Shown: positions 1 through 64,000 of the stretch, in pieces
Position numbering within the stretch: the first letter of the stretch is position 1
Layout: each line of letters starts with the position of its first letter
Assembly: GCA_016197205.1 (NCBI GenBank)
Contig: JACPWG010000100.1
Location: forward strand, 8,250 to 72,249
Source: Planctomycetota bacterium
GTDB lineage: Bacteria > Planctomycetota > MHYJ01 > WSZJ01 > JACPWG01
Length of the DNA stretch: 64,000 nt
Reading direction: 5' to 3'
Translations under genes and position numbers: made by a program
Notes under the pieces: model-generated
The model's input: the letters and a program-made list of their open reading frames with translations, nothing else
What the model was told of the DNA's origin: nothing
Database searches by the model: none

Positions 1-1011
1 CTTGTGCGCGGACTCGGTCGGCGTGTGGATGACGAACTCGCCGCTCGCGCGCTCGTAGACCGCGGTGGTCTCGAGGTCCCGCACGTTGGAGCCGTGTCCC
101 AGCTCGGTCATCGCGAAGCAGCCGGGCAGCTCGAGGCGGCCGATGCGCGGCAGGTACTCTTCGTGGTGCCGGCGCGTGCCGAGGAAGTGGATGCTGCCGC
201 CCCACAGCCCGAACTGGACGCCGAACTTGATGACCAGGCTCAGGTCGTGCAGGCCGATGGTCTCGAAGGCGGCGAGGAAGCGGCCGAAGTCTCCGCCCCC
301 GCCGAACTCGGGGGCGAAGAACGCGGCGCCCAGGCCCATCTTCGCGAGGAGTTTGCACGCGGTCGACGTCCGTTCACGCTGGGTTTCGAGGTCGAGGCCG
401 TAGGCGTGGGCGAACTCCGGGTCGCGCAGGCGCGCGCGCAGGGCGCGCCGGGTCTCGGCATGCCTCCCGTCGAGGAGCCGCGTCATGGCGGCGACCTCGA
501 ACGCGGAGGCCTCCCAGGGGCGCGGGAGCTCGCGGACCGCCGGTTCCCCGCGAAAAAACCGGCGAGCGGCCTCGTTGCCCGCGATGCCCAAGGCTTCCTC
601 CATGCGGGCAAGCGCGTCCCGCTCCGCGGAGGAGACCGGGGAGTCGTCCGGGCCGTCCTCGCGATGCGCCGAGGCGATCTCGAGCCCGAGATCGGCCAGC
701 GTCCAACGCCGCTCCCGGGGCAGCTCCGCCGCGAGCAGACGCAGCCAGGTGAGCAGGCGATGCAGCCGCAGCGGCGAGGGCGGGCGCGCGGGCTCGAGCC
801 ACGACAGCACCGCGGCCTTCGACTGTTCGCTCAGCCCCGGCTCCGCGGCGATCGCTCGCTGTACGCGGGCGAGTTCCTCGGGGGCGAGGTCGCCGTCCGC
901 CCAGGCGATGTAGACCATCGGCATGAAGGGCAGGACCTGGCGGCGCTCGTCGGCGCTGAGGTAGGCTTCGAGGAGGTCCGGATCGTCCGGGACGAAGTCA
1001 GGCGAGTCCAT
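1..1011 (-). CDS. acyl-CoA oxidase/dehydrogenase family protein, N-terminal part; the gene runs off the window start
   Basis: The reverse-complement frame reads MDSPDFVPDD...MTELGHGSNVRDLETTAVYERASGEFVIHTPTESAHK with nearly 100% GC3. This is an ACOX-type signature. The ATG is rc of 1009-1011. The plus ORF 4..1020 is its in-frame antisense shadow. Confidence 0.75.
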   Translation of the reverse strand, partial: MDSPDFVPDDPDLLEAYLSADERRQVLPFMPMVYIAWADGDLAPEELARVQRAIAAEPGLSEQSKAAVLSWLEPARPPSPLRLHRLLTWLRLLAAELPRERRWTLADLGLEIASAHREDGPDDSPVSSAERDALARMEEALGIAGNEAARRFFRGEPAVRELPRPWEASAFEVAAMTRLLDGRHAETRRALRARLRDPEFAHAYGLDLETQRERTSTACKLLAKMGLGAAFFAPEFGGGGDFGRFLAAFETIGLHDLSLVIKFGVQFGLWGGSIHFLGTRRHHEEYLPRIGRLELPGCFAMTELGHGSNVRDLETTAVYERASGEFVIHTPTESAHK

Positions 1012-1778
1012 GCGCCGTAGCCCCCAATCGTCGAATGCGGTTCCGCTCGCGTTCGTGTTCCTGTCGCCGTCCGCCGGCTTCGCGGGGCAAACGCCGGATA
1101 CCGGCCGATGGGAACGGGGAAGGAGGATGCGCGGCCTTACGCCCCTTGCGCATTCCAGCACTGACCGAGCGCGGAGTGCCGGGCGAACCGGATGATGTCC
1201 GACGTTGCTCGCGGCGCGATGATCGTGTCCGCTGCGGGCCGTAGGCGGCACGTCGGTCGTCGCTCTCCGGCGAAGCTTGATCCGGTCGCCGAAGCCGGCG
1301 GCAGGCAGCGCGGTCATTCTAGCGAGTCGGGCGGCGGCTGGTCAATGCGGAAGAACGCTGGAGGGGCATGCGCGGGTTGATGACCCGCGGGACCAAGGGG
1401 GCGCGCGCCGTAACGTCGCCTCGAAACGAGCGAGTCAAGTGAGTTGTTCCCGGACGCTCCCGCTCCTCCGAACGAACGTAGGAGGGAGCAGACGCAAGAA
1501 GCCACAGCCACCCACACATCGATTCCCTCGACTACGCGTGCAGTTGCAAACCAGAGCCTGCTTCCCAGCAGCCCCGCATGCCCCAAAATGCGCCACCGCG
1601 CCTAGGCTCGCGTTGCGCAGTCACTTCCCAACCCCAGGCGAAAGGCCCGGTAGGTCAAGGGATCACAGGCATCGTCAGCCGAGCTCCCCGCCTCGGTCCT
1701 CGTGGGCCGGAAATTGCGGCGAGGAAAAACCGTCGTCGCCCCCCGTCGGCAACCTGTTTTCGCGTGGGTGCTGTGGAA

Positions 1779-2474
1779 ATGAGCGTGTCAGGATCAGCGG
1801 CCCCGAACCTGCTGCGACCGGCACTCCACCACCCGGCGCCGAGCTACGCCTGGGTTTGGCGGATTCCGTCGGCGGTCGCGGCAATCGCCGCGTCCTCGCT
1901 CTACGCCGAGGCACTCCGGTGCCACTCGGACAAGCTGGCCGGGCCCTGCGCGGTCGTGGCGCTTGGTGTCGTGGCTCTGGCGACCCTGCTTGAACGGGAT
2001 CGCGCGCCGACGCGGCGAAACACCCTGGCCGTCCTTGTCGCTCTGGGGTTTGGGCTGGGCATCCTCTACGCCATCGTCGGCGTTGCGCCGGGGCTGGACG
2101 CTCCGCCGAGACGAGGCTGCGGCCCTCGGTCCCCCATGGAATCGCCCACGTTCCGCTTCTTCTGCGTGCCGATGTTCGGCCTGCTGGTCCTCGTTGGGAT
2201 GGCGCGCTCGATTCCGGAATTTCTCTGGCCGAGTATGGCTCTTTGTCAGGCCAACCTGCTCTGCTGCTACGCTGAAAGAACGATATTCAAGGACGCGCTC
2301 GGCGATGTCCTCTATTTCACTCTGGTCGCGGCCTGGGCCGCGCAGCTCTGGAGGGCCTCCGCCAGACGCCGTTCCTCACCGCCCCACTCCCTCCTGCGCC
2401 GCTTGCACACGGGACGGAGCGGGACAGCGGCGAGCAGCCGGGCCAAGAGCGGTCCTCACCACTGTTTCAACTGA
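1779..2474 (+). CDS. hypothetical multi-pass membrane protein
   Basis: ATG at 1779. Several hydrophobic segments and moderately high GC3. No recognisable family. Confidence 0.4.
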   Translation: MSVSGSAAPNLLRPALHHPAPSYAWVWRIPSAVAAIAASSLYAEALRCHSDKLAGPCAVVALGVVALATLLERDRAPTRRNTLAVLVALGFGLGILYAIVGVAPGLDAPPRRGCGPRSPMESPTFRFFCVPMFGLLVLVGMARSIPEFLWPSMALCQANLLCCYAERTIFKDALGDVLYFTLVAAWAAQLWRASARRRSSPPHSLLRRLHTGRSGTAASSRAKSGPHHCFN

Positions 2475-3177
2475 TCAGCAGCAGCCGCGGCGGCTGGCCG
2501 GGAAGGGTTGCGGGCGCGCGGTGGATGAAGGGGGGCACGGGATTGCCGGGATACGCCACGGCGATGCGCCAGAGGTTGCCGACGCCGAAGGAGAAGGGCC
2601 GGGCCTGCGGGACGGGGAGGTAATGGAGGTCGTAGCAGTTCCCGCTTAGGTATTCGAGGAAGTCGTTGTTGTCCTCTCCTCCGAAGCGCCTCAGGAGTTC
2701 GGCGCGGGTCTCGGGGATGTCGACGTGCCGTCGCGCCTCGTCGTTGCGCAAGCCCTCGCTCGCGGGCCCGCTGTACGTGCAGAGCCAGGTATCCGTCGCA
2801 TCGGTGGCGCTGTCCACATGGAAGGAGTAGACGTCCGTGGGCACGGGTCCTGGAGCCTGGTCGCGGGCGTAGCCACGGACGCAGTCGAGCTCGGGGAAAA
2901 GTCCCTGCTCCCGGAGAAGCCGCTGGTCCGCGAGGAGTATGTCGATGGCGACCCTGCCCGCTGCGCTCACGGGGAGTGTCTCGAGTCGTGCGTCCTCCAG
3001 GGTGGTTGTCCCCTCGCCGACGGCGAGCTGTTCCACGACTTCGCTGAAATTGCCCGGCAGCTCGCGGTCCCAACAAAGGGCGTTGACGCCGCCGGTGAGA
3101 GGGGTCGTGAGCAGCTCGTGGAAGCTCCTCACCCTCTGGATGCGGGCGTAATCGGGAGGCAGGAGGAAGGGAGGCAT
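2467..3177 (-). CDS. conserved hypothetical protein (possibly DUF1826-like)
   Basis: Starts MPPFLLPPDYARIQ at rc 3175-3177. GC3 falls sharply upstream of this ATG. The C-terminus reads GNLWRIAVAYPGNPVPPFIHRAP. Confidence 0.55.
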   Translation of the reverse strand: MPPFLLPPDYARIQRVRSFHELLTTPLTGGVNALCWDRELPGNFSEVVEQLAVGEGTTTLEDARLETLPVSAAGRVAIDILLADQRLLREQGLFPELDCVRGYARDQAPGPVPTDVYSFHVDSATDATDTWLCTYSGPASEGLRNDEARRHVDIPETRAELLRRFGGEDNNDFLEYLSGNCYDLHYLPVPQARPFSFGVGNLWRIAVAYPGNPVPPFIHRAPATLPGQPPRLLLIS

Positions 3178-3538
3178 GCGGGCCGCAAGAAGAGTAAGAA
3201 GAAAAGAGTGGCAGGCGGCTACACTTGTTCCGCACCTCCCAGCTCCGCTTGGGCAAGCACCGCGGGGGGATGGGAAGCGATTCGATCCCGCGGGCTCGCC
3301 CTTGGTCAACGGGAAACGTGCGGATTGGGGACCGGGTCGCCAACGGTCACCTCCGTCGTTCGGTTCCGCCGCCGCGGTCCGACGATCCGCAATATCAAGC
3401 GCACGCTCTTCGGTTGCGCATGCCCCGCTTCTGCTGCGTCGCGCGCGCACCGTGCGGAGGGGGGCGCCTGGTCCGGGCCGGGAGCTGGTTCCTCGATCGG
3501 CGCCCGACCACAACGACGGAGCCGGTCCCGCCGTCCCC

Positions 3539-4183
3539 TCAAGTGGACTCGGGCGGAGGCCCGTTCGGAAGATCGCACGGAGACTCGGGAGACGAATCCG
3601 GAGACGGTGCCTCGGACGGCGAGGCGTGCTTTTCCATGGGCGGACGCGGTCTCGGAAGAATCGTCGCCCTCACACCGGGCATGCCCCAATCGTCAGCGTC
3701 GTCGTCGCCGGGTCGCCATTCCCCCGGCTTGCCCTCCTCGCGCGGTGTCGGGCGCAGGTCCCGAAGGTGGTCGAGTGCCCGCTGCAGGTCTGTCGAGAGG
3801 TGCCGAACCCTGAGCAGGGACTTCACCCGAGTCAGCACTTCGAAAATGTTGATCGGTTTGTTCAGGAAATCGTCCGCGCCGTCCTGGATCCCCCGCTCCT
3901 TGTCTTCATCCGAATCCAGCGCCGTGATAAGCAACACCGGGATGTCCTTGGTCCGCTCGTCTTCCTTCAACTTGCGGCACACGTCAAAGCCGCTCAGCCC
4001 GCCCGGAAGCGCCACTTCCAAGAGGATGATGTCCGCCCCCTGGCAAAACGCAACCTCCAGGGCCTCCGCCCCGGTCGCGGCCATGTGCACTTCGTACCCG
4101 CCTCCCGTCAGACACTCCTTCAGCAACTCGGCATCCGCCGAGTAATCCTCAGCCACCAAGATCCGGATCGCACGCTGCGCCAT
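3539..4183 (-). CDS. response regulator receiver (CheY-like REC) with a Pro-rich C-terminal tail
   Basis: MAQRAIRILVAEDY...ADIILLEVALPGGLSGFDVCRKLK...IPVLLITA is a canonical REC. A GAAGAGG RBS precedes the ATG at 4183. Confidence 0.85.
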   Translation of the reverse strand: MAQRAIRILVAEDYSADAELLKECLTGGGYEVHMAATGAEALEVAFCQGADIILLEVALPGGLSGFDVCRKLKEDERTKDIPVLLITALDSDEDKERGIQDGADDFLNKPINIFEVLTRVKSLLRVRHLSTDLQRALDHLRDLRPTPREEGKPGEWRPGDDDADDWGMPGVRATILPRPRPPMEKHASPSEAPSPDSSPESPCDLPNGPPPEST

Positions 4184-4339
4184 GGTCGGCCTCTTCAAAC
4201 CTCCGCCTACCCGCGCGGCGCTCCAGCGGACGAGTCCGCCCTGCACCCGCTCGCGCACGGACTGTCAGAACCACCTCCTCGCCTTCTCCCGGTGCCACTC
4301 CCGCACCCAACGGGCTCAGTAATGTTCAAGCGGGTCGCC

Positions 4340-4374
4340 CCGTCGGTGCAGGGCGGAAGCCCTGCACCACAAGG
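4340..4374. repeat. REP-like hairpin element CCGTCGG-TGCAGGGC-GGAA-GCCCTGCA-CCACAAGG (copy 1)
   Basis: Perfect 8-bp stem with a 4-nt loop. The same 34-bp unit recurs at 24903, 46385 and 46554, with a variant at 24660. Confidence 0.8.
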
Positions 4375-4676
4375 GCTCGCAGCCACCCGAAAAAGCAGTG
4401 GGAAGCTCGCTCATTCCCTCACCGGCATCTGCTGCTCCCTCTCCCAAGAGCCGATCCGTTCTCTGCACCCTGAAAGGGCTGGCCGGGCAGGCCATGCGCG
4501 CGGGCAGGGACGCTCGCGCCCCCAGGGGTCGTGAGGACAGCGCACGCGCGGTGTTTTTTTTGCGTAGGCCCCAACCGGGGACCCCGCACGCGGGACTCGA
4601 CTCGAAACCAGAGGTCCTGCCCTGCACATGGTCGCCTATCGCCGTCATGGCGTCCCCGCGAGTCAACAGGACCTGC

Positions 4677-5297
4677 TCACGCCGGCCGCCTCCAGGCGGC
4701 AAGACGCGTGGCGGCGTACGCGGCGACGCCGAGATCGACCAGGGCGCAAACGACCGCGTACCAGTCGGGCACGAGGCCGGTGTTTCCGTAGTGCCAGGAA
4801 TCCCAGAGCACGCCGTGCGCGGCGATGCCGGCCGGTAGCAGCACAGCGTAACGAAAAAAGCCGAGAACGGCGAGACTGCCGTAGCCGACCAGTCCCAAGA
4901 CCTCCGGCCAGATCCAACCGCCGCCGCCGACCTGCCGGCATCGGCCGAGGTAGACGAGCGGCATGAGGGTCAGGAACACCGCGAGGAGCGCACGCTCCGC
5001 GCGCAGCCCGGCGGCGCCGGCATGCCGAAGCGCCGGCAATGCGACCAGGAAGGGGACCGACAGCACCACCGCCAAATAGCAGAGGTCGTCCATGTGCCGA
5101 AAGGGCAGGTCCGGCAACAGCAACACCGCCGCCCCGCAGGAAACGAGGAGCGCGACGGTGCCGAGCCGATCGGCGGCCGGACCCGGCGCCGACGGGGCGG
5201 GAGGCGACCGGCGATTCGGTCGGTCGCCGGCGTCGTGCCCCGGAGCGGAGTCGGGGCCGTCTTGCGTTGCGACGCGCATCAAGTTTTCCGTATCCAT
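4677..5297 (-). CDS. hypothetical membrane protein
   Basis: ATG at rc 5295-5297 (MDTENLMRVATQ). Four to five TM helices. No family recognised. Confidence 0.5.
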   Translation of the reverse strand: MDTENLMRVATQDGPDSAPGHDAGDRPNRRSPPAPSAPGPAADRLGTVALLVSCGAAVLLLPDLPFRHMDDLCYLAVVLSVPFLVALPALRHAGAAGLRAERALLAVFLTLMPLVYLGRCRQVGGGGWIWPEVLGLVGYGSLAVLGFFRYAVLLPAGIAAHGVLWDSWHYGNTGLVPDWYAVVCALVDLGVAAYAATRLAAWRRPA

Positions 5298-5584
5298 TGG
5301 GCACCCACGCGACGGCGGCCGTTTCGATGCCTCCGACGTCCTGCCTTCCGCGCCAGGGCGACATCCAAAGCACGCATCGACAACGCACGGTCGCCCCCGT
5401 TCAGGTGGCGCCCGCGCTCCGCCCGCGGCTCCCTTCATCCTTCATGGTCTCTTCGCCAATTCGCGAATGCGCCCCCTGGTTCGCGGCGCTCACTTCTCCC
5501 CCCCATCCGCCCATCCACCCGCCCGCCCGCGGGCGTCACGTGCGCCCGGGGCGGCGCGGGGGGAGGGCAGGCGGGCAAGGCCGG

Positions 5585-6145
5585 CTACTTCGCCGCTTCG
5601 CTCTTCTTGATCAGGCCGCACGCGATCCGCGCGCCGGCGTTCCCCGTCGGATCGGTCGTCTCGTCGTCCACCTTTTCGTGGATCATGAGGCAGGTGCCGT
5701 TCCCCTCCAGCAGGGAATTCTTCCCCGCGCCGAGGATCACCAGCGGGGCCTGCACCTCCGCCGCGCACTTGCCGTCGTCGCCCACCGTGATGTTGCCCAG
5801 GTCGCCCGCATGCGGGCCGTCCGGGTTCTTGGCGCCGTGCTTCTTCCCGAACGGGTTGAAGTGCCCGCCCGAGGACTTGAAATCGGGCGCCTCGCACTTG
5901 CCCGCTTCGTGGATGTGGAAGGCGTGCACGCCGGCGGGAAGGCCGGAGAGGTCGACCTTGATCGAGACGCCCTTCTCTCCTTGAGTGAACGTCGCCGTCC
6001 CGACCTTCTGGCCCTTGCCGTCCACCAACTCCGCCGTGGCGGTCAGGGGCTTGGGCGCGTCCTCGGCCACGGTCCGCTGCGAGAGGCCGGCCAGGCAGCC
6101 AACCGCGAGTGCGGACACGATCACGAGCATCCAACCGTACTTCAT
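5585..6145 (-). CDS. sodC: Cu/Zn superoxide dismutase with signal peptide
   Basis: HAFHIHEAGKC...GGHFNP...HAGDLGNI...ACGLI motifs are present. A strong RBS AAAGGAG lies 6 nt upstream of the ATG. Confidence 0.92.
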   Translation of the reverse strand: MKYGWMLVIVSALAVGCLAGLSQRTVAEDAPKPLTATAELVDGKGQKVGTATFTQGEKGVSIKVDLSGLPAGVHAFHIHEAGKCEAPDFKSSGGHFNPFGKKHGAKNPDGPHAGDLGNITVGDDGKCAAEVQAPLVILGAGKNSLLEGNGTCLMIHEKVDDETTDPTGNAGARIACGLIKKSEAAK

Positions 6146-6566
6146 CGTCGCTCCTTTCGAGCCGAAACCACAAAACCCGGAGCCTGGGCCTCATCGGCCC
6201 GGGTCGGCCCGGGTGGGACTCTATCGTGAGCTCTCCTCCCATCGGGGGAGCATCTTTGCCCACGCAGGAACCGCGAAGAGACGCGCGAACCGAAGAGAGG
6301 GGAGGGCGAGCCATACGAGGATGGGGCGGGCGCCGAAGAGAGGGAGGTGCAGGCAGCGCAGCGTGGTCCCCCTTCGCGCGCCGGAGTCCCAGCTCCGCCG
6401 GCCTCAAACCCGATGGCCAAGGATGCGATTCTACAAGTGAGCGCGGTGTCGGGTCAACGGAGATCGCGCGCGACCTCGAAGCGGCGCGAAGGGGGCGCAA
6501 GTGCCTCACCGAACCCCGGAACGGCGCGGGCGCGGCGAGGGGGGGGGGAGGCTCCCGTCGATCCCG

Positions 6567-6995
6567 TCAATTCAGCTTGATGCCCTGCGGGTTTTGCGCG
6601 GCCACGAACTCGACGAGACTTCGAAAATCGCAGACTCTCTCCCAGTTCTGCTCCGGGAGCCGTAGCCCGAAGCAATCCTCGATTTCCATCATGACTTCGA
6701 CAGTCTCGAGGGAATCCAGTGCGCTGCCCCCCAGCTCCGAAAGGAGATCGTCCTCCGGGCGCACCCGCGAGATGTCCAAGCCCAGTTGCTTGCCCAGGAT
6801 CACAAGTAGCCGCAAGGCAATAGCGGCTCGGACCTCATCCTCGGGAAAATACCGGCGGGCGAACTCTTGCGGCGTCAGGGGTTCCCTGCCGCGGAGCTCT
6901 TTCAGGGCGCGCCGGCGGGCTACCAAGTCCGGGAGCTGCTCGCGGGCGAAGATGATGCAGAGGACAGCAATGCCCACCCAACCGGCCCAGTGCAT
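6567..6995 (-). CDS. membrane-anchored acyl-carrier-protein-like protein
   Basis: N-terminal TM helix MHWAGWVGIAVLCIIF, then a C-terminal ACP fold with the phosphopantetheine-site motif LGGSALDSLETVEVMMEIEDCFG. An alternative start is at 7019. Confidence 0.6.
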   Translation of the reverse strand: MHWAGWVGIAVLCIIFAREQLPDLVARRRALKELRGREPLTPQEFARRYFPEDEVRAAIALRLLVILGKQLGLDISRVRPEDDLLSELGGSALDSLETVEVMMEIEDCFGLRLPEQNWERVCDFRSLVEFVAAQNPQGIKLN

Positions 6996-7347
6996 CGTCG
7001 TTCCGCCTTCTTCGAACACACGTCAGGGGTCAGGGTCGCGGCCCGTGGCCCTCGGCACCGTTCATCCTGCACAACGCCGCAGAGGTCCCGCGCAGAAATA
7101 ACTTCACATGCCGTGGAGTGGTTCAGCACACCGGCGGATGAAGAGCGTCGTGCCAACCCTCGCCGTGGCGGCCACTTGCGCGGGCGGGGACGCCCGCGCC
7201 CCCAGGAGCCGTGAGGACGAAGCATGCGCAGTTATTCTTGCGCGGGCCCAGAGCGGCGACCTGAGGCGGCGGTTGGCGCCGCAGCCCACGCCCCTGGTCA
7301 GCAGCCCTCCCTGCCCCGCCAGCGTCGTGGAGCTTCGGGACCTTGTA

Positions 7348-7875
7348 TCAACTCTTGACGATTCGGAGCGGCGGACGGTCGGCGGTCTCGCACGCATTCG
7401 CATCGGTCGCAGGAGGTTTCGCGCGAGCCACCAGCCGGAGAACTCCCCAGGCAAAGCTCCCGCTCAAGAGGGCAACCACACCCGTGGAGACAAGGTTGAA
7501 TTCGCGATAGAGTGGCCGGAAAGAGAGGCTCAGGGACACAGGCGTGATCGCCGGGAAGGCAGCGTTGATGGCGAGGAAGCTGAACCACGCCATTCCAACG
7601 AACACGCCCCAGAGCACCGAGGCCACGAACAGTGGGCCTCCAAGCCCGGAAGCTGCGATTCGCCTCTCGAAGAGCACGTCTCGCGTCCACAACCAGCCCG
7701 CGCCGCCAACCGCACTCCAGCCAATCCACCAACTGGGGATCCACTCCCAGGGGATCACGCCCTCATTCACCGGAAGCACCACAACCGCAAGACCCGCCAC
7801 GAGCCGCAGTGCGAACAGGGTGCAGCCCGCGAGCACGGCGAGGAGGAGCCCCTTCGCCAACGGCGTGGCCGTCAT
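7348..7875 (-). CDS. hypothetical membrane protein
   Basis: ATG at rc 7873-7875 (MTATPLAKGLLLAVLAGC). Trp-rich TM segments. Confidence 0.45.
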   Translation of the reverse strand: MTATPLAKGLLLAVLAGCTLFALRLVAGLAVVVLPVNEGVIPWEWIPSWWIGWSAVGGAGWLWTRDVLFERRIAASGLGGPLFVASVLWGVFVGMAWFSFLAINAAFPAITPVSLSLSFRPLYREFNLVSTGVVALLSGSFAWGVLRLVARAKPPATDANACETADRPPLRIVKS

Positions 7876-7972
7876 GGACGATCCCTCGACAGGAAGACCG
7901 CACACACGCGGAGATCAGCGCGAGGAAAGGGTCGGTTTCCTGCTTCGCTGCCCCGCTCTGCATCCTCCTAGT

Positions 7973-8097
7973 GCCCCGTTGACGAGGTCCAGTCACGATG
8001 CCTGGGGGCGCGGGCCTCCGGCCCGCCCGAACGGCCGCATGGGTTACGACCCGCCGTGGCAGAGTTGACGACCGTGTCCGAAGTTCGTCAACGGGCC
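7973..8097 (+). mobile_element. MITE-like element with 16-bp terminal inverted repeats GGCCCGTTGACGAAGT (copy 1, slightly diverged TIR)
   Basis: About 95% identical to 31645-31769. Both ends are rc-complementary. Creates the spurious ORF MPGGAGLRPARTAAW. Confidence 0.75.
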
Positions 8098-8170
8098 CCT
8101 CGTGTGCACAGGCGCGACCATCGACCCGTGCATTCTATCGAGGAGGACCCGGCCGGCACAACAGCAAGTC

Positions 8171-8651
8171 CTACTTCAGCCCTCCCTCCTCTCCGTCCTC
8201 GCGCGCGCATGGAGCGGAGGGTGGGGGGCGATGCTCGCTCGCGGGCGGGGCACCCGCTCGCGACGCCGAGCGCTCGCACAACCACGTCAGCAGGCCGACA
8301 GCTAGCGCCACAGGCACGACAGCTCCCCACAGGGACCGGGGGCTCACGTAGGACGCATCGCTCCCGTCGGTGAAGTTCAGAAACACGAGCTCGTCGAGGA
8401 TCATGGCGCTGCCGATGCCGAGGAGCACCAGGGCACGTCGGCGCCAGCGGACGACATACGGCGCGAAGGCGAGCAGAGAGGCCGCCGGAAGGAGGAGGAG
8501 CGCGCCGAAGTAGAGATGATGGATGATCCGCCCCGCAAGCCATACGTGCTGCACGCGCACCAAATGGAGGTAGAGCCGCTGGCCGGCGAACGTGGCCAGC
8601 AGTGGCGCGAGGATGAGGAGCAGCGTTTCCCTGGGCGATTCCCTCGGTGGC
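8171..8651 (-). CDS. hypothetical small membrane protein
   Basis: ATG at rc 8649-8651 (MPPRESPRETLLLILAPLL...). High GC3. Lies immediately downstream of the cyclase gene. Confidence 0.5.
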
Positions 8652-8880
8652 ATGAAGCACCAAATCGCGGATCCGGTCCGTGTGGGCCCTTCGAAGTGTT
8701 TGCCATTCCGCCCAGAAAAGGCGGCGCTGGAATCCTCCTCCTTCGAGAAGTTCGCAGCAACCGAACCCCGATGCGACGAGTGACGGTCGCGCTCGCAAGA
8801 GAGCGAGGTGCCATTCGCCTTCGCGCCCTCCATTCGTCGCGGCCCCGCGGCGGACAAGAAGCACGGCTCGTCCGCGAATG

Positions 8881-10266
8881 CTACTCCTCGCCCGCTCCGG
8901 TTCCGGTCGCGGGGCCCGCACCGCAGGTCGATGCCAGGCTCGCGCTCCCGTTCGCGCCCCCGCTCCCACTCACGCCGCCCGATTCCGTCGCCGCGGCCGG
9001 CGCCGGCCCTTCCAAAAACCAGGTCGGCAGCTCGCCTTTCCCTTTGACGACCACGAGCCCGCGCGCCTCGAGCGCGAACTGGCCGTCGAGGGCCGCGCGC
9101 ACCTCCGCCGTCACCTGGATGCGGCCCGGCAGCCCGTGCGACTCCATGCGGCTCGCCGTGTTGACCGTGTCCCCCCACAGGTCGTAGGCGAATTTTCGCA
9201 CGCCGATCACGCCCGCGACCGCCGGCCCGGTGTGCAGGCCGATCCGCAGGTCCACCTGCCGGCCGGTTTCCTCGACGTAGGCCCGGAGGGCGAGACGCAT
9301 GTCCAGCGCCATGCGGGCGACCGCCTGGACGTGATCGTGGCGCGGCACGGGCAGGCCCCCGACGACCATGTAGGCGTCGCCGATCGTTTTTATTTTTTCG
9401 AGGCCGTGCAGATCGGCGAGCCGATCGAACCTGGAGAAGACGTCGTTCAGCATCCGGACCAGCTCCGTGGAGGATTCGCGCGAGGCCAGCGCGGTGAATC
9501 CTACGATGTCGGCGAAAAGGACGGTGACCGCCGGGAAGCTGTCGGCGATGGTGCCGGGCTCGTCCTGGAGCCGGGCCGCAATCGGAGCCGGCAGGACGTT
9601 CAGGAGCAGCCGCTCCGCTTGCGCACGCGCCCGCTCGGTCGCGGCCTCGGCGCGGTCCGTGGCCGCGGAAAAGTAAACGACCATCACCAGCAGGGAGAAG
9701 AGCGTGCCGAGCGTGTTGATGAGCGCGAACGCCTGCAGCGTCCCTGTCGGGACAACGGTCGCAGGCTCCATGTGCAGCCCCGCCCAGGCGACCGCCGCCG
9801 CGACCCCGAAGGCCAGCCCGACGCAGACGACCCGTTCCAGCCATTCGCGGGCGGTGAAGACCAGGAACGGCGCGGCCACGAGGGAAAAATAGTACCCCAT
9901 GTAGCCCGCGGGCGGTCCGAAGAGGAGGGTCAGGCAGACCGCGTGCAGGGCGACTTCGGCGTACACGAGAAACATCGCCGTGCGGCCGTACCCGCGGTGG
10001 ACGCCGGCCAGGATCAGGGCGAAGACGAGGACCGAGCCGCACGAGAGCAACGCGCCCGTGCGCATGCCCAGGGCGAAGAAGATCGAGAGCTGGATGACAT
10101 GCAGCAGGCCGCCGAGCACGGCGGCGGTCGCGCGGAGGGTGAAGAGCCGGGCCTCGTGCGGCGGCAGGCCCGCGGGCGCCCGCAGGAAGGGCAGGTCGAG
10201 CAGGCGTGTCAACACAAGCGGCGCGCTCCGTCGAGCCAGGCCCTCACCGGGTGCACGGCCGCCCAT
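8881..10266 (-). CDS. membrane-anchored class III adenylate/guanylate cyclase
   Basis: Polytopic N-terminal domain followed by a CYCc domain (FADIVGFTALAS...KIKTIGDAYMVVGGLP...GDTVNTASRMES). The ATG is at 10266. An alternative TTG lies at 10302. Confidence 0.85.
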   Translation of the reverse strand: MGGRAPGEGLARRSAPLVLTRLLDLPFLRAPAGLPPHEARLFTLRATAAVLGGLLHVIQLSIFFALGMRTGALLSCGSVLVFALILAGVHRGYGRTAMFLVYAEVALHAVCLTLLFGPPAGYMGYYFSLVAAPFLVFTAREWLERVVCVGLAFGVAAAVAWAGLHMEPATVVPTGTLQAFALINTLGTLFSLLVMVVYFSAATDRAEAATERARAQAERLLLNVLPAPIAARLQDEPGTIADSFPAVTVLFADIVGFTALASRESSTELVRMLNDVFSRFDRLADLHGLEKIKTIGDAYMVVGGLPVPRHDHVQAVARMALDMRLALRAYVEETGRQVDLRIGLHTGPAVAGVIGVRKFAYDLWGDTVNTASRMESHGLPGRIQVTAEVRAALDGQFALEARGLVVVKGKGELPTWFLEGPAPAAATESGGVSGSGGANGSASLASTCGAGPATGTGAGEE

Positions 10267-10810
10267 GCCTCTTCCCGCCGCGACCACCCGCGAGGAGGCC
10301 AAAGGAAGCGCCCCCGGCCGGTGTCCAATGGGGGCGCGTGGCTCTTGGCGGCACGTCTAAAGGACTTGCTAGTGGCCCGTCTACGCCTATTCTGCTAATT
10401 CGCCGGGCGCTCGGTGGGGGTCGGCTGGCTCCCGTCAGGTAGAGCATTCAGGGAACCCGTTCGATGCGCTTGTCATCCCTTCGGCCCGGCTCAGGGCAGG
10501 CTCTGAGCGAAGCGAAGCGCCGCAGCGCGGAGCGAAGTGAAGGATCCAAACCAAGCGTAGCGACCGCTTTTCTCGACAGGGCACTGGCTGCAACTTGAAA
10601 TGTCGCGCGCACAAACTATCCCTGGCCCTGGCTGCGCCGCGCTGCTGTCGCAGGCAGCAGGCGCGGCAGGCAGGCTTGGCGACCTTGTCAAATTCGTCAG
10701 GGCGTTCGAACGCAGCAGGAAGCGTGATAGAAATCACAAAGGGATGAACAGGGTCCCTTTACGGCTATGTGTTGCAATCATTCCCGGCTCCTGCTATCCT
10801 GACTGCTGTC

Positions 10811-11647
10811 ATGAATGCAAAAAGAGCTGGCAGTCGTCCCCTTGTGCGTACGGACGGGTACGCAACTCTCTCGGCACTGGTCGACGCCTACCAAGCGTCG
10901 GGGCGCTACGTGCTGCTGCGCCGGGAGGCGCTCACCTCCCTGGGGGCTTCGGCCGAGGCCGTGAAGAAAGCGGTCCAGCGACTTGAATCCAAGCGCCGGC
11001 TCGCCGTGCCACGACGCGGATTCTTCGCGATCGTGCCCGTCGAGTATCGCGACGCGGGAGCCCCGCCGGCCAGTTGGTACATCGACCCGCTGATGAAGTT
11101 CCACGGCCGGCCGTACTACGTCGGCCTCTTGAGTGCAGCCGCCATCCATGGGGCCGCCCACGAGCAGCCCCAGGAATTCCAGGTTGTGACCCTGGGACAA
11201 CTTCGCCCTGCCGTTTCCGGGCGCGCGCGCATCCGATTCTTCACCAAGCGCGGCGTCGAGCGCACGCCGACCATGGAAATGCGGACGGAGACGGGGGCCA
11301 TGCGCGTGTCAACGCCCGAGGCTACCGCCCTCGACCTGCTCCGCTACCCCCTCGGCGCGGGTCATCTCGGGAACATCGCCACGGTGTTGAGTGAACTGGC
11401 CGAGAAGATGGACCCCGAGCGTCTCGCCGACGTGGCCCGATCGGAAGGGGAGCTTTCGGCGGCGCAACGGCTGGGCTACCTGCTGGAGCAGGTAGGCGCC
11501 CCTCAGGTGGCGGGCTCGCTGGAGTCCTTCGTGTCGAAGCAGCACCCACGATACGTGCGTCTTCGCCCGGATCGGTCCGCGAAAGGGGCGCCGAAGAACG
11601 CGCGCTGGCATGTTCTGGTGAATGAAGAAGTGGAGACGGAGGCATGA
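10811..11647 (+). CDS. abiEi: AbiEi antitoxin-like transcriptional regulator (type IV TA)
   Basis: RRGFFAIVPVEYRDAGAPPASWYIDPLMKFHGRPYYVGLLSAAAIHGAAHEQPQEFQVV matches the AbiEi family. The stop overlaps the downstream start as ATGA. GC is lower than in neighbouring genes. Confidence 0.8.
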   Translation: MNAKRAGSRPLVRTDGYATLSALVDAYQASGRYVLLRREALTSLGASAEAVKKAVQRLESKRRLAVPRRGFFAIVPVEYRDAGAPPASWYIDPLMKFHGRPYYVGLLSAAAIHGAAHEQPQEFQVVTLGQLRPAVSGRARIRFFTKRGVERTPTMEMRTETGAMRVSTPEATALDLLRYPLGAGHLGNIATVLSELAEKMDPERLADVARSEGELSAAQRLGYLLEQVGAPQVAGSLESFVSKQHPRYVRLRPDRSAKGAPKNARWHVLVNEEVETEA

Positions 11648-12473
11648 TCCCGCGCGCGCACATCACGGCATGGCGCGCGAAGGCGCCGTGGTCCACCGAT
11701 GCGCAGGTCGAACAGGACCTTGTCGTGTGCCGAGCCGTCGTGGATCTCTTCTCGAGCGACCGGCTGGCCAGGAAGTCGCTTTCCGGGGAGGAACGGCCCT
11801 TCACAAACTGTACCTGGCTCCACCGGCGCGGTACTCGGAGGACATCGACCTGGTCCAGGTCTCGGCGAGCCCGATCGGCGGCATCATGGACGCCGTGCGC
11901 GAACGACTCGACCCATGGCTCGGCAAGCCCCAGTGGAAACAGGGTCAGGGCCGCGTGACCATCGTCTACCGATTCCAGACGGAAACCTTGCCGGTCACGC
12001 CCCTGCGGCTGAAGGTCGAGATCAACACCCGGGAGCACTTCTCCGTACTGGGCTCGCCACGGCGCAGGTTCGAGGTCGCCAATCCGTGGTTCACAGGCGC
12101 CGCCGAGGTCCTCGGCTACGTGCCGGAGGAACTGCTCGGCACGAAGCTGCGGGCTCTCTACCAGCGCAAGAAGGGGCGCGACCTGTTCGACCTGTCCGAG
12201 GCCCTCGTTCGACTTCCGGCTTTGGCTCCGGATAAGATCGTGGACTGCTTCACGTGCTACTTGGAGAAGGACGGGCTCCGCGTCACGCGAACGGAGTTCG
12301 AGCAGAATCTCGCCGAGAAGATCGAGGACAAGGCCGTTCTCGCCGACGTGCCGCCGCTTCTCGCCATCGGCACTTCGTTCGATCCCCGTGCCGCCTACGA
12401 CCGCGTGCGCGAGACCCTGCTTTCGCGCCTCCCGGAGGGCTCCTCGCGAAAGAAGAATCGTCGAAACCCATGA
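11644..12473 (+). pseudogene. abiEii: AbiEii/AbiGii nucleotidyltransferase toxin gene interrupted by a -1 frameshift near 11775
   Basis: Frame A (11644) reads the conserved N-terminus MIPRAHITAWRAKAPWSTDAQVEQDLVVCRAVVDLFSSDRLARK. The family continuation LAFRGGTALHKLYLAPPARYSEDIDLVQ lies in frame B (ORF 11622). One nucleotide is missing after AAG at 11773-11775. Confidence 0.75.
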
Positions 12474-12904
12474 AGGGCGGGCACCCAGAACGTCCTCCGG
12501 ATCGCGGCCGGTCCGTCGTCTGGTCTCTCTGCCGGAGACCTACCCTCCTTCGCGCTCCGCGCTTCGGCCGTCCGGCCGGAGGCGAGTTAGGATCGTCGGA
12601 GCCTGGGGCCCACGCCTTCGGCGGCTATTGGATGACGGCCCGTGATCGGCAGAGAGAGGGAGAGTTCGGAAGTGATGTGGCCGGGGTCCCGGGGCCGACC
12701 GGCCTTCGCCCTGCGGGCTACGGCGGACAAGCCGTGGGGGTTGGCTTCGGTCCCCAAAGCTCTCGGCTCCGAACGGAGGGTGCTCCCCGATACGGGACCG
12801 CGCGGAAGGGCATGGTGGGTTGGCCAGATACACGACGACCCCGGCGGATGGGCGACCGGGGTCGGCGTCAAACGCGGGCCGCAGTTTTTCGGCGGTTGGA
12901 AGGT

Positions 12905-12979
12905 TGGCTCCCCGGGCAGGACTCGAACCTGCAACACCGCGGTTAACAGCCGCGTACTCTACCATTGAGCTACCGGGGA
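12905..12979 (-). tRNA. tRNA-Asn (anticodon GTT)
   Basis: The rc reads TCCCCGG-TA-GCTCAATGGTAGAGT-A-CGCGG-CTGTTAA-CCGCG-GTGTT-GCAGGTTCGAGTCCTGC-CCGGGGA-G-CCA. It folds into a cloverleaf with a 7-bp acceptor stem, a T-loop TTCGAGT and an encoded CCA. Confidence 0.85.
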
Positions 12980-13464
12980 GTGAAGAGCGGCCATTTTATC
13001 GACGGAGGGGCCGAAGTCAAGCGGTTTCCAGTTCGAGGGCCTGCGCCGGCTCGCGGACCGCCGGCGTTTCATGCGGGAAACGCTTGGGTCGGGCCAGGGG
13101 CGAGCGTGGCGAGGTAGGGCCGGGGAAGACGAAGCGAGCACAGCATCCGCGGGCCCGGGGGGGGAATACAGATGCAGGTCCCGGTGTTCGGAATGCTGTA
13201 CGCGGCCCTGCGCTCGCCGGCAGATGTCCCTCGAAACCGATTCCTGCCACCTGTCCCCGCATGGCACAGGCTGACCTCCGGCTGGGACACTTGCCGGGGA
13301 GGGGATGTGGCAGCGGACGGCTCCACAGCGCGCAAGATTATCGGGAGAAAGGGGATGCGTGGCAGGCGAAAAGCACGCTGCATGTGGCCGCAGATTTGCG
13401 TTTCGACCCGGAGACCTACGAAATGTGAGTCCCCGACACGGCAACCCCTCGTAAGGAGCTCGTC

Positions 13465-13824
13465 ATGACGAAGATGCTTGCTTCCGGACTTGTCGGACTG
13501 GTGATGGCGCTCGCCATGCCCGCCGCGAGCGCCGACCACTACTCGAACACGTACTACCCGCCTTGTGGGTCCACGACCGTCACCTACGCGCCGGCCTACT
13601 ACACGCCGACGTACTACGCACCCACCTACTACACGCCGACCTACTACGCCCCGACCTACTACAGCCCTTGCACGACCACGACCTACTACACGCCCACCTA
13701 CTACCAGACCACGACCTACTGCCCGCCGACCTACTACGCGCCCACCTACTACCGCAGCGGGTCCTCCTTCTCCTATCGCTACTCCAGCGGGTGCTCGTCG
13801 TTCGGCTTCTCCTACCGCCGCTAG
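13465..13824 (+). CDS. small secreted Tyr/Thr/Pro-rich repeat protein (PTYY(A/T) repeats)
   Basis: RBS AAGGAG 7 nt upstream. Signal peptide MTKMLASGLVGLVMALAMPAASA. At least eight PTYY repeats, four Cys, very high GC3, and a terminator directly downstream. Confidence 0.7.
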   Translation: MTKMLASGLVGLVMALAMPAASADHYSNTYYPPCGSTTVTYAPAYYTPTYYAPTYYTPTYYAPTYYSPCTTTTYYTPTYYQTTTYCPPTYYAPTYYRSGSSFSYRYSSGCSSFGFSYRR

Positions 13825-13877
13825 CCGAGCACGAGCCGCAGCCTCTCGGCCCCTCGCCATACCCCCGGTGCTCCAGC

Positions 13878-13912
13878 GGGAGCGGCACTCGCCGCTCCCG
13901 CTTCTTTTTTTT
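13878..13912 (+). terminator. rho-independent terminator
   Basis: GGGAGCGGC-ACTC-GCCGCTCCC hairpin followed by GCTTCTTTTTTTT. Confidence 0.65.
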
Positions 13913-14176
13913 ACGCCCCAACGCGCGAGCCGTTACGAATCCGGACGGCGGGCCGTTACGACGCGTAGCGGCGGCGGAATCGAAACCAGACCGGGCCGAC
14001 GGGCTGCTTCCGAAATTCATCGCAACATACCTGCCAACAGCATGTTGCAATCTCATTAGAATTCGACGCCATTGGGCACCACGCTTGCATTCTGGGTAGG
14101 GCGTCCTCAACAAGATGAGTCGCAACCAGGTTCAGAAAAAGGAGACAGGCCCCCCCGAGGGCGACAACCGAGCCCC

Positions 14177-14222
14177 GATCTTCTTCCCCGGGGACCGTCA
14201 CCAGGTGTGTGGCCTGGTGACC
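14177..14222. repeat. long perfect palindrome/hairpin (about 19-bp stem)
   Basis: CCCCGGGGACCGTCACCAGG-TGTGTGG-CCTGGTGACCCCCGGGG. Confidence 0.6.
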
Positions 14223-14281
14223 CCCGGGGAAGTTACTTACGGACCGCGCGACCGGCCGCACACCGCGCCGCCGCTGGGCGG

Positions 14282-14323
14282 AAATCCCAAATCCCAAATC
14301 CCAAATCCCAAATCCCAAATCCC
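14282..14323 (+). repeat. tandem heptamer array (AAATCCC)x5 plus AAATCAG
   Basis: Perfect 7-nt periodicity. An AT-rich island in a GC-rich genome. Confidence 0.9.
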
Positions 14324-14334
14324 AAATCAGGCGT

Positions 14335-14440
14335 GCGCCCGAAACCCAAAATGGAGGAAATAGCCACCGAACACGCCGAAGACGCCGAAATGCACGACAG
14401 GCCGTTCGGTGTCTTCGGCGAGTTCGGTGGCTCGTTCCCC
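14335..14440. repeat. diverged copy of the GC-core of repeat family A (..CGAAATGCAC..GGTGTCTTCGGCGAGTTCGGTGGCTCGTTCCCC)
   Basis: Aligns to 30781-30837 and 36530-36583. Confidence 0.5.
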
Positions 14441-14712
14441 CGTGGGCGGAGCGCACGGCTGCCGAAATCGGGACAGGCTTTCAAGAAGCCGAACGATAGG
14501 GACCCAAATCGCACGGCGCCGAAGTAGATACGGGTAGGAAGGCTCAAGGCTCAACGCCTGGGGCTTCGACGCCCGGGGCAGACTCCGGATCGTCGGCAGG
14601 ATCGAAGCCGGGGAGGCACAAGAACCTGCCGAGACCGCTCCCTCACGGTCGCGGTTCGGTGTAGGGCGGCCACACGTCGGGCGACCTTGGCGGGGCGGTG
14701 GTCGTAGGCTTG

Positions 14713-14748
14713 CCAAATCTCAATTCTCAATTCTCAATTCTCAAATCC
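14713..14748 (+). repeat. tandem heptamer array AAATCTC-(AATTCTC)x3-AAATCCC
   Basis: Perfect 7-nt periodicity. It abuts the 3' end of the esterase gene. Confidence 0.85.
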
Positions 14749-14752
14749 CCCA

Positions 14753-17131
14753 TCACTTTCCGCCGCCGACCGGCAGCACCACGCGGTTCGCGTAGAGGAC
14801 GTCTCGCTCTCCGCGCTGACGAGAAGTCTCCAGCAAGTGCCCGACGCTCCGCGCCGGCTTCCCCTGCCACCGGATCGCGCCGTCCAGCCGGACGACGATC
14901 GGCTGGTCCAGGTCGAGCAGCCGATCCGCGAGTTGCACGGTCACTTCACGGACGTTCGACGAAACCGAAAGCAGGACCTCGTTCCCGCGGATCTCGCCGG
15001 TCACTCGTCCCGGAGTGTTCAACAGCGTCCGCTGTTCGATCGCGTCGCCGTCCGGCCCTTGCACGCTCAACACCGTCTGCCGCAGGCTCGTGAGGCCCGC
15101 CAGCTCCACCCAGCACGACCGCGAGTACTGCTCCTCACGCGTCACGAACGTCACCTTGCGCGGGTATGGGTTCCGGCGGCGCGCCTGCATCCACTCCACG
15201 ACACGCTCGTTTTCGTCCGCGAAGTGCTCGTGCCCGCGGCCCGCGAACTCCCGGTACGTCACGTCGTACCCCTCGTCGCGCAGCCGCGCGCAGCCTTTGC
15301 GAGGGGCCTCCGGACTCACCATCGTGTCCTGGTCGCCGTTCATCGACAGCACCGCGACGCCGAAGAGGTTGTCGATCAAGTCCATGACCCGGAGCGGCGA
15401 GCCCGACCGCGGCACGATCCCCGCCCAGCGATCGGGAAAGGCCACTCCCAGGATCCAGCACATGTGCGCCCCCATCGACATCCCTTCGAGGAAGACGCGA
15501 TCCGGATCCACATGAAACGTCCGGCGCACGTCCGCGGCGACGGCGAGGACCAGCGACTCGCTCGCGCGCGAATGGCCGAAGCCGATCCGCCGCTCGGCGG
15601 TCGGGCACGCGACCAGGAAGTCCAGCGTGCTCAGGCGCCGGCCCCAGGAGTAGACCTGCACGTCGCCCGTGGCGTGCGTCGGATGCAGCGAGATCAGCAG
15701 CGGCCAGGACTTCGCCGGGTCGTAGCCGACGGGAATCGAAAGCAGGTACTCGGTGCGGCCGCCGCCCAGGGGACAGGTCACCGGGACGCGCCGCAGACCG
15801 GTCCGTCCGTCGAAGGGCGCCGGCCGCGTGCCCGGTCCCAGGCGCACGACCGTCTCCACGGCGGCGAAAGGCGCGTGCATCGACTCGATTTCCTGCAAGG
15901 CCGTCGCGGCCGCCGGAGCGGCGGGATCGGTCGCCGACAGGTAGGTCTCGACGGCCTTCTCCAACCGCGCAAGTCCGTCCGCGCCGCCCACGGCCTGGAG
16001 CGGAAAGTCACGGCCGTAGCGGGCGAGGGCCTCGAGGCGTGAGCGCCGCGCTTCATCCTCCGCGGCAACCCCCGCTCCGCCGCCGCCCGCATGCGCGGAG
16101 CGGGCGAGCAGGTCGAGCGCCAGGGCGGCATTCCCCGACTCCTCGGCGGCCCAGCTCGCCTCCCGCGCGAAAGCCGCGTCCCCCTGCAACGACGGCGACG
16201 CGGTCCAAACGCCCAGCGCCCGCGCGGCCAGCCCCAGCTTTCGCAAGCACCGCATGCGCTCGAGCGCGCCGGCCAGGTCCCGCCCCGCGGCGCCGCCGCC
16301 CGCCTCAGGTGTTTCCCCTAGACGCTGGTACGCCCGGATCCGCTCCGGCGCACCCGCGTCCCCGACCGCCCGCGCCATGCGGATCGCCTCTTCCCAGGTC
16401 CCTTGCTCGGCGAAAGCGCGCTCCAGGCCGCGACGCGCCGGCTCCGCGCGGCCCGGGAAGCCGTCGAGCCCGCGGCCGTCGCTCCCCAGCGCGGCCGTCC
16501 ACTCCCGCTCCGCCTCCGCCGCCCGCCCTTCCGCGAGATAAAGCTCCGCCAGCGCGGAGCGCGCGGCGGGGACGCAGGTCGCCTCGGGCGCATCCCGCCG
16601 CAGCGCCGACAGCTTCCCACGGGCCGCGTCAAGCCGGCCCGCGCGCCGCTCGGCCTCCGCTTCCGTCAAGAGCCGCTCCGCCCGCGGATCCAGGAGACGG
16701 CGCAGCGCGGCGAGCGCGACCGCGTGCCCCGGCTTCGAGGCGAGGGCCTCGCGCAGCAGCTCGACGCCGAGGTCCGGAAGGCCCGCCTCGACCGCGCGCG
16801 CGGCGAGCTTGACACGGCCGTCCGCGTCGTCCCTCGCGAGGAGGGCGCGCGCGGCGGCGAGTTCCTCGTCCGGCGTGGCCTTGCGCTCGATGTGGTCGAC
16901 CTGAGACGCCGGGATGGTGGAGATGCCGGTCCGCACCTGAATGCGCACGACGCCGTCCTTCTCTTCGAGGACCTTCCCCTCGATCCGGCCGCCGCTCGTA
17001 AGGTACACGATGTCGGCGCGGACCGCGCGCGCGAGCGGGCCGAGGCCGATTCCGAGCGCCAGGGCGAGGCAGGCGGCGGCCCTTCGCGACCTTCGGCCGA
17101 ACCGTCGGCCAGGCGAAACCGATTGATCCAT
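14753..17131 (-). CDS. secreted TPR-repeat protein fused to an alpha/beta-hydrolase (esterase/depolymerase-like) domain
   Basis: ATG at rc 17129-17131. Signal peptide MDQSVSPGRRFGRRSRRAAACLALALGIGLGPLARA. The middle is Ala/Leu-rich and TPR-like. The C-terminal hydrolase has GMSMGAH (GxSxG). Other ORFs over this span are shadows. Confidence 0.75.
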   Translation of the reverse strand: MDQSVSPGRRFGRRSRRAAACLALALGIGLGPLARAVRADIVYLTSGGRIEGKVLEEKDGVVRIQVRTGISTIPASQVDHIERKATPDEELAAARALLARDDADGRVKLAARAVEAGLPDLGVELLREALASKPGHAVALAALRRLLDPRAERLLTEAEAERRAGRLDAARGKLSALRRDAPEATCVPAARSALAELYLAEGRAAEAEREWTAALGSDGRGLDGFPGRAEPARRGLERAFAEQGTWEEAIRMARAVGDAGAPERIRAYQRLGETPEAGGGAAGRDLAGALERMRCLRKLGLAARALGVWTASPSLQGDAAFAREASWAAEESGNAALALDLLARSAHAGGGGAGVAAEDEARRSRLEALARYGRDFPLQAVGGADGLARLEKAVETYLSATDPAAPAAATALQEIESMHAPFAAVETVVRLGPGTRPAPFDGRTGLRRVPVTCPLGGGRTEYLLSIPVGYDPAKSWPLLISLHPTHATGDVQVYSWGRRLSTLDFLVACPTAERRIGFGHSRASESLVLAVAADVRRTFHVDPDRVFLEGMSMGAHMCWILGVAFPDRWAGIVPRSGSPLRVMDLIDNLFGVAVLSMNGDQDTMVSPEAPRKGCARLRDEGYDVTYREFAGRGHEHFADENERVVEWMQARRRNPYPRKVTFVTREEQYSRSCWVELAGLTSLRQTVLSVQGPDGDAIEQRTLLNTPGRVTGEIRGNEVLLSVSSNVREVTVQLADRLLDLDQPIVVRLDGAIRWQGKPARSVGHLLETSRQRGERDVLYANRVVLPVGGGK

Positions 17132-17323
17132 GCACGCTCCGCGGCTATACTGCCGCATCCTGGCGCTGGGCGCGGTCGTACCCCTTACCCCTGCCCCATC
17201 CCGCTCCCCTCCTTCGCTCGCTGCGGCGAGCTTCGGGGCGCAGGCTGAGGAAGAGGGGGAAGGTCGGCCGACAGCGCTTGCGCTTGGCGAGCCAGGGTCG
17301 CCGAGCCTACCCTTGAGTTCAAC

Positions 17324-18475
17324 ATGTCCGCAACGCACACGAAGCCCCGCGTCGTCGTCGCCATGAGCGGCGGCGTCGATTCGTCCGTCGCCGCGCTTCT
17401 TCTCCATGAGGCCGGCTACGACGTCGTTGGGCTCTTCATGCGCAACGGCATCCACGTCGAGAATCCCCTCACGAAGACCAAGGGCTGCTGTTCGCTCCGG
17501 GACGCGGACGACGCGCGGCGGGTCGCCGATCGGCTTGGCGTTCCCTTCTACGCCGTCGACTTCTCGCGGGACTTCCAGAAGCTCATCGGCGAGTTCGTCG
17601 AGGAGTACAACGCGGGACGCACGCCGAACCCGTGCGTCCGTTGCAACCAGGACCTGAAGTTCGGGAAGCTCCTGGCCTACGCGGAGTCGCTCGGCGCGGA
17701 GGCCGTGGCGACCGGCCACTACGCCCAGGTCGCGGACCGGGACGGCCGGCGCGTGCTGCGGCGCGGTCTCGACGTCACGAAGGACCAATCGTACGTGCTC
17801 TTCCCGCTCGTGCAGGCGCAGCTCCGCAGGACGCTCCTCCCCATCGGCGGCATGACGAAGGCGGAGGTGCGCGAGCGCGCACGCGCCGCCGGGCTCTGCA
17901 CCGCGGAGAAGCGCGAGAGCATGGAGATCTGCTTCGTCCCGGACGACGACTACGGCCGACTCATCGCGGAGCGCACGCCGGACCGCGTCCGCGAGGGGGA
18001 GCTCCGGGACGTCCACGGGCGCGCCCTCGGCCGCCACCCTGGCTACCAGCACTTCACGATCGGCCAGCGACACGGCCTGCGCATCGCCCTCGGCCGGCCG
18101 GCGTACGTGGTCCAGCTCCTGCCGGAGGAGAACGTCGTCGTCGTGGGCTTCGGCGAGGACCTGCTCTCGGCCGGGCTGGTGGCGACGCGCTCGAACTGGG
18201 TCTCGCGAGGCGCGCCCGAGCTCGGCGCCACGGTGCGGGTGGCCGCGAAGATCCGGTCCCACCACGACCCGACCCCCGCGACGGCGACGGTGCTGCCGGG
18301 GGGAGGCGTGCGCGTCGAGTTCGACGAGCCGCAGCGCGCGGTCACGCCGGGGCAGGCGGTGGTCCTCTACGACGGAGACGAGGTCGTTGCGGGCGGCTGG
18401 ATCGATGCGGCCCTGCCCATGACGGGGGCGGCGGCCTCGCGGGCGGCGGAGCTTCGGGCTACGAATCGCTGCTGA
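17324..18475 (+). CDS. mnmA: tRNA-specific 2-thiouridylase
   Basis: VVVAMSGGVDSSVAA P-loop...NPCVRCNQDLKFGKLL...GHYAQ. Full-length match to MnmA. Confidence 0.92.
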   Translation: MSATHTKPRVVVAMSGGVDSSVAALLLHEAGYDVVGLFMRNGIHVENPLTKTKGCCSLRDADDARRVADRLGVPFYAVDFSRDFQKLIGEFVEEYNAGRTPNPCVRCNQDLKFGKLLAYAESLGAEAVATGHYAQVADRDGRRVLRRGLDVTKDQSYVLFPLVQAQLRRTLLPIGGMTKAEVRERARAAGLCTAEKRESMEICFVPDDDYGRLIAERTPDRVREGELRDVHGRALGRHPGYQHFTIGQRHGLRIALGRPAYVVQLLPEENVVVVGFGEDLLSAGLVATRSNWVSRGAPELGATVRVAAKIRSHHDPTPATATVLPGGGVRVEFDEPQRAVTPGQAVVLYDGDEVVAGGWIDAALPMTGAAASRAAELRATNRC

Positions 18476-18699
18476 ACCACGCGCCGCACAATCGCTGCCC
18501 TCCACACACCCAACCCTTTCCAGGTGGGTGAACGGGTCGCCCCTTGCGGCAGGGAACATCGCAGGTCAGACCGCTGGAAGGGTGCGACTCCCGAGTGCCG
18601 GCCTTCGCCGGCTCAAGTGAAAAGGCTACTCGCGGCAGGCGACGGGACGGAGCCACCCCATCGAAGACGCTGACCACGCCTCCGCAGCCCCGCTCCGCG

Positions 18700-19500
18700 T
18701 CACCCCGCCAGGAATTTCTCCAGGTACTCCAGGAAGTTCCCCGCCCGGACCGCTGTCGTGTAGTCGAGGATGGCGAGGCCGTCCATGCGGTAGTTGGGAT
18801 AGCAGGAGGTCGGGGCGGCGCCACGCGGGGCGTGCACGACGAAGTCCACGTCGCGAGCCAGGACGTCGACGCGCCCCTCGGGCAGCTCGGAGGTCGGCAC
18901 GATCTCCTCGGCGCTCAAGATCGTCAGCTCGGCGAGGGCCGCGATTTCGCGGTCGATGCCGTGGTTGCCGAGGAGCACGGCGTTTCCCTCGGCGTCGGCC
19001 TTCTGCGCGTGGACGAAAGCGACCTGCGGGTGGAGCGGGGGGACGGCGAGGAACGATTCGCCGGTGTAGGGGCACTGGACGGTGCGGAGGTCGGGCCGGA
19101 CGCGCGGCACGTCGCTGCCGAGGATGCCGCGGACGGGCAGGAACGGGACGCAGGAGAGGGTGGCGCGGAGGCCGGCGGCGATCGTCGCTTCGGTCTCTTC
19201 GATGAGTTCGATGGAGCCGGCGACGGCGCCGGAGGTGAGGGCGGTGAAGACGGGCGCGAGGCCGAAGCCCTCCAGGCCGAAGTAGCAGGTGCGGACGCGC
19301 GAGACCGCGCCCGCGCCGAGGAGGAGGTCGCTCTCGAGGCCGCAGGTGAGGGCGAGAAGGGTGTGTTCGGAGGTCTTGCGGCGGAGGAGGGCGCGGACGA
19401 GCGCGAGGGGGCGGCGATAGAGGGTCATGCCCCCGAGGGCCAGCATAGAGCCGCGGGGGACTTCGGCGACGGCTCGAGCCGCATCGACCAGGATGCCCAT
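18700..19500 (-). CDS. CoA-transferase family protein (3-oxoacid/glutaconate CoA-transferase subunit-A-like)
   Basis: MGILVDAARAVAEVPRGSMLALGGMTL... ATG at rc 19498-19500. No adjacent subunit-B gene. Confidence 0.65.
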   Translation of the reverse strand: MGILVDAARAVAEVPRGSMLALGGMTLYRRPLALVRALLRRKTSEHTLLALTCGLESDLLLGAGAVSRVRTCYFGLEGFGLAPVFTALTSGAVAGSIELIEETEATIAAGLRATLSCVPFLPVRGILGSDVPRVRPDLRTVQCPYTGESFLAVPPLHPQVAFVHAQKADAEGNAVLLGNHGIDREIAALAELTILSAEEIVPTSELPEGRVDVLARDVDFVVHAPRGAAPTSCYPNYRMDGLAILDYTTAVRAGNFLEYLEKFLAG

Positions 19501-19688
19501 GGTCCCACTCCAGAGAACGGATGGGCTCAAGGGTGGCGACGCTTTCCCGACGCGGGGCACGGCACCGCCGTGCCCCTACAGCCAACGCGGGGCTGGGCGC
19601 CGGGAAGCGAGCAGGGGCCAGGGGGCTGACGTGCGGGTACGGCAGCGCCGCGCCCCTGCCACGAGGAGAGCGGTGACGAGAGCGGCTT

Positions 19689-20880
19689 CTACTTGAACTG
19701 GAACGCGGCGCCGCTCGTGTCCCACCACTCTTTCCAGCGGCGATAGCCTTCCTCCCACTCTTCGGAGCGGGTGGACCAGAGCTTGTAGCCGAAGCTATAG
19801 CCGGTCGCGCTCCGGAGGCCGGAGTAGGCGATCGCCCGCTTGGTCTCCTCGGGGGACTTCAGGTAGCTGATGAGGACCGGGATGCCGTCCTTCGACTTGA
19901 GCAGGACCAGCGCCTCGGCGGTGTAGAACTTGAGGTCGCTGTTGTCGGTCCGCACGCAATCGCGGAGCGCGGGGACGGCCGAGTTGTCGCCGACGCGACC
20001 CAGCACGCGGACGCAGGCGACCTGGAGCTGCGGGTCGACTTCGCGCTTGAGGGCGTCGCTGATGAGGGGGAGGACGTCGCGCGGCTCGAGGGTCGCCAGG
20101 ACGTCGATCGCCGCCGACTGGTAGGTGAAGTCTCGCAGGTAGCCGACGAAGGTCGGCGCCACGAACCTGCTGTAGGGGCGCAACCCGGCGGCGACCGCCT
20201 TGCCGTCCTTGTCCGTCTGGAAGCGCTGCAGCAGTTGGGAGACCTTCTCCTGCGTCGCCGCGTCCGAGATCTGCGGCACCGCGGGTCCGGCGCTCTTGCC
20301 CGCGCCCACAGGAGGGACGGAGCCCCTGGCCGCGCCCGCGCCCGCGCCCGGACCGGCCGCGTCGCCGCCGCCCGTGAGGGCATTGTAGGCGGAGGAGGAC
20401 CCGCCCTTGGCCCCGGGTTCATGGCCGGTCCCGGCGCCGCCGGCGGCTCCCGCCGCGGCGCCGCTCGAGCCCGCGCCCCGCGCGGTCCCGGCCGCGCCCT
20501 TCGGGCTGCCGCCGCCGGCGCCCGCTCCGGCTCCTCGTGCGCCCGGCACGGGGCCCGGCTGCGCCGCGCCTGCGGACGGCCCGGCCTCGCCGTAGCTCCC
20601 CACCGGGTCCTGGCCGGCGGTGGGCACCGACCGCGGATACGTCGTGGGGACCGTCTCCCGGCCGCCCCCCTGCGCCAGCCGGTCGCTCAGCGCCGACACC
20701 TGACGGCGCACATCCTCGATGTCCCGACGGTTCTGCTTCACGCTCTCCTCGATGAGGTCCAGCCGATTGTCCGCCGTTGCCGGCGGCCTCGGCGCGGGTT
20801 CCTCCTTCTTGCCGCCGAACATCGAACAGCCGCACAAGAGGGCCATCCCGAGAAGCGCGATCATTCCCCTTGCGAACATG
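19689..20880 (-). CDS. HEAT-repeat lipoprotein with a Gly/Ala-rich low-complexity linker
   Basis: MFARGMIALLGMALLCGCS lipobox. C-terminal HEAT/PBS-lyase-like repeats (VACVRVLGRVGDNSAVPALRDCV...). Confidence 0.6.
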
Positions 20881-20949
20881 ACGACCTCCAACCACCGCTT
20901 GCAGGACAGGCGAATACCGGGTGCCGGCTGCCGGGTGCCCGGACGCGGG

Positions 20950-21205
20950 CCCCCCCGGATCACGTCGAAAATCCCAAATCCCAACTCGGGCGAAGGCCCG
21001 AAACCCAAACGGACGACGAAACCACCAAGCCACCAAGGCACGAAGACCACGAAGGACCGTCACTGAGGGGGGCGAGTTTGGCCCGGCCGAAATGCGCCTT
21101 TGTGGTCTTAGTGACTTCGAGTCTTTGTGGTTTCGTCGCCTGCGAATCTGGATACGCTTTCAAGAAGTTCACAGGTAAGTGTCGAAATCCCAAATCTCAA
21201 TTCCG
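20950..21205. repeat. composite intergenic repeat block: AAATCCC heptamers, then a 45-bp inverted repeat (GACGACGAAACCACCAAG...), then AAATCCC/AAATCTC heptamers
   Basis: The arms 20998-21045 and 21094-21138 are reverse complements. It shares CGACGAAACCACA with 30540-30560. Confidence 0.6.
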
Positions 21206-22261
21206 AAAGCGCACTTCCCGGTCGCCCGCCACCACCTTCCCGAGGACGTAGGCCCGCTCCCCCGCCTTCTCCAGCCGCCGGATCGCGACGTCCACGAAGT
21301 ACGGATCCAGGAGGAGGACCATCCCGATCCCGAGGTTGAAGACGCGGCGCATCTCGGCCTCCTCGATGCCGCCCTGCTCCTGGACCCAGCCGAAGATCGG
21401 GGGCACGGGCCAGCTACCCGTCCTGACGTCCACGGCGCAGCCGGCCGGGAGCACGCGCGGGACGTTTTCGACCATCCCACCGCCCGTGATGTGGGCCATC
21501 GCCTTCACGCACCGGCGCGCATTGTGCGCGCGCGTGGCGTCGCGCAGCGCGCGCGCGTAGATCCGCGTCGGCTTGAGCAGCTCCTCGCCGAGGGTACAGC
21601 CCAGCGCCGGGACCACGGCGTCGAGCTTCACCTTCGACCGCTCCACGACCTTGCGCACGAGCGAGTAGCCGTTCGAGTGGAGCCCCGACGAGCCGATCCC
21701 CACGACCACGTCCCCGGGGACCACGGTCTTTCCGTCCAACAGCCGGCCCTTCTCGACCACGCCCACCGCGAAGCCCGCGAGATCGTACTCGCCGTCCTTG
21801 TAGAAGCCCGGCATCTCCGCCGTCTCCCCGCCGAGGAGCGCGCACCCGGACTGCTCGCACCCGGCCACGATCCCCTTCACCACGTCGAGCAGGACCCCCT
21901 CCTGGGCCTTGCCCGTCGCGATGTAGTCGAGAAAAAAAAGCGGCTCGGCCCCCGTGACCAGCAGGTCGTTCACGTTCATCGCCACCAGGTCGATCCCGAC
22001 CGTGTCGTGCTTGCCCAGCTCGTGCGCGAGGCGCAGCTTCGTCCCGACGCCGTCCGCGCAGCCGACCAGGACCGGGCGGCGGTAGGTCTTCCGGAAGATC
22101 GGGCTCTCGCCGTTCAACGAGAAGAGGCCCGCGAAGCCCCACGGGTTGTCGATGACGCGCGGACCGTACGTGCGCTTCATCATGTGGAGGATCTTGTCGA
22201 CGACGCCGTCCTTGCGGGACTGGTCGACGCCGGAGTCCTGATAGGTCAGGCCCTTCGCCAT
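21197..22261 (-). CDS. purM: phosphoribosylformylglycinamidine cyclo-ligase (AIR synthetase)
   Basis: MAKGLTYQDSGVD...GVGTKL...DLVAMNVNDLLVTGAEPLFFLDY. Full-length. Confidence 0.93.
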   Translation of the reverse strand: MAKGLTYQDSGVDQSRKDGVVDKILHMMKRTYGPRVIDNPWGFAGLFSLNGESPIFRKTYRRPVLVGCADGVGTKLRLAHELGKHDTVGIDLVAMNVNDLLVTGAEPLFFLDYIATGKAQEGVLLDVVKGIVAGCEQSGCALLGGETAEMPGFYKDGEYDLAGFAVGVVEKGRLLDGKTVVPGDVVVGIGSSGLHSNGYSLVRKVVERSKVKLDAVVPALGCTLGEELLKPTRIYARALRDATRAHNARRCVKAMAHITGGGMVENVPRVLPAGCAVDVRTGSWPVPPIFGWVQEQGGIEEAEMRRVFNLGIGMVLLLDPYFVDVAIRRLEKAGERAYVLGKVVAGDREVRFRN

Positions 22262-22274
22262 TTCCGGTCAGCTC

Positions 22275-23690
22275 CTAGCCGCAAGACGGCGCGCCGCGTT
22301 CGAAGATTTCCTTCCGCATCCCGGCCTCGACCGGGACGGGGTAGCGCCCGGAATAGCAGGCGGCGCAAAAGCGGTCCGCGGGCTGGCCGGGCGCGGCGCG
22401 CAGCATCCCCTCCAGGCTCAGGTACCCGAGGGAATCGACGCCCAGGTAGTCCCGGATCTGCGGGACGCTCCGCTCGTTCGCGATGAGCTGGCGCGGGTCC
22501 GGGAAGTCGATCCCGTAGAAGCAAGGATGCCGGATCGGCGGGCAGCTCACGCGCAGGTGGACCTCGCGGGCGCCGACCTCGCGCAGGGCCTTCACGCGCG
22601 AGCGCGCGGTGGTCCCGCGGACGATCGAGTCGTCGACGACCACGACGCGCTTCCCCTCGACGACCTCGCGGACGATGTTCAGCTTGATCTCCACCTCCTG
22701 GTCGCGCGCGCCCTGAGTCGGCTGGATGAACGTCCGGCCCACGTAGTGGTTCCGGATGAAGCCCTGCTCGAACGGGATGCCGCTCGTCGACGCGTACCCG
22801 AGCGCGGCGGAGTTGCCGGAATCCGGGACCGCCATCACGAGGTCCGCCTTCGCCGGGTGCTCGCGCGCCAGCTCGGCCCCGAGCCGCATCCGCACGATGT
22901 GCACGGTGTCGCCGAAGACCCGGCTGTCGGGCCGCGCGAAGTAGACGTGCTCGAAGACGCAGAAGCTGGACCGCGCTTCGCCGGCCTCCGTGTACCGCTC
23001 CGAGCGGACGCCGTCCTTCGTCACGTGGAGGATCTCACCCGGCTCGATGTCGCGGACGTAGTTCGCCTTGATCAAGTCGAAGGCGCAGGTCTCCGAGGCG
23101 ACGACGTACGCGCCCCCGAGCCGGCCGAGGCAGAGCGGCCGGAAACCGTTCGGGTCGCGGACGGCGATGAGCTCGCGCGGCGTGAGCAGCAGGAGGGAGA
23201 AGGCCCCGCGCAGGCGGCGAAAGGTCCGCGCCAGGCCGTCCGGCTTCCCCGCGTGGTCCGGGTGGGCGAGGAGGTGGAGGACGATTTCCGAGTCCACGGT
23301 GGTCTGGAAGATGGACCCGTGGGCCTCCAGCTCGCGGCGCAACTCGCCGCTGTTCACGAGGTTGCCGTTGTGGGCGACGGCGATGGGCCCGCCGGCGCAA
23401 TCGGCGACGAGGGGCTGGGCGTTGAGCAGCGTGGAGGCGCCGGTCGTCGAATAGCGCACGTGCCCCATGGCGAGCGGGCCGGCGATGCGTTCGAGAGTGG
23501 CCGGAGAGAACACGTCCGCGACGAGCCCCATGCCCTTGTGGAGCCGGAGCCGCGTCCCCTCGGAGGAGACGATCCCCGCGCTCTCCTGCCCGCGGTGCTG
23601 GAGAGAGTAGAGGCCGTAGTAGGTCTTGAGGACCGCGGCGGCGTCCCCGACGATCCCGAAGAGGCCGCACGCCTCGCGCGCTTCCCTCAT
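22275..23690 (-). CDS. purF: amidophosphoribosyltransferase
   Basis: Propeptide MREAREA, then the CGLFGIVG Ntn nucleophile. PRTase motif VVVVDDSIVRGTT. C-terminal Cys cluster. Confidence 0.93.
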   Translation of the reverse strand: MREAREACGLFGIVGDAAAVLKTYYGLYSLQHRGQESAGIVSSEGTRLRLHKGMGLVADVFSPATLERIAGPLAMGHVRYSTTGASTLLNAQPLVADCAGGPIAVAHNGNLVNSGELRRELEAHGSIFQTTVDSEIVLHLLAHPDHAGKPDGLARTFRRLRGAFSLLLLTPRELIAVRDPNGFRPLCLGRLGGAYVVASETCAFDLIKANYVRDIEPGEILHVTKDGVRSERYTEAGEARSSFCVFEHVYFARPDSRVFGDTVHIVRMRLGAELAREHPAKADLVMAVPDSGNSAALGYASTSGIPFEQGFIRNHYVGRTFIQPTQGARDQEVEIKLNIVREVVEGKRVVVVDDSIVRGTTARSRVKALREVGAREVHLRVSCPPIRHPCFYGIDFPDPRQLIANERSVPQIRDYLGVDSLGYLSLEGMLRAAPGQPADRFCAACYSGRYPVPVEAGMRKEIFERGAPSCG

Positions 23691-24204
23691 CGCGCCTTCA
23701 TCTCCTCCAGGGCCGTCGAAATCTCCCAGCGCCACTTCTTCGTCTCGTCGAGGGCCAGCGAGCGCTTGTAGCAGCGGCGGGCCCGCCAGCGCTTTCCCTC
23801 CCCCTGGTAGACCATGCCGAGGTAGAAGTGCGCGGTCGGGTCGTCCCGGTCCAGCCGCAGGACGCGCTTCAGACGCCGGCGCGCGCCCTCGAGGTCGTTG
23901 CGGACGTAGGCGGCGAGCGCTTCGAGGAAGAGGTGTTTCTTGCGCGTGACGACGCCGGCGCGCTCGCGCCAGTACACGAGCCGCATGGCGTCGAGCATGG
24001 AGTAGAGCCACACGAGGGCGGCGGCCGCGAAGAGGCCCGGCCGCTCGACCGGGGGCGGCCCCCCTTGCCAGAGGACGGGGGCGACGACCCAGAAATTCAC
24101 GAGCACCGCGAACACGGTGAAGAGCACCAGGCCGCGGCGGCAGCGCCCGAGGAGGATGTGGCCGAGCCCCGGCAGTACCGAGAGGAGGACCGCGAAGACC
24201 TTCA
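23687..24204 (-). CDS. small membrane protein with TPR-like C-terminus
   Basis: MKVFAVLLSVLPGLGHILLGR. Its stop overlaps the purF start as ATGA. Confidence 0.5.
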
Positions 24205-24363
24205 TGGGCGCTGCGACCGAGGGGAGAGAAGGACGGGGGACGAACCGCGAAGTACGCCAAGTACGCGAAATTCGGAGAGAGGGAGAGTATAGGACGGCCG
24301 GGCGGAAATGCAACCGAATTCCGGGCCGCGGGGGCGGACCTCGCGGCTCAGGGCCCGTAAAGA

Positions 24364-24565
24364 AACAACAACCCGAACTGAGGCTAAACTCGACCGACGG
24401 CGGCAAATGGCTAGATCATGGCTCCGCGTCCCAGCTAGACACGGGCGAAATTTGAGATTTGAAATTTGACTTTTTGCAATTTGAAATTCGACCCGGCCGC
24501 GTGGGGCGAATGCGAGACTTTTGCACAGAGACGCGGAGACGCAGAGGCCGGGCGCCGAGTCCACC
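24364..24565 (+). repeat. Rpt200 interspersed repeat, copy 1 (about 200 bp; contains an internal AAATTTG/AGATTTG heptamer array)
   Basis: About 96% identical to 51025-51226. The 3' 85 bp are also present inverted at 40604-40688. Confidence 0.85.
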
Positions 24566-24659
24566 GTCCGCTACCGGCGATGATCTCTGGCAACGCACGG
24601 AGAGATCGGTCTTAGCTTCACTTCGGCTTGTTGTAAAGACACCCGTCAGGCACTCACGC

Positions 24660-24693
24660 CAGTCCGTGCAGGCCGGAAGGCCTGCACCCCAAG
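24660..24693. repeat. REP-like hairpin variant (TGCAGGCC-GGAA-GGCCTGCA)
   Basis: Same flanks (CAGTCCG..CACCCCAAGGG) as the other REP copies. Confidence 0.6.
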
Positions 24694-24782
24694 GGCCTCT
24701 CCCCAGCCCTTTCAAGGTGGTGTCGTCACGCTTCCGCCCGCCGCAAGCAGATGGTTCACTTGATCGTGCGGCTTGAGTCCGC

Positions 24783-24812
24783 TTTATGGTGCAGGGCTTC
24801 CGCCCTGCACCC
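24783..24812. repeat. REP-like hairpin (TGCAGGGC-TTCC-GCCCTGCA, inverted orientation)
   Basis: Core identical to the other copies. Confidence 0.7.
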
Positions 24813-24902
24813 GCACTCGCACGGAACCTCCGAAGCACTTCCCCCGTTCCCGTCGAGCCGCCCCCGCACCCAACGGCCTGCGTCATTTCCACCCGGGTTG
24901 TC

Positions 24903-24937
24903 CCGTCGGTGCAGGGCGGAAGCCCTGCACCACAAGG
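24903..24937. repeat. REP-like hairpin, full 34-bp unit identical to 4340-4374
   Basis: CCGTCGGTGCAGGGCGGAAGCCCTGCACCACAAGG. Confidence 0.8.
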
Positions 24938-25100
24938 TCTCGTGGCCGAAGGAGGAAAGCACTGGAAGCTCGCCCATTTCCGCGCACGGGCGGTTGAGGC
25001 TCCGTTTTGCGAAGATCAACTCGTTCGCCCACCTTGAAAGGGCTGGGGCCTTTTCCCTCCGACGAAGGTGCCGAGCCCGGGGTTGTTCCTGTACGGGCCC

Positions 25101-25448
25101 TCACCCGGGCCGGACCGAGAGGAACTGCACGACGAGGTGGTGCACCAGGTAGAAGGGGACGGCGAGGATGCCGGGGAACCAGAGGCAGGTCAGGAGGGTG
25201 AGCACCACCTTCTCGCAGCGGGAGAAGTGGGGGCTCTTCCACAGCCAGGGAAGGCCGAACTCGAAGGCGACCAGGAAGAGCAGGAGGTAGACGCCCTTCC
25301 GGTCCTGCCAGGCGGGTTCGCGGAGCTTGAAGGCGGCGCCGCAGCTCGGGCAACGGATGCTTCCGGTCGGAAGCTCGTGCTTGCAGGAGGGGCAGCGCCA
25401 GCGGGCGCCGGAGGGCGGGTCGAGGGGCCGGCTCGCGGTGTCAGACAC
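25101..25448 (-). CDS. zinc-ribbon (CPSC...CPSC) membrane protein, GTG start
   Basis: High GC3 frame VSDTASRPLDPPSGARWRCPSCKHELPTGSIRCPSCGAAF followed by two TM helices. Its GTG overlaps the stop of the upstream gene as GTGTCTGA. Confidence 0.55.
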   Translation of the reverse strand: MSDTASRPLDPPSGARWRCPSCKHELPTGSIRCPSCGAAFKLREPAWQDRKGVYLLLFLVAFEFGLPWLWKSPHFSRCEKVVLTLLTCLWFPGILAVPFYLVHHLVVQFLSVRPG

Positions 25449-26145
25449 GGCCGACGGCCGGACCCGGCGCCAGCACGGCCTCGTCCTTGACGAGGTGGTG
25501 CGTGCCCACCCGGGCAAACGAGAACTGTGAGAGCAACTCCGCGAGGCTCTCCATGCCCCCCTTGAGCGCCGAATCGCTGTGCGCGCTGCCGCCGAACACG
25601 ACGACCAGGATCCGCCGCGCGTGGGAGCCCACGGTCGTCCGCGCCGAATCGGCGAGCATGGAGCCGAAGGCGCCCGGCGTGTCGGAAAGCACGGGCACCC
25701 CCGCCGCGTCGAACTTGTCCCGGGCGGCCGTGTCGAACTTCTCGTTCTCGCGCCCCAGGCGCAGCTCCACGTCGCCGCGAATCCGGGCCAGGTCGTAGCA
25801 GGAGACCGGCAGCATCGTCTCGAGCGACACGAGATTGGCGGCATCCACCACGGAGTTCACTTGCAGGACCGGCAGGCTCTTGAGCGTCTTTCGCAACAGC
25901 AGTTCCGAGGAGGTCCGGTGCCGTTCCGGGTCGAGCCCGACCGCCTTCACGAACTTTTTCACCTTGAGCAGGTCGCCGTTTTCGAGCGGGTTCTTCGTCC
26001 GTGCCGTCTCCCGGACGGACCGGGAGAGGATCTGGAACCTTCCCCAGAGGATTTCCTGGCGGCGCAGCACGCGGACCTCTTCCGCGAGGAAGACGCCGAG
26101 TCGCGCCGACGAACGCAAGTCAGGGTGAATGTGGATCTTCATCAT
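25441..26145 (-). CDS. B3/4 domain-containing protein (PheT-B3/B4-like tRNA-binding fold)
   Basis: VDAANLVSLETMLPVSCYDLARI motif. Length about 234 aa. Confidence 0.7.
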   Translation of the reverse strand: MMKIHIHPDLRSSARLGVFLAEEVRVLRRQEILWGRFQILSRSVRETARTKNPLENGDLLKVKKFVKAVGLDPERHRTSSELLLRKTLKSLPVLQVNSVVDAANLVSLETMLPVSCYDLARIRGDVELRLGRENEKFDTAARDKFDAAGVPVLSDTPGAFGSMLADSARTTVGSHARRILVVVFGGSAHSDSALKGGMESLAELLSQFSFARVGTHHLVKDEAVLAPGPAVGRV

Positions 26146-26427
26146 GAGTCCCCGGCAGGATAGGGCACGTCAAGGCACAAGTCAGGCACAGCAAGCCAGT
26201 CGGCGCAGTCCGAAAGGCCGGCACCCCAGGGGCGACCTCGCTCCGGTGGAAGAGCCCGTCCTCAAGCCGTTCCTTGGCGGCCCCTTAGTACCGCCCCACG
26301 CAATTGGGTGACCAATTTTCTCGGCGATTTTGGCCGCCCGCGTCGTTGCGCTCGCTTGCCGTAGTTCTCCGTTACTACGCCTCGCTCGCGCGCCTAGCGG
26401 GCTGCCGAACTTGCCTTCGCCTATTGG

Positions 26428-27069
26428 TCACCGACTTCCGTGGAGCGGTACGTAGTCGCGAGGAGCCTGGACCACCCGCTCCCCCAACAAGCGGGTGTGT
26501 CCGATCACTCCGTTCAACGCATCGAGGATGTCCAGGAATACCGCGGCGGCCTCCGGCCGGCAATGACCGCTCAGGAGGCGATCCTCGTGGTCGAGCGCGA
26601 ACTTCTCGATCGACACCCGAAGCGTTCCGCCCGTGTCCTGGATGTATTTGGCCAGGACGGTATTCCTCGTGAGCAGGGTGTCCTTCGCGCAGCGCAGCAG
26701 ATACTGGGCGCTCTCGAAAAGGAACCCCAGTTCGTGGTTCGCCTGGTCGCTGAAGGGCACCCGGTCCCGCATCTTCGACTCGACGCAGTGGAGCGCCACG
26801 TCCAGCTCGCCGCCGATGCGGCCCAGATGGCCGACCGCGGCCACCAGTACCTTCAGGCTCGGTCGTGCCTCGGGGGTGGTCTTTGCCCGCTCCGCCAGCG
26901 CCCCGATCAGGTCCCGTTCGTCGTTCCGCACCACCGCCCCCATCTTCTCCGACATCTCCCCCAGCTCCACCTTCTCGTGCCGCAAGGCCTCGAAGGTGAG
27001 CTGAAGCATTTCCTCCGCGTGCTTCGCCATCAGACAAACGCGATTGTCGAGCTCGCGGAAGCCGTCCAT
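26428..27069 (-). CDS. PhoU-like / DUF47-family protein
   Basis: Two helical PhoU-like repeats (MDGFRELDNRVCLMAKHAEEML...). The ATG is at rc 27067-27069. Confidence 0.5.
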   Translation of the reverse strand: MDGFRELDNRVCLMAKHAEEMLQLTFEALRHEKVELGEMSEKMGAVVRNDERDLIGALAERAKTTPEARPSLKVLVAAVGHLGRIGGELDVALHCVESKMRDRVPFSDQANHELGFLFESAQYLLRCAKDTLLTRNTVLAKYIQDTGGTLRVSIEKFALDHEDRLLSGHCRPEAAAVFLDILDALNGVIGHTRLLGERVVQAPRDYVPLHGSR

Positions 27070-27101
27070 GCTCCGGGAATCCTCCCACCGCCGCGCCTGG
27101 C

Positions 27102-28325
27102 TCAGCGCTCGAGCGGACCGGGGACCATCCCCGCCGACTCGTCCGTCCGGGGCGGCGCTTCCGCCCGCCAGAGCCGCTCCGCCGGCACGTGCTCGTAGGG
27201 CCCGAGCGAAGCCAACGGCGAGGCGAAGGACACCCACAGGTCGCGCTGCACGGGCCGGAAGAGCATCGCCTGCAGATTGATGAGCCGCAGCCCGACGCTC
27301 CCGAGCACGGCCTTCGCCCCCTCCACGTCCAGCTTCCCATAGCGTCCGCGCAGCTCCCGCTCAAGGATCGGATACCGCCAGCAGGTCGTCTTCGCCAGCG
27401 ACTCCCCGATCCGGAAATGGTTCGTCGAGTAGATCGCGTCCTCCACGGGCCGGCGGACGTTGCACACCTCGGCCGAGAATTCGACGAGCGCCGCCGAGGG
27501 TCGCGCATCGCAGAGCATGAGGTTGTTGCCCACCGTCCGCCGCGCAACTTGCATCCGCGCGATCGCTTCGTCCGTCGTCCGCGCGTTTTCCAGGATCTCC
27601 CGGAAAAGCAGAGTGTAGGGCGTCCCCTTCGGCGTCTCCTTTTCCATGAAGACGTTCATCACGGCGAGCGACAGACCGTCCTCGTTCATGCCCGAGAGCA
27701 CGCCGGACAGCCCCGGCCAGCCGACCGACACGAAGGCCTTCTTCCCGGTCGGGTGGTACACGGTCACGAGTCCATGGTCGCCGGCAATGCCGAGCGAGGG
27801 GAAGTCGAGGTTGCGGCCGAAGAGGACGTCGCCGTCGCGCGTGGCCGGGCCGTAGGCCACGAACGTGCTGCAGAGAGGGGAGCGCTTCAGATCGAGGAAG
27901 CAATTGCCGAGCAGCATCTCTTCGAAGCGCATCCCCGCGCCTTCGGCGACGCCGCGGATTTCCTCGAGGCTGTCGGCGGGAAGGAAGGGGACCATCTCGA
28001 GGGCCTTCGCCTGGAGGGCCTTGCGTTCCGAGGCGAAAGGGACGAAGCGGCCGAGGTAATCATTGTAGAGGAGGCGGATCTCCGCGCCCAGCACGCGTCC
28101 GACCTCGCGTCCCATCTCGCGGGGCGCGCCCCACACGTGGAGGAGGCGGGTCTTTCCGATCGTCGAGAAGGTCGAGCGCGCGACGAATGCGCCCGGGGCC
28201 TGGGCCGCGGCGGCGGACTCCGGGGGCGCAGCGGGCGCGGGCGGTGCGGCTGTCAGTAGCCAGGCCGCGAGAAGGCCGGCCCCCAGGAACAGGGTGAAGT
28301 AAGAGCGGCACGCGGAACGGTTCAT
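27102..28325 (-). CDS. secreted peptidase C45-family Ntn hydrolase/acyltransferase-like protein
   Basis: Signal peptide MNRSACRSYFTLFLGAGLLAAWLLTAAPPAPA. Putative nucleophile at PLCSTFVAYGP...GRNLDFP. Confidence 0.6.
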   Translation of the reverse strand: MNRSACRSYFTLFLGAGLLAAWLLTAAPPAPAAPPESAAAAQAPGAFVARSTFSTIGKTRLLHVWGAPREMGREVGRVLGAEIRLLYNDYLGRFVPFASERKALQAKALEMVPFLPADSLEEIRGVAEGAGMRFEEMLLGNCFLDLKRSPLCSTFVAYGPATRDGDVLFGRNLDFPSLGIAGDHGLVTVYHPTGKKAFVSVGWPGLSGVLSGMNEDGLSLAVMNVFMEKETPKGTPYTLLFREILENARTTDEAIARMQVARRTVGNNLMLCDARPSAALVEFSAEVCNVRRPVEDAIYSTNHFRIGESLAKTTCWRYPILERELRGRYGKLDVEGAKAVLGSVGLRLINLQAMLFRPVQRDLWVSFASPLASLGPYEHVPAERLWRAEAPPRTDESAGMVPGPLER

Positions 28326-28599
28326 GAGCACTCGTGAAGGTGTCGGCCAGACGAGGTGTGAGCGAAGACGCTTCGCGTTTCGCTGCTGGAGACGGAGGGC
28401 ATTCTAGTGGAGCGCCGGGCGGATTCCAAGAGAAATCTTTGGTCCCGAAAGCCACGGACCGGCGAGGACGCCCGTCTCCTCTCGCCGAATTCTTTCCGTC
28501 CGGGAAAGGACTCGGCGCGAAGAGACCGCCCACTCCCCGGGTGACGGGGGAGGATTGGGGGAGGGAACCCCTGGGCGCGGCGCCCGCGTTCGATTTTGG

Positions 28600-28627
28600 T
28601 TGCGGCTCCGGCGCGTTGGGGTATACT
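28600..28627 (+). promoter_or_regulatory. putative sigma70-like promoter TTGCGG-N16-TATACT upstream of ribH-nusB-ftsY
   Basis: The hexamers lie about 86 nt upstream of the ribH ATG. A similar TTTGGTTGCGG motif sits upstream of the gene at 32814. Confidence 0.3.
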
Positions 28628-28713
28628 CCCACGTCTTTCCCACCTCCCGGCGCACGCGGCCCGTCCTTGCCCGGCGGCGCCGCAAGCACGCGCCGAACCT
28701 GGAGAGTCACACC

Positions 28714-29196
28714 ATGGGACGCGAATTCCAGGGAAACCTCATCGGCACCAAGCGGAGGTTCGCCCTCGTCGTCGCGCGGTTCAACGACTTCATCACGGGC
28801 CGCCTCCTCGAAGGAGCGCGCGACGGCCTGCGGCGGCGCGGCGTGGACGACGACGACGTGGACGTGATCTGGGTGCCGGGCTCTTTCGAGCTGCCCGTGA
28901 CCGCCCTCCGCGTCGCGCGCACCGGCCGCTATGACGCCCTCATCTGCCTCGGCGCGATCATCCGCGGCGACACGCCGCACTTCGACCTCGTCGCCGCGGA
29001 GGCGTCGAAGGGCATCGCCATGGTGTCGGTCGAGACCGGGGTCCCGACGATCTTCGGCGTCGTGACCGCGGACACGCTCGAGCAGGCGATCGAGCGGGCC
29101 GGGACGAAGCAGGGGAACAAGGGGGCGGCGGCCGCGGAGTCCGCCATCGAGATGGCCGACCTCTTTTCGAAGCTCCCCGGAAAGGGCTCGCGGTGA
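28714..29196 (+). CDS. ribH: 6,7-dimethyl-8-ribityllumazine synthase
   Basis: [20 protein letters not shown]...[11 protein letters not shown]...[21 protein letters not shown]. Confidence 0.9.
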
Positions 29197-29627
29197 GGAA
29201 GAGGACCCAGGCCCGGGAGCTGGCCCTCCAGCTCCTCTACGAGTCGGACGTCCGCGGTTTCGAGCCGACCGGCGACCCGGCCGAGTACCTCACGGAACAG
29301 ACCTCCGACCAGGAGGTACGGGCCTTCGCGGGCGAGATCGTGCTCGGCGCGCTCGAACATCGGTCGACGCTGGACGGACAGATCCGCGAGGTGGCCGCGA
29401 ACTGGGACATCGCCCGGATGGCCGTCGTGGACCGGAACATCCTCCGGATGGCGGTCTTCGAGATGACCCTGCGCGAGGACACGCCCGCCCCCGTGATCAT
29501 CAACGAGGCGATCGAGCTGGCGAAAAAGTACGGAGCGAAGGAGTCCGGGGGGTTCGTGAACGGGATCCTGGACAAGATCCGGGAACGCTGGGAGCGCCGA
29601 TGTTCAAAGGAGTCCTTGAAAAGCTGA
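29193..29627 (+). CDS. nusB: transcription antitermination factor NusB (GTG start overlapping the ribH stop)
   Basis: [13 protein letters not shown]...[22 protein letters not shown]...[12 protein letters not shown]. Confidence 0.9.
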
Positions 29628-30517
29628 AGCAGGGGCTGGCGAAGACCCGGAACGCCTTCCGGCGGGTCCGCGACCTCTTTTCCGGCAACCGGGCGATCGA
29701 CGCGAAGCTCCTCGAGGAACTGGAGGAGGTCCTCATCACCTCCGACCTCGGGCTCTCGTCGACCACCATGCTCATCGCCCGCCTGCGCGAGGCCTACCAG
29801 GCCGGCCGCGTGAAGGACACGTCGCAGCTCTACGACTACCTGAAGGTCGAGCTGAAGCAGATGCTCACCCAGGGCGGGAACGTCGTGCGCATGGCGGCCG
29901 AGCCCCCCACCGTGGTGCTGGTCGTGGGCGTGAACGGGAGCGGGAAGACCACGTCGATCGCGAAGCTCGCGAGCTGGTTCACGAAGCAGGGGAAGACGGT
30001 CCTCCTCGCGGCCGGGGACACGTTCCGGGCGGCGGCCATCGAGCAGCTCGCGATCTGGAGCCAGCGCGTCGGCGTGGAGCTGATCCGGCACCAGACGGGC
30101 GCGGACCCGGCCGCCGTCGTTTTCGATGCGGCGCAGGCCGCGGCCGCGCGCAAGGTCGACCTCCTGCTCGTCGATACCGCGGGCCGGCTCCACACGAAGG
30201 CGAACCTGATGAAGGAACTGGAGAAGATGCATGCGGTGCTCGGGCGGAAGATCCCGGGCGCGCCGCACGAAGTGCTCCTCGTCCTCGACGCCACGACGGG
30301 CCAGAACGCCATCAACCAGGCCAAGATCTTCCACGAGGCGACGCGCGTGGACGGCATCTTCCTTTCGAAGCTGGACGGGACGGCCAAGGGCGGCATCGTC
30401 GTCGCGGTGAAGAACGAGATCGGGATCCCGGTGAAGTTCGTCGGCCTCGGCGAGACGCCGGAGGACGTCGAGGCCTTCGACGCAGACAAGTTCGTGGACG
30501 CGCTCTTCGCCGAGTGA
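29600..30517 (+). CDS. ftsY: signal recognition particle receptor
   Basis: NG domain VGVNGSGKTTSIAKLA...LLAAGDTFRAAAIEQL...DTAGRLH...LSKLDGTAKGG. Confidence 0.92.
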   Translation: MFKGVLEKLKQGLAKTRNAFRRVRDLFSGNRAIDAKLLEELEEVLITSDLGLSSTTMLIARLREAYQAGRVKDTSQLYDYLKVELKQMLTQGGNVVRMAAEPPTVVLVVGVNGSGKTTSIAKLASWFTKQGKTVLLAAGDTFRAAAIEQLAIWSQRVGVELIRHQTGADPAAVVFDAAQAAAARKVDLLLVDTAGRLHTKANLMKELEKMHAVLGRKIPGAPHEVLLVLDATTGQNAINQAKIFHEATRVDGIFLSKLDGTAKGGIVVAVKNEIGIPVKFVGLGETPEDVEAFDADKFVDALFAE

Positions 30518-30639
30518 GGAGGTCGGAGGGAGTCGGCGACGAGGCCGAACCACGACGAAACCACAGGTTTCACAGCGCGGCGGGGCCGCAGCCAAGCGAC
30601 GACGGAACCACAGATTTCCCAGCGCAGCCGATGGCCGCA

Positions 30640-30837
30640 ACCAAAGCTCGACGAACCACAGATTTCACAGATTACACAGATTGCGACGATTCTCATATGT
30701 GAAATCTGTGCAATCTGTGACACAAGCTCGCAAAAGCTTGTTTTTCTGGCGACGAATTCTCCGCAGAAAATTCGCGAAATCGGCGAAATGCGCGGTTCGT
30801 CTTTCGGTGTTTTCGGCGTCTTCGGTGGCTCGTCCCT
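30640..30837. repeat. repeat family A copy 1: CACAGAT(T) heptamer/inverted arrays plus a 120-bp core (GTGACACAAGC...GAATTCTCCGCAGAAAATTCGCGAAATCGGCGAAATGCGCGGTTCGTCTTTCGGTGTTTTCGGCGTCTTCGGTGGCTCGTCCC)
   Basis: The core is nearly identical to 36466-36583. Confidence 0.8.
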
Positions 30838-31019
30838 TTGGTTGTGGCCAGCGGCTGCCCTGGGGTTTCGTCGACCCCGGGATCACCGAGAAAGGTTGCA
30901 AAAAAACAAGCTTTTGGGCTGTTGTGTCACAGATTCGGATGCGGTGAGATCTCGAGCAAGCCGTGGTTGCCGTGCGCTCCACTTCTTGGGCGCGGAGCAG
31001 CACCCTTTCAGGGCACCTT

Positions 31020-31643
31020 ATGTTCCGCGAAAAGACGATTCAAGAGTTCGTGACCGCGCTTTCCGCCAAGACCCCGACGCCGGGGGGCGGCACGGCTGCC
31101 GCGGTCGCCGGCGCGTTTGGCGCCGCGCTCGGACACATGGTGGTGCAGTTCTCGGTCGGACGCACCGACCTGGCCCCGTACGAGGGGGACCTCGTGCGAC
31201 GCGGCAAGGAACTGGACGGGTTGTCGAGCGATCTCCTGCGGCTCGCGGACGACGACGCCGCGGCGTACGACGCGTACACGGCTGCCGGGAAGCTCCCCCG
31301 GACCACGCCCGAGGAAAAGGAGGCGCGCCGCGCCGCGCGTGAGGCCGCGCTCCGGCGCGCGCTCGAGGTCCCATTGGAGGGGATGCGCAAGGCGCTGGCC
31401 GTGCTGCGGGCGGTGCACTTCCTCGCCGCCCGCTCGAACCCGCACCTCGCGAGCGACGTCGGCGTCGGCGGGCTCCTCGCGTTCGCGGCACTTCGCGGCT
31501 GCCGGTTCAATGTCGACACGAACCTCGCCTCGCTCGCGGACGCCTCGGGGACCGGCCCCGTGCGCGAGGAGGCCGACAAGCTGGAAGCGGACGCGGGCAA
31601 GCTGCACGAGGACCTGCTGGCTCGACTCCGGCCGAGGGCCTAG
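31020..31643 (+). CDS. cyclodeaminase/cyclohydrolase family protein (methenyl-THF cyclohydrolase / FtcD C-terminal-like)
   Basis: MFREKTIQEFVTALSAKTPTPGGGTAAAVAGAFGAALGHMV is the family N-terminus. Confidence 0.8.
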   Translation: MFREKTIQEFVTALSAKTPTPGGGTAAAVAGAFGAALGHMVVQFSVGRTDLAPYEGDLVRRGKELDGLSSDLLRLADDDAAAYDAYTAAGKLPRTTPEEKEARRAAREAALRRALEVPLEGMRKALAVLRAVHFLAARSNPHLASDVGVGGLLAFAALRGCRFNVDTNLASLADASGTGPVREEADKLEADAGKLHEDLLARLRPRA

Positions 31644-31644
31644 T

Positions 31645-31769
31645 GGCCCGTTGACGAAGTCCAGGCACGATGCCCGGGGGCGCGGGCCTCCGGCCCGCGC
31701 GAACGGCCGCATGGGTTACGACCCGCCGTGACAGAATGGACGACTGTGTCCGAAGTTCGTCAACGGGCC
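31645..31769 (+). mobile_element. MITE-like element with perfect 16-bp TIRs GGCCCGTTGACGAAGT (copy 2)
   Basis: Inserted in the 145-bp spacer between the cyclodeaminase gene and purN. About 95% identical to 7973-8097. Confidence 0.8.
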
Positions 31770-31788
31770 ACCAGCAGCAAGAGGTCGC

Positions 31789-32424
31789 ATGCCCATCGCG
31801 GAGCCGCTCCGCCTCGCGGTCCTTCTCTCGGGCTCGGGTCGCACCCTGCAAAACCTGATCGACCGGATTGCCGCCGGCCGGCTGGCGGCGCGCATCGTCC
31901 AGGTCGTTGGGTCCCGGGCCGACGCCTACGGCCTCGAGCGTGCCCGTCGCGCCGAAATTCCCGCTTCGTGCGTCCCGCGCAAGGCCCACCCCGACGACGC
32001 TTCCTTCGGCCACGCGATCGACGAGGCGCTTCGCACCAGCCCGTTCGACCTGCTCGTGCTGGCGGGCTTTCTCCACTATTACTGCGTGCCGCCCGCCCTC
32101 TCCGGTCGCGTGCTCAACATCCATCCCGCGCTGCTGCCGGCCTTCGGCGGCAAGGGCTATTACGGGGACCGCGTCCACCGGGCGGTCCTGGAGTCCGGGG
32201 CGCGCGTGAGCGGCTGCACCGTGCACTTCGTGGACGACCAGTACGACCACGGCGCGATCGTTCTGCAGAGAGTCTGCCCGGTCCTCGACGACGACAGCGT
32301 AGAGAGCCTCGGCGCACGGGTCTTCGCGGAAGAGTGCGAGGCGCTGCCGGAGGCGATCCGACTCTTCGGGGAGGGCCGGCTCCGCATCGAGGGCCGGCGC
32401 GTGCGGCTGCTCCCGGCCCGGTAA
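31789..32424 (+). CDS. purN: phosphoribosylglycinamide formyltransferase
   Basis: LRLAVLLSGSGRTLQNL...LVLAGFL...NIHPALLPAFGGKGYYGDRVH... Confidence 0.9.
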   Translation: MPIAEPLRLAVLLSGSGRTLQNLIDRIAAGRLAARIVQVVGSRADAYGLERARRAEIPASCVPRKAHPDDASFGHAIDEALRTSPFDLLVLAGFLHYYCVPPALSGRVLNIHPALLPAFGGKGYYGDRVHRAVLESGARVSGCTVHFVDDQYDHGAIVLQRVCPVLDDDSVESLGARVFAEECEALPEAIRLFGEGRLRIEGRRVRLLPAR

Positions 32425-32511
32425 TACGCGCCGCGCGAAGGTCGCGAGGACAGCCGACCCCGAAATCGTTGTTCCGACACGCGTAAGCGCGGTCCCCGCC
32501 CGGCCCGCAGG

Positions 32512-32550
32512 CTCGATTTTTCTTGAAAATCGAGGGGCGCTTGCTATACT
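32512..32550 (+). promoter_or_regulatory. putative promoter (TTGAAA ... TGCTATACT extended -10) overlapping the palindrome CTCGATTTT-TCTTG-AAAATCGAG
   Basis: Hexamers at 32524-32529 and 32545-32550, with the TGn at 32542-32543. The palindrome at 32512-32534 covers the -35. Lies about 260 nt upstream of the gene at 32814. Confidence 0.3.
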
Positions 32551-32813
32551 CGCGCCGCCTCCGACGCAGGAGGGGGTGTCGTCTTTCCCGGGGGACAGCG
32601 GGGACCAGGCAATGGGCCGGGAGCCGTGATCCGTTGCGCGGAGGCGCAAACGTTCCCGGTCGATGGCGACGCGCTTTCCCGGTGGAGGAGACGGTCGGGC
32701 CTGCGCCCCGAAGCTCGCGGGAGCGAGCGGAGGGGGGGGTGAGGGGTGCCACGGGCGTCCGGCCCATGGCCGACTTTGGTTGCGGTTACGAGCGTTAGGA
32801 AGGAGAGACGGGT

Positions 32814-33647
32814 ATGCTGATGCTATTTGGGAACGTGAGGGCGAGCACGATGTCCTCTGTTCTCCAAATCGCCGCCTATGCCTTCGTCATCATCGGCGCC
32901 GTGGTGCCGGCCACCTTCCTTTCGCTTTCGAAGGCCCCGCAGATCGACACGCAGGCCGAGGTCCTACTCTGCCTGTTCGGCTTCGGGTGCCTCGCCGCCG
33001 CGCTGGTCCTCTTCGGGCTGGGCGTCGGGATGCAGGAGGTCGAGCGACTGCGCGGCACCGTCGAGGGCAGTCTGGAGTCCATGTCCTCGTTCGGCGGCTC
33101 GGCGCCGGCCGCCAGCCCGCGCGCTTCCACGCCGAAGGAACGGGAAGACCTGGAGAGGCTTGAGGCGAAGCAGGCAATGGACGCCGTCAAGACCTACATC
33201 GACTTGGAAATGTGGGTCCTCGCGCTCCAGAAAGCGGAGGACCTGACCCAGAAGTTCCCGAAGAGCCCCGAGGCGGAGAAGGTCCGCAAGAACATCGACC
33301 AGATCCGCAAGCGCGTCGAGGAGACCCGGGTGCCTGCCGGCGCCAAGGCGCCCGCACCGGCGGCCCCGGCCCCGTCCGGCGGACCCAGCGGCAGCGGCGC
33401 CGCCGCGGCCATCGCGAAGATGGCCCCGAAGGTACTCGCCGCCGCGCCCAGGCCGGTGCCGGCGAAGCCCGCGCCCAAACCCGCGGCGCCGGAGAAGAAG
33501 GCCGAGCCCGCCCCTGCGCCGGCCACGCCCGCGGCCGAGTCCAAGCCTGCGGATGCAGCACCTGCTGCCACCCCCGCCGCCGAAGCCAAGAAGGAAGAGG
33601 CCCCCAAGCCGCCCGAGGCCCCGTCGACGCCGGCCCCAGCGCCGTAA
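32814..33647 (+). CDS. membrane protein with coiled-coil region and Ala/Pro/Lys-rich C-terminal tail
   Basis: Strong RBS AAGGAGAG 6 nt upstream. Two TM helices, then a long AP-rich low-complexity tail. Confidence 0.5.
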   Translation: MLMLFGNVRASTMSSVLQIAAYAFVIIGAVVPATFLSLSKAPQIDTQAEVLLCLFGFGCLAAALVLFGLGVGMQEVERLRGTVEGSLESMSSFGGSAPAASPRASTPKEREDLERLEAKQAMDAVKTYIDLEMWVLALQKAEDLTQKFPKSPEAEKVRKNIDQIRKRVEETRVPAGAKAPAPAAPAPSGGPSGSGAAAAIAKMAPKVLAAAPRPVPAKPAPKPAAPEKKAEPAPAPATPAAESKPADAAPAATPAAEAKKEEAPKPPEAPSTPAPAP

Positions 33648-33764
33648 CGCGAACCCGGAGAGCGACACGCACCCGCGTCCTGTCCGCGGCCGCAAGCACG
33701 CTCGGAAAATCCGCGCGGGGACGCGGAGAGAGCCTCTTCGCCCCTCGAGCACGCTTCCTGGGCT

Positions 33765-33873
33765 CGCGGACTCTGAGCCTTGAACTTTGAGCCTTGTCTG
33801 AACATTGAGCCTTGAGCCTGTTCCCGAGGAACTCCCTGGTTTCCGAACTGCATGAGTTGATTTTTTACGGGCT
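33765..33873 (+). repeat. E-family (TGAGCC-rich) repeat, partial copy E4
   Basis: Aligns to the 3' half of 42499-42709 (GACTCTGAGCCTTGAACTTTGAGCCTTGTCTGAA...CCCTGGTTTCCGA...TTTTTACGGGC). Confidence 0.7.
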
Positions 33874-36269
<2,396 letters not shown>

Positions 36270-36399
36270 GCCATGTCTCCGTGTCGGCGCGGCAACGCCG
36301 TGCCATTTCGATTCACCGCGCATCCTCCGCGTCTCTGCGCTGCGATCCCGTGAAAGTTCGTGTTCTTGCGACAATTCTGCGCTGCTCGAACGCCACGAA

Positions 36400-36583
36400 A
36401 AGCACGGATTTCACAGATTCAACGAGATTACCCCGATTACGAATCTGTGAAATCGTCGTCAATCCGTGACACAAGCCGGCAAAAACTTTTTTTCCGGCAA
36501 CGAATTCTCCGCAGAAAATTCGCGAAATCGGCGAAATGCGCGGTTCGTCTTTCGGTGTTTTCGGCGTCTTCGGTGGCTCGTCC
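36400..36583. repeat. repeat family A copy 2 (CACAGATT inverted arrays plus the 120-bp core)
   Basis: Core 36466-36583 matches 30717-30837. Confidence 0.8.
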
Positions 36584-36694
36584 CTTAGGGTTGCGGTCGT
36601 CGGCTGCACTGGGAAATCCGTGGTTCCGTCGTCGCCGGGCTGCAGCCCAGCCGCGCACTGTCTCTGCGGTTACGGGGCCTCTTCTCCATCGACC

Positions 36695-37615
36695 CTACGC
36701 CGGTGCCTGCCCCTCGGGCGCGGGGACGATCCGGTTGCGCCCGCCCGACTTCGCGCGGTACAGGTTCCGGTCCGCGGCTTCGATCAACTCCTTCTCCCCC
36801 GAGGCGTCCTCGGGAAATGACGCGACCCCGCCGCTCACGCTCACGCGCCCGAGCGGCTGGGTCTTGCCGCCCGCGAATTCCGCGGCCTCGACCTTCTTGC
36901 GCACCGCTTCGGCGAAGTGCACGGCGTCCTCGCTGGAGGCGCCGTAGAGGAGGCCGACGAACTCCTCGCCTCCGTACCGGGCGATGATGTCGCCGCGCCG
37001 GCCTGCGCCCTTCACGAGGGAGGCCACCTTGACCAGCGCGACGTTCCCCTCTTCGTGGCCGTTCACGTCATTGTAGTGCTTGAAGTGGTCGATGTCGAAG
37101 ATCACGAGGGAGACATGGTCACCGGTATGGTCCGCGCGCTCGAGCTCGAGGCGCAGGCGTTCCTTGAAGAAGCCGAAGTTGTAGAGCCGGGTCAGGGAGT
37201 CGACGATCGCCCGATCGTGGACGCGCGTCACCCGTTCCGTGAGGCTGCGGACGCGCTCGACCTGGAGGCAGAAGAGCGATTCGAGAATCTCGGGCCGGCG
37301 CCGGAAGGTCGCGCGAAACTCGGCGGCCGGGACGCGCAGCAGGCGGCATTCGGTACGCGCCCGGACGGTGGCCGACCGCGCGCGCCCGTCGAGGCTCGCC
37401 AGCTCCCCCACCACGGCGCCGGGTTCGAGGATGCGCAGCACGATGACGTCGCCGCTCTCCGTCGCATGCGTCACCTCCAGGTTCCCTTGGAGGAGGAGTA
37501 CGACCTGGTCGCTCGGGTCCCCTTCCTTCCAGAGAACGACCCCGGCGGCCAGCGTCGACTCGACGCCGATGCTTGCGAACTCCGAAAAATATTCAGGCAG
37601 CCGCTCGTCACCCAT
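36695..37615 (-). CDS. cyclic-nucleotide-binding domain fused to GGDEF diguanylate cyclase
   Basis: The cNMP-binding part is VVLWKEGDPSDQVVLLLQGNLEV...GAVVGELASLDGRARSATVRA. The GGDEF part has RYGGEEF. Confidence 0.85.
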   Translation of the reverse strand: MGDERLPEYFSEFASIGVESTLAAGVVLWKEGDPSDQVVLLLQGNLEVTHATESGDVIVLRILEPGAVVGELASLDGRARSATVRARTECRLLRVPAAEFRATFRRRPEILESLFCLQVERVRSLTERVTRVHDRAIVDSLTRLYNFGFFKERLRLELERADHTGDHVSLVIFDIDHFKHYNDVNGHEEGNVALVKVASLVKGAGRRGDIIARYGGEEFVGLLYGASSEDAVHFAEAVRKKVEAAEFAGGKTQPLGRVSVSGGVASFPEDASGEKELIEAADRNLYRAKSGGRNRIVPAPEGQAPA

Positions 37616-37684
37616 GGTCCGCCATCTCTTCGTCCGGCTCAGCCTCGGAGCTTGCCTGGGAGCAAACACGCTCGCCGGCGCGGC

Positions 37685-40138
37685 TCACTTCTCGTGGAAC
37701 GTCCACACGCCGTCCCAGTCCTCCGGCGGGGCTTCCCGGAGGAAGTGCTCACAACGGCCCACGTACAGCTTCGACACCTCGTCCCCCGGGTGGAGCCGGC
37801 CGGCGTCCGCGAAGCAGACCCGGGCGCGCGTCCAGTCCCGGGCGCGGTAGGACGCGAGCCCGGCATGGTGCGCGGCGAGAACCTCCGCCATCCGCGGAAA
37901 CGACTCCTCGTCCCTGCCGTCCAGGATCTCGAAGATCCCCACCGGCTGGGTCTTCCCCTTCACGCGGATCCGGTCGATCTCGCGCGTCCGGTGGGGCTTC
38001 ACGAAATCGCCGACGGTGAACTCGGTCGCGAGGATTTCCGTGCCGTAGCGCTTGTTCGCCCCTTCCAGGCGCGACGCCAGGTTCACGCCGTCCCCGACGA
38101 CCGTGTATTCCATCCGCTTGGGCGAACCGATGTTCCCCGAGACCACTTCGCCCGTGTTGATCCCGATGTGGGTCACGAGCGGGGTCCTGCCCTCGGCGGC
38201 GAAAGAGCGATTCAGGGGGCGGATGGCCCGCAGCATGCCCACGGCGGCGTCGACCGCGTGGTCGGCATCCTCGGGGCCGGCGAAGGGCACGCCGAAGACC
38301 GCCATGAGCGCGTCGCCGATGTACTTGTCGAGCACGCCCCCCTTTTCGAGCACCACGTCCACCAGGCGACTGAAGTAACTGTTCAGCATGCCGACCGTCC
38401 CCTGCGGTCCGATCCGTTCGGCGATTTGCGTGAAGTCCCGGATATCGCTGAAGAGGATGGTCGCGCGCAGGACCTTCCCGCCGAGCGCGCCCTCCCCCTC
38501 GGCCAGCAGCCGATCCGCGAGTTCCTTCGACATGTACCTCGCCATGGTGCTGCGTAAGCGCTTCTCCCGGGTCAGGTCCTCGAGCAGGAGGAGGCAGCCG
38601 GCCCGCGCCTCCCGGCGCTCCCCCAGCGGCACGACGGTGAGGTTCAAGGACGCGGAGCCGACCGGCCCGTCCCCGACCTCGCGCGCCCCGCCGCCCGCCT
38701 CGCGGCCCGCGGAGGACGCGGGCGTCGAAGTCGCGCGCCGCGACCAGGAGAGCGCCAGCTCGACATCGACGGCGACCTGCGGCTCCCCTTGACGTTCCAT
38801 CGCCTCGATGCTGCGGACGACCCAGGCGTTGTCCCCGTCGAAGAACTCCCGCGCCGCGCGGCCGAGCATCGCCTGCGGCGCGGATTCCAGGCCCGTGAGG
38901 CGGAGCGCCGCACGGTTCGCTTTCACGATCCGGCCGTCCGCATCGAGCGTGATGACGCCGTTCGTCATGCTCTCCAGGATCCCCTCGTTGTAGCGGTGCA
39001 GCGAGAGGAGGTCCTCGAAGTGCTGGGCGTTCTGGAGGGCGATCGAGGCCTGGGCGCAGAACCCGCGCAGCCGGTCCTCGTCCGAGGCGGTGAACACGCC
39101 CCCCTTCTTGTTCAGCACCTGGATGACCGCGGAGACCTGGTCGTCCCGATTCACGACCGGCATGGAGAGGATGCTCCTCGTCCTGCCGTGCGTGAGCTGG
39201 TCCATCTCGGGGCTGAACCGGGGGTCCAGATAGGCATCCGCGACATTGACCGTCTCCCGGCGGGCGAAGGTGCTGCCGAGGAGGCCCTGGTCCGCGGGGA
39301 AGCGCGCGTTCTGCAAGGCCGCGTCCTCGGCCACGCGGGCCCACAGCTCCTTTTTTTTCGGATCATACATGAAGAGCGTGGCCTTTTCGGCGTCGAGGAT
39401 GCCCTTGACCGACTCCATGATTTTCTGGAGCAGCGGCTCGAGCTGCAGCTCGCGTGCGAGCGCGGAGGTGACCTCCAGGAGCTTGCTCTCCTCCTCGCGC
39501 GCGCGGACGACCTCCTCGTGGAGCTGGGCATTCACGAAGGCCGAGCTGGCCTGGGCGGTGAGCGCGGCGAGGACCTCCACGTCCCGATCGTCGAAGGGGC
39601 CGGACCGTTTGTTCAGGACCTGGGCGACGCCGATCACGACGCCGCCGGCCTCGGCGGAGCAGCGGATGGGGACACAGAGGATGTTGCGCGTGCGATAGCC
39701 GGTCGCGCGGTCCACGGCGGGGTTGAATCGCGGGTCCGCGTAGGCGTCGGGAATGAGGAGGGGCGTGCCGCTCGTGAAGACCGCGCCGGCGATGCCGCGG
39801 TCGCTGGGAAAGCGGATGCACGACATGAGCGGGTCCCCGGAGGCGCGCGTGTACAGTTCCCCGGTGCGCCGGTCCCGGAGGAAGATCGTGCAACGCTCCG
39901 AATCGAGGAACTCCATCACGAGCCCGGTGAGGCGGCCGAGGAGGACGTTGACGGACATGGAGTCCGAGACGTTGCGGGAGACCTCGAGGAGGGAGGACAT
40001 GCGGACGAGGAGCGCGGAGAGCTTGTCCAGGAAATCGTTCTGGTCCTTGCGGACCAGCGACTCGAGCGTGCCGCGCAGGGAGTCCGCCTGGGGACGCTGC
40101 GCGACGATCCGCCCGAGGACATCCAACTCGTTCGTCAA
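37685..40138 (-). CDS. GAF-GAF-PAS sensor adenylate/guanylate cyclase (class III), TTG start with GGAG RBS
   Basis: Two GAF domains, a PAS domain, then the cyclase (FSDIRDFTQIAE...KYIGDALMAVFG...GDGVNLASRLE). Confidence 0.88.
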   Translation of the reverse strand: MTNELDVLGRIVAQRPQADSLRGTLESLVRKDQNDFLDKLSALLVRMSSLLEVSRNVSDSMSVNVLLGRLTGLVMEFLDSERCTIFLRDRRTGELYTRASGDPLMSCIRFPSDRGIAGAVFTSGTPLLIPDAYADPRFNPAVDRATGYRTRNILCVPIRCSAEAGGVVIGVAQVLNKRSGPFDDRDVEVLAALTAQASSAFVNAQLHEEVVRAREEESKLLEVTSALARELQLEPLLQKIMESVKGILDAEKATLFMYDPKKKELWARVAEDAALQNARFPADQGLLGSTFARRETVNVADAYLDPRFSPEMDQLTHGRTRSILSMPVVNRDDQVSAVIQVLNKKGGVFTASDEDRLRGFCAQASIALQNAQHFEDLLSLHRYNEGILESMTNGVITLDADGRIVKANRAALRLTGLESAPQAMLGRAAREFFDGDNAWVVRSIEAMERQGEPQVAVDVELALSWSRRATSTPASSAGREAGGGAREVGDGPVGSASLNLTVVPLGERREARAGCLLLLEDLTREKRLRSTMARYMSKELADRLLAEGEGALGGKVLRATILFSDIRDFTQIAERIGPQGTVGMLNSYFSRLVDVVLEKGGVLDKYIGDALMAVFGVPFAGPEDADHAVDAAVGMLRAIRPLNRSFAAEGRTPLVTHIGINTGEVVSGNIGSPKRMEYTVVGDGVNLASRLEGANKRYGTEILATEFTVGDFVKPHRTREIDRIRVKGKTQPVGIFEILDGRDEESFPRMAEVLAAHHAGLASYRARDWTRARVCFADAGRLHPGDEVSKLYVGRCEHFLREAPPEDWDGVWTFHEK

Positions 40139-40307
40139 GCTCGGCGCTCCGTTTTGGGTTCCGCACCCGAGACGTGGAGGACTTGCCGGTCCCCGCCCGT
40201 CGCTCGGGGCGCGTGCGGAGAAGGCATGGGCAGGCGGACGGGATTGTAACGCGTGCGGGCGCCGGGAGGCAAGGTGAAGTTGCGGCGCCGGGGCGGCGCC
40301 GGAGCGA

Positions 40308-40494
40308 GGCTTAGGGCCCGTAAAGGAACAAGTCAGGCAACTCGGAAACCGTGGACTTCCTCAGGAAAAGGCTCAAGGCTCAATGATCAATTTTCAGGCA
40401 AGGCTCAAAGTTCAAGGTTCAGAGTCCGCGATTCCGTGCCCGGGCTACGTTCCGAGGTGGTCTTTGAGAATTGAACCTTGAGCATTGAAAATTC
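40308..40494 (+). repeat. E-family repeat copy E1 (head TTAGGGCCCGTAAAGGAAC)
   Basis: Shares blocks with 42499-42709(-), 52378-52582(-) and 33765-33873. Confidence 0.8.
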
Positions 40495-40504
40495 TTGTCG
40501 TCTC

Positions 40505-40550
40505 CCTGCGCGTCAAACGAGCACGTTATTTTCTTCAACAAGCCGAAATG
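40505..40550 (-). repeat. 46-bp motif GAAGAAAATAACGTGCTCGTTTGACGCGCAGGGAGACG (copy 1)
   Basis: Also present at 42187-42235(+) and 52328-52376(+). Confidence 0.7.
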
Positions 40551-40603
40551 AAGCTAAAATCGATCTCTCAGTGCGTTGCCCGCGATTATCGCCGGTAGAG
40601 GAG

Positions 40604-40688
40604 GGTGGACTCGGCGCCCGGCCTCTGCGTCTCCGCGTCTCTGTGTAAAAGTCCCGCATTCGACCCACACGGCCGGTCCGAATTTCAA
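40604..40688 (-). repeat. Rpt200 partial copy (3' 85 bp), supplying the stop codon of the gene at 40685-41692
   Basis: The rc matches TTGAAATTCGACCCGGCCGCGTGGGGCGAATGCGAGACTTTTACACAGAGACGCGGAGACGCAGAGGCCGGGCGCCGAGTCCACC. Confidence 0.8.
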
Positions 40689-41692
40689 ATGGCGTAGAGG
40701 TCTTCGCGGCACGGGCACTCGACGACGAGCGCGAAGGGATCGATCCGGATCTGGCCGAGCGTGCGCGCCTCGCGGCCCGGCCGCGGCGACGAGACACAGC
40801 CTCCGGCTTCGAGCGACGCGGTCCAGCGCAGGCGCACCAAGGCCTCCGACTCCGCCACCGGCTCCACCGACATCCAGTCCCGCACCGCGTCGGCGACGAC
40901 CGCGGCCTCGCGGTGTTCGTAGCGCACGCGCCCGCCGCGCTCCGCTGACCCGCCCGCAGGCCACCCCGCCCCCACCGACTCCAGGTCTTCCGGACTCGGC
41001 TCGGGCATCCGCAGCCGCCCCGGCGCCCCGGCCGGCCAACGCGCCGCGCGGCCCCCATTCGCCCGCGCATAGTCGCGCATGGAGGCGATCTCCGTCCAGA
41101 GGTCCTCCTCCGTGCAGCGCCCCCGCCACTCCGACTCGTCGGAGAAGCGTACCCCGATCGCCGCTTCGAGCGCGCGCAGGTCCGGCAGGGTGCGTTCCGC
41201 GGCGAGCCCCTGCCCGAGTTCGGCGGCGGTCGCAGGGCCGGCTTCGTCGGCCCGCGCACCGGCTGCATCGGCGGACGGGAGGCTCGCGGAGGCTTTCTGG
41301 AAGAGACGCCAGTCGACCTCGGCGTCGACGAGCGGCTCGCCGGCGAAGGCGCAGACCCGCACGCGCTCTTGCGGGAGAGAGAGGCCGTGCCGTCGGGCGA
41401 GCAGGACGCCGCCCCAGAGGAGTTGGCGGGCGAGTCGGGGAGCGCAGCGTTCGAACGGGCCCGCCCCTTCGAAAGCGGCCGCCGGGCCGAGCTCGCGGAA
41501 CACGCGTTTCGGGACGGGTTGCGTACGAAAGGCCTCGCGCAGGCCAAGCCCCCAGCGGTCAACCAGGTAGAAGGCGGACCAGACTTCACCGGCGAATTCG
41601 CGCGCGAAGAGGAGGAGCACCATGCCGGAGCGAGGTCCGCCGGAGAGCAGGTACGTACCGAAGAGGGGAGCGTCGTCTGGGACCACCGCCAT
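40685..41692 (-). CDS. hypothetical protein
   Basis: High GC3 to the stop. The ATG at rc 41690-41692 is tentative. No family recognised. Flanked by inverted composite repeat blocks. Confidence 0.45.
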   Translation of the reverse strand: MAVVPDDAPLFGTYLLSGGPRSGMVLLLFAREFAGEVWSAFYLVDRWGLGLREAFRTQPVPKRVFRELGPAAAFEGAGPFERCAPRLARQLLWGGVLLARRHGLSLPQERVRVCAFAGEPLVDAEVDWRLFQKASASLPSADAAGARADEAGPATAAELGQGLAAERTLPDLRALEAAIGVRFSDESEWRGRCTEEDLWTEIASMRDYARANGGRAARWPAGAPGRLRMPEPSPEDLESVGAGWPAGGSAERGGRVRYEHREAAVVADAVRDWMSVEPVAESEALVRLRWTASLEAGGCVSSPRPGREARTLGQIRIDPFALVVECPCREDLYAI

Positions 41693-42186
41693 GCGAAAGG
41701 CGATGGGGAGTGGATCCGTGTAGAGTTCCGAATCGGCGGTGATCCGGCGGGGCGGCTGTCGTAAGGGACGTCGCGTCCGCTCCCCAACCCGCGCGGTGCC
41801 GGCAGGGTCGGTCGGCTCGATGACGACGCCGGGTCCGGAGCCATGGAGAGTGATCGGCTCGCCGGCGTCCGCGCACGGAGGGTGCGTGGACGTTGTGCCG
41901 GGAGCTTGTTCCTGCGGCAAGGGTCTGCTCCTTCTCGGGTAGCCCTGCTGGATCCACCGCGTGGCCAACGCCCGATAACGAAGCGATCTTACCGCGGGTT
42001 TCGCCGCTGCGCAAGTCATATTTTATGCTTTGTAAACTGCGGAGTGCGTGCCTCGTGAGACCGGACTCCTGACCGGCAGATTGACAACCCACCGCGCCGG
42101 GTGATACGATGCGCCGCGTTCCGATAACGACCCTTGGCCCGCCGCCGCCGTCGGCCAACGGTCCGCGCAAGGGGTGCCGCAGCCCA

Positions 42187-42235
42187 AAGGCCCCGTAAGA
42201 AAATAACTCGCTCGTTTGACGCGCAGGAGGGCGAC
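42187..42235 (+). repeat. 46-bp motif copy 2 (CCCGTAAGAAAATAACTCGCTCGTTTGACGCGCAGGAGGGCG)
   Basis: See 40505 and 52328. Confidence 0.7.
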
Positions 42236-42506
42236 ATGAATTCTCGTAACCGTTCACGGGGAGGTACGCGTTACCACAGAGGCACGAGGAGGTTGACATG
42301 TCGATTCGGGGATCTGGCGACTTCTTTTTGACAGGATAACGGGATCAACAGGACCTTCCAATGCGTATCCCGTTGATCCTGTGATCCTGTCAGAAAGAAA
42401 TCCGACGCCATTGCGTGTGGAAAATCCGGTGGTCGCAAAGCCGGGGAAGATCCGCCGTGAGGCCTCCGTTTCCCCGTCCTCCCGTGGTGAACGGTTACGA
42501 ATTCTC
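42236..42506. mobile_element. MITE-like element with about 27-bp TIRs (GAATTCTCGTAACCGTTCACGGGGAGG / CCTCCCGTGGTGAACGGTTACGAATTC) and nested internal hairpins
   Basis: Ends are reverse complements. The interior has GACAGGAT-AACGGGATCAACAGG...CCCGTTGATCCTGT-GATCCTGTC. Confidence 0.55.
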
Positions 42507-42709
42507 AATGCTCAATTTTTAAGACTCAGACAAGGCTCAAGGTTCAATTCTCAATGACCACCATGGAACGTAGCCCGGGCAAGGAATCGCGGACTCTGAG
42601 CCTTGAACTTTGAGCCTTGTCTGAAAATTGAGCATTGAGCCTTGAGCCTTTTCCTGATGAGCTCCCTGGTTTCCGAGCTGCAGGAGTTGTTTCTTTACGG
42701 GCCCTAAGG
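42499..42709 (-). repeat. E-family repeat copy E2, ending 60 bp upstream of dnaE
   Basis: The rc begins CCTTAGGGCCCGTAAAGAAAC. Most complete copy. Confidence 0.8.
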
Positions 42710-42770
42710 TAAACACCTGAGGCCCGCTCCTCGTCCCTCGTCCCTCGTTCCCCGTTCCCAGGAGGCGTTC

Positions 42771-45700
42771 GTGAGCGTGAAGCGCGAGGACTTCGTCCAC
42801 CTGCACCTCCACAGCCACTACAGCCTCCTCGACGGCGCTGCGAAGGTCGACGAGATCGTTGAGACCGTGAAGAAGCACGGGATGCACGCGGTCGCGCTCA
42901 CCGACCACGGGAATCTCTTCGGCGCGATCGAGTTCTACCAGAAGGCCCTCAAGGCCGGCGTCAAGCCCATCCTCGGCATCGAGGCCTACATCGCGCCCGG
43001 CAAGCATACCGACAAGCGACAACTGCCCGGGCACGAAGGCAACTACCACCTCACCCTCCTCGTCCGGAACGAGCGCGGCTACAAGAACCTGCTCAAGCTC
43101 ACCACCACGGCCTACCGCGAGGGCTACTACTACAAGCCGCGCATGGACAAGGAACTCCTCGCCCGACACAGCGACGGGCTCCTCGCCCTCTCCGGCTGCC
43201 TCAACTCCGAGGTCTCCAAGGCCCTCCTCGCCGACGACGAAAAGCGCGCGACCGCGCTCGCCGAGGAGTACCGCTCGATCTTCGGGAAGGAGAACTTCTT
43301 CCTCGAGGTCATGAACCACAACATGCCCGAGCAGGACAAGGCGACGCGCGGCACGGTGAGGCTCGCCAAGCTGCTCGACATCCCGCTCGTCGCCACCAAC
43401 GACAGCCACTACGTCACGCGCGCGGACGCCGAAGCACAGGACGCCCTCCTCTGCATCGCGACCGGCAAGCTGGTCTCGGACGGCGACCGGATGAAGTTCC
43501 CCACCCAAGAATTCTACATCAAGTCCGCCGACGAGATGCGCGCGGCCTTCCCCGAGTTCCCCGAGGCGATCGCGAACACGATGCGCGTGGCCGAACGCTG
43601 CCACCTCGAGCTCAAGTTCGGCGAGATGCACCTCCCCCGCTTCGAGCCGCCCCCCGGCCAGACCCCTCACGGCTACCTCACGCAACTCTGCCGCGAAGGA
43701 CTCGCGCGCCGCTACAGCCCCGTGGCCGACGCCATCCTCGCCCGCCTCGCGTACGAACTGGAAGTGATCGAGAAGATGGGCTTCTCAAGCTACTTCCTCA
43801 TCGTGTGGGACTTCATCCGGTTCGGGCGCGAAAGCGGCGTACCGGTCGGGCCCGGGCGCGGCTCCGCCGCCGGCAGCCTCGTCGCCTTCGCCCTCGGCAT
43901 CACCAACATCGACCCGCTTCGGTACGACCTGCTGTTCGAGCGCTTCCTCAACCTCGGCCGCAAGGAAATGCCGGACATCGACATCGACTTCTGCCAGGAG
44001 AAACGCGAGCGCGTCATCGAGTACGTCCGCGACAAGTACGGCAAGGACAACGTCTCCCAGATCATCACCTTCGGCACGCTCAAGGCGCGCGCGGCCGTCC
44101 GCGACGCGGGCCGCGTGCTCGGCATCCCGCTCGCCCAGGTGGACCTGATCGCAAAAAAAATCCCGGCCGCGCTCGATATGACCGTGCAGAAGGCCCTCCA
44201 CGACGAGGCCGAGCTGCGCGACATGTGCGCGAAGGAACCGGCGGTCCAGAAGCTCTTCGACATTTCGCGCAGGCTCGAGGGGCTCTGCCGCCACGCCTCG
44301 AAGCACGCGGCCGGGGTCGTCATCTCCGACCAGCCCCTGCCGGAGATCGTTCCGCTCTACGTGAACGACGGCGAAGAGACCACCCAGTACGGCATGGAGG
44401 CGCTGGGCCAGCTCGGTCTGCTCAAGATGGACTTCCTGGGGCTCAACACGCTCACGATCCTCGATCGGGCGCTCCGGCTCGTGAAGGCCGTGCGCGGAGT
44501 CGACGTGGATCTGGAAAAAATCCCGCTCGACGACAAGCGGACCTACGAGATGCTCTCCGGCGGGGAGTCGTCGGCGGTGTTCCAGCTCGAATCCGGCGGA
44601 ATGCGCGACCTCCTGATGAAGATGCGGCCGAACACCTTCGAGGACATCATCGCCATCCTCGCGCTCTTCCGGCCGGGCCCGCTCCAGAGCGGCATGGTCG
44701 ACAGCTACGTCCGGTGCAAGCACGGGCTGGAGAAGATCCAGTACCTGCACCCGAAGCTCGAACCGATCCTGAAGGAGACGAACGGGGTGATCCTCTACCA
44801 GGAACAGGTGATGAGGATCGCCAACGTCCTCGGCGGCTTGACGCTGACCGAGGCCGACGGGCTCCGGAAGGCGATGGGCAAAAAAAAACCCGAGATCCTC
44901 GCGAAGTACCGCGAGCAGTTCGTGAAGGGGGCCGTGAAGAACGGCGTGCCCGAGCAGATCGGCGGCGAGATCTTCACGCTCATGGAGCACTTCGCCGGCT
45001 ACGGCTTCAACAAGTCCCACTCCGCGGCGTACGCGCTGGTCAGCTATCAGAACGCCTACATGAAGGCGAACTTCCCGACCGAGCTCATGGCCGCCTACAT
45101 GTCCTGCGAAATGGAAAAGACGGACAAGATCGTCGAATACATGGACGAGTGCCGGCGCCTCGGGATCGCGGTCCTGCCGCCGGACGTCAACGAGAGCGAC
45201 CGCGACTTCACGGTGGTCGGCGGCAAGATCCGGTTCGGCCTGGGCGCCGTCAAGGGGGTCGGCGACCGCTCGATCGAGGCGATTCGCGACGCGCGCACGA
45301 AAGTCGGGCGTTTCCGCTCGCTCTTCCAGTTCTGCGAAGAGGTGGAACTGACGTCGCTGAACAGCGGCGTGATGGAGTGCCTGGTGAAGTGCGGTGCATT
45401 CGACTCGCTGGGCGCGCGGCGGGCCCAGTTGGCGGCGGCGATCGACTCGGCGATGCGGCTTGGGTCGTCCTCGCAGGAGGACCGCCGCGTGGGGCAGGCG
45501 AGCCTCTTCGGGGCGCCGGCGCGCGGGAAGGGGGGCGCCGGGGCCGCGGTGCAGGAAGTCGAACCCGTGCTCCCTCAGGTGCCGGACTGGCCGGAGGAGG
45601 AGCAGCTCACGTACGAGAAGGAATCGCTCGGGTTCTACGTGACGGGACATCCCCTTGCGAAGCACGCGGAGTGCCTGAAGCTCTACAGCACGGTGACCAT

Positions 45701-46268
45701 CAAGGAGCTGCCGGAGCTGGCGGAGCGGATGAAGGACCGGACCCCGGACGGCATGGACGTCACCGTGGGCGGGATGATGACCGGCGTGGTCGCCTCGATC
45801 ATCAAGAACGGGGCGAGCAAGGGCCAGAAGATGTTCAAGTTCAAGGTCCGCTCCCTCGACGGCGCGATCGAGGGGGTGGTCTTCCCGAAGCAGGTCGAGG
45901 CGCTGAAGGACTACGTGAAGGAGGCGAACATCGGCTTCTTCCGCGGCAAGGTCGACTTCCGGAGGGAGGAGCCGTCGCTGCGGCTGAGCGAGTTCATCCC
46001 GATCGAGCGTGCGCGGGAGGCGCTGACCGGGACGCTGACGATCTCCATGAAGGCGATGGGGATGGACGAGGCGGTCCTGGACGCGCTGCGGGACGTCCTG
46101 CTCGAGCACCCGGGTCAGACAAGCGTGCTGCTCGAGATCACGGCGTCGAACGGGATGCGGGTGTCGCTGCGAACGGGGTCGAGCTTCCTGGTGTCGCCGT
46201 CCGACCGGTTCGTGCGGGACGTCGAGGACCTACTGGGGAAGTCGTGTCTGCGGTTCACGCGGAAGTAG
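42771..46268 (+). CDS. dnaE: DNA polymerase III subunit alpha
   Basis: PHP domain HLHLHSHYSLLDGA, polymerase core and OB fold. 1165 aa. Confidence 0.95.
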   Translation: MSVKREDFVHLHLHSHYSLLDGAAKVDEIVETVKKHGMHAVALTDHGNLFGAIEFYQKALKAGVKPILGIEAYIAPGKHTDKRQLPGHEGNYHLTLLVRNERGYKNLLKLTTTAYREGYYYKPRMDKELLARHSDGLLALSGCLNSEVSKALLADDEKRATALAEEYRSIFGKENFFLEVMNHNMPEQDKATRGTVRLAKLLDIPLVATNDSHYVTRADAEAQDALLCIATGKLVSDGDRMKFPTQEFYIKSADEMRAAFPEFPEAIANTMRVAERCHLELKFGEMHLPRFEPPPGQTPHGYLTQLCREGLARRYSPVADAILARLAYELEVIEKMGFSSYFLIVWDFIRFGRESGVPVGPGRGSAAGSLVAFALGITNIDPLRYDLLFERFLNLGRKEMPDIDIDFCQEKRERVIEYVRDKYGKDNVSQIITFGTLKARAAVRDAGRVLGIPLAQVDLIAKKIPAALDMTVQKALHDEAELRDMCAKEPAVQKLFDISRRLEGLCRHASKHAAGVVISDQPLPEIVPLYVNDGEETTQYGMEALGQLGLLKMDFLGLNTLTILDRALRLVKAVRGVDVDLEKIPLDDKRTYEMLSGGESSAVFQLESGGMRDLLMKMRPNTFEDIIAILALFRPGPLQSGMVDSYVRCKHGLEKIQYLHPKLEPILKETNGVILYQEQVMRIANVLGGLTLTEADGLRKAMGKKKPEILAKYREQFVKGAVKNGVPEQIGGEIFTLMEHFAGYGFNKSHSAAYALVSYQNAYMKANFPTELMAAYMSCEMEKTDKIVEYMDECRRLGIAVLPPDVNESDRDFTVVGGKIRFGLGAVKGVGDRSIEAIRDARTKVGRFRSLFQFCEEVELTSLNSGVMECLVKCGAFDSLGARRAQLAAAIDSAMRLGSSSQEDRRVGQASLFGAPARGKGGAGAAVQEVEPVLPQVPDWPEEEQLTYEKESLGFYVTGHPLAKHAECLKLYSTVTIKELPELAERMKDRTPDGMDVTVGGMMTGVVASIIKNGASKGQKMFKFKVRSLDGAIEGVVFPKQVEALKDYVKEANIGFFRGKVDFRREEPSLRLSEFIPIERAREALTGTLTISMKAMGMDEAVLDALRDVLLEHPGQTSVLLEITASNGMRVSLRTGSSFLVSPSDRFVRDVEDLLGKSCLRFTRK

Positions 46269-46602
46269 GGGCCCACCGCGCGCGAACCGTCTTTGCGAGG
46301 TCGAACCTGCGGGGGTGGTTGAACGCGCGGAGACCGCTCCCTCACGGTCGCGGTTCGGATTCCGCTGCCGCGGGCCGAGCGGCGTTGTGGTGCAGGGCTT
46401 CCGCCCTGCACCGGGCCACTCACGATGCCGGCGCCAGGGGCCCACCGCGCGCGAATCGTCCTTGCGAGGTCGAAACTGCGGGGGTGTTTGAACGCGCGGA
46501 GACCGCTCCCTGACGGTCGCGGTTCGGATTCCGCTGCCGCGGGCCGAGCGGTATTGTGGTGCAGGGCTTCCGCCCTGCACCGGGCCACTCACGATGCCGG
46601 CG
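46269..46602 (+). repeat. tandem direct duplication (2 x about 167 bp, about 90% identical), each unit ending in a REP-like hairpin
   Basis: Unit 1 is 46269-46436 and unit 2 is 46437-46602. It starts immediately after the dnaE stop. Confidence 0.85.
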
Positions 46603-46635
46603 TAGCGCCTGTACCCGCCTCCACGGGAGATCGCC

Positions 46636-47385
46636 ATGGACCCGCTCGACCCCACCACTGCGCTCACGCGCCGTCAGATGACCGCCGTCGACAAGCTGGC
46701 AACGGCACGCCTCGGCATGCCCTCGCTCCTCCTCATGGAGAACGCGGGGCGCGGGATCGCGGACGTGGTGCGGGCCATCGCCGGCGCGGGTCCGGGCCGG
46801 CCGCCGCTCATCCTCGTCGTGTGCGGTCACGGGAACAACGGGGGGGACGGGTACGTCGTCGCCCGCCGCTTGCTGCTCCACGGCGATAGCGTGCGCGTCC
46901 TCGTCGTCGGCCGGGAGGACGAGATCCGCGGCCGCGGTGACGCGGGCGTGAATCTCGAGATCGCGGCGCGCATAGGCGTGCCGATCGAGTTCACCGACAG
47001 GATGGACCGGCGCGACGTGGAGGCGCGGATCGCCTCCGCGTGGTTCCTCGTGGACGCGCTCTTCGGCACCGGCCTCTCGCGCCCGGTCGAGGGGATGGCG
47101 AAGGACGTGATCGGCTGGATGAACCAACGCGGCCGGTCCGTGCCGATCGTCGCGGTGGACATCCCGTCGGGCCTTGACTGCGACACGGGCGAGGTCCTCG
47201 GCGACGCCGTCCGCGCGGTCGTGACCGTCACGGTGGCCGCTCCGAAAACGGGTTTTTTCCGTGGCGAGGGGCCGCGTCTGGTCGGTGAACTGCGACTCGT
47301 CGATTTCGGCGTCCCGCTCGGCCCGCTGCGCGCCGCGCTCGCGGAGTCGCCGGAGGGGCGGGCCGACCAGAGATTTGAGATTTGA
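46636..47385 (+). CDS. nnrE: NAD(P)H-hydrate epimerase (YjeF N-terminal domain)
   Basis: VVCGHGNNGGDGYVVARRL...VDALFGTGLSRPV...VAVDIPSGLD. The stop lies inside an AGATTTG heptamer array. Confidence 0.8.
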   Translation: MDPLDPTTALTRRQMTAVDKLATARLGMPSLLLMENAGRGIADVVRAIAGAGPGRPPLILVVCGHGNNGGDGYVVARRLLLHGDSVRVLVVGREDEIRGRGDAGVNLEIAARIGVPIEFTDRMDRRDVEARIASAWFLVDALFGTGLSRPVEGMAKDVIGWMNQRGRSVPIVAVDIPSGLDCDTGEVLGDAVRAVVTVTVAAPKTGFFRGEGPRLVGELRLVDFGVPLGPLRAALAESPEGRADQRFEI

Positions 47386-47415
47386 GATTTTGCAATTTGA
47401 ATTTTGAGATTCGAT
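47371..47415 (+). repeat. AGATTTG heptamer array / Rpt200 core fragment (AGATTTGAGATTTGAGATTTTGCAATTTGAATTTTGAGATTCGA)
   Basis: Matches the Rpt200 internal block GAAATTTGAGATTTGAAATTTGACTTTTTGCAATTTGAAATTCGA. Confidence 0.75.
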
Positions 47416-47599
47416 CCGCTCCTCTCCTTCGCACTGTCCCAGCTCGATCTCGGATCGCTCGCGAGGACCGTCCAACAAGTCGCGCCCCCAGCCGGTTCCG
47501 CCCTATCCGCCTCATCCGCTAACTTCGCCCGCTCTCCCGGCTCCGCTTGTTCTCCTGGGTCGTGGACACTTCAACACTCGGCAAGGAGGGAGGCCACTC

Positions 47600-48721
47600 A
47601 TGCCCCGCAAGCTGCTCTTGCTTTCCGCCTCGTCGGGCGCCGGCCACAACCGCGCCGCGGAGGCCCTGCGCGAGGCCGCCAAGGAGCTCTTCCCCGACGT
47701 CGAGGTCCACTATCACGACACGCTGGAATTCACCGGCAAGCTCTTCGCCAAGCTTTATCCGAAGTCCTACCTCGTCGCGGTCAACAAGATGCCGGCCCTC
47801 TGGGGCTATTTCTACGCGAAGACCGACCGGTGGTCGGACAAGGGGCTCGGAGGCCGAGCGATCGACGCCTTCGATCAGCGCAACGCGCGCAAGCTCGCGA
47901 ACTTCGTCCACGACCTCAACCCCGACCACGTCATCTGCACGCACTTCCTGCCGATGGACCTGCTCTTGACCAAGCGGGGCCGGACGAAATACAACCATCC
48001 GCTCTCCGTCGTCGTCACCGACTACGACGTCCACAAGTTCTGGGTGCACGACGGCGTGGACCGGTACTTTGTGGCCACCGACGAGGTCAAGTGGCAGCTC
48101 CAGCGAAAGGGCACCCCGGAGAAGCAGATCCGCGTGTGCGGGATCCCGATCCACCCGGTCTTCTCGAAGAAGCCCGACCGGGCCGAGGTCGCCGCGCGCC
48201 TGGGCATCCGAAGCGACCTGCCGACGGTGCTCGTCCTGTCCGGCGGCTTCGGGATCGGGCACATCGAACGGGTCGTGGCGGACCTGGCGCGGCTGCCGGC
48301 GGAGCTGCAGCTCGTCGTGATCGCGGGCAGGAACGAGAAGCTGCGCCAGGAGGTCCAGGCAGTCGAGACTCCGCCGACCGTCGCGAAGAAGGTATTCGGC
48401 TTCGTGACGAACATCCAGGACTTCTACGCCTCGGCGGACCTCGCCGTCACGAAGTCCGGCGGGCTGACGGTCTCGGAGTGCCTGGCGATGGGGCTGCCGA
48501 TGGTGATCTTCGCGCCGATCCCCGGGCAGGAGGAGCGAAACTGCGACTACCTGCTGGAGCAGGGGGCGGCGGTGAAGGCGAAGGATCTGGCGACGTTGGA
48601 GTGGAAAGTGCTATCGCTCCTGCGGGACCCGGCAGCGCGGTTGCGGATGGCCGAGCGCGCGGCCGCGACGGCGCGCGCGCGGGCGGCGCACGACATCTTG
48701 AAGGACGTGCTCGGAGGGTGA
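47600..48721 (+). CDS. MGDG-synthase family glycosyltransferase (GT28; UgtP-like diacylglycerol glycosyltransferase)
   Basis: LLLLSASSGAGHNRAAEAL...VICTHF...GGFGIG...DLAVTKSGGLTVSECLAMGLPMVI. Confidence 0.8.
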   Translation: MPRKLLLLSASSGAGHNRAAEALREAAKELFPDVEVHYHDTLEFTGKLFAKLYPKSYLVAVNKMPALWGYFYAKTDRWSDKGLGGRAIDAFDQRNARKLANFVHDLNPDHVICTHFLPMDLLLTKRGRTKYNHPLSVVVTDYDVHKFWVHDGVDRYFVATDEVKWQLQRKGTPEKQIRVCGIPIHPVFSKKPDRAEVAARLGIRSDLPTVLVLSGGFGIGHIERVVADLARLPAELQLVVIAGRNEKLRQEVQAVETPPTVAKKVFGFVTNIQDFYASADLAVTKSGGLTVSECLAMGLPMVIFAPIPGQEERNCDYLLEQGAAVKAKDLATLEWKVLSLLRDPAARLRMAERAAATARARAAHDILKDVLGG

Positions 48722-48815
48722 GCGCGGGCGGGGGCGAGAGGCGTGGTGCGCCGGCAACTTTCGAACCCCGTCGGCCCCACGGGTTGGGCGAAGCGTCGCC
48801 CGTGCGGCGGGTCGC

Positions 48816-48866
48816 GCGGGCCGGAGGCCCGCGCCCCCAGGCATGGTGTCTGAACTTCGTCAACGC
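48816..48866 (-). mobile_element. partial MITE copy (half of the 16-bp-TIR element)
   Basis: The rc matches CGTTGACGAAGTTCAGACACCATGCCTGGGGGCGCGGGCCTCCGGCCCGCG. Confidence 0.6.
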
Positions 48867-49115
48867 GGCACGAGGAACGGGCCCTTGAGGGTTTGGGGGG
48901 TACCCTCGGGCGTGTGGAGCGGCGCGGACAGCCAAAGCGTTGACAGCCCCTCGCGCCTGCTGCTAGGATTCCCTTCGCTCTCTGGCCCCCGCGCGCGCGG
49001 AGAGTCCCCCTCTCCCGCGAAGCGGGTGAGGGCTGGGGTGAGGGCCCAAACCAGAGCAGCCCCACCCCTCTCTCGACGGACCTCGTTCCCCGCAGGCATC
49101 GGAGACACGCGCCTC

Positions 49116-51008
49116 TTGTTCCGAACGATCCTTGATCGCCTGCGGGGTCGGTGGCACGGCTCGGACGTCGCGGTCCTTCTCGGACTTGTCGCGTTCGTTG
49201 CGAGCGCGCTCCTGGTCGCGTGCCGCTGGTTCGCCGACTACACGCCGGCCGTCGAGATCCGGCTCTCCCCGCTTGCCCTCCCCGGCTACGCGCTTCTCTC
49301 CCTCAGCCGGGCCCTGGTCTCCTACGTCATCTGCATCGGCTTCGCGCTCCTCACGGCCTACGCGTCGGCCCACAGCGCGCGTGTGGAGCGGATCCTGATC
49401 CCGCTCCTCGACGTGGGGCAGTCCCTGCCGATCCTCGCCTTCATGCCTGGCTTCGTGCTCGCGCTCATCGCCCTCTTCCCCCATTCAAACGTCGGGCTCG
49501 AGCTGACGAGCGTCCTCATGCTCTTCACCTGCCAGGCGTGGAACCTCTGCTTCGGCTTCTACTATTCGCTCCGGGCCGTTCCGCACGAGCTGCGCGAAGT
49601 CGCGGACGTGTATCGCGCGGGTAGGTGGCGCACGTTCAGGTGCCTCGAGCTGCCGTCCGGCGTGCTGCCACTGGTGTGGAACAGCGTCCTCTCGGTCGCC
49701 GGCGGCTGGTTCTTCCTCGAGGTCTGCGAGAACTTCAAACTGGGCTCGCGACATTTCCGGCTGCCGGGCCTCGGGGCCTATCTCGGCGAGGCGGAGCGGA
49801 GGAAGGACGTGGCCGCGGTCCTGCTCGCGATCGGCGCGATGGGGCTGATCGTGCTCGCGCTCGACCTGCTCCTCTGGCGCCCGCTCATCGTGTGGGCCCA
49901 GCGCTTCAAGCTGGAGGAGTCGGGGGCGGAGGACCTGCCGCGGTCGAAGGTCCTGGATTGGTTCCGCGAATCGAAGGTGATGTTGCCGGCGGTCGTGGCG
50001 GCCGTCCGCGGGCTCGTGGGGGCCGTGGACGCGGCATTCGTGCGCGCCTCGCACGCGGCGGCCGCGGCGACCGCAGCGGCCCGGCTGGACGAGCACGCGG
50101 CGGCGCTCACCAAGCTGCTCGACCGCTTCGGCGCGGCCGCGACGTCGGTGGCCGGCGCGCTCGTAACGCACCGTGCGATCGCGCCCGCGGCCCGACGGCT
50201 CTCGCTCGCGGTGACGCGCCTGGCCGCGCCCGGAGGCGGGCAGCGCCTGCTCCTGGCCGCGCGCGGGACCCTTCGCCGCACGGTCTTCGGCGGCGCCGCC
50301 GCCGTCGGACTCGCGGCCGGCGCCTGGCTGCTCGCTCTGCTCTGCCGGCTGGAGCTGGCGGACTGGGGGCGGGTCATCCTTTATTCGCTGTACACCCTCG
50401 GGCGGGTGCTGGCGGCCGTCGGGGTCGCAACGCTTTGGACGGTCCCGGTCGGCGTCGCGATCGGTTCGAGCCCGCGACTCGCGCGCGTGCTGCAGCCGAT
50501 GGTGCAGTTCCTCACCTCGTTCCCCGCCTCCATGCTCTTCCCCTTGGCGAGCGCCCTCTTCCTGGAGGCCGGTGGGAGCCTGAACATCCTGTCGGTCCTC
50601 CTCATGATCCTCGGCGGCCAGTGGTACATCCTCTTCAACATCGTCTCAGGCGCCATGGCGATCCCCGCGGACCTGCGGGTCGCGGCCGACGTCTACCGCC
50701 TGCAAGGGTGGCGGCGATGGAAAGCGCTCATCCTCCCCGCGATCTTCCCGAGCCTCGTCACCGGCTGGGTCACGGCCGCGGGCGGTTCCTGGAACGCGTC
50801 GATCATCACGGAGTACTTCGAGTACGGAAACGAAGTGCACAAGACGAAGGGACTCGGCGCGCTCATCACGCAATCGGCGACCGAGGCGAACTACCCCCTC
50901 CTCGCCGCCAGTTCCCTCACCATGGCGCTGGTCGTGGTCGCCATGAACCGCGTCTTCTGGCTGCGCGTCACGCAGTACGCCGAGAGGCGGTACTCGCTTA
51001 CCGCCTGA
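49116..51008 (+). CDS. ABC transporter permease with duplicated transmembrane domains (NitT/TauT-like), start uncertain (TTG at 49116 proposed)
   Basis: Two BPD-transporter-like halves (..PILAFMPGFVLALIA.. and ..FLTSFPASMLFPLASALFL..). No ATPase or binding-protein gene is adjacent. Confidence 0.7.
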   Translation: MFRTILDRLRGRWHGSDVAVLLGLVAFVASALLVACRWFADYTPAVEIRLSPLALPGYALLSLSRALVSYVICIGFALLTAYASAHSARVERILIPLLDVGQSLPILAFMPGFVLALIALFPHSNVGLELTSVLMLFTCQAWNLCFGFYYSLRAVPHELREVADVYRAGRWRTFRCLELPSGVLPLVWNSVLSVAGGWFFLEVCENFKLGSRHFRLPGLGAYLGEAERRKDVAAVLLAIGAMGLIVLALDLLLWRPLIVWAQRFKLEESGAEDLPRSKVLDWFRESKVMLPAVVAAVRGLVGAVDAAFVRASHAAAAATAAARLDEHAAALTKLLDRFGAAATSVAGALVTHRAIAPAARRLSLAVTRLAAPGGGQRLLLAARGTLRRTVFGGAAAVGLAAGAWLLALLCRLELADWGRVILYSLYTLGRVLAAVGVATLWTVPVGVAIGSSPRLARVLQPMVQFLTSFPASMLFPLASALFLEAGGSLNILSVLLMILGGQWYILFNIVSGAMAIPADLRVAADVYRLQGWRRWKALILPAIFPSLVTGWVTAAGGSWNASIITEYFEYGNEVHKTKGLGALITQSATEANYPLLAASSLTMALVVVAMNRVFWLRVTQYAERRYSLTA

Positions 51009-51024
51009 CGCGCTCGAAAACAAA

Positions 51025-51226
51025 ACAACAACCCGAACTGAGGCTCAACTTGACCGACGGCGGCAAATGGCTAGATCATGGCACCGCGTCCCAGCTAGAC
51101 GCGGGCGAAATTTGAGATTTGAAATTTGACTTTTTGCAATTTGAAATTCGACCCGGCCGCGTGGGGCGAATGCGAGACTTTTACACAGAGACGCGGAGAC
51201 GCAGAGGCCGGGCGCTGAGTCCACCG
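51025..51226 (+). repeat. Rpt200 copy 2, forming the 3' end and C-terminal tail of the ADH gene
   Basis: About 96% identical to copy 1. Confidence 0.85.
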
Positions 51227-52294
51227 CGCCAGCTCCGCATCCACCACGAGCACCGCCGCCCCCTGGTGCTTTCCCCTGCGCAAGGAGTCGAGCGCCTCAT
51301 TGGCCGCCTCCAACGCGAAGGGAGTCACTTGCGTGCGCACCGGGATCCGCGGCGCGAGCGCAAGGAAGTCCTCCGCGTCCCGCCGCGTGAGGTTGGCGAC
51401 GGAGCGGAGGACGCGTTCCCCCCAGAGCAGTTCATAAGGGAAGGCGGGGATCTCGCTCATGTGGATCCCGCCGCAGACCACGACCCCGCCCTTGGCGACC
51501 GAGCGGAGGGCGGCGGGTACCAGTGCGCCGACCGGAGCGAGGACGATGGCGGCGTCCAGCTCCTCGGGCGGCCGGACGTCGGAGGCGCCCGCCCATTCGG
51601 CGCCGAGCGAACGGGCGAAGGCCTGCCCCGCGTCGTCGCCCGCGCGCGTGAAGGCGAAGACCCGGCGGCCTTGATGGCGCGCGACCTGAAGGAGGATGTG
51701 GGCCGCGGCGCCGAAGCCGTAGAGGCCGAGGCGACGGGCGTCTCCGGCCATGACGAGCGACCGGTAGCCGATGAGGCCGGCGCAGAGAAGCGGGGCGGCT
51801 TCGAGATCGCCGTAGCCGTCCGGGATCGAAAAACAAAACCGCGCGTCGGCCGCACAGAATTCGGCGAAGCCGCCGTCGAGCTGGTAGCCCGTGAAGCGCG
51901 GTTCGTCGCAGAGATTTTCTCGGCCGCCGGCGCAGAAGCGGCAGGTGCCGCAGGTGGACCCGAGCCACGGCACGCCGACGCGGTCGCCCACCTTCCAGCG
52001 CTTCCTCGTTGGCCCAGACCCCGCCCCAGCCATTGCCAAGCTGCTGCCCGTGGTCGCGGTAGCGCCTGCGCTCCCCCCGTCACCGCCGACCTCGACCACG
52101 CTCCCGACGATCTGGTGGCCGGGGATCACCGGGGACTTCGCCGGCGGCAACTCGCCATCGACCACGTGCAGGTCGGTCCGGCACACCGCGCACGCATGGA
52201 CGCGGAGCAGGAGCTGCCCGGGCGCGGGCCGCGGCGTGGGGACGTCGGCGGCCCGGAGCGGCGTGCGCGGGGCGTCGAGGAGCATGGCGCGCAT
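51095..52294 (-). CDS. zinc-dependent alcohol dehydrogenase (MDR family) with a Gly/Ala-rich insertion and a repeat-derived C-terminal tail
   Basis: LRVHACAVCRTDLHVVDGE...PGHQIVG (GHE-like)...GxGxxG region GLYGFGAAAHIL. The last 45 aa or so are encoded by Rpt200. Confidence 0.8.
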   Translation of the reverse strand: MRAMLLDAPRTPLRAADVPTPRPAPGQLLLRVHACAVCRTDLHVVDGELPPAKSPVIPGHQIVGSVVEVGGDGGSAGATATTGSSLAMAGAGSGPTRKRWKVGDRVGVPWLGSTCGTCRFCAGGRENLCDEPRFTGYQLDGGFAEFCAADARFCFSIPDGYGDLEAAPLLCAGLIGYRSLVMAGDARRLGLYGFGAAAHILLQVARHQGRRVFAFTRAGDDAGQAFARSLGAEWAGASDVRPPEELDAAIVLAPVGALVPAALRSVAKGGVVVCGGIHMSEIPAFPYELLWGERVLRSVANLTRRDAEDFLALAPRIPVRTQVTPFALEAANEALDSLRRGKHQGAAVLVVDAELARWTQRPASASPRLCVKVSHSPHAAGSNFKLQKVKFQISNFARV

Positions 52295-52327
52295 CGCAGC
52301 CTCCACCTGCCCGGGCCTGAAGGGTTA

Positions 52328-52376
52328 GGGCCCGTAAGAAAATAACTTGCTCGTTTAACGGGCAGGGGAGCAACAG
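52328..52376 (+). repeat. 46-bp motif copy 3 (CCCGTAAGAAAATAACTTGCTCGTTTAACGGGCAGGGGAGCAACAG), preceded by TTAGGG
   Basis: See 40505 and 42187. Confidence 0.7.
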
Positions 52377-52377
52377 G

Positions 52378-52582
52378 AATTCTCAATGCTCAATTTTCAA
52401 GACTCAGACAAGGTTCAAGGTTCAATTCTCAATGACCACCATGGAACGCAGCCCGGGCACGGACTCGCGGACTCTGAGCCTTGAAATTTGAGCCTGGTCT
52501 GGAAATTGATCATTAAGCCTTGAACCTTATCATGAAAAGCTCCCTGGTTTCCGAATTGAATGGGTTGTTTCTTGACACGCCC
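52378..52582 (-). repeat. E-family repeat copy E3
   Basis: Same block order as the plus strand of 42499-42709. Confidence 0.8.
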
Positions 52583-52634
52583 TTGCCGTCCTCGGCCGCG
52601 AAGGCGAGTCGCAAGCTTGTCCCGCGGCCGCCCC

Positions 52635-54096
52635 TCACTTCTCCCCGGGGGTCTCCCCGGGAGCGGAGCCGGCCGGCGGCTGCCCGTCGCCTGCGCCGGC
52701 CGGAGGCGCCTCTTTGGGCTTGTTCCGTTCGTCGAGCTCCCGAAGCCGCCGTTCGTAGAAATCCACCATGCGCTCCACCGACTCGGCGGAGGGCTTCCCG
52801 TGTGGCGTGACGAGGACGAGGGACTTCCCACGCGGCCACATGCCGCCCGCGGAACGACCCTTCCCCTGGAAGCGAGCGGCAAGCTTGCCGCGTTCGAGGG
52901 CGCAGAGCTGTTTGGACAGGAATTCGAACACATACACATCGATCCAGTCCGCTCCGTCCGGCGGGACCGCGCTCCCGCACAGCCGCAGGTACCAAACCGA
53001 GTTGACATTCTGAGGACCGATCCCCTGGAAGAATTCGGCTTGCCGGGTGACGGTCCAGACTTTGGTGCGGGGCACGTCCGCGGGATTGCCCGGGCTGCCG
53101 GGGGCGACAGGCGCGGGCAGCGTGGCAACGACCAGTCCCTCGGGAAGCTCCTCGGGATCCAACGTGAGAGAATCGCCGGTTGCGGAGACGGACTTTTTCG
53201 CGGCGGCCAGTGCATCCGCGATGACCTTGAGGGGGGGCGAGAGCATGCCCTTCAGCACGTCGGCGTCGTACCCCTCGCCCGGCAGGGAGAGGTCCGCGGG
53301 AACGGGCGAGTTCCGGGCCTTGAAGGTCCTCTCGCCGTAATACCGCCGAAGGTCCTCCACCCGAAACAGGACCTCCCGGACGCTGGTCTGCATCAACTCG
53401 GGCCAATACGTCACGAGGTATTTCCTCTGGTATTCGTCGTGACCGGCGGAGAGCGCCGCGATCTGCGAACGGTATTCGGCGAGCTTTCGCGCCCACGCCT
53501 GGGGGGAGTACCTTGGACGCGAGGGATCCCCGCCATCGGCCGCCCACTCTTCGGCCTGCGCGCTCATCTCCTTCGCGAGCCGCTCGATCGTCGCGAGCAG
53601 CCGGCGGACGTAGGCGAGAAACTCCTGCCAGTCCCGACGCTCCTCTTCGTGGGTGCCGCAGCGGACACGAGTGCGGGCGACGAGGGGCACGGGCACCAAG
53701 TCCTGGAGCGGAGCGGGCTGGTCGCCGGCATCGATCGTCGCGGTCACTTCGTAGACGCCGGCGAGGAAGCGGCGCCCCTCGATCGGGGGGAGCCGCCCCT
53801 CGAATTTCCCCTGCGCATCGAGCGAGAGGGGAAACACGGCCTGGGAGACGAGGCCGCCCGAGAAGGAGGTCGTGATGAGGACGGAGGCGCTCTCGGGGAG
53901 GGGGGCTCCGCCGGAAACGACGAGGGAAATTCCGCCTTCTTCCGCAAGGAACTCCGCGCTCACGCTGAGTTCGGTGAAGGGCTTGGGTGCGGTGGAGGGT
54001 GGATCTTGCCCGCACACCAGACGCATCGGAAGGGAGAGGCCCAGCAACAGGAGGAGAGGTATCGGTACGGCCCGTGTGTGGAGAAGCCGGCGGAAG
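52635..54096 (-). CDS. hypothetical secreted protein (start unresolved; no ATG/GTG/TTG before the signal peptide)
   Basis: High GC3 frame with signal-peptide-like RRFRRLLHTRAVPIPLLLLLGLSLPMRLVCG. The C-terminal end is basic and Pro-rich. Confidence 0.45.
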
Positions 54097-54321
54097 CGCC
54101 TTACAAGGCAGGAGCGAGCAGAGGCTGGGCCGCTCCCCGCGTCCGGGGGAGAGAGTACCGGCTCGGACCGGCTACACGACGGGGGCAGCCGTCCCGAACT
54201 GACGACTCGAGGGCAGAGGCCGGGGAAAGGAGGGGTCCCGCGGGCTCCGCCGAGGCCGCCCTCGCGCAGGGGTCCTCTCTCCCGACCTGGGCGCACATCG
54301 GCGTGGTTGGACGAGGCCACT

Positions 54322-57300
54322 CTACTCGCTGGTCGGGGACTCCAGCACAAGGAGGGCGGGGACGGGGTTGGCTTGGGGTGAGGCATTGGCGGTGACCCCC
54401 GGGGTGACGTTGTTGGGCACGTACGCATAGACCAGTGTCACGTCATCGAGGTAGGCCGAGATGTTACGGGGATTCGATCCGCCGGTCTGCCAGTAGGCCC
54501 TGTAAAAAAAATTCGCGCCGGCGGCGGCCGTGTTGACCAGGAGCTGGGTGCCCGTGACGGAGGGCGTGAGCGAGATTTCACCATGCACGAAGTTGGTTCT
54601 CGACAAATTCGGCGCCGTGGTCAGGGACGCTGGGGATGGCGACAAGGCCGGCACTTGGCCGGCGACTCCGGTCGTCGACGCAGGGAAAAAGCTTGTCTGG
54701 AGGGCGCCGAGCGGGACGTACGAGTACCGCACGTCGATGAAGGGCCGAGGCACGGCGACGGCGCTGCCGTCGGAGTTGAACCGTGGCCGGTGGGCCGTGA
54801 ACAAGAGATGGAGGGGACGCGCGAGCGTGGCGGCCGTGGGACGGGTGGGGGTGGGTTGGTTCTGCTGCCCGACGGGCGCCGCGAGCTGAAACTGGCCCTG
54901 GTAATACCCGGTGGCCCCGCCCGGGGGCGTGACCGCGGTGGAAATGTTGACCGCGGCGTAGTTGTTGTAGCGGTGGACCGCGGGGGCGGCAAGGAGGTTG
55001 GCGATGCCAGGTGTGAAATAGGGCGGATTGGTATAGGCCCTGACGGAATCCACGGTCCCCTCGGCCTGCCGGTTCTGAAGGACGTTGCCCGTGGTGAGAG
55101 TCACGGAACTGCCGGCCTGGAGGTTGGGCCGAATCTGGTTGACGTTGAAGTTTCCGGCCGCCGGGAAGGACGTTCCAACAAATCTCCTGCCATCGATGTA
55201 GATGGACAGGGTTGTGAAGGCAGACCACGCGAGGAGGAAATGGTGCCACTCCCCCGGTTGCAGGCCTTGTCCGAGGGGGAAGATCGCGAGGCTTGTCGGC
55301 TGAATGAAGTTTTGGACGTCACGCCATTGAAAGAAGGAGGGCTGGGGATTATTGAAGAACAGGTTAGGGGGATTGGGGGCGTTCACTCCCCCGAAGGCAC
55401 CGGTGTAGTGTGCGCCATCGAGGAAGAGGGACCCTGCGGGCACGGCACCGCCGGAGGGCGCGGCATTTCTCCGAAGCGTGAGCACGAATCCGCGCGTGGT
55501 GGCAGGTGCCGCGGGAGGGATCGGAAAGCGATAGGGGATGACGAACTGGGCGATCCCCATGGGAAGGGCCGTGCTGGGATACACCACCAGATTCGGCCGA
55601 TACCAGAATTCGATCGCCCCCTGGTTTGGGCTTGTGTTCCTTGGCGGGTTGGTGGTGGCGGCCACGTTGGGATTGTGGGCGCTGAACTGGTTGACCTTGA
55701 AGCGCATCGACGTGTGGAGGAGCCCCTCCGGCAGCAGATCACTCGCCGCGGCATTGGTCGCGCCGAAGACCGTGACGCCTTCCCTTACATCCGTCATCGC
55801 AGGTGGAGCGGGGAGAGGGTAGGTCCCGTCGCCGGTCCCAGTGACGCTCGGCGTGCGCTGAGCAAGGTAGTCGGCCGCAAGCTGCGCCGTGCCGAGGCCG
55901 GCGACCGGGCGGGTCGGGTTCTCCTGGAGCACAAGCTGCCCGTCGAGGTCCGTGCGCAGGTTCGTGTCGGCGAGCGATTCGGGGAGGGTCAGGGTCTGCG
56001 TCGGCGGAGGGAGGCCCCCCGTCCGGTTGTTTTCGAAGTCGAACTGGGTCGTGTGGCGGAGGATTTCGTAGAGCTTCGCGACCGCGCGCAGCCGCGCGTC
56101 GGCCCGCAGCCGTGGGATGTCCGCTCCGGCCGGACCGCGAGTCTGATCCACGACGCGGCCATAGGATTGAATTTCGTAGTAGCCCATCGAGGAGAAGCAG
56201 AACTCGGTCGTGAAAGAGACGAGGTCGCTCTTATCGATCGTGAGGTAGACTACCCGGGCGGGGTTGAACTTGTTCAGCAGCGAGTTGGGATTCGCATTCG
56301 CCTTGATGCAGCTCCGCTGGCTTGCCGTCAGCCCGCTTGCAATGACGACGTTGTCGGCCCAATCGAAGAAGTCCTCCCAGTTCCGGAAGGGGAGATTCCT
56401 ACGGCGCACGAGGACCTGCAGGGCCAGTTCTCGAGCCTGGGTCTGCGTGAGAGGCGTACTGTCCACGCGCAAGAAGTTGCCGGCCAGATTGACCTGAAGC
56501 TCGCGACCGCTCAACCCCTGGAAGACCATCATGAGCACGGGCACGCTCGCCGTGTTGACGTTGATCGGCGCGCGGCCCTGGCCGAGCGGGCTGTTCACGG
56601 CGCGGAGGAACGCCAGGTTCTCGGCGATCGGCGGAGCGGATGCGGCCAGGGCCGCCTGGGGCTGCGGGAGGAGGACGGTCCGGTCGACCCATGCCTCCTC
56701 GGTCACGAAATGGCGGAGGACGCGGAAGCGGTCGTTGGCCCGCTGGTAGGAGGCCACGCTCGCTCCGAAGGTCGCGGTTTCCGCGGCCAGCATTGCCTCG
56801 AAGAGTTCCCCCTTGTTCATGAAGAGCTGGTTCGGACGGGCACCCCGGTTCGCAATGATGCTGTTCGCATAAGCGGAGCTCGGGACGGGGTTGATGACCT
56901 TTAGACCGCCCGCCTGAGTGTAGCTGACAATGGCGGCCGCTAGGTTCACGAGCATCGTGTTCAGGCTCGCGTGGCGCATGTTGATGTAGAGCTGGCTCGC
57001 GCAGTCCATGACGCGCAGGGTGTAGGTGTCGCCGCGACGATTGACCTGGGGGAGGCCGGCCAGATTCTCCGTGTAGAGGTAGGTGCCGCCGAGCGCACCG
57101 GAATAGGCCCAGTCGTAGGGTCGGCCTGTGAGCGGATCATTGCCGCCCCAGGTCGTGAAGCCGGCGTAGAAGGAGGGCGTAGCGGTGATCCCGCGCACGC
57201 CCGCCGCGCGCACGCTCGGCGGTGGCACCTCGTTCAGCTCCATCAGCCGCAGGCCGGTCGTGGGAGGAACCGCCGTGTTGTCCGCCGCGACATTTGGGTC

Positions 57301-57715
57301 GTTGAGGGTCAGCGTAGGCTCGTAGGCCGGCCAGGACTGCGACATGCTCCACTGGAACGGCGGCACCTGGGGCAGGGGATTCGGGGGGACGGGACTCGCG
57401 GTCGCTCCAGGAGGGGCCCAGGGAAAAGGCACGACGCCCGGCGGAGCGCTGAAATCATTGTAATTGAGGGCGTCGAAGGCGTACTTCGTCACCGCCACGG
57501 AGAGCTCGGTGAGGGCATGCTGGAGGCCGGCCTGGGCCAACATCCGCGCCCGCGCCTGGTCATTGTAGTTGACGATGCTGCTCCTCTCCGCCTGCGAGGT
57601 TGACAGGAACGCGATGCCCAGGATGGCCATGAGGGCGAGCATGCCCATCGCGAAGATGAGCACGAAGCCGCGACGAGAGGCCATGAATTTCACGTGCGGT
57701 CGGCGGATGCGGAGC
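54322..57715 (-). CDS. giant (1131 aa) pilin-headed protein, GspK/PilX-like N-terminus
   Basis: GAGGTG RBS then MLRIRRPHVKFMASRRGFVLIFAMGMLALMAILGIAFLS (pseudopilin-like hydrophobic N-helix). About 1100 aa of Pro/Asn/Thr-rich sequence with no recognisable domains. Confidence 0.6.
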
Positions 57716-57859
57716 ATGGCGGTCACCTCGATGCGGTAGGGCCCGCGCGCGCAGTGGCCGGCCCGCAGGCCGGTCTCCCCCGCGCAAAGGCCGCAAGCAC
57801 AAAGCTCGCCCCTCGTCCCCACGCCACCCGGGAGCATGCACGCACAAGTCAACGGGACG

Positions 57860-58969
57860 TCAGTAAGGGCTTTGCGGAAGAAAAAAGACCCGGGAGAGGA
57901 TGCGCTCTTGACGCTCCGGCGCTCCGTCCGTCATCCGGAAAGTAAACCGGAGCGCATAGGGGAGCGTCTCATTCTGCGGATCATCAATGGGGCTGGAGTA
58001 GCCTGGAGGGAGGAAGTTCGCCACTCGAAAGACCGGCTCATTGCCGCCAACGCCGCCCGTCGGCCGTGCCCAGAGGGCCTCGATGTTCATGGAGAGGATG
58101 TACTGGCCGATGTCTCCGCTGTCGAGCACGAGGAGGTTGGGATCCTGGGGCCCGGTCGTCAGGAGGCCGTCATTCGCCGTGACCGTCACGTTCGGCGGGG
58201 GATTGCCCGGGCCCGGCACCAGCGGAGGCGGCACGAACGGGGCGAAGCCGTTCGCGTAGCCCGCCAGCGTGGGTTGAAAATTGGGGTTGACCTGCGGGAT
58301 CCGATAGACGAGGCGGCGAAGAACGAACAGCCACCGGAGGCGGGGGTTGCCGGTATTGTTGTCGAAACCCACCGTGCGCGAAGTCGCGAAGTTTGTCGCC
58401 ACCTCGTTCACGGCTGGATCGGAATCGGGCACGAGCCGGTACAGGATGTGGACCTTCTGGATCCACCGGTTGTCCATGCGATCCGGGGCGCCGACCCCCA
58501 GCGGGTCATGAATGGGAATGTTGGCGCGGAACTGCAGACGGTCTCCCGCCGGGCTGCGCCAGGACAACCCTTCCGTGTTCGGCAGCGGCTGTGTCGTATC
58601 GCCGTCAAAATTCTCCAGAATGAACCTCTGCCCTTGGGTGAGCGGGGCGACACCGGCCAGATCGCGCTCGATGATCTCGATCAGGGTCCGTGCGTTTGCG
58701 TAGATCGAGAGCCGTGCGCTCGCCGTCTCGGCGATCTGGGAGGAGCCCGTGAGAATCAACGCCACGGTCCCGACCATGAGGGTCGACAAGCCGATGGAGA
58801 CCATGAGTTCGATGAGGGTGAACGCACCAACGCGGCGAGGCGAGTGGGGACTTGGGCCGCGCAGCCAGGTGCGGGCAGGGCTCGGCACCGGGAGAGGGCG
58901 CGCAGGCAACGCCGCCGAATCGGGAGGCAAACCGTTTTCCCGCGCGTCGGCCGCGGGACGGCTCGGGAT
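57860..58969 (-). CDS. prepilin-type N-terminal cleavage/methylation domain protein (pseudopilin B)
   Basis: AGGAG RBS 7 nt upstream of the ATG. GAFTLIELMVSIGLSTLMVGTVALIL class-III signal motif with an unusually long leader of about 55 aa. Confidence 0.7.
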   Translation of the reverse strand: MPSRPAADARENGLPPDSAALPARPLPVPSPARTWLRGPSPHSPRRVGAFTLIELMVSIGLSTLMVGTVALILTGSSQIAETASARLSIYANARTLIEIIERDLAGVAPLTQGQRFILENFDGDTTQPLPNTEGLSWRSPAGDRLQFRANIPIHDPLGVGAPDRMDNRWIQKVHILYRLVPDSDPAVNEVATNFATSRTVGFDNNTGNPRLRWLFVLRRLVYRIPQVNPNFQPTLAGYANGFAPFVPPPLVPGPGNPPPNVTVTANDGLLTTGPQDPNLLVLDSGDIGQYILSMNIEALWARPTGGVGGNEPVFRVANFLPPGYSSPIDDPQNETLPYALRFTFRMTDGAPERQERILSRVFFLPQSPY

Positions 58970-58983
58970 CATGAGCGACTCCT

Positions 58984-59892
58984 CTACTGTCCTACCGTCG
59001 CCTGGAAGGTGTATACGTGCACCGGAGGCTGGTTGGGATCGTTCCACTGCCCGGCCGTGAGGAGATCATAGTTCCGGAAGATGCGCACCCGGAATTCCCA
59101 GCGATTCACGAGCACCGGGGGATTGACATTGGGACGGTTTAGGTTCGGATTGGGGTTCGGCACCCGCTCAACGATGAAGTCGTAGAAGTACTGCATCGAG
59201 TCGACCGTCACGTCAGTGGCCAAGAGGACGTTCGGTACATCGGGTGGCGTGGGCGCCACCGAGCCGTTGACGTCCCGCACCAGGCGGACGAGGGGGTTCG
59301 GGGACAGGCCCACCTGAGGCGTCCCGCCGATGCGGAAGATCTCGTTGCCGAGGGGATTGACTCCCGCGACGGTCGCGGGCACCCATGCGCCGACCGGCGT
59401 GACGCCGAAAGTGAAGGTGTTGAAGTTCGACGTCGAGGCCGGCGAGGGCGTGGGGGCGGCTTCGATGGTGTTGGGGAGCTGGGGGTACAACCGGCCGCCG
59501 GGGTGGTGCCGCTTGTCCCCCGACTCATACGGCAGCGGAAAGGGATACTGGGGCATGGTGGTGTTGGGCAAGGCGACCATGGAGCTCGTACCCGTGCCGA
59601 CGCCGTCATGAATGAAATTCACCCAGAGGATGGGGCCCTGGTTGTTGGCGACCGGATTCGCCTGCGCCCGTGGAGCGGACATCGCAACCTGAAGGGCTGC
59701 GGCCACGGACTGGGCGAGCATGGAGGCGTTGAATTCTTCCGAGGTCTCCTTTGTCTGGCGGATGCCGAGGACGAGGAGCGACATCACGCCCGTGATGCCG
59801 ATGAGGAGGATGACCAGTGCGACGAGGATTTCGATCAGCGTGAAAGCCGAGCGAGGCGTCGAATCGCCTCGCCGGCTGAGAGGCGAGTCCAT
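58984..59892 (-). CDS. prepilin-type N-terminal cleavage/methylation domain protein (pseudopilin A)
   Basis: MDSPLSRRGDSTPRSAFTLIEILVALVILLIGITGVMSLL. 16-aa leader. Confidence 0.75.
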   Translation of the reverse strand: MDSPLSRRGDSTPRSAFTLIEILVALVILLIGITGVMSLLVLGIRQTKETSEEFNASMLAQSVAAALQVAMSAPRAQANPVANNQGPILWVNFIHDGVGTGTSSMVALPNTTMPQYPFPLPYESGDKRHHPGGRLYPQLPNTIEAAPTPSPASTSNFNTFTFGVTPVGAWVPATVAGVNPLGNEIFRIGGTPQVGLSPNPLVRLVRDVNGSVAPTPPDVPNVLLATDVTVDSMQYFYDFIVERVPNPNPNLNRPNVNPPVLVNRWEFRVRIFRNYDLLTAGQWNDPNQPPVHVYTFQATVGQ

Positions 59893-60110
59893 GCGCGCGG
59901 ATCTCCGGCGTGGAACCGGGGCCAGGGAAGGAATGAAGATGAGCCTGAAAGCGAGTATAGCGAGCGCGGGGAGAGCGAGGCAAGGGAAAAACGCTGGAAC
60001 GAGCGTATGCGCCGAAAGCAGATCGGGCATCCGCGGTGACCGGCAGAGGACTGACGAGCAGGGCCCGAGGGTCCCCAACCGCCGCTCCCGCCCGCCCGCC
60101 AAAATCCCCC

Positions 60111-60231
60111 CTGCTCCGTACCCGCCCTGCGGTAGCATTGCCGACGTGCGCACGCCACGAGTCGCGGCTCGCCTGCTCACCTTCGCCGCCCTCGCGCTCG
60201 CAGCGCTTCTGATCCTGCGCCCCAGCGCCGG
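60111..60231 (+). repeat. 121-bp direct repeat, left copy (duplicate of the 5' UTR plus signal-peptide region of the GH99-like gene; contains a GTG-initiated 41-codon remnant ORF at 60146-60271)
   Basis: Aligns at about 75-80% identity to 61248-61368 (CCGTACCCGCC.TGCGGTA.CAT.GCCGAC.TGCGCA...CTCGCAGCGCT.CTGAT). Confidence 0.75.
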
Positions 60232-60365
60232 AAGACCTCGCCGCCGAGCAACCCGGACGCCGCCGCCTTGACCCGGCACCGAACGCCCGCGTATAATGCG
60301 CGTGTGGCGTCAGCAAAAAGAGCGAGAAGCTCCACCCCAGTCGAGCTGCTGCCGAGGGCACAGAC

Positions 60366-61148
60366 ATGCCGAGCCCCTTCCCGGGCATGGACCCCTACCT
60401 TGAAGACCCGAGCCTCTTCGCGGGCTTCCACGAGGGTCTGGCGGTCGAGATGCGCCGCCGGTTGAACAGCCTCCTGCCACGCCCGTACGCGGCCGACGTC
60501 GGCTATCGGTTGGTCACCGACTCGATGGACGACGAGGAAGTCCGCGTCTTTCTTCCCGATGTCGCCGTGCCCCGCGAACCCGCCTCCCCTCTTCGGGAGG
60601 AACGCTCAGCCGCAGGCACCGGCTCCAGGACCGCCCCCGTCTCCCTCCTCATGCCCCTTCCCGTGCCCGCGAAGCAGTGTTACGTGGAAGTGCGTAGCCT
60701 TGCGCCGGAGCGCCTCGTGACCGCGATCGAGATCGTTTCCCGGAGCAACAAAAGGCCCGGAAGCGAAGACCAGGAGGCCTTCGCACGGAAGCGCCTGCGG
60801 TATCTGGCCTCGACGATTCACTATCTTGAAATCGATCTGCTCCGAGATGGGGAACGGTGGCCGGCTGCGGCCGACGAGCCGCGCGCGGCCTACCGAGTGC
60901 TCCTGAGTCGAGCCGACCGCCGCCCCCGTGGGGAGGTCTGGCCGATCCACCTCCCCGATCCCTTGCCCGAGCTGCCGGTCCCCCTCCTGAGGCCGGACGC
61001 TGACGCGATCCTCCCGCTTGCCGCCTGCATGGCCTCCGTCTACGAGGACAGCGCCTACAGCCGGCGGATCGACTATCGTAGACCCGTGCCACGACCGCCC
61101 CTGGAGGAAGAGGCGCAGCGCTTCGTCGACCGACTGTTGGCAAGGTGA
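60366..61148 (+). CDS. DUF4058-family protein (putative PD-(D/E)XK nuclease-like fold)
   Basis: Characteristic N-terminus MPSPFPGMDPYLEDPSLFAGFHEGL. About 260 aa. Confidence 0.6.
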   Translation: MPSPFPGMDPYLEDPSLFAGFHEGLAVEMRRRLNSLLPRPYAADVGYRLVTDSMDDEEVRVFLPDVAVPREPASPLREERSAAGTGSRTAPVSLLMPLPVPAKQCYVEVRSLAPERLVTAIEIVSRSNKRPGSEDQEAFARKRLRYLASTIHYLEIDLLRDGERWPAAADEPRAAYRVLLSRADRRPRGEVWPIHLPDPLPELPVPLLRPDADAILPLAACMASVYEDSAYSRRIDYRRPVPRPPLEEEAQRFVDRLLAR

Positions 61149-61284
61149 CTCGACGACGAACTGCCACACTTCGCGGATCGATGACCGGGGAACCGGCTCT
61201 TTCAATGTCTCGCCCGCAACGGGGCGTCCCGCCTCCCGAAGTCCGCCTTGCTTCCCGTACCCGCCCCGCGGTATCATCGCCGAC

Positions 61285-62805
61285 ATGCGCATCCCACGCC
61301 CGAGGGCTCGCCCCCTCCCCCTCGTCGCCGCCACGCTCGCAGCGCTGCTGATGACGCGATCCGGCCGGGCCCCTGCACAAGAGGACCCCTCCGCCCCGCC
61401 GCCCGGCCCCCACCTCCCCCTCCGGGACGCGAGCGCACTCCCCGCTTCCCTCAGTCTCCGCGGCCGGACGGTCGCGGCCTACTACTTCTACTGGTACGAC
61501 GACGCGACGCAGGCACACGTCGTCGACCCGGACGGCACCGACGCGCTCCAGGACCACCCCGCGCGCAGGAAAGGGTTCTCCTACGCGGACCCCGCTTGGC
61601 ATTTCCGCGAGCTCAGCGACCTGCGCGAGGCAGGGATCGATCTCGTCCTGCCCGTCTTCTGGGGCGTCCCCGGCCGCCACGACGACTGGAACTTCGTCGG
61701 CCTCCGCGCCCTCGTCGCCGCGCTTGATCGTCTCGCGGACCCGCCGCGGGTCGGGCTCTTCTACGACACGACGACGCTCCAGGGGATCGACTTGACAGCG
61801 GAGGACGGACGGCTCCGGTTCTACCGGACCGTCCGCGACTTCTACTCCATGATCCCGCCCGCCCACTGGGCACGCCTCGACGGAAAGCCGCTGGTCTGGC
61901 TGTACTCCTCCCATTTCCCGAAGGCCGTGGACGCCGGCGCGTTCGCACGCCTCCGCGAGGCGCTGAAGACCGACTTCGCCGGGCTGGACGTTTTCGTGAT
62001 CGGCGATCCGGGCTGGGCTCGGCGCGCGCGTGCGTCGGTCCTCGACGCGACCTACGACTGGGGCGCCGCGCTCGGCGGGCCGCGGATTCACCCGGTCGTG
62101 GCGGCCGTCGGCCCGGGCTACGACGACTCCGCGGTGCCCGGACGGCGCACGCCGAAGCGGGACCGCGAGGGCGGCCGCTTCTACGAACGCGGCTGGCGCC
62201 GCGTGCTCCGCTCGGACGCGGCGATCGCCGTGGTGGAAACCTGGAACGAATTCCACGAAGGGACGGACGTCTGCGAGAGCCGGGAGTACGGCCGCGCTTA
62301 CATCGAGGCGACCGCGCGCTTCGCCGACCTCTTCCGGCGGCGAGAGCGTCCGCCGCGCCCCCAGGGGGAGTACGCGGACGCGCGGGAAACGACGTGGCGA
62401 CCCGGCGAGGCACGCGGCCTCCGCGCGGTCGATTGGGAGGACGGCCTGTTCGACCTGGCCGAAGGCGTTCTCCGCACCCGGGAGAACCGCTTCAGCCCCT
62501 ACCGCTATGCATACTTTGACGTCGACGACGATTTCGCGCCGGAGGAACCGGCGGACCTCGAGGTCTCCGCCGAGGTGTTGGACGACGGGACCGGCATCGT
62601 CCAGCTCTCCTACAACGGGGCCGACGACGTCTACGTCCGCGGCCCGCGCATCAGGCTCACGGACACAAGGGCGTGGCGGAAGCTGGTATTCCCGCTACGG
62701 GGCGCGCTGCTCCGGAACGCGCAAAACGGCGGCGCCGACTTCCGGTTCGCGATCGGGGAGCAGGACCTGTCGATCCGGCGCGTCGTCGTCCGCCGCCGGG
62801 AGTGA
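61285..62805 (+). CDS. secreted glycoside-hydrolase-family-99-like domain protein
   Basis: Signal peptide MRIPRPRARPLPLVAATLAALLMTRSGRAPA. Motifs AYYFYWYD and VETWNEFHEGTDV resemble GH99-like proteins. Confidence 0.55.
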   Translation: MRIPRPRARPLPLVAATLAALLMTRSGRAPAQEDPSAPPPGPHLPLRDASALPASLSLRGRTVAAYYFYWYDDATQAHVVDPDGTDALQDHPARRKGFSYADPAWHFRELSDLREAGIDLVLPVFWGVPGRHDDWNFVGLRALVAALDRLADPPRVGLFYDTTTLQGIDLTAEDGRLRFYRTVRDFYSMIPPAHWARLDGKPLVWLYSSHFPKAVDAGAFARLREALKTDFAGLDVFVIGDPGWARRARASVLDATYDWGAALGGPRIHPVVAAVGPGYDDSAVPGRRTPKRDREGGRFYERGWRRVLRSDAAIAVVETWNEFHEGTDVCESREYGRAYIEATARFADLFRRRERPPRPQGEYADARETTWRPGEARGLRAVDWEDGLFDLAEGVLRTRENRFSPYRYAYFDVDDDFAPEEPADLEVSAEVLDDGTGIVQLSYNGADDVYVRGPRIRLTDTRAWRKLVFPLRGALLRNAQNGGADFRFAIGEQDLSIRRVVVRRRE

Positions 62806-63639
62806 GGACGGACCGAAGGCGTCTCGTCGCGGGAGGGTGGAGGCAAGGAGAGAGGGGCGGGCGGGCGGAGGGAGTGGCCCGGCGAGCACCGGTCGCGCCC
62901 GAACGGCGCCGGCGGGAGACCGAGGGGAGCCCCCGGCGGCGGACGGGGGCGGGGACGGAGGGCTTCGGGGGGGGGTCGCAGGGCCACTCAGGCCCCGGTC
63001 GGGCCACCTCGCTTCACCGCTCGGCGTTTCGCAGCCCTTCGCCTGGCAACCTCGGCCCGCCGCTTCCTGGAATAGAGACGGAGGGGTGGGAAGGGCGCGG
63101 GTCGGACCTGGAAAACCTGACGACCTCCGCTTTCGAAGGCCTCCACGAACATATCGAGGATCTCCTCGTGGGAAACTGGGCGCGGGATCGGTTTCTTCAT
63201 GGTTTTCTCCCTTCCGGGGATGTCAGCCATACTCCGTTCAATATACAACCGACCGCCTCCTGGTTCAAGGCCCGCCCCATTCCAGCCAAAGTTCGCCGCA
63301 AGCCTCGAAGCCCACGCAGCAGGTGTGGCGAGCTGGGGTCGATCCAAGACTCGATCACGGTCACCCAGTCCCAGTGCGTTCGAGCGCCGGGTCCCCGCCC
63401 ATCGCGCCATTCACCGACGCCGCGACCGTAGGCGGTCGCGCCGCCGAAGAGCTCGGCGAGAAGTCGGAGCAGCCGAAGGATCCACCGATTTTGGAGGTCC
63501 ACGGGGACATGCTTCGAGGTACGATCTCCCTCCGGCACGAAGACCCAGAGGCAGTGGTGGAACGGAAAACTCGGGGGGCCTGCAAGGGCAAGCCGATTTG
63601 CCTGCTTCCTCTTCATCGCCATCCTCTCCATGCCCATGC

Positions 63640-63830
63640 CCAGCACTACAACGCTACAGCCAAAAGTTCGCCACCTGCGACGGACTCTGCCAAGCTCCGC
63701 CCCTGTTCGTAGTTCCGCCTTCAGGCGGCGCGTGCGGCGAGAACTGCGACACGTGGTTGGCAGCCCCGCCTAAAGGCGGAACTACGAACCAGTTGGGCTC
63801 GAAGGCTCCACTTCTTTAGCGTTGTAGTGC
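63640..63830. repeat. inverted-repeat-bounded element (GCACTACAACGCT ... AGCGTTGTAGTGC) with an internal palindrome GTTCGTAGTTCCGCC...GGCGGAACTACGAAC
   Basis: Ends and interior are reverse-complementary. Single copy in the window. Confidence 0.5.
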
Positions 63831-64000
63831 TAGGCGACTCCGCCTTCGAGTTCGACTTGTTCGACGAGACTCAGCCAGGGCCGGCTGGAGGTTGCGTGAT
63901 GCGTGAAGCCAGGAAGCGCAGTCCTCCACGCCGAAACGAGGGAGCTCGCAGGACACGGCACTGTCCCGGACCCGCACGCCGTGCACGCGCCGGCGATTCG

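Follow-up and report, generated by a model that had tools for sequence, protein, structure and literature searches.

A small exported Tyr/Thr/Pro-repeat protein of a planctomycete: a Thr-rich extreme of a loose, unnamed class of PxYY-repeat proteins and a tentative envelope component

Secreted low-complexity proteins built from Tyr- and Pro-rich repeats are, as a general kind, familiar; extensins, mussel foot proteins and bacterial PXPV proteins all belong here. Plant extensins and the mussel foot protein Mfp-1 are secreted, consist of Pro/Tyr/Thr-rich tandem repeats and are extended and non-globular, with Tyr residues that cross-link or adhere. Aromatic-rich low-complexity segments of the FUS type ([S/G]Y[S/G]) are found in phase-separating proteins, which are eukaryotic and reside in the cytoplasm or nucleus. 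The PXPV family (Pfam PF12778) comprises small exported proteobacterial proteins with a signal peptide and short Pro-x-Pro-Val/Tyr-rich repeats. For planctomycetes, cell walls consisting mainly of protein have been reported, with Cys-rich YTV proteins (Pfam PF07639) found in wall preparations (PMC8567305).

Investigating a 64-kb stretch of DNA of an uncultured planctomycete (hereafter the window, meaning the whole stretch), we observed a gene for a small, Tyr-rich and presumably exported protein, which resembles each of these systems in part. With the YTV proteins it shares the planctomycete origin, the predicted export, the combination of Cys with Tyr and Thr and the candidacy as a component of a protein-rich wall; YTV proteins are, however, much larger and carry a defined Cys-rich domain, whereas the window protein contains only four Cys, which are not conserved in its class, and PF07639 matches neither the window protein (hmmscan, E ≤ 10) nor the 97 members of the class described below (E ≤ 0.01). 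Like the PXPV proteins, the window protein and its relatives are small, exported and repetitive, but the repeat is PTYY instead of PxPV; PF12778 does not match the window protein at E ≤ 10, and 96 of the 97 class members give no match at E ≤ 0.01, a single one matching with E = 5.9e-5. The sole Pfam signal of the protein is Extensin_1 (PF02095), whose 19.2 bits (E = 1e-3) stay far below the cutoff of 105, so that no homology is claimed; a Ser-Pro(3-5)/SPPP motif and Lys-rich decapeptide motifs are missing from the protein, and the ORFs scanned in the window (39 of 40 candidates) include no hydroxylase, tyrosinase or peroxidase that would be its partner. The Tyr-dominated composition with Ser, Gly, Thr and Arg, the lack of a predicted fold and the similar tail (SSFSYRYSSGCSSFGFSY) are reminiscent of the FUS-type segments, from which the window protein differs in being Sec-exported, as far as can be predicted, and punctuated by Pro. 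The features of the gene and its surroundings are compiled in the table.

Table. The Tyr-rich gene, its signals and its neighbours (positions within the window)
Feature	Position	Strand	Remarks
Adenylate cyclase	8881-10302	-	
AbiEi antitoxin	10769-11647	+	
AbiEii toxin	11622-12473	+	
tRNA-Asn(GTT)	12905-12979	-	
Upstream intergenic region, tRNA-Asn to Tyr-rich gene	12980-13452	+	presumed promoter region
Ribosome-binding site AAGGAG	13453-13458	+	6 nt before ATG, read from the sequence
Tyr-rich gene, coding sequence	13465-13824	+	119 codons and TAG stop (ORF list, translation)
Signal peptide, residues 1-23	13465-13533	+	predicted Sec-type (SPase I), cleavage between ASA and DH
Tyr/Thr/Pro repeat region, residues 24-96	13534-13752	+	eight xP(T/A)YY pentads, three Cys (C34, C69, C86)
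C-terminal tail RSGSSFSYRYSSGCSSFGFSYRR, residues 97-119	13753-13821	+	contains C110; aromatic and small residues alternate
Intrinsic terminator	13875-13912	+	12-bp GC-rich hairpin (13875-13902), then T8
Secreted protein, weak Peptidase_S9 match	14753-17104	-	
mnmA	17324-18475	+	
CoA-transferase	18700-19560	-	
HEAT-repeat protein	19689-21050	-	
AIR-synthase-related protein (AIRS domains)	21197-22261	-	

The precursor (MTKMLASGLVGLVMALAMPAASADHYSNTYYPPCGSTTVTYAPAYYTPTYYAPTYYTPTYYAPTYYSPCTTTTYYTPTYYQTTTYCPPTYYAPTYYRSGSSFSYRYSSGCSSFGFSYRR) had been described in an earlier note on this DNA as a protein of 119 aa with a signal peptide, repeats, four Cys and a C-terminal tail, and the ORF translation agrees with this description exactly. 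The same note regarded the gene as a self-contained expression unit, which is borne out by the ribosome-binding site, the signal peptide, the GC content of third codon positions (92%) and the gene's own terminator. GC content by codon position amounts to 37/62/92%, the pattern to be expected of a genuine coding frame in a genome of 68% GC. The terminator stem contains 10 GC pairs among its 12 bp (terminator scan), and the RNA folds with -40.3 kcal/mol (z = -4.9 against shuffles, none of which was equally stable). Upstream of the gene, a sigma-70 consensus scan gave no plus-strand site in the intergenic region, and a permissive Rfam scan of 12950-14800 retrieved no RNA family, hence neither a riboswitch nor an sRNA upstream.

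Tandem repetition of DNA raises the question whether such an open reading frame is a gene at all. Spurious ORFs of considerable length are frequent in high-GC genomes, and the locus is overlapped by four others, which are shadow frames of the kind usual in such DNA. That the present ORF is itself a product of chance, or a shadow, over a 15-nt tandem repeat is nonetheless very improbable, since the codon-position pattern, ribosome-binding site, signal peptide and terminator coincide in this one frame only. When the repeat units are compared, synonymous codon differences outnumber non-synonymous ones by 21 to 7, and 22 of the 29 nucleotide differences fall on third positions, which argues that selection keeps the peptide repeat and not the DNA, and against recent slippage. 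Two relatives of the same length (P0002, P0003) share the architecture from start to stop, and syntenic orthologues (P0004/P0005) are retained in another lineage. Furthermore, a Logan contig from an independent assembly (L001, run SRR12113391) is 100% identical to window positions 12903-14306, so the repeat is not an artefact of MAG assembly; this contig was also the only place where an exact-sequence look-up found the ORF, no gene call being retrieved from the deposited NCBI record. The PTYY module is found at the end or the start of larger exported proteins as well (L006, 378 aa; L007, 341 aa; P0015, 274 aa). That the window gene could likewise be a piece of a larger known protein, which the earlier note had named as one of the outcomes that would overturn its description, is contradicted by its own start, signal peptide, stop and terminator and by the same-length relatives, and we consider this reading as improbable as the spurious ORF. 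Taken together, the case against a functional gene is already largely refuted, and both the gene and its export are very probably real.

The signal peptide (MTKMLASGLVGLVMALAMPAASA, followed by DH) was called by eye and with a regex heuristic. It contains one basic residue (Lys), a hydrophobic core and an A-S-A cleavage site, and inspection of the sequence revealed neither a lipobox Cys nor a twin-arginine motif, pointing to a Sec/SPase I signal peptide. The mature part of 96 aa begins with DHY..CGSTTVTYAP and comprises 26 Tyr (27%), 21 Thr (22%), 12 Ser (12.5%), 12 Pro (12.5%), 5 Ala and 4 Cys (C34, C69, C86, C110); Lys, Glu, Leu, Ile, Met and Trp are absent, and the protein has a single His. 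It is thus Tyr-rich, as previously stated, yet the earlier figure of about 30% Tyr was slightly high, the share being 27% in the mature part and 22% in the precursor. The eight xP(T/A)YY units consist of seven PTYY and one PAYY, accompanied by degenerate NTYY, TTYY and TTTY. At the DNA level, Tandem Repeats Finder reported a 15-nt period with 11.3 copies (periods of 15/30/45 nt over 13584-13753), and a DNA repeat search gave 11 in-register copies (family D1) over 13551-13767; the repeat count is far beyond chance. The chain ends with ...FSYRR and has no outer-membrane beta-signal, PEP-CTERM or LPXTG motif and no C-terminal transmembrane segment; in the class as a whole, only 35 of 97 members end with Phe, Trp or Tyr. 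A six-frame regex search of the window yielded no paralogue, and two ORFs with similarly odd GC1/GC2 values (26633-27004 and 58041-58259) turned out to be unrelated shadow ORFs.

With an alignment of 97 sequences, AF2 reached a mean pLDDT of 64 and a pTM of 0.24 and confined secondary structure to the signal peptide; residues 2-16 were modelled as a helix (pLDDT about 88) and the repeat core as an extended chain (pLDDT 70-80). The mature part alone gave a pLDDT of 48 with a few low-confidence strands. Structure prediction, which the earlier note had suggested with beta-helical or amyloid-like repeats in view, gave no confident fold by AF2 and 0 Foldseek matches in the PDB. A beta-helix or a globular fold is therefore unsupported and the mature part is non-globular as far as the models go; it should be noted that a failed AF2 fold does not by itself prove disorder. 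The quadrilateral beta-helix of pentapeptide-repeat proteins (Pfam PF00805, A(D/N)LXX repeat) was ruled out, as there is no Pfam match, no compact AF2 fold and no Foldseek match.

An NCBIfam scan of the protein was without match, Pfam and NCBIfam scans of the 97 class members revealed no family covering them, and in the PDB neither the sequence of the single protein nor a profile retrieved anything but noise (for example, a nanobody and Toxin A repeats, E > 0.04). A tblastn search against plasmids, with the low-complexity filter on, gave no match, and nothing relevant was found in literature searches on tyrosine-rich, PTYY or PXPV small exported proteins. The metal-induced small proteins CopQ/MmmQ of Cupriavidus were rejected as relatives because their motif is RDXXTDG (PMC2864759). 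None of Pfam, NCBIfam, the PDB and the searchable literature thus describes the repeat family, in line with the earlier statement that it belongs to no described family. The accompanying label "novel" fits insofar as the family is unnamed, but the protein is no one-off. Four weak matches came from a word-indexed search covering 5.8 billion clusters, and 5 loci from a genome scan with the single protein. When 1.84 billion representatives were searched with a full HMMER profile, 94 small proteins were obtained at E < 1e-3.

These proteins form a class (P0001-P0096) of strikingly uniform design, with (A/P)PxYY repeats making up the middle of the chain and a median length of 118 aa (usually about 90-150 aa), all named "hypothetical protein" at their source; the sources include Planctomycetota MAGs (P0004; L006-L008), the betaproteobacterium Caenimonas sp. 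SL110 (L009) and, from the Chlamydiota, the MAG of L010. According to a simple heuristic, 96 of the 97 members have a signal-peptide-like N-terminus. The pooled mature parts contain Tyr 18%, Pro 13%, Gly 11%, Arg 9.5%, Ala 9%, Val 7%, Ser 6.5% and His 5%, with Lys, Glu, Leu, Ile and Met almost absent and a median net charge of +6. The tails are rich in His, Gly and Arg in 40/97 members (at least 4 His within the last 40 residues) and in 50/97 contain a motif of alternating aromatic and small residues (for example, SFSFGFGY); in 28/97, the window protein included, (D/G/A/S)H directly follows the predicted cleavage site. Cys residues are missing altogether from 44 of the 97 members, which does not agree with the four Cys being a defining feature, as they had been presented in the earlier note.

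The window protein shares the signal peptide, the PxYY(A/T)P pentads, the basic mature part, the strong ribosome-binding site, the terminator hairpin and the monocistronic arrangement with its relatives, and its length, its PxYY units (at least three) and a similarity going beyond composition likewise place this stand-alone gene in the class. Its N-terminus (ADHYSNTYYPPCGSTTVTYAPAYYTPTYYAP) parallels that of P0001 (ADHYVRSCGTSYVSYAPTYYTPTYYAP), and the motif ADHY..CG..V.YAPxYYTPTYYAP is common to the window protein and the P0001 group. In alignments of mature regions, the scores exceed those of composition-preserving shuffles by z = 5-12, so it is the order of residues that is shared and not composition alone; for the more distant members, part of the similarity may still reflect convergent low-complexity composition rather than common descent. 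At the same time, the protein deviates from the class by its Thr content (22% versus 4%), by its 8 PxYY units (median of the class: 3) and by lacking both the richness in Val, Gly, Arg and His and the His tail. Within this loose class, which has no name and occurs in several Gram-negative phyla, it is therefore best described as a Thr-rich extreme.

The closest relatives, P0002 and P0003, are both of 119 aa and come from another metagenome. Signal-peptide core (GLVGLVxALAAPxASA), repeat body and tail are conserved among the three proteins, which have the tail motif SSFxYxxxSxxSS(W/F)GF in common; against composition-preserving shuffles the tails align with z = 4.5 (P0002, SSFYYRSGSGGSSWGF) and z = 3.4 (P0003, TSFYYNQRSRGSSWGFSF), and the invariant columns are S101, F102, Y104, S108, S111, S112, G114 and F115. 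P0003 and P0002, which were themselves part of the query alignment, have profile E-values of 2e-35 and 2e-15, respectively, and independent matches go down to 5e-12. A profile of the three close members retrieved no further one from the 5.8 billion clusters; with only three members in this subfamily, the evidence of conservation for the window protein is thin.

At the level of the gene, a GGAG/AGGAG-type ribosome-binding site and a strong GC hairpin downstream were found in 5 of 5 loci (window, L002, L011, L012, L013), which indicates monocistronic units; judging from these signals, the genes of the class are probably well expressed. We found neither a neighbour gene common to all loci nor synteny of the window with the loci of P0002 and P0003. 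In two lineages (L002/L008/L021 versus L013), the Tyr-rich gene has a DUF72 gene directly beside it; the DUF72 proteins of the two share only about 30% identity, and the window has no such gene. The proteins of the syntenic pair P0004/P0005 are 60% identical, compared with 84% for the flanking MgtE and 82% for the flanking DUF72 protein; the gene is thus retained but fast-evolving.

In the window, a Pfam domain scan of 39 of 40 candidate ORFs, chosen by codon-position GC over the 64 kb, revealed housekeeping and signalling genes. Apart from a 100% identical protein of a planctomycete MAG in NCBI, MnmA has its best match at only 63-65% identity, indicating a poorly sampled lineage. A Cu/Zn superoxide dismutase of periplasmic type is encoded at 5585-6145, 7 kb from the Tyr-rich gene and not linked to it. 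No partner enzyme lies beside the Tyr-rich gene, as had been noted before, and the tyrosinase, peroxidase or radical-SAM partners that were then proposed for a search elsewhere did not turn up in the window: among the 39/40 candidate ORFs there was no radical-SAM, YcaO or lanthipeptide enzyme and no tyrosinase, laccase or peroxidase. This bears on the idea of a RiPP-like precursor, also put forward in the earlier note, in which the Tyr/Cys-rich core would be the substrate of an enzyme whose gene lies at another site of the genome. The protein is indeed small, repetitive, Cys-containing and fast-evolving; its N-terminus, however, is a classic Sec signal peptide instead of a RiPP leader, a mature part of 70-120 aa with at least 10 repeats is atypical for RiPP cores, and genes for radical-SAM, YcaO or LanM enzymes, for a cyclase or for a protease/exporter are absent both from the ORFs scanned in the 64 kb (39 of 40 candidates) and from the surroundings of the relatives, where no modifying enzyme is a conserved neighbour. 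The RiPP idea is thus unsupported and, in our view, extremely improbable.

The best explanation we can offer, and one to be held tentatively, is that this small exported Tyr/Thr/Pro protein is a self-sticking component of the envelope or matrix. The chain would be exported by the Sec pathway and cleaved between ASA and DH, releasing the mature part to the periplasm or cell envelope, where it is presumably kept extended by the Pro that interrupts it at every fifth residue. Roughly a dozen Thr-Tyr-Tyr triplets, together with the alternating aromatic/small tail, could act as multivalent "stickers" by which the chains associate with one another, or with polymers of the envelope, in the periplasm or wall. 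The Tyr side chains would hold the material together by stacking and hydrogen bonding, and the four Cys, possibly along with oxidative coupling of Tyr, could fix the assembly covalently; the disulfide part of this model is weakened by the fact that Cys is not conserved in the class. Such a protein would be abundant and work alone, without a dedicated enzyme or secretion partner. Taken on its own, a structural role by self-association, as read from the sequence, seems possible but doubtful; among the ideas of the earlier note, that of an adhesive or cross-linkable structural peptide would nevertheless appear the most plausible. A self-associating envelope role would also fit the protein-rich, SDS-resistant wall reported for planctomycetes.

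The main rival, which we regard as unlikely, sees in the protein a periplasmic peptide buffering metals or redox stress, whose Asp-His N-terminus, four Cys and Tyr residues would bind Cu/Ni/Zn or quench radicals, the relatives fulfilling the same function by means of their His/Gly/Arg-rich tails. Gly-His-Lys, a peptide with His at position 2, binds Cu(II), and the (D/G/A/S)H shared by the 28 members is a comparable arrangement; the His-rich tails of the 40 relatives point to metal binding rather than to structure, and the Cu/Zn superoxide dismutase lies at a distance of 7 kb, though it is not linked. On the other hand, the window protein with its single His has no such tail, no metal-resistance or transport genes flank its gene, the MgtE gene beside P0004/P0005 is a matter of lineage-specific synteny, and it is the PxYY repeat and not the His tracts that forms the conserved core of the class. 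Quite unlikely, too, is a peptide that crosses the outer membrane and, in the manner of mussel foot proteins or extensins, glues cells to surfaces or binds peptidoglycan or exopolysaccharide by stacking of Tyr on sugars. Planctomycetes attach by holdfasts, the Tyr/Pro/Thr-rich pentads resemble the decapeptides of Mfp-1 and the cross-linking motifs of extensins, the only Pfam signal is that of Extensin_1, and the net charge is basic with acidic residues nearly absent. Against it speak the lack of an outer-membrane or cell-surface sorting signal in the protein, of secretion-system genes nearby and, among the ORFs scanned in the window, of a tyrosinase or peroxidase that could make DOPA or isodityrosine, as well as an Extensin_1 score far below the cutoff.

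Extending the reading of a self-sticking component from the window protein to all its relatives is speculative and rather improbable: the PxYY class would then represent widespread, unrecognised envelope "sticker" peptides, periplasmic or on the surface and in many cases with an N-terminal X-His copper site, which condense, or are oxidatively cross-linked via Tyr or Cys, to form a gel or a layer of the wall as the bacterial equivalent of extensins or resilin; in planctomycetes, they could add to the protein-rich, SDS-resistant wall that has long been puzzling. If the class is what its features suggest, a recurrent, abundant and partner-free component of Gram-negative envelopes would be hidden under the annotation "hypothetical". 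What the present data provide is a well-documented orphan gene with a plausible putative role, useful for building a new family model and not yet a mechanistic discovery. Tyr-rich, Pro-punctuated exported peptides of this type would be natural candidates for self-assembling or cross-linkable biomaterials, and they could help to explain the proteinaceous wall of planctomycetes.

An exact-sequence look-up of the Tyr-rich protein, the 119-aa exported PTYY-repeat product of window 13465-13824, returned only a Logan contig and not the NCBI MAG contig that encodes an identical MnmA. The look-up for mnmA likewise gave a Logan contig alone, and the NCBI contig perhaps lies outside the coverage of the look-up; the Tyr-rich gene may also be uncalled in the deposited annotation.

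Downstream, the long intergenic region between the terminator of this gene and a convergent gene for a putative secreted hydrolase (its Peptidase_S9 match is weak) holds a 37-nt inverted repeat (86% complementary, with a loop of 15 nt), for which no Rfam match was found. An (AAATCCC)n heptanucleotide tandem array of 6-7 copies was also observed at 14282-14330, and the motif and its variants (AATTCTC)n and (AAATCTC)n recur in intergenic DNA of the window, with 11 matches vs 0.19 expected by chance. Since Logan contig L001 breaks within this array, at 14306, the array is suggested to be a dispersed genomic repeat. The 1268-aa ORF listed for the opposite strand looks gene-like only in its downstream ~783 aa (14753-17104, minus strand), whose product bears a signal peptide and matches Peptidase_S9 weakly. 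The rest of the ORF, further upstream, is a high-GC shadow frame overlapping mnmA, which is encoded on the other strand.

Features around the Tyr-rich gene and loci of its relatives
Feature	Sequence	Positions	Strand
Cu/Zn superoxide dismutase	window	5585-6145	minus
AbiE stretch	window	10400-12979	
AbiEi/AbiEii pair	window	10769-11647 and 11622-12473	
tRNA-Asn(GTT)	window	12905-12979	minus
Heptanucleotide repeat sites	window	14282-14330, 14715-14749, 20969-20982, 21185-21198, 47370-47390	
Inverted repeat	window	14353-14441	
Listed ORF, 1268 aa	window	14753-18559	minus
DUF72-adjoining locus	L002	10001-11359	
DUF72-adjoining locus	L008	4999-6131	
DUF72-adjoining locus	L021	5001-6351	
DUF72-adjoining locus	L013	6001-7141	

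On the other side of the Tyr-rich gene, an AbiEi/AbiEii type IV toxin-antitoxin pair is situated on the 3' side of tRNA-Asn(GTT), in a stretch whose GC (0.62-0.66) and GC3 (0.76-0.78) are both below those of the surrounding genes. Insertion of a small island at the tRNA may account for this stretch; a flanking direct repeat of the tRNA-Asn end was looked for and not found. A gene 7 kb upstream of the Tyr-rich gene codes for a periplasmic redox enzyme, Cu/Zn superoxide dismutase (Sod_Cu, E = 1.6e-42), and shows no sign of linkage to the Tyr-rich gene.

Among loci carrying relatives of the Tyr-rich gene, a DUF72 (YecE-like) gene directly adjoins the small gene in two lineages, in tandem in one and convergent in the other, and the DUF72 proteins of the two are only ~30% identical. 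No DUF72 gene was found in the 64-kb window. The adjacency could reflect either coincidence or a weak conserved linkage.

Follow-up and report, generated by a model that had tools for sequence, protein, structure and literature searches.

The 64-kb window analysed here, by which we mean the whole stretch of 64,000 nucleotides, carries head-to-tail heptamer arrays that are real and non-random and that occur in two settings: at a stop codon or a few bases past it, with the TTG- or G-rich strand in the mRNA sense, and as modules of mosaic repeats. These arrays are an additional case of the long-described class of bacterial heptamer simple sequence repeats (SSRs), a class without functional explanation. 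We lean, though only slightly, towards the view that they are SSRs made by slippage, spread in part by MITEs, and either filtered or put to use at the level of the mRNA.

Tandem Repeats Finder (TRF) reported period-7 arrays at 14282-14328, 14714-14747, 20969-20984, 24447-24488, 47370-47411 and 51107-51148, together with six period-7 sites beyond those in the earlier note. Five strict period-7 runs were observed vs 0.05 expected from Markov shuffles of the window, and 14 relaxed lag-7 windows vs 0.4, an excess of about 35- to 100-fold; periods 5, 8, 10 and 11 were near expectation in the shuffle test, and period 9 was enriched. The arrays show the features by which long SSRs (LSSR 5-11) are recognised, namely head-to-tail 7-nt units, an abundance above that expected from composition and whole-unit changes in copy number between paralogues. 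They span 40 kb of the chromosome of an uncultured planctomycete, among the housekeeping genes purM, dnaE, tgt and adh, and most of them lie either at the 3' end of a gene or between two convergent ones. The AT-rich arrays have a GC content of 23-50%, compared with 68% for the window, and all arrays lie outside genes supported by codon usage except in the tail of the ADH ORF, in agreement with their earlier description as intergenic AT-rich islands. Strict 7-nt periodicity, which had been claimed for every site listed, was found for 14282-14328 and roughly for 14714-14747, but three of the other sites are degenerate with indels (24447, 47370 and 51107) and two have just 2-3 units (20969 and 21184). 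The region 30656-30722 is no heptamer array and falls outside the heptamer LSSRs because its period is 9: TRF resolves 30657-30720 into (CACAGATTN) x2.9 followed by an inverted copy (TGTGAAATC x2.6), a hairpin with arms of tandem 9-mers and no heptamers. The list of sites was also incomplete, as it missed 14539-14554, 33770-33819, 40368-40422, 42504-42564/42593-42650 and 52378-52425/52465-52520, as well as two GC-rich heptamer arrays on the plus strand. One of these, CCGGGTG x3.3 at 20911-20944, means that 7-nt periodicity here extends beyond AT-rich units; the other, with about five CCCTCGT/CCCGTTC units at 42721-42763, ends 7 nt ahead of the dnaE start.

The heptamers that had been taken for different ones belong to a single unit family. 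All AT-rich units read CAA[AGT][TG][CT]T, or ARNNTTG on the other strand, and within the window arrays the spacing from CAA to CAA is 7 in 45 of 56 cases. With the register anchored on CAA and paralogues counted repeatedly, mismatches between neighbouring units at positions 1 to 7 number 2, 1, 1, 22, 14, 24 and 10, so that variation is confined to positions 4-7. Arrays bearing TTGA have TGA in all three frames of one strand, since 7 is not a multiple of 3 and the core is TTGA, and no stop on the opposite strand; the earlier note was right on this point, and also in its observation that the ADH ORF reads through 51107-51150. The property is absent from (AAATCCC)n, which contains no stop codon on either strand. 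Four or more consecutive G3 tracts are present in 14282-14328 (seven tracts) and in the GC-rich array 42721-42763 but in no other AT-rich array, and, judged from the sequence, an intramolecular G-quadruplex (G4) would be possible for only that one AT-rich array. Some units bear what we take to be a resemblance to slippery, primase and RNase E sites, on which we make no claim.

Three arrays touch stop codons, all of them with the TGA/G-rich strand in the mRNA sense. The first, (CAATTCT) x4.4 at 14714-14747 (plus strand, 95% matches), is flanked by AAATCTC and AAATCC units; on the minus strand it reads (GAGAATT)n, with TGA in every frame, and begins 5-8 nt past the TGA stop (14753-14755) of a 1268-aa gene on that strand. 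The second, at 21184-21204 (plus strand), consists on unit inspection of three degenerate units, AAATCCC AAATCTC AATTCC, and the TGA of its first unit is the stop of purM (21199-21197, minus strand). Since PurM and its 75%-identical homologue are equally long, this array begins exactly at the conserved stop. The third, at 47370-47415 (TRF 47370-47411; CAA strand minus), has GAGATTT on the plus strand x5.9 and is degenerate, with 77% matches and 5% indels. The NAD(P)H-hydrate epimerase gene (46636-47385, plus strand) ends in its second unit, with the TGA stop at 47383-47385, so that the last four residues of the protein (RFEI) are encoded by the array.

The perfect array (AAATCCC) x6.7 at 14282-14328 (plus strand, 100% matches) is not stop-adjacent. 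It lies more than 180 nt from any gene end, in a gap of about 840 nt between an intrinsic terminator (13875-13902) and the convergent gene 14753-18559 (minus strand), and its minus strand, (GGGATTT)n, has the sequence pattern of a canonical G4 motif. The short array (AAGGCTC) x2.3 at 14539-14554 (plus strand) is of the same CAA unit family, and (AAATCCC) x2.3 at 20969-20984 (plus strand) forms the left edge of a family-1 composite, 20931-21204, which is paralogous to 14244-14510; the arrays of the two paralogues have 2.3 vs 6.7 units. The array at 24447-24490 (TRF 24447-24488; GAAATTT x5.9; CAA strand minus) is degenerate, with 72% matches and 5% indels, and has the minus-strand units CAAATTG CAAAAAGT CAAATTT CAAATCT CAAATTT and TGA in all frames of the plus strand. 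An identical copy at 51107-51150 (TRF 51107-51148; minus strand) lies inside a truncated family-2 copy, 51023-51226 (97% identical). The ADH ORF takes in the stop-free strand of this array as SNFKLQKVKFQISNF, part of a 49-aa tail past residue 354 of 403, where the match to the ADH family model ends. No hypermutability of the arrays is apparent over the time that separates the two family-2 copies, which are 97% identical and whose arrays do not differ.

Dispersed mosaic repeats hold most of the arrays, often as both arms of long hairpins. No one larger repeat accounts for all arrays; several families of larger dispersed repeats, which the earlier note had overlooked, contain most of them as modules. 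Two of these families are non-autonomous MITEs with ISAzo13-type ends and a 3-bp TNA target duplication, with at least four MITE copies in the 64 kb. Their terminal inverted repeat, GGGCCCGTAAAGAAAYAAC, has 7 matches in the window vs 0 expected; the same terminus also flanks PF07592 (DDE_Tnp_ISAZ013) transposase genes in metagenomes (E = 1e-139) and bounds short palindromic metagenome MITEs whose duplications are TAA, TTA or TAT. No transposase was found in the window by tblastn. By repeat comparison, the array 24447-24490 lies inside an ISAzo13-type composite MITE-like element at 24351-25100, which has inverted termini GGGCCCGTAAAGAAACAAC and GTTGTTCCTGTACGGGCCC and nested copies of other repeats. 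A direct TCA duplication is found at either end, and the right-hand TCA is the stop (TGA, minus strand) of the gene 25101-25448. Repeat comparison also revealed a partial family-3 element at 33764-33874, made up of a right arm (array 33770-33819, TTG strand on plus) and a tail, whose terminal repeat (33856-33874) adjoins the TAG stop of tgt (33874-35019, minus strand). Its array is one unit (7 nt) shorter than those of the family-3 paralogues, with an exact 7-nt gap in the alignment.

The other family-3 copies lie further downstream. The region 40276-40535 holds an inverted copy (arrays 40368-40422 and ~40440-40500; terminal repeat 40314-40332) and a further module, and is followed by an inverted family-2 copy at 40536-40693. 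The family-3 MITE at 42189-42704 has a terminal inverted repeat at each end (42189-42207 and 42686-42704) and contains a nested insertion; in its central 61-bp hairpin, a single heterogeneous heptamer array occurs as one arm (42504-42564) and, inverted, as the other (42586-42646/50). The copy at 52328-52584 has a left terminal repeat (52328-52346) and a degenerate right end, and the arms of its hairpin are the arrays 52378-52425(-445) and 52465-52520. The target-duplication flanks of these last two elements are imperfect (AAA/TAA and TTA/TTG, respectively). Hairpin z-scores were -9.5 (42189-42704, vs shuffled controls), -3.5 and -3.8, and the order of the units is common to both arms. ISAzo13-type loci elsewhere contain just 6 heptamer arrays in 533 kb, and the idea that such arrays typify ISAzo13 MITEs at large was rejected on this ground.

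AT-rich heptamer arrays of the (AAWTCYC)3 type were found in many phyla, at no fewer than 120 loci, with cyanobacteria dominating the matches listed. These at least 120 loci, seeded with (AAWTCYC)3, contain 255 period-7 runs vs 1-17 for periods 5, 6 and 8-11, so about 135 further heptamer arrays with other units share them. A mobile element shared across phyla can be rejected, since the flanks in at least 120 loci have only the continuation of the array in common and the ISAzo13 terminus is absent from all of them. Because ISAzo13 loci elsewhere are array-poor and the arrays of other phyla are terminus-free, carriage by MITEs accounts only for spread within the genome and not for the origin of the arrays. 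Genome and metagenome scans for close relatives brought to light no more than a Logan contig of 3.2 kb from the same strain and a MAG whose PurM is 75% identical; look-ups of the proteins encoded beside the arrays, meant for a comparison of copy number between strains, yielded no recorded entry. The relative represented by the MAG has no array after purM and has spacers of 91 and 133 nt vs 305 and 895 nt in the window, and it carries an array of its own, (GACGGTG)x8, directly past another stop codon.

The earlier note had proposed to look for a bias in orientation at gene 3' ends, and the outcome depends on how orientation is scored: by G/C skew the rule is strong, and by stop content there is none. 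The arrays that touch stops in the window (14714-47, 21184-204 and 47370-411) follow the rule in 3/3 cases, and stop-abutting arrays across phyla have the G-rich strand in sense in 44/46 (121 sources, among the loci listed). Among these loci, the rule is also followed where the stop lies wholly outside the array (23 G-rich-sense vs 2), and within 50 nt upstream of starts the C-rich strand is in sense (38 vs 13); as a baseline, G exceeds C downstream of 51% of array-free stops and C exceeds G downstream of 39%. Scored by stop content at 0-300 nt from 3' ends, sense vs antisense was 33:36, showing no bias. Gene calls in the comparison loci were crude: the longest ORFs were taken, and those of GC-rich loci were filtered by GC3. 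Stop-abutting arrays were not enriched at operon ends, and the next start is rarely close; arrays were not enriched at convergent gene pairs either. We conclude that the orientation rule at gene ends is real and that stop codons are not its driver, because stop-free stop-abutting arrays obey it in 15/15 cases among the loci listed.

Knowledge of heptanucleotide repeats in bacteria goes back to the 1990s, and we are aware of no demonstrated function for them. They are the commonest long SSR in most genomes, and slippage has been proposed to generate them (Mrazek, Guo & Shah 2007, as related in PMC4679880). The window arrays resemble this LSSR class, as PMC4679880 and PMC4692102 portray it, in their head-to-tail 7-nt units, longer than chance, their intergenic position and their variable copy number; the class as portrayed there is also one of free-living bacteria with large genomes and of period 7 over neighbouring periods. 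Unlike the class in those accounts, the window has one degenerate unit family with an invariant CAA core and many copies in MITE-like mosaics and hairpins. We found no Planctomycetota among the LSSR cases described in the literature, and the window adds a GC-rich planctomycete to the genomes with heptanucleotide repeats.

The orientation rule itself has already been reported for Xanthomonas and Nostoc. The repeats concerned, (GGGAATC / GGGANTN)n and (GGGGAYT)n, respectively (PMC4692102), include a consensus, GGGANTN, that GGGATTT of the window fits; they too are intergenic, frequently in inverted pairs and not conserved between related species, and they have their G-rich strand as the coding strand 0-50 bp from or overlapping the stop and as the non-coding strand immediately ahead of ORFs. 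In contrast, the window units GAGAATT, GAGATTT, GAGCCTT and GAAATTT cannot form G-quadruplexes yet obey the placement rule, whereas the one G4-capable AT-rich array (14282) is away from any stop codon. The placement rule of these G4-forming repeats thus also holds for non-quadruplex and stop-free units, in at least eight phyla, and therefore neither G4 folding nor spare stops can be the common cause. The cyanobacterial STRR of Calothrix PCC 7601 (cited in PMC4692102) likewise comprise several heptamer types dispersed in the non-coding DNA of one genome and differ from the window arrays in phylum and base composition; since STRR have no functional definition, membership would be purely definitional. 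The TAACTGA repeats of marine Beggiatoaceae, cyanobacteria and Bacteroidetes (MacGregor 2015, PMC4679880) are also intergenic TGA heptamers in unrelated phyla with a proposed post-transcriptional role, but they have a single fixed unit and lie mostly a few nt upstream of starts, whereas the window unit is degenerate and lies mostly at 3' ends or in mobile repeats. ISAzo13-family (PF07592) insertion sequences and MITEs share with the window elements the terminus, the TNA duplication, the palindromic non-autonomous copies and the assembly breaks, but elsewhere their interior is not built of heptamers. Finally, the REP/BIME of enterobacteria combine short palindromic modules, in changing order, into mosaics between genes, frequently at gene 3' ends. 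The window repeats are alike in this mosaic palindromic layout, with no sequence relation, and differ in that their modules include tandem 7-9-nt words and transposon termini.

In the explanation that we slightly favour, units would be gained and lost by replication slippage, 7 nt being the favoured unit in many bacteria, and heterogeneous arrays would then be copied as blocks by inverted duplication and MITE transposition. Change of the slippage type is seen in the 7-nt gap between family-3 paralogues and in the 6.7 vs 2.3 units of family 1, and the relative with no array after purM is in keeping with it. Capture and multiplication by ISAzo13-type MITEs would be the route of spread within the genome. 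Targets of the TNA type are rare at 68% GC, and AT-rich arrays and stop codons provide them, which may help to bring repeats, MITE ends and stops together. The strand rule at gene ends suggests that the survival of an array is decided at the level of the transcript or of translation, with G/A/U-only 3'-UTR sequence and C/A/U-only 5'-leader sequence being either filtered or put to weak use. Counting against this explanation, the almost invariant CAA core is not predicted by neutral decay of slippage products, a strand rule of 44:2 is more than one would expect of a simple filter, and the arrays of the two 97%-identical family-2 copies do not differ; the array-poor ISAzo13 loci elsewhere and the crude gene calls also weigh against it.

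In a rival explanation, the arrays would be functional 3'-UTR or leader signals in single-stranded RNA, with the TCAA/UUGA core recognised and positions 4-6 serving as a spacer, and with a protein of about 7-nt footprint (cold-shock, S1 or CsrA-like) or the terminating or initiating ribosome as reader. We consider this unlikely, although several observations argue for it: the strand and position rule at stops and starts across phyla, the invariant core among otherwise variable unit positions, the recurrence of the same unit family in distant phyla and the enrichment of TGA/TCA in heptamer units across phyla (45/100 vs 27.4 +/- 4.3). Most of the Xanthomonas G-rich heptamers, for which the rule had been noted earlier, are transcribed (Rehm et al. 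2015, PMC4692102), and binders of this kind have been proposed for the TAACTGA repeats (MacGregor 2015, PMC4679880). On the other hand, the arrays are not conserved at orthologous sites in the nearest relative, nor between Xanthomonas species (PMC4692102), unit sequences differ widely between genomes, many window copies lie deep in MITEs in either orientation to genes, stop-abutting arrays show no operon-end enrichment and are seldom near the next start, and there is no known binder. A broader form, to which we give distinctly little probability, is a post-transcriptional signal common to many phyla, made up of C-free (G/A/U) sense arrays from the stop codon and their C/A/U mirror images upstream of starts, with either the ribosome or a conserved protein that binds single-stranded RNA as its reader, in a register of 7 nt; the UUGA/UCAA arrays of the window would be its planctomycete form, spread by MITEs. 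Loading of Rho on the C-rich strand (rut sites) was rejected, as the orientation in the window is inconsistent and the rule is present in cyanobacteria, which to our knowledge lack Rho.

It also appears improbable that inverted array pairs act, like REP/BIME, as long RNA hairpins that stabilise the upstream mRNA or end transcription. The predicted folds are well below shuffled controls, an inverted partner lies no more than 200 nt away from 12/44 of the stop-abutting arrays of other genomes (among the loci listed), and 70-75 such pairs per genome are known from Xanthomonas (Rehm 2015, PMC4692102). However, most arrays are solitary, and the window hairpins lie in MITEs upstream of dnaE and adh rather than at gene 3' ends. 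The stems are AT-rich with no U-tract, a terminator scan of 13500-25500 found no intrinsic terminator at the arrays, the nearest being the canonical one at 13875-13902, which already stands ahead of 14282, and a terminator function was rejected for the same lack of U-tract hairpins and of enrichment at convergent pairs. Among Rfam covariance models, only tRNA-Asn was matched at the gathering threshold and E <= 0.1.

We find it very improbable that the arrays are selected frame-independent stop modules, or safety nets, placed after genes where chance stops are rare, as the earlier note had suggested. The idea draws on the presence of TGA in three frames of one strand only, on the three window arrays that touch stops in that orientation, two of which supply the stop, and on the enrichment of TGA in units across phyla, but TAA and TAG are not enriched. 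Moreover, (AAATCCC)n is stop-free on both strands, stop-free arrays share the orientation (15/15), the 14282 array is both stop-free and away from stops, and stop content is not biased around 3' ends (33:36). The rule also appears in cyanobacteria and Bacteroidota of low GC content, in which chance stops abound, 13 stop-asymmetric arrays among the loci listed are read through on the open strand, as in ADH, and arrays in hairpins expose both strands.

Binding at the DNA level (iterons, nucleoid-protein nucleation or UP-like elements) or a G4 switch deserves hardly any credence, for although the arrays are AT-rich islands of regular register in GC-rich DNA and 14282-14328 has seven G3 tracts on its minus strand, with related units forming G4 in vitro (PMC4692102), only one AT-rich array could form an intramolecular G4, the arrays are dispersed, mostly after genes or between convergent genes, with no replication initiator gene or origin by them within the 64-kb window and no sigma-70-like promoter site adjoining any of them, the 7-bp spacing would set A-tracts 240 degrees apart on a 10.5-bp helical repeat with no net bend expected, and a strand rule relative to genes favours RNA over duplex DNA. 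The iteron and UP-element readings of the earlier note are accordingly not supported. The arrays do not have the layout of phase-variation (contingency) SSRs, which lie inside an ORF or in a promoter spacer: those other than 42721-42763 lie after stops or in mobile repeats, with no flanking promoter-like hexamers.

The arrays also bear on annotation and assembly. Arrays and MITE ends create or displace stops, as in the purM stop, the epimerase tail and the 49-aa ADH tail, and they break short-read assemblies: the 3.2-kb contig of the same strain, which comes from another sample, breaks inside these repeats at both of its ends.

The stretch of chromosome analysed here belongs to an uncultured bacterium of the phylum Planctomycetota and carries genes for DnaE, PurM, PurF, Tgt, a GAF/PAS adenylate cyclase, and ABC permeases. 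PurM has its best non-identical match, at 75% identity, in an entry labelled 'Planctomycetes bacterium'. The same strain is represented in another sample by a 3.2-kb Logan contig, which matches the window at 99.97% and breaks within the MITE-type dispersed repeats at either end. The heptamer arrays are indeed AT-rich islands, with 23-50% GC in a window of 68% G+C. Strict 7-nt periodicity had been claimed at eight places; Tandem Repeats Finder returned period-7 arrays at seven of these, but only 14282-14328, (AAATCCC) x6.7, is perfect. The array at 14714-47 is 95% regular, those at 24447-88, 47370-411, and 51107-48 are degenerate (72-77% matches, with indels), and 20969-84 and 21184-204 hold two to three units each. 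At the eighth place, 30656-30722, the repeat instead has a 9-nt period (CACAGATTN), and an inverted copy of it comes next. Period 7 greatly exceeds chance expectation in the window, both in strict runs (5 vs 0.05 expected) and in relaxed windows (14 vs 0.4); period 9 is enriched as well (8 windows vs 0.2). The earlier list lacked six arrays of AAGGCTC, CAAGGTT, and AATTCTC type and two GC-rich heptamer arrays. One GC-rich array (CCCTCGT-like, about 5 units) lies at 42721-42763, with 7 nt between its end and the start codon of dnaE. As the earlier note held, the arrays are intergenic, none lying in a gene supported by codon usage.

Read CAA-first, the units are CAAGGCT, CAAATCC, CAATTCT, CAAATCT, CAAGGTT, CAATGCT, CAAATTT, and similar, and different types are mixed within single arrays (AAATCCC-AAATCTC-AATTCC at 21184). 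With all window arrays so oriented, CAA-to-CAA spacing is exactly 7 in 45 of 56 cases. Mismatches between neighbouring units fall almost only at positions 4-7 (2, 1, 1, 22, 14, 24, and 10 for positions 1-7), in a tally whose register is anchored on CAA and which counts paralogous copies more than once. The window arrays are thus heptanucleotide SSRs whose units form a single family.

Dispersed intergenic repeats abound in the window, and the arrays are embedded in or flank these mosaics, forming parts of the larger ones, which include ISAzo13-type MITEs. Family 3 (33764-33874, 40276-40535 inverted, 42189-42704, and 52328-52584) is palindromic: at its centre lies a 61-bp hairpin, in which one heterogeneous heptamer array forms one arm and its inverted copy the other. 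Family 2 (24351-24640, 51023-51226, and 40536-40693 inverted) contains a GAAATTT-type array. Both families are terminated by TTAGGGCCCGTAAAGAAAYAAC (7 occurrences in the window vs 0 expected), and both termini are present in a 750-bp composite (24351-25100) with a TCA/TCA duplication, the right-hand TCA being the stop codon of gene 25101-25448. Among the matches listed in a metagenome scan, the same terminus was found at the ends of PF07592 (ISAzo13-type, 'Rhodopirellula') transposase genes and at either end of short palindromic MITEs that have TAA, TTA, or TAT as flanks. No such transposase is encoded within the window, so the MITE copies here are non-autonomous. ISAzo13-family termini (GGGCCCGTAAAGAAAYAAC) with 3-bp TNA duplications were seen at 24351-25100 and 33856-33876 and at the comparison loci L123-L242. 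Two MITE ends in the window fall exactly on stop codons (TGA of 25101-25448 and TAG of tgt), suggesting a preference for stop codons as TNA targets in a genome of 68% GC. Heptamer arrays are not abundant in ISAzo13-type loci elsewhere, and the terminus is absent from the arrays of other phyla in the comparison loci; the link between arrays and MITEs is therefore local to this genome. Family 1 (14244-14510 and 20931-21204) is a distinct module consisting of a small hairpin, GAAACCCAAA, a long hairpin with 8-9-nt word repeats, and GCTTTCAAGAAG. Directly oriented AAATCNC units bracket it on both sides (14282-14328 with 14497-14510; 20969-20984 with 21184-21204), as if the module had inserted into an older array or had duplicated the array.

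Arrays of this kind belong to a known class of heptanucleotide repeats that has been described but is still unexplained. Mrazek et al, 2007, as summarised in PMC4679880, found them to be the most abundant long SSR and proposed polymerase slippage; the class was also treated as TAACTGA repeats (MacGregor, 2015; PMC4679880) and in Xanthomonas and Nostoc (Rehm et al, 2015; PMC4692102). We found no later functional study in the literature. Scanning 185,579 species genomes for (AAWTCYC)3 gave at least 120 loci. Those listed are mostly cyanobacterial, the other carriers being Bacteroidota, Planctomycetota, Acidobacteriota, Verrucomicrobiota, Chloroflexota, Xanthomonas and Lysobacterales, Firmicutes, and CPR groups. 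Period-7 runs in these loci number 255, vs 1-17 for periods 5, 6, and 8-11, and, like the window, genomes with one heptamer array carry others of different unit. Their flanks share nothing except continuing array. Non-seed units across phyla are enriched in TCA/TGA (45 of 100 units vs 27.4 +/- 4.3 expected), GAC/GTC, CAG/CTG, and CAA/TTG; TAA and TAG are at expectation, and TA and CG steps are depleted.

In the three window arrays that touch stop codons, the sense strand is always the TTG/G-rich one. The first TGA of 21184-204 is the purM stop, and PurM is as long as its homologue; the second TGA of 47370-411 ends the NAD(P)H-hydrate epimerase gene (46636-47385); and 14714-47 starts 5-8 nt past the stop of a 1268-aa gene. 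The proposal of the earlier note was examined on 254 arrays from 121 sources, with crude ORF calls. Scored by stop content, arrays within 300 nt of gene ends show no excess of sense over antisense (33:36) apart from those overlapping stops. Scored by G/C skew, the bias is sharp: the G-rich strand is in sense in 44 of 46 arrays (41 loci; cyanobacteria 19/19, other phyla 25/27) that overlap a stop or begin at most 10 nt after it, and the ratio is 23 vs 2 for arrays that share no base with the stop. Baseline skew past array-free stops is weak (G>C 51%, C>G 39%). C-rich-sense arrays at gene ends tend to be read through by the ORF, 48 to 11, and where an array lies at most 50 nt upstream of a start, the sense strand is mostly the C-rich one (38 vs 13). 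In sequence, the stop often differs by a single base from the first array unit, for example TGA then GAATTGAGAATT or TAG then GGAATTGGGAATT. Stop-abutting arrays in the comparison loci are not enriched at convergent gene pairs. At gene ends the arrays thus follow a strand rule that spans phyla, the same as reported for G-rich repeats (Rehm et al, 2015; PMC4692102), and the interest of the finding rests on the generality of this rule rather than on this window.

The feature is real, with the earlier observation partly confirmed and its interpretation partly supported. We infer that slippage would account for the origin of the arrays and their changes in size, that inverted duplication and transposition would copy them as blocks, and that a transcript-level filter or a weak function may set their orientation. 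That the arrays act as an RNA signal is improbable but stays alive because of the strand rule and the invariant CAA core. A selected stop module fares worse. TGA does fall in all three frames of TTGA-bearing arrays with the opposite strand open, but this is arithmetic; (AAATCCC)n is stop-free on both strands, and among the 46 arrays at gene stops, all 15 that contain no stop codon on either strand are G-rich in sense. Evidently, the rule needs neither quadruplexes nor stop codons. Iteron, UP-element (promoter), terminator, rut, and general G4 readings each fail a test.

Comparison of paralogues indicates that the arrays change by whole units: family 3 copies differ in length by an exact 7-nt gap, and family 1 copies have 6.7 vs 2.3 units. 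The nearest relative (GCA_016220045.1, JACRIP010000589.1) lacks an array behind purM, and its spacers are much shorter than those of the window. At 3408-3464 of its locus (L122), a GC-rich (GACGGTG) x8 array starts at the TGA of a B3_4-domain gene, following the window's placement rule with a quite different unit. Also as the earlier note had it, the ADH ORF (51095-52306, minus strand) passes along the open strand of 51107-50. The zinc-ADH family model stops at residue 354 of 403, and the tail of about 49 aa beyond it (51095-51241) is encoded by the repeat copy 51023-51226, which is therefore the probable source of the annotated C-terminus.

Other repeats were also noted. Hairpins with tandem 8-9-nt word arms lie at 14367-14430, 21014-21138, 30657-30720, 30775-30836 (= 36523-36584), and 24526-24546 (= 51186-51206), with units CCGAACACG, CCACCAAG, CACAGATTN, TTTCGGTGT, and CAGAGACG. 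A repeat of about 130 nt at gene boundaries (7967-8097 = 31639-31769, 93%; inverted at 48743-48875) has no relation to the heptamer arrays. Directly past dnaE, 46267-46602 is a 169-nt tandem duplication (95% identical) containing the REP-like palindrome GGTGCAGGGCTTCCGCCCTGCACC, with other copies at 4344-4384, 24784-24836, and 24907-24947, and the motif GACCGCTCCCTCACGGTCGCGGTTCGG, with a second site at 14630-14659. Finally, an in-ORF 15/45-nt repeat at 13584-13753 encodes a proline/threonine/tyrosine-rich repeat protein, and a strong intrinsic terminator lies downstream of it at 13875-13902.

Follow-up and report, generated by a model that had tools for sequence, protein, structure and literature searches.

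The DNA analysed here, referred to as the window, is a stretch of 64,000 nucleotides from a Planctomycetota bacterium, with a G+C content of 68% and long non-coding gaps between well-defined genes. It holds three copies of an interspersed repeat, Rpt200, with unrelated flanks: copy 1 lies upstream of a gene, copy 2 between two convergent genes and copy 3 nested in another repeat. We focus here on the nature of this element and on the ends of the genes beside it. The copies and the genes concerned are the following.

24366-24633, plus strand: copy 1, element positions 1-268, from the alignment of copies
51026-51226, plus strand: copy 2, element positions 1-201, right 67-70 bp deleted, 195/201 positions identical to copy 1 in element coordinates
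40536-40693, minus strand: copy 3, element positions 111-268, left 110 bp deleted, 142/158 positions identical to copy 1
48843-51008, plus strand: ABC transporter permease gene, convergent with the ADH gene, its stop unaffected by copy 2
51095-52294, minus strand: ADH, zinc-dependent alcohol dehydrogenase, annotated length 399 aa with the tail (MBI3270869.1), Pfam ADH_N and ADH_zinc_N
51098-51226, minus strand: element-encoded tail of ADH, 43 codons, RWTQRPASASPRLCVKVSHSPHAAGSNFKLQKVKFQISNFARV
40685-41920, minus strand: conserved hypothetical gene, 411 aa (MBI3270864.1, GenBank annotation)
46636-47385, plus strand: nnrE, NAD(P)H-hydrate epimerase, 249 aa (MBI3270866.1), Pfam YjeF_N 1.4e-44, P0121 100% identical

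Copies 1 and 2 had been recognized in the initial annotation as a near-identical 200-bp repeat (24364-24565 and 51025-51226), and they are indeed alike over a direct repeat of 204 nt at 97% identity (24363-24566 and 51023-51226), a similarity that cannot be chance. The repeat is thus real, but its boundaries had been drawn too short. The inverted fragment, likewise given as only 85 bp, pairs with copy 1 over 158 nt (24476-24633, 90%), as against 90 nt with the shortened copy 2; copy 1 therefore runs to 24633, about 67 nt past its earlier right boundary, and the unit is 268 bp. Alignment of the copies, combined with direct inspection, identifies copy 1 as the complete element. It is bounded by imperfect terminal inverted repeats of 27 nt, with 22 of the 27 positions complementary between the element ends, and contains an A/T-rich core.

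24366-24392, plus strand: left terminal inverted repeat of copy 1, CAACAACCCGAACTGAGGCTAAACTCG, 22/27 complementary to the right end
24447-24495, plus strand: A/T-rich central core, a heptamer array GAAATTT/GAGATTT followed by TGCAATTTGAAATTCGACCCG
24607-24633, minus strand: right terminal inverted repeat of copy 1, CAACAAGCCGAAGTGAAGCTAAGACCG, pairing with CAACAACCCGAACTGAGGCTAAACTCG

A degenerate consensus of the terminal repeat matches four sites in the window, which are all four element ends present there, and nothing else in the window, compared with no match in 100 shuffles. Each of the six frames of the element contains at least one stop, so that no frame is open from end to end, and translations of its three longest open stretches (58, 68 and 71 codons) have no match among 5.8 billion proteins; the recurrent open reading frames previously noted through the element do exist, and none of them occurs in the protein collection. 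As single-stranded DNA, the element folds into one long hairpin of −54.1 kcal/mol, compared with −42.4 ± 3.9 kcal/mol for shuffled sequences (z = −3.0). Promoter and terminator scans around copy 1 returned no promoter-like or terminator-like site.

Alleles for comparison were provided by four contigs from Logan assemblies of one run, SRR12113391, on which a literature search gave no match. These informative alleles came from homology and cluster look-ups, the exact-protein look-ups of window ADH, nnrE, B3_4 and P0121 having returned no record. The window itself belongs with a Planctomycetes MAG in GenBank, its NnrE being 100% identical to MBI3270866.1. The contigs correspond to the window as follows.

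L001: positions 1-1129 equal window 52352-51224, 100%
L090: window 42221-40693, 100% over 1529 nt
L091: window 24388-21187, one mismatch in 3202 nt
L092: window 47378-48836, 100%

Together the four contigs cover 7.3 kb and show one substitution outside two deletions; at this level of sequence agreement they are essentially the same strain as the window. All four end inside repeats, as expected for multi-copy sequence. The element ends seen in L001 and L090 agree with the terminal inverted repeats of the window, and at the loci of copy 2 and copy 3 the element lies outside coding sequence in these contigs, with its gene-facing end intact. The deletion alleles occur in the MAG alone and the intact alleles in the Logan contigs alone.

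With both sets of alleles, the target of each insertion can be read.

24358-24365, no strand: left target-site duplication of copy 1, TAAAGAAA, 7/8 against TAAAGACA
24634-24641, no strand: right target-site duplication of copy 1, TAAAGACA
51018-51025, no strand: left target-site duplication of copy 2, AAACAAAA, 10 nt past the ABC permease stop
40528-40535, no strand: right target-site duplication of copy 3, AAGAAAAT (minus-strand reading)
40314-40535, minus strand: copy of a second repeat family, Rpt-B, that hosts copy 3 in its left terminal repeat, GGGCCCGTAAAGAAAYAAC

For copies 2 and 3 the second duplication is found across the two assemblies: the right flank in L001, after ...TTGTTG, is AAACAAAA, and the left flank in L090 reads GGGCCCGT-AAGAAAAT-CAACGACCCG. 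A target-site duplication of 8 bp is thus present at three of three insertions, with 7/8, 8/8 and 8/8 matching positions. The empty site of copy 3 was rebuilt by joining the L090 left flank, one AAGAAAAT and the window right flank, giving ...GGGCCCGTAAGAAAATAACGTGCTCGTTTGACGCGCAGG..., which aligns without gaps across GGGCCCGTAAGAAAATAAC to uninterrupted paralogues at 42188 and 52327. These paralogues are the left ends of the second repeat family, and copy 3 is therefore nested in the terminal repeat of that family. A search for an orthologous empty site found none. The targets TAAAGAAA, AAACAAAA and AAGAAAAT are all octamers with at least six A, whereas octamers with at least six A or at least six T make up only 0.27-0.30% of window positions; that all three targets are of this rare A-rich kind indicates either a strong target preference or survival in such sites alone. 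These data show three independent insertions at unrelated loci in the window.

Rpt200 has the structure that defines a bacterial MITE, the partner transposase apart: it is small and without coding capacity, carries terminal inverted repeats, duplicates a target of fixed length, occupies multiple unrelated loci and, at copy 3, can be set against a paralogous empty site. A transposase whose gene lies in another part of the genome presumably mobilizes it in trans. IS families that make 8-bp duplications are IS1, IS6, IS66, IS256, ISL3 and IS1595, and the length of the duplication suggests that the mobilizing transposase belongs to one of them. The window ORFs contain no transposase domain, and the window holds no IS200/IS605-like gene and no transposase or matching terminal inverted repeat that would fix the IS family.

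Other identities were considered and rejected. First of all, REP/BIME sequences are imperfect palindromes of 20-40 bp that occur in clusters and are associated with RAYT transposases, whereas Rpt200 is a 268-bp unit that has terminal inverted repeats and makes 8-bp duplications. Second, an RPE-type in-frame insertion into coding sequence is at odds with L001 and L090, where the insertions of copy 2 and copy 3 lie downstream of the native stops. Third, membership of a described structured-RNA family can be set aside, as Rfam at the gathering threshold gives a single match in the whole window, the tRNA at 12908-12979, and none in the element. Finally, a longer left end that would take in GGGCCCGTAAAG upstream of copy 1 was discarded, this motif being the terminal repeat of another family and the insertion target of the element.

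Beyond this strain, no copy of the element was found in GTDB genome scans, a JGI metagenome scan or the protein search. A 26-mer from the element interior that all three copies share exactly occurs at no locus in the GTDB genomes, a set that evidently does not include the source genome, and the degenerate terminal-repeat pattern gives five single matches in unrelated phyla among GTDB species genomes, with about four expected by chance. In the JGI metagenomes an internal 22-mer matches 81 loci, none of them a real copy: compared with the whole element by BLAST, they share the purine-rich 22-mer alone or align weakly over 57-79 nt at 73-81%. In the literature that could be searched, no such MITEs are described from Planctomycetes.

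At the ADH locus, the gene had been described as reading some 45 codons into copy 2; it does read into the copy, but over 43 codons. ADH homologues are 325-344 aa long and end a few residues past ...AAVLV. The allele in L001 (P0001) ends ...DAELARGAR, that is ...VLVVDAELARGAR-TGA, and is followed about 85 nt past the stop by a G+C-rich hairpin and then by UAUUUUGUUU. The terminator-like reading of this hairpin comes from its fold alone (z = −1.3), a simple terminator scan of L001 having reported none. After UAUUUUGUUU, L001 enters the intact right end of the element, ...CAACAAGCCGAAG..., and continues into the interior up to the contig end. As the same 8 nt, AAACAAAA, stand on both sides, the element inserted in the U-rich tract after the terminator-like hairpin, roughly 85 nt beyond the ADH stop and between the convergent genes. 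The window lacks L001 positions 1130-1302 (173 bp), made up of about 103 bp of flank and about 70 bp of element, and with them the last three ADH codons, the stop, the terminator-like hairpin and one target duplication.

51224-51227, no strand: 173-bp deletion junction, 3 nt of microhomology (CCG in plus-strand reading, CGG in minus-strand reading)

The junction in the window reads GCGCGG followed directly by TGGACTC. With the stop lost in the deletion, translation enters the element and adds 43 residues. Elsewhere in the same protein, the GroES-like domain contains an insertion of low complexity, some 24 residues long, GGDGGSAGATATTGSSLAMAGAGSGPT (approximately 52006-52090, residues ~74-100); it is found in the MAG and Logan alleles and is absent from all aligned homologues.

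The second gene end is that of the conserved hypothetical gene, which had been placed at 40685-41692 with its last codons and TGA in the inverted fragment. The last one or two codons and TGA do lie in copy 3, while the gene itself extends to 41920. The window protein ends ...EDLYAI, where the element supplies the I codon and the stop codon and may also supply part of the A codon. The L090 allele (P0277), on the other hand, has 435 aa and ends ...EDLYVARIWIENALPALGAGELEYAADPRA, encoded by ...CREDLYVARIWIENALPALGAGELEYAADPRA-TAA. Distant homologues from an exhaustive HMMER search go on with ARIWIENALPxL after REDLY (...REDLYTARIWIENALPxL...) and thus share the end of P0277, which is therefore the native one; the window protein lacks the last 26, conserved, residues of the native allele. 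Past the stop, L090 reads GGGCCCGT-AAGAAAAT-CAACGACCCGAACAAAG, which is the left end of the element after the same AAGAAAAT that stands on the right side of copy 3. The element here lies 8 nt past the TAA, inside the terminal inverted repeat of the other repeat. The window is without 206 bp at this point, comprising 96 bp of flank (the last 26 codons and the stop) and 110 bp of element, and its junction, CTCTACG followed by CCATTTG, has a single shared G. As the deletion removes the native end, the hypothetical protein closes with A-I-stop within the element.

The third gene end, that of nnrE, is different in kind. As previously noted, the gene ends QRFEI-TGA inside a GAGATTT array, which has no element ends.

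47370-47418, plus strand: core-like heptamer array, GAGATTT about six times, containing the last 4-5 nnrE codons and TGA, unchanged in L092

The core fragment that had been proposed here (47371-47415) does match the element, at 80% ungapped over 49 nt, but its status as a fragment is uncertain. The alignment score of 29.5 exceeds that of shuffled sequences (14.3 ± 2.6, maximum 23.5), yet it is only slightly above the scores of the other heptamer arrays in the window, which reach 23.5 against the element; the array is probably best regarded as one of many (GARMNTT)n arrays and not as a proven element fragment. The length of NnrE homologues ranges from 227 to 267 aa, and their C-terminal end is not conserved. 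The closest relatives, with 59% and 51% identity (L002 and L003), keep the order dnaE-nnrE-MGDG synthase, share synteny with the window and lack the element, and at this identity they are too distant to give the native nnrE end. The spacing from nnrE to the glycosyltransferase gene, 13 nt in L002 compared with 214 nt in the window, does indicate that sequence was added after nnrE. Remodelling of this gene end by the element cannot be shown.

The initial annotation had held that insertion of the repeat remodelled three gene ends. Two of these, in ADH and the hypothetical gene, are indeed repeat-derived, but their proximate cause appears to be deletion. It had also been proposed that the tails be compared with those of related genes that lack the repeat; near-identical alleles with native C-termini exist, and this outcome favours an origin of the tails in the repeat. 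We thus conclude, with considerable confidence, that Rpt200 is a non-coding MITE and that the gene ends were fused to its interior by later deletions, not by insertions.

The deletions would have arisen after insertion, each spanning one element terminus. Each reaches roughly 70-110 bp to either side of the terminus and has a junction microhomology of 1-3 nt. A plausible course of events is a break at or near the terminus, caused by attempted transposase cleavage or by processing of the element hairpin, followed by two-way resection and then by end joining on the 1-3 nt of microhomology. Copies 2 and 3, having lost one terminal inverted repeat, should be immobile as a result.

Replication slippage across the hairpin-forming element could also have made the deletions, with no part played by a transposase. 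In bacteria, long palindromes are prone to deletion; the element is able to fold into a long hairpin, and each deletion removes one of its arms. The direct repeats used in slippage are normally longer than the 1-3 nt at these junctions, however, and the deletions reach about 100 bp into flanks that are not palindromic. The data fit both mechanisms; we favour the break and rejoining at the terminus, and consider slippage the less probable of the two, though it keeps a real chance of being correct.

It is rather improbable, on the other hand, that the deletions are artefacts of the MAG or Logan assembly and that the real genome has intact gene ends and complete elements. The concern is a natural one, as a single substitution in 7.3 kb is accompanied by two indels that both lie at repeat ends, and repeats, in which all four Logan contigs break, are classic trouble for short-read assembly. 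The junctions, however, join unique coding sequence to element interior with only 1-3 nt in common, a join that a de Bruijn graph cannot make without reads containing it, whereas repeat-induced misjoins fall within shared sequence and not at a boundary of unique and repeat DNA. Both junctions, moreover, leave ORFs that were annotated by GenBank.

Direct insertion of the element or its fragments into the 3′ ends of the three genes, replacing the native ends, is what the window alone would suggest, with coding sequences that run straight into the repeat, but we regard it as very unlikely: the same insertions lie outside coding sequence in L001 and L090, with the gene-facing end intact and a perfect 8-bp duplication, the shortened copies lack exactly that gene-facing end, as deletion and not transposition predicts, and at nnrE there is only a heptamer array. 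Equally hard to credit is that Rpt200 is a non-mobile functional module (for instance a regulatory hairpin, a gene for a small RNA or a protein-binding array), for although it folds better than shuffled sequences, has an A/T-rich core with a 7-bp period like arrays in other intergenic repeats, and belongs to a class that is sometimes co-opted in this way in bacteria (PMC5896051, PMC2229807), it bears the marks of transposition (sharp ends, terminal inverted repeats, 8-bp duplications and a paralogous empty site), its copies lie in three different contexts, two of the three tolerate the loss of 25-40% of their length, and the Rfam, promoter and terminator scans described above are all negative. 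A secondary function alongside mobility is possible.

Given deletion at the terminus as the preferred reading, a bolder proposal would be that the termini of this MITE serve as active break points within a natural population of Planctomycetes and that breaks induced there by the transposase or the hairpin, once repaired by end joining, rewrite 3′ gene ends much faster than point mutation does. Of the three copies in 64 kb, two have terminus-spanning deletions with 1-3 nt of microhomology at the junction, and these, together with one substitution, are the only differences over 7.3 kb; we nevertheless put the proposal forward as speculative and on balance doubtful. Were the break-point reading true, stops and terminators would be removed and C-termini added or trimmed on population time scales.

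It is instructive to set these results beside known systems. Rickettsia palindromic elements (RPEs) are short palindromic mobile repeats that are translated within host proteins, having inserted in frame inside coding sequences where they are kept as internal peptide segments. Here, in contrast, the insertions lie outside coding sequence, and translation reaches the element only after deletion. Correia elements of Neisseria and the enterobacterial ERIC/IRU elements are intergenic, MITE-like sequences of 100-300 bp with terminal inverted repeats, which form hairpins and are able to influence transcripts. In Correia elements the duplicated target is TA, and IHF sites and promoters are present, whereas Rpt200 duplicates 8 bp of A-rich target and has no promoter-like site that we could find. 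Both Correia and ERIC/IRU elements are often located near gene ends (PMC2229807).

The closest parallel comes from Coxiella burnetii, in which QMITE1 and QMITE2 are small, non-coding, multi-copy elements with terminal inverted repeats, mostly intergenic, with copies that share 1-50 bp with the 3′ ends of functional genes (PMC5896051). In one strain an indel joins enhC to QMITE2 and gives a C-terminal extension of 33 element-encoded residues, whereas a sister strain has a stop codon before the same insert (PMC5896051). This is the same situation as that of ADH here and a direct precedent, although the phyla differ (Gammaproteobacteria and Planctomycetes), so that sequence similarity is not expected, and the links here are 173- and 206-bp deletions that also remove one element end. 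In-frame MITE fusions are, furthermore, listed in reviews as a known outcome (PMC2229807). Both the kind of element and its effect on gene ends are thus already established, and nothing that is known about MITEs is altered; only the apparent rate of terminus-centred deletions is possibly new.

What the present case offers is both alleles in hand, showing how a small transposon near a gene end can give rise to a new C-terminus through a follow-up deletion. There is also a practical consequence. The last 43 residues of the 399-residue ADH in GenBank are transposon sequence, which calls for caution in family alignments and structure work, and the same caution applies to the GenBank hypothetical protein, which is without its conserved last 26 residues. 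The few A/T-rich octamers that a genome of 68% G+C offers attract the insertions, among them a terminator-like U-rich tract and the terminal repeats of other mobile elements, and repeats drawn to so few sites therefore pile up and nest at gene boundaries.

Several other repeats in the window deserve description. Rpt-B, the second interspersed family, is about 257 bp long and bounded by inverted GGGCCCGTAAAGAAAYAAC ends; its interior has GAGCCTT/GAACTTT heptamer arrays. Apart from the copy that hosts copy 3, its members are as follows.

52327-52583: Rpt-B copy
42188-42708: Rpt-B copy
33764-33987: Rpt-B copy

The GGGCCCGTAAAGAAAYAAC motif has seven matches in the window (24351, 25082, 33856, 40314, 42686, 52328 and 52564), compared with none in shuffled sequences, and both L001 and L090 break inside Rpt-B. 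TTA/TAA stands next to these ends in most cases, suggestive of a 3-bp duplication like that of IS5-like MITEs. Rpt-B ends also adjoin stop codons. In tgt (33874-35442, minus strand), the TAG at 33874-33876 consists of the flanking TA and the first G of the repeat, and the TAA of the hypothetical gene in L090 (1607-1609) stands directly against GGGCCC; stop codons seem to be among the few T(A/T)A targets in this G+C-rich genome.

The surroundings of copy 1 are a nest of repeats that fills the 900-bp gap between a TPR gene and the next gene (24351-25100). Inverted ends of the Rpt-B type, flanked by TCA, at 24351 (plus strand) and 25100 (minus strand) enclose copy 1 and a block of hairpin repeats (24759-25046), which is 75% similar to 4235-4482. 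In the gap between dnaE and nnrE (46267-46602) there is a perfect tandem duplication with a unit of 169 bp (96% identical) that includes the hairpin GGTGCAGGGCTTCCGCCCTGCACC; L003 has a gene of the metallo-beta-lactamase fold at this position. A REP-like palindrome, (G)GTGCAGGGC-TTCC-GCCCTGCAC(C), occurs at several intergenic sites and is also present in the related Planctomycetes MAG GCA_016220045.1, and thus, unlike the 268-bp element, beyond this strain.

4344-4384: REP-like palindrome
24784-24811: REP-like palindrome
24908-24935: REP-like palindrome
46385-46413: REP-like palindrome
46554-46582: REP-like palindrome
L003, 4277-4393: REP-like palindrome

Heptamer arrays of the form GARMNTT, from two to seven units long, are found in at least four repeat families and in non-coding DNA only. 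On the other strand they read AAATCCC, AAATCTC, AATTCTC or AAGGCTC, with TTGA every 7 nt, and they could be protein-binding arrays or slippage-prone cores.

14282-14328: GARMNTT array
14714-14747: GARMNTT array
20969-20984: GARMNTT array
21184-21205: GARMNTT array
24447-24488: GARMNTT array
33774-33819: GARMNTT array
40368-40421: GARMNTT array
42593-42650: GARMNTT array
47370-47411: GARMNTT array
51107-51148: GARMNTT array
52378-52425: GARMNTT array

A further family of 130 bp, with 74-93% identity, is present at 7967-8097, 31639-31769 and 48743-48875 (minus strand); one copy lies between the MGDG-synthase-like and ABC permease genes, and L092 ends in it. At 13547-13782, a tandem array of about 11-13 units of 15 nt lies in the plus-strand ORF 13429-13824, with G+C of 0.40, 0.61 and 0.90 at the three codon positions, and would encode a repeat peptide of the (P/A)TYY type. 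Finally, further repeat pairs involve 30741-30841, 36489-36589 and 14377-14438. A pair of 101 nt at 97% identity, 5.7 kb apart, and an adjacent inverted pair of 68 nt (30575-30642 and 36589-36656) flank the block from 30.8 to 36.5 kb that contains the FTCD, formyltransferase, tgt and SpoIID-like genes.

Follow-up and report, generated by a model that had tools for sequence, protein, structure and literature searches.

Repeats on either side of a hypothetical gene beside dnaE in a Planctomycetes MAG are probably worn-out MITEs with ISAzo13-type ends

Bacterial MITEs and the ISAzo13 family

MITEs are short non-coding deletion derivatives of IS, of which only the IS ends are kept. In bacteria they are hairpin-prone, intergenic and multicopy, have a terminal inverted repeat (TIR) in common with an IS, and are able to form fusions with ORFs (PMC3184786). 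Nezha (Anabaena/Nostoc, partner ISNpu3), Correia and Chunjie are small, non-coding, TIR-bounded elements flanked by direct repeats. The repeats analysed here lie in a 64,000-nucleotide stretch of DNA (the window), whose source genome is a Planctomycetes MAG. They show the same properties, but belong to another sequence family and another host phylum. Unlike Nezha, Correia and Chunjie, the window contains several unrelated bodies with one TIR, and its copies are old and nested.

The ISAzo13 family of IS (PF07592, DDE_Tnp_ISAZ013, 'Rhodopirellula transposase'; e.g. ISNpu10 of Nostoc punctiforme) is little studied. Its eukaryotic relative Zator also makes 3-bp duplications (PMC10045372), as ISAzo13 elements do (PMC10045372, PMC5718144). 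The window elements have in common with these IS the 3-bp T(T/A)A duplication and GG-initial TIRs of ~20-30 bp with the core GTAAAAATAACTTG.AC.ATT. On the other hand, the window elements are 166-750 bp long and encode no transposase, and the TIR tip is GGGCCCG in the window and GGCATCATG or GGACACG in ISAzo13 IS. Tourist MITEs resemble the window repeats in having many short bodies, one TIR and TWA duplications. Zator and Tourist (PIF/Harbinger) are both eukaryotic, and the transposase of Tourist is of another superfamily (IS5-like).

Two inverted MITE copies around a gene, as seen here, are also found in MITE-flanked composite units (e.g. integron mobilisation units). In contrast to these, the window unit lacks a matching whole-unit duplication and has decayed inner ends, and a second copy of it was not found; its membership in this group is not supported. 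Judged from sequence, the bracketing repeats are very probably worn-out MITEs with an ISAzo13-family end sequence and a 3-bp target duplication.

Repeats and genes in the window

An earlier note on this DNA had described a hypothetical gene bracketed by repeat blocks named E, the 46-bp motif and Rpt200. All listed blocks were found where it had placed them (Table 1). Two inverted E copies do bound a 2.4-kb segment, with arms of 178 nt (40310-40487 and 42531-42708) that are 90% complementary. The distance to dnaE, given as about 60 bp, was measured as 63 nt to the GTG at 42771, and copy B lies in the dnaE leader. E and the 46-bp motif had been taken as separate elements. MAFFT alignment showed that they are the two ends of a single ~255-bp unit, running from GGGCCCGTAA end to GGGCCCGTAA end, whose termini (GGGCCCGTAAGAAAATAAC and GGGCCCGTAAAGAAACAAC) carry inverted terminal repeats. 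A third E block is present at 52377-52583 (89% identity), and the motif lies at 42188-42245 and again at 52327-52384 (86%), with one further copy, inverted, at 40487-40535. At the alcohol dehydrogenase (ADH) gene, the order of motif and then E that the note had read as a gene-bracketing syntax is real, but it is simply one intact element, copy C, which is flanked by TTA and TTG and stands 31 nt upstream of the ADH start codon (ATG at 52294).

Table 1. Features of the window, with positions counted from its first nucleotide
Feature	Position	Strand	Remarks
Variant-TIR element, 166 bp	7084..7249		TIRs GGTCCCGCGCAGAAATAACT and GGGCCCGCGCAAGAATAACT
750-bp element, same TIR as E	24351..25100	+	GGGCCCGTAAAGAAACAAC left, GGGCCCGTACAGGAACAAC right (reverse strand)
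E half copy D, right half only	33764..33876	+	decayed TIR GAGCCCGTAAAAAATCAAC
TTA flank of E copy A (putative target-site duplication remnant)	40311..40313		directly outside GGGCCC
E copy A	40314..40535	-	inverted relative to intact copy; TIR GGGCCCGTAAAGGAACAAG at 40314
Rpt200 fragment	40536..40693	-	inverted; 90% over 158 nt; equals positions 126-283 of the 24351-25100 element
Hypothetical gene, 411 aa	40685..41920	-	TTG start preceded by GAAGGAG
Predicted sigma-70-like promoter TTGACA-18-TACGAT	42081..42110	+	toward dnaE, upstream of copy B
E copy B, left (motif-side) part	42189..42245	+	TIR GGCCCCGTAAGAAAATAAC
Nested second-family element, 253 bp	42246..42498		TIR GTAACCGTTCAC, 12/12
E copy B, right (E-side) part	42499..42704	+	ends in TIR GGGCCCGTAAAGAAACAAC (reverse strand)
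TAA flank of copy B	42705..42707		opposite flank 42186-42188 is AAA
dnaE (DNA polymerase III alpha)	42771..46268	+	Pfam PHP, DNA_pol3_alpha, finger and HHH_6 domains
Rpt200 copy 2	51010..51226	+	terminus decayed; spans permease stop codon to ADH gene
E copy C, intact 255-bp reference	52328..52582	+	motif side fused directly to E side

The shared head was well above chance. With at most 2 mismatches, GGGCCCGTAARGAAA occurred 6 times against 0.14 expected, and none of 100 shuffles reached 6; for the 19-mer with at most 4 mismatches, 8 matches were obtained in the window and 0 in each of 20 shuffles. GGGCCCGTAAAGAAAYAAC is a TIR of 19 bp, and the TTA ahead of GGGCCC, previously counted as part of the repeat head, lies outside the element as a flanking 3-bp target-site duplication. 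The head TTAGGGCCCGTAA is thus a target duplication plus an ISAzo13-type TIR. Three otherwise unrelated elements had been thought to begin with this head; the window holds only two body types that have the TIR in common, the ~255-bp E and Rpt200/24351-25100.

Four copies of E, three of Rpt200 and one variant occur in the 64-kb window, with element sizes of 255, 166 and 750 bp. Copies A, B and C are 80-86% identical in pairwise comparison (MAFFT), A and B 86%. Copy A has a 25-bp internal deletion, and its motif-side TIR lacks the final 8 nt. Copy B (42189-42704 as a whole) is interrupted by the nested 253-bp element, which is bordered by a perfect 8-bp direct duplication (GAATTCTC, at 42238-42245 and 42499-42506); the paralogous empty sites hold a single GAATTCTC in copy C and GAATTTTC in copy A. 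Because the flanks of the three E copies are imperfect (AAA/TAA, TTA/TTG, and one end lost), their transposition is presumed from family resemblance.

The 24351-25100 element is bordered by a perfect TCA/TCA duplication. Rpt200 makes up its left 283 nt, and the element houses a nested 348-bp element with a 20/20 TIR CCCCAGCCCTTTCAAGGTGG at 24701 and 25048. The variant element at 7084-7249 is flanked by AGA/AGA, and a partial relative of it ends at 4573. Rpt200 copies 24363-24566 and 51023-51226 are 97% identical, and copy 2 codes for the C-terminal ~45 aa of the ADH ORF. Despite this identity to copy 1, copy 2 was observed to lack either terminus, and simple TIR-dependent transposition does not account for it. 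No transposase was found in the window by tblastn with four ISAzo13 transposases, and the 64 kb showed no autonomous ISAzo13 partner. Against Rfam, the window matched only a tRNA.

The hypothetical gene is a member of a protein family that is real but uncharacterised. Its GC3 is 0.82, in this frame only, its product is identical to the NCBI MAG protein HYZ53_17820, and 36 distant cluster representatives were found, the best with 33% identity over the full length. Exact-protein look-ups of the window DnaE and the hypothetical protein returned no record. The hypothetical protein had no Pfam or NCBIfam match and no PDB-fold match at an E of 0.001 or better; in its AlphaFold model (mean pLDDT 66), residues 80-215 form a confidently predicted domain. 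The Rpt200 fragment contributes the final codons of the gene together with its stop codon (40685-40687), and the nearest homologue of the gene lies in a contig without these TIRs or repeats.

The segment has a GAF/PAS cyclase gene and dnaE as neighbours, and no recombinase or integrase gene adjacent to it was found. The N-terminus of dnaE was aligned to a relative's DnaE. The predicted promoter upstream of copy B agrees with the consensus at 10/12 positions and has TG before its second hexamer; the nearest relative has a similar TTGACA-17-TATCCT upstream of dnaE, followed by TCCGATAA. The nearest DnaE relatives (72% and 60% identical) are too distant for a clean empty-site comparison; in the 72% relative, no element is present in the 235 nt upstream of dnaE, and the regions are barely alignable.

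The same ends in other genomes and beside ISAzo13 coding remnants

An exact-pattern scan for the TIR in other genomes gave at least 88 loci. Among the matches listed, 30 were complete paired elements between 87 and 300 bp long. They came from unclassified MAGs and from MAGs with the labels Chlamydiae, Planctomycetia, Acidobacteria and Pseudobdellovibrionaceae; Anaerolineae and Armatimonadota MAGs had IS ends at contig starts. MITEs were numerous in two Chlamydiae MAGs, where many contigs terminate inside them. Identical 3-bp flanks were present in 26/30 of the complete elements listed, with 12 TAA/TAA pairs, 12 TTA/TTA pairs and no TTA/TAA pair, which proves that the triplet is a duplication, not part of a longer inverted repeat. 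At 104/127 ends of the listed related loci, the triplet outside the TIR was TTA or TAA, forming a direct repeat. Target-site duplications, a check that the earlier note had proposed, are thus seen both here and in the window (TCA/TCA, AGA/AGA). Together with the 19-bp TIR, these duplications bear out its suggestion of MITE families mobilised by a common transposase.

Viral contigs gave 0 matches to the TIR, and blastn against plasmids gave only chance matches of 18-21 nt. A literature search for GGGCCCGTAA / TTACGGGCCC returned unrelated topics only. Several loci were set aside: the apparent long elements in L010 (793-1990) and L056 (2156-4300) are ordinary host genes with no transposases, as are the ORFs beside solo TIRs in eight loci, and a match on a Candidatus Manganitrophus plasmid (L092) is an uninformative remnant.

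The common transposase could be made specific, as an element with PF07592 (ISAzo13) transposase fragments has a TIR of this type at its ends. In contigs of Anaerolineae type, TATAAT comes after the TIR, and then a Shine-Dalgarno sequence and an ORF starting MTKEIHKCECEIC.... A 37-aa N-terminal fragment of this IS had no Pfam or NCBIfam match and no BLASTP match to the ISNpu10 N-terminus; a protein-database search gave a 34-aa fragment only, which led to the decisive contigs. Locus L102 (3932-4982) is a full-context, internally deleted copy of the Anaerolineae-type element. Its two ends, TAA|GGGTCCGTAAAAGAATAAC and, on the reverse strand, GGGTCTGTAAAAATATAAC, form a TIR with 2-3 mismatches. Its ORF fragments match PF07592 at E of 2e-16 and 1e-16 (profile positions 2-77 and 227-287 of 308). 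Locus L047, a contig end that encodes ...GDWNYTIHPRKR*, begins inside an element, with the exact TIR preceded by ...FRGDWNYTIHPRKR*; WNYTI, a C-terminal motif of ISAzo13, stands beside this exact TIR. The L047 peptide is matched at the equivalent position by three annotated ISAzo13 transposases and was the best match in the DNA searched, while the 21-aa C-terminal peptide had no Pfam match. Annotated plasmid-borne ISAzo13 elements have GG-initial TIRs and TAA/TAA or TTA/TTA flanks, and the TIR of ISNpu10 (GGCATCATGTAAAAATAACTTGAACAATTTG), with flanks TAA/TAA, aligns with the window TIR over about 20 nt. An intact full-length ISAzo13 element with the exact GGGCCCGTAA TIR was not recovered from the searched DNA, and the likely link to ISAzo13 rests on one internally deleted copy and contig-end fragments.

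Origin of the bracketed segment

The bracket is best read as two independent, old insertions, one in each intergenic region beside the hypothetical gene, because the outer flanks differ (TTA and TAA), no recombinase gene is nearby and no transposase is present in the window. The parent would be an ISAzo13-family IS with a DDE transposase (Pfam PF07592). By analogy with the family, a transposase supplied from elsewhere would bind the ~19-33-bp TIR GGGCCCGTAAAGAAAYAAC(TTG.C.ATT), and the element would be excised or copied and then inserted by way of a 3-bp staggered cut at T(T/A)A, giving the 3-bp direct duplication. Two separate E insertions in opposite orientation would have ended up on either side of the gene, one in the region 3′ of it, which is also the upstream region of the GAF/PAS cyclase gene, and the other in the divergent region between it and dnaE. 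Later decay removed 8 nt of one TIR from copy A, which now adjoins the Rpt200 fragment, and copy B was struck by a second-family element that makes 8-bp duplications. Since the copies are 80-86% identical and the window contains no transposase, the elements are most likely immobile fossils by now.

Movement of the whole segment as a MITE-bounded composite transposon, using the outer TIRs of both E copies and carrying the hypothetical gene as cargo to the side of dnaE, appears improbable. Its outermost ends (40314, + strand; 42704, - strand) are well-preserved, outward-facing E-side TIRs, and the enclosed gene has distant relatives only and is not syntenic with either of the two closest dnaE loci. 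However, the whole unit is flanked on the + strand by TTA (40311-40313) and TAA (42705-42707), which is no direct repeat, in contrast to the identical flanks of most single elements listed elsewhere. Moreover, copies A and B are as unlike as old paralogues, and the closest homologue of the gene comes without these TIRs. If the composite were true, a captured gene of an uncharacterised family and a long structured leader would have been set directly before the essential dnaE, and transposase-less MITE pairs would shuttle genes in Planctomycetes.

A different parent of the MITEs, an IS5-family or PIF/Harbinger-like (Tourist-like) transposase, would be compatible with the 3-bp T(T/A)A duplication, as those families also duplicate TNA/TWA and have GGG-initial ends; the TIR tip GGGCCCGT presumably resembles Tourist/PIF ends. 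However, the coding remnants beside the TIRs were ISAzo13 every time (PF07592 in L102, WNYTI in L047) and no DDE_Tnp_1 or DDE_Tnp_4 partner transposase was encountered beside them; this and the alignment with the ISNpu10 TIR make such a parent very improbable.

The earlier note had also raised an invertible or cassette-like structure, and recombination between the ~200-bp inverted E copies could in principle flip the gene as a phase-variation switch. The long inverted repeat around 2 kb would suit this, and the flanks fit either orientation; they cannot separate the two because TTA read on the opposite strand is TAA. Against the proposed structure stand the differing outer flanks, the lack of an adjacent invertase, recombinase or integrase gene, and the nearest homologue of the enclosed gene, which lies apart from such repeats. 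The arms are 86-90% identical and have not been homogenised, with a 25-bp deletion and a lost terminus in one and the 253-bp insertion in the other, and the same element is found singly at unrelated loci. Moreover, the promoter-like dnaE site lies inside the segment, and therefore inversion would uncouple this essential gene from it. We consider a switch hardly credible.

Just as little probability was given to non-mobile functional repeats, REP-like or structured regulatory RNA, acting as terminators, leaders or protein-binding sites. The E body is a long imperfect hairpin of ~7-nt periodic units, and copies lie near gene starts, such as those of dnaE and the ADH gene. However, the fold is unexceptional (z = -1.56) and matches no Rfam family, positions relative to genes are inconsistent (5′ of some genes, between convergent genes elsewhere), and transposition is the process marked by 3-bp direct duplications, nested insertions and deletion derivatives. 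REP/BIME-like elements were ruled out by the target duplications and nested insertions, and integron attC-like cassette boundaries by the inverted rather than direct repeats and the absence of an integrase.

The repeats, read as two old MITE insertions, are ordinary genome litter, neither a gene cassette nor an invertible switch. The main value of the finding is annotation, as it accounts for the dense intergenic repeats of a Planctomycetes MAG. The compact signature T(T/A)A followed by GGGCCCGTAAAGAAAYAAC (scan form T(T/A)A+GGGCCCGTAARRAAAYAAC) detects MITEs of this kind in genomes whose labels cover four phyla or more, and in a further two it picks up the corresponding IS ends. Among the papers mentioning ISAzo13 in the literature searched, none describes ISAzo13-derived MITEs; this connection may therefore help in cataloguing transposons and in work on the eukaryotic relative Zator. 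Present-day effects in the window are likely incidental and would comprise the location of copies in promoter regions and a stop codon or tail for two ORFs. The longer dnaE leader and the ~45-aa tail on the alcohol dehydrogenase are ordinary but real cases of MITEs reshaping genes.

Repeat blocks in the window and the anatomy of the E element

The intergenic regions of the window (G+C ~68%) are dense in repeats, and the neighbouring genes are chromosomal housekeeping genes. The repeat blocks and shared head described in the earlier note were confirmed: inverted E copies, the 46-bp motif and the repeat Rpt200 were all recovered, and the head GGGCCCGTAARGAAA (at most 2 mismatches) occurred 6 times in the window versus 0.14 expected. 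The 19-mer (at most 4 mismatches) gave 8 matches versus 0 in each of 20 shuffles. The observation was correct, and its interpretation half-correct.

At 52328-52582 (copy C), the motif passes directly into E, giving a 255-bp unit which starts with GGGCCCGTAAGAAAATAAC and whose E-side terminus on the other strand, GGGCGTGTCAAGAAACAAC, has decayed from the GGGCCCGTAAAGAAACAAC kept in copy B. In the MAFFT alignment, 40314-40535 (copy A) was this unit inverted, with a 25-bp internal deletion and the final 8 nt of the motif-side end missing, and 42189-42704 (copy B) was the same unit after removal of 42246-42498 and one GAATTCTC; pairwise identities were 80-86%. The alignment indicates that E and the motif, previously treated as separate blocks, are two halves of one element bounded by terminal inverted repeats (TIRs). 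This anatomy and the identity of the TIRs were directly observed.

The 253-bp insert in copy B carries a perfect 12-bp TIR GTAACCGTTCAC with direct GAATTCTC on either side, an octamer that is single in uninterrupted E copies, and is a textbook nested insertion of a second element making 8-bp duplications. Rpt200 makes up the left-hand 283 nt of a 750-bp element (24351-25100), which has an E-type TIR at both ends, a perfect TCA/TCA duplication and a nested 348-bp element (TIR 20/20).

Repeats and genes discussed in the text (window positions unless a locus is named)
Feature	Position	Strand	Remarks
Variant element	7084-7249		166 bp; AGA/AGA flanks
E half copy	33764-33876		
E inverted repeat	arms 40310-40487, 42531-42708		178 nt, 90% complementary
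Third E copy	52377-52583		
46-bp motif	42188-42245, 52327-52384, 40487-40535		last copy inverted
Rpt200	24363-24566, 51023-51226, 40536-40693		first two 97% identical; last an inverted fragment
GAF/PAS adenylate/guanylate cyclase gene	37685-40138	minus	
Predicted dnaE promoter-like site	42081-42110		TTGACA-18-TACGAT; best candidate
dnaE	42771-46268		
YjeF_N gene; ABC permease			further neighbours
Zinc alcohol dehydrogenase (ADH) gene	51095-52294	minus	
REP-like hairpin	4344-4372, 24784-24811, 24907-24935, 46385-46413, 46554-46582		
7-nt-period runs	14282-14328, 14714-14747, 24447-24488, 47370-47411, 51107-51148		
7-nt-period runs	40365-40431, 42504-42646; L100 1-45		E bodies; relative
Full-context element	L102 3932-4982		1051 bp

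Target-site duplications and the TIR in other genomes

An exact scan for GGGCCCGTAARRAAAYAAC, with one genome per bacterial species, returned at least 88 loci. Among the matches listed, complete paired elements were found in two Chlamydiae MAGs, which have dozens of copies with many lying at contig ends, and also in one Planctomycetia MAG, in Acidobacteria and Pseudobdellovibrionaceae, and in MAGs without a classification. Insertion sequence (IS) ends at contig starts were found in Anaerolineae and Armatimonadota MAGs; the G+C of the loci was 36-68%. None of these matches carries the E body, so the window's source genome is not among them. Across elements of several phyla the 19-bp terminus hardly varies; this is still notable, although the exact-match search accounts for part of it.

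The triplet outside GGGCCC was TTA or TAA at 104 of 127 ends among the matches listed. These matches included at least 30 complete elements of 87-300 bp, and same-strand flanks were identical in 26 of 30 (TAA/TAA in 12, TTA/TTA in 12; TTA/TAA never). Because a triplet inside the inverted repeat would give TTA...TAA, the only possible reading of this pattern is a 3-bp target-site duplication, and the TTA which the earlier note had included in the shared head is target DNA. Such duplications were observed for two elements of the window as well as for these 26.

The Chlamydiae copies form the usual series of internal-deletion derivatives (87, 101, 103 and 146-164 bp) of MITEs, short non-coding TIR-bounded derivatives of insertion sequences. 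In these MAGs, K1000_chlam_2 and SZUA-160, a 162-bp ISAzo13-type MITE is abundant alongside shorter derivatives, and the loci retrieved (L002-L088) yielded no transposase. Many of their contigs end 86-122 nt inside the 162-bp MITE, which is probably a major cause of fragmentation in both assemblies.

Evidence for an ISAzo13 parent

Four contigs, two from MAGs and two from metagenomes, stop 107-179 nt inside an element, in the order TIR, TATAAT, Shine-Dalgarno sequence and an ORF starting MTKEIHKCECEICRTESDPEVLQQHQQMNLLLSRLNE. A database search with this peptide gave a 34-aa fragment, whose encoding contigs hold the element in full context. In one of them, L102, the left end is GGGTCCGTAAAAGAATAAC preceded by TAA, and the right end, on the reverse strand, is GGGTCTGTAAAAATATAAC; promoter and N-terminus are those of the contig-end ORFs, the continuation LNEPQRRWYVAA is in a shifted frame, and the C-terminus is RPQWNYTISPR. 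Two ORF fragments matched PF07592 (DDE_Tnp_ISAZ013; E 2e-16 and 1e-16, both passing the curated cut-off), covering profile positions 2-77 and 227-287 of 308, and the L102 element is an ISAzo13 copy with an internal deletion, partway to becoming a MITE.

Three independent lines of evidence agree with this. An Armatimonadota contig (L047) begins within an element whose TIR is exact and whose flank is TTA, and the adjoining reading frame ends in LHLTPDKFRGDWNYTIHPRKR before its stop. In tblastn of this 21-mer against plasmids, individual scores were weak, and every annotated feature listed was an "ISAzo13 family transposase". Three reference ISAzo13 proteins matched the peptide at their equivalent position, a Streptomyces ISAzo13 protein being the best match in all DNA searched (E 0.026). 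Annotated plasmid ISAzo13 elements have GG-initial TIRs with TAA/TAA or TTA/TTA flanks, and the ISNpu10 TIR GGCATCATGTAAAAATAACTTGAACAATTTG aligns with the window TIR GGGCCCGTAAGAAAATAACTTGCTCGTTT. Both ISAzo13 and its eukaryotic relative Zator generate 3-bp duplications (PMC10045372, PMC5718144). The parent family is ISAzo13 and not IS5/PIF-Harbinger, whose TWA duplications look similar. No ISAzo13 coding sequence was found in the window.

With TIRs, fixed-length duplications, no coding capacity, multiple dispersed copies and a TIR common to an IS, the window elements work like and qualify as a bacterial MITE family. The proposal of MITE families mobilised by a common transposase is supported by one TIR, 3-bp duplications and PF07592 next to the TIR. 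Reviewed bacterial MITEs show the same deletion derivatives, nesting and ORF fusions (PMC3184786), the cyanobacterial Nezha/ISNpu3 may be related, and no description of ISAzo13-derived MITEs was found in the literature searched.

Other repeats were also seen. A third family has a perfect 20-bp TIR CCCCAGCCCTTTCAAGGTGG at 24701 and 25048; this copy lies inside the ISAzo13-type element 24351-25100, and a 75%-identical relative at 4235-4482 (region 4235-4484) adjoins the right part of another (4485-4573), which may reflect an insertion preference or coincidence. A G+C-rich REP-like hairpin, GGTGCAGGGC-TTCC-GCCCTGCACC, recurs in the window, where it lies within a tandem duplication of 169 bp (46267-46602) directly after dnaE. 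It also occurs on the 3' side of dnaE in the nearest relative (L100 4288-4393) and at both ends of L099, the contig that encodes the nearest homologue of the hypothetical protein. A+T-rich runs of 7-nt period are found in many intergenic repeats and are conspicuous against a 68% G+C genome (units AAATCCC, CAATTCT, GAAATTT and GAGATTT; GAGTACG in the relative), and both arms of the E hairpin are built of CTCAAGG-like units. At 13547-13782, in an ORF-dense region, ~11-13 tandem 15-bp units (consensus CTACACGCCGACCTA) would, if translated, give a Tyr/Thr/Pro-rich pentapeptide repeat.

Genes beside the elements and proposed history of the locus

The hypothetical gene (40685-41920) encodes a 411-aa protein identical to HYZ53_17820 of the NCBI source record "MAG: Planctomycetes bacterium". 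A word-indexed search returned only the self match, and exhaustive HMMER search gave 36 distant cluster representatives, the best 33% identical over full length and the others sharing residues ~80-215. No Pfam or NCBIfam family matched. AlphaFold modelled 80-215 as a confident, conserved domain (~135 residues, pLDDT above 90) with no fold match in the PDB. It is a real gene of a small uncharacterised family, and nothing links its function to the repeats.

In the ADH ORF, residue ~352 is where solved zinc alcohol dehydrogenases end; Rpt200 copy 2 (51010-51226) encodes the ~45 residues beyond it, indicating that the repeat has replaced the native stop codon, forming a repeat-ORF fusion. The hypothetical gene likewise takes its final codons and its stop (40685-40693) from the Rpt200 family. 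The two longer Rpt200 copies are far closer to each other than the E copies are. Copy 2 lacks both termini, spanning element positions 13-216 only, and recent TIR-dependent transposition fails to explain such a fragment at 97% identity; gene conversion or recent segmental copying may account for it.

Had the two E copies moved the hypothetical gene as one composite transposon, equal outer flanks would be expected; they are TTA and TAA, and no such TIRs occur in the contig that carries the gene's nearest homologue, so this reading is disfavoured. The invertible or cassette-like segment suggested earlier is likewise disfavoured by arms that are not homogenised, by the lack of an adjacent recombinase gene, and by the best promoter-like site for dnaE lying within the segment. 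In the nearest relative (DnaE 72% identical), a similar site followed by TCCGATAA precedes dnaE, and no E-like element was found in the 235 nt available upstream, a region highly diverged from the window. Insertion of copy B into the leader of dnaE would agree with this, the sequences being too diverged for a clean empty site.

Independent insertion is the reading we prefer. A trans-acting ISAzo13 transposase would once have mobilised the elements into T(T/A)A sites, with two E copies entering both intergenic regions beside the hypothetical gene separately and in opposite orientations, and a third inserting upstream of the ADH gene, 31 nt from its start codon. That the E copies are old and probably immobile is indicated by their divergence, by truncation and a nested insertion, and by imperfect flanks (AAA/TAA, TTA/TTG).
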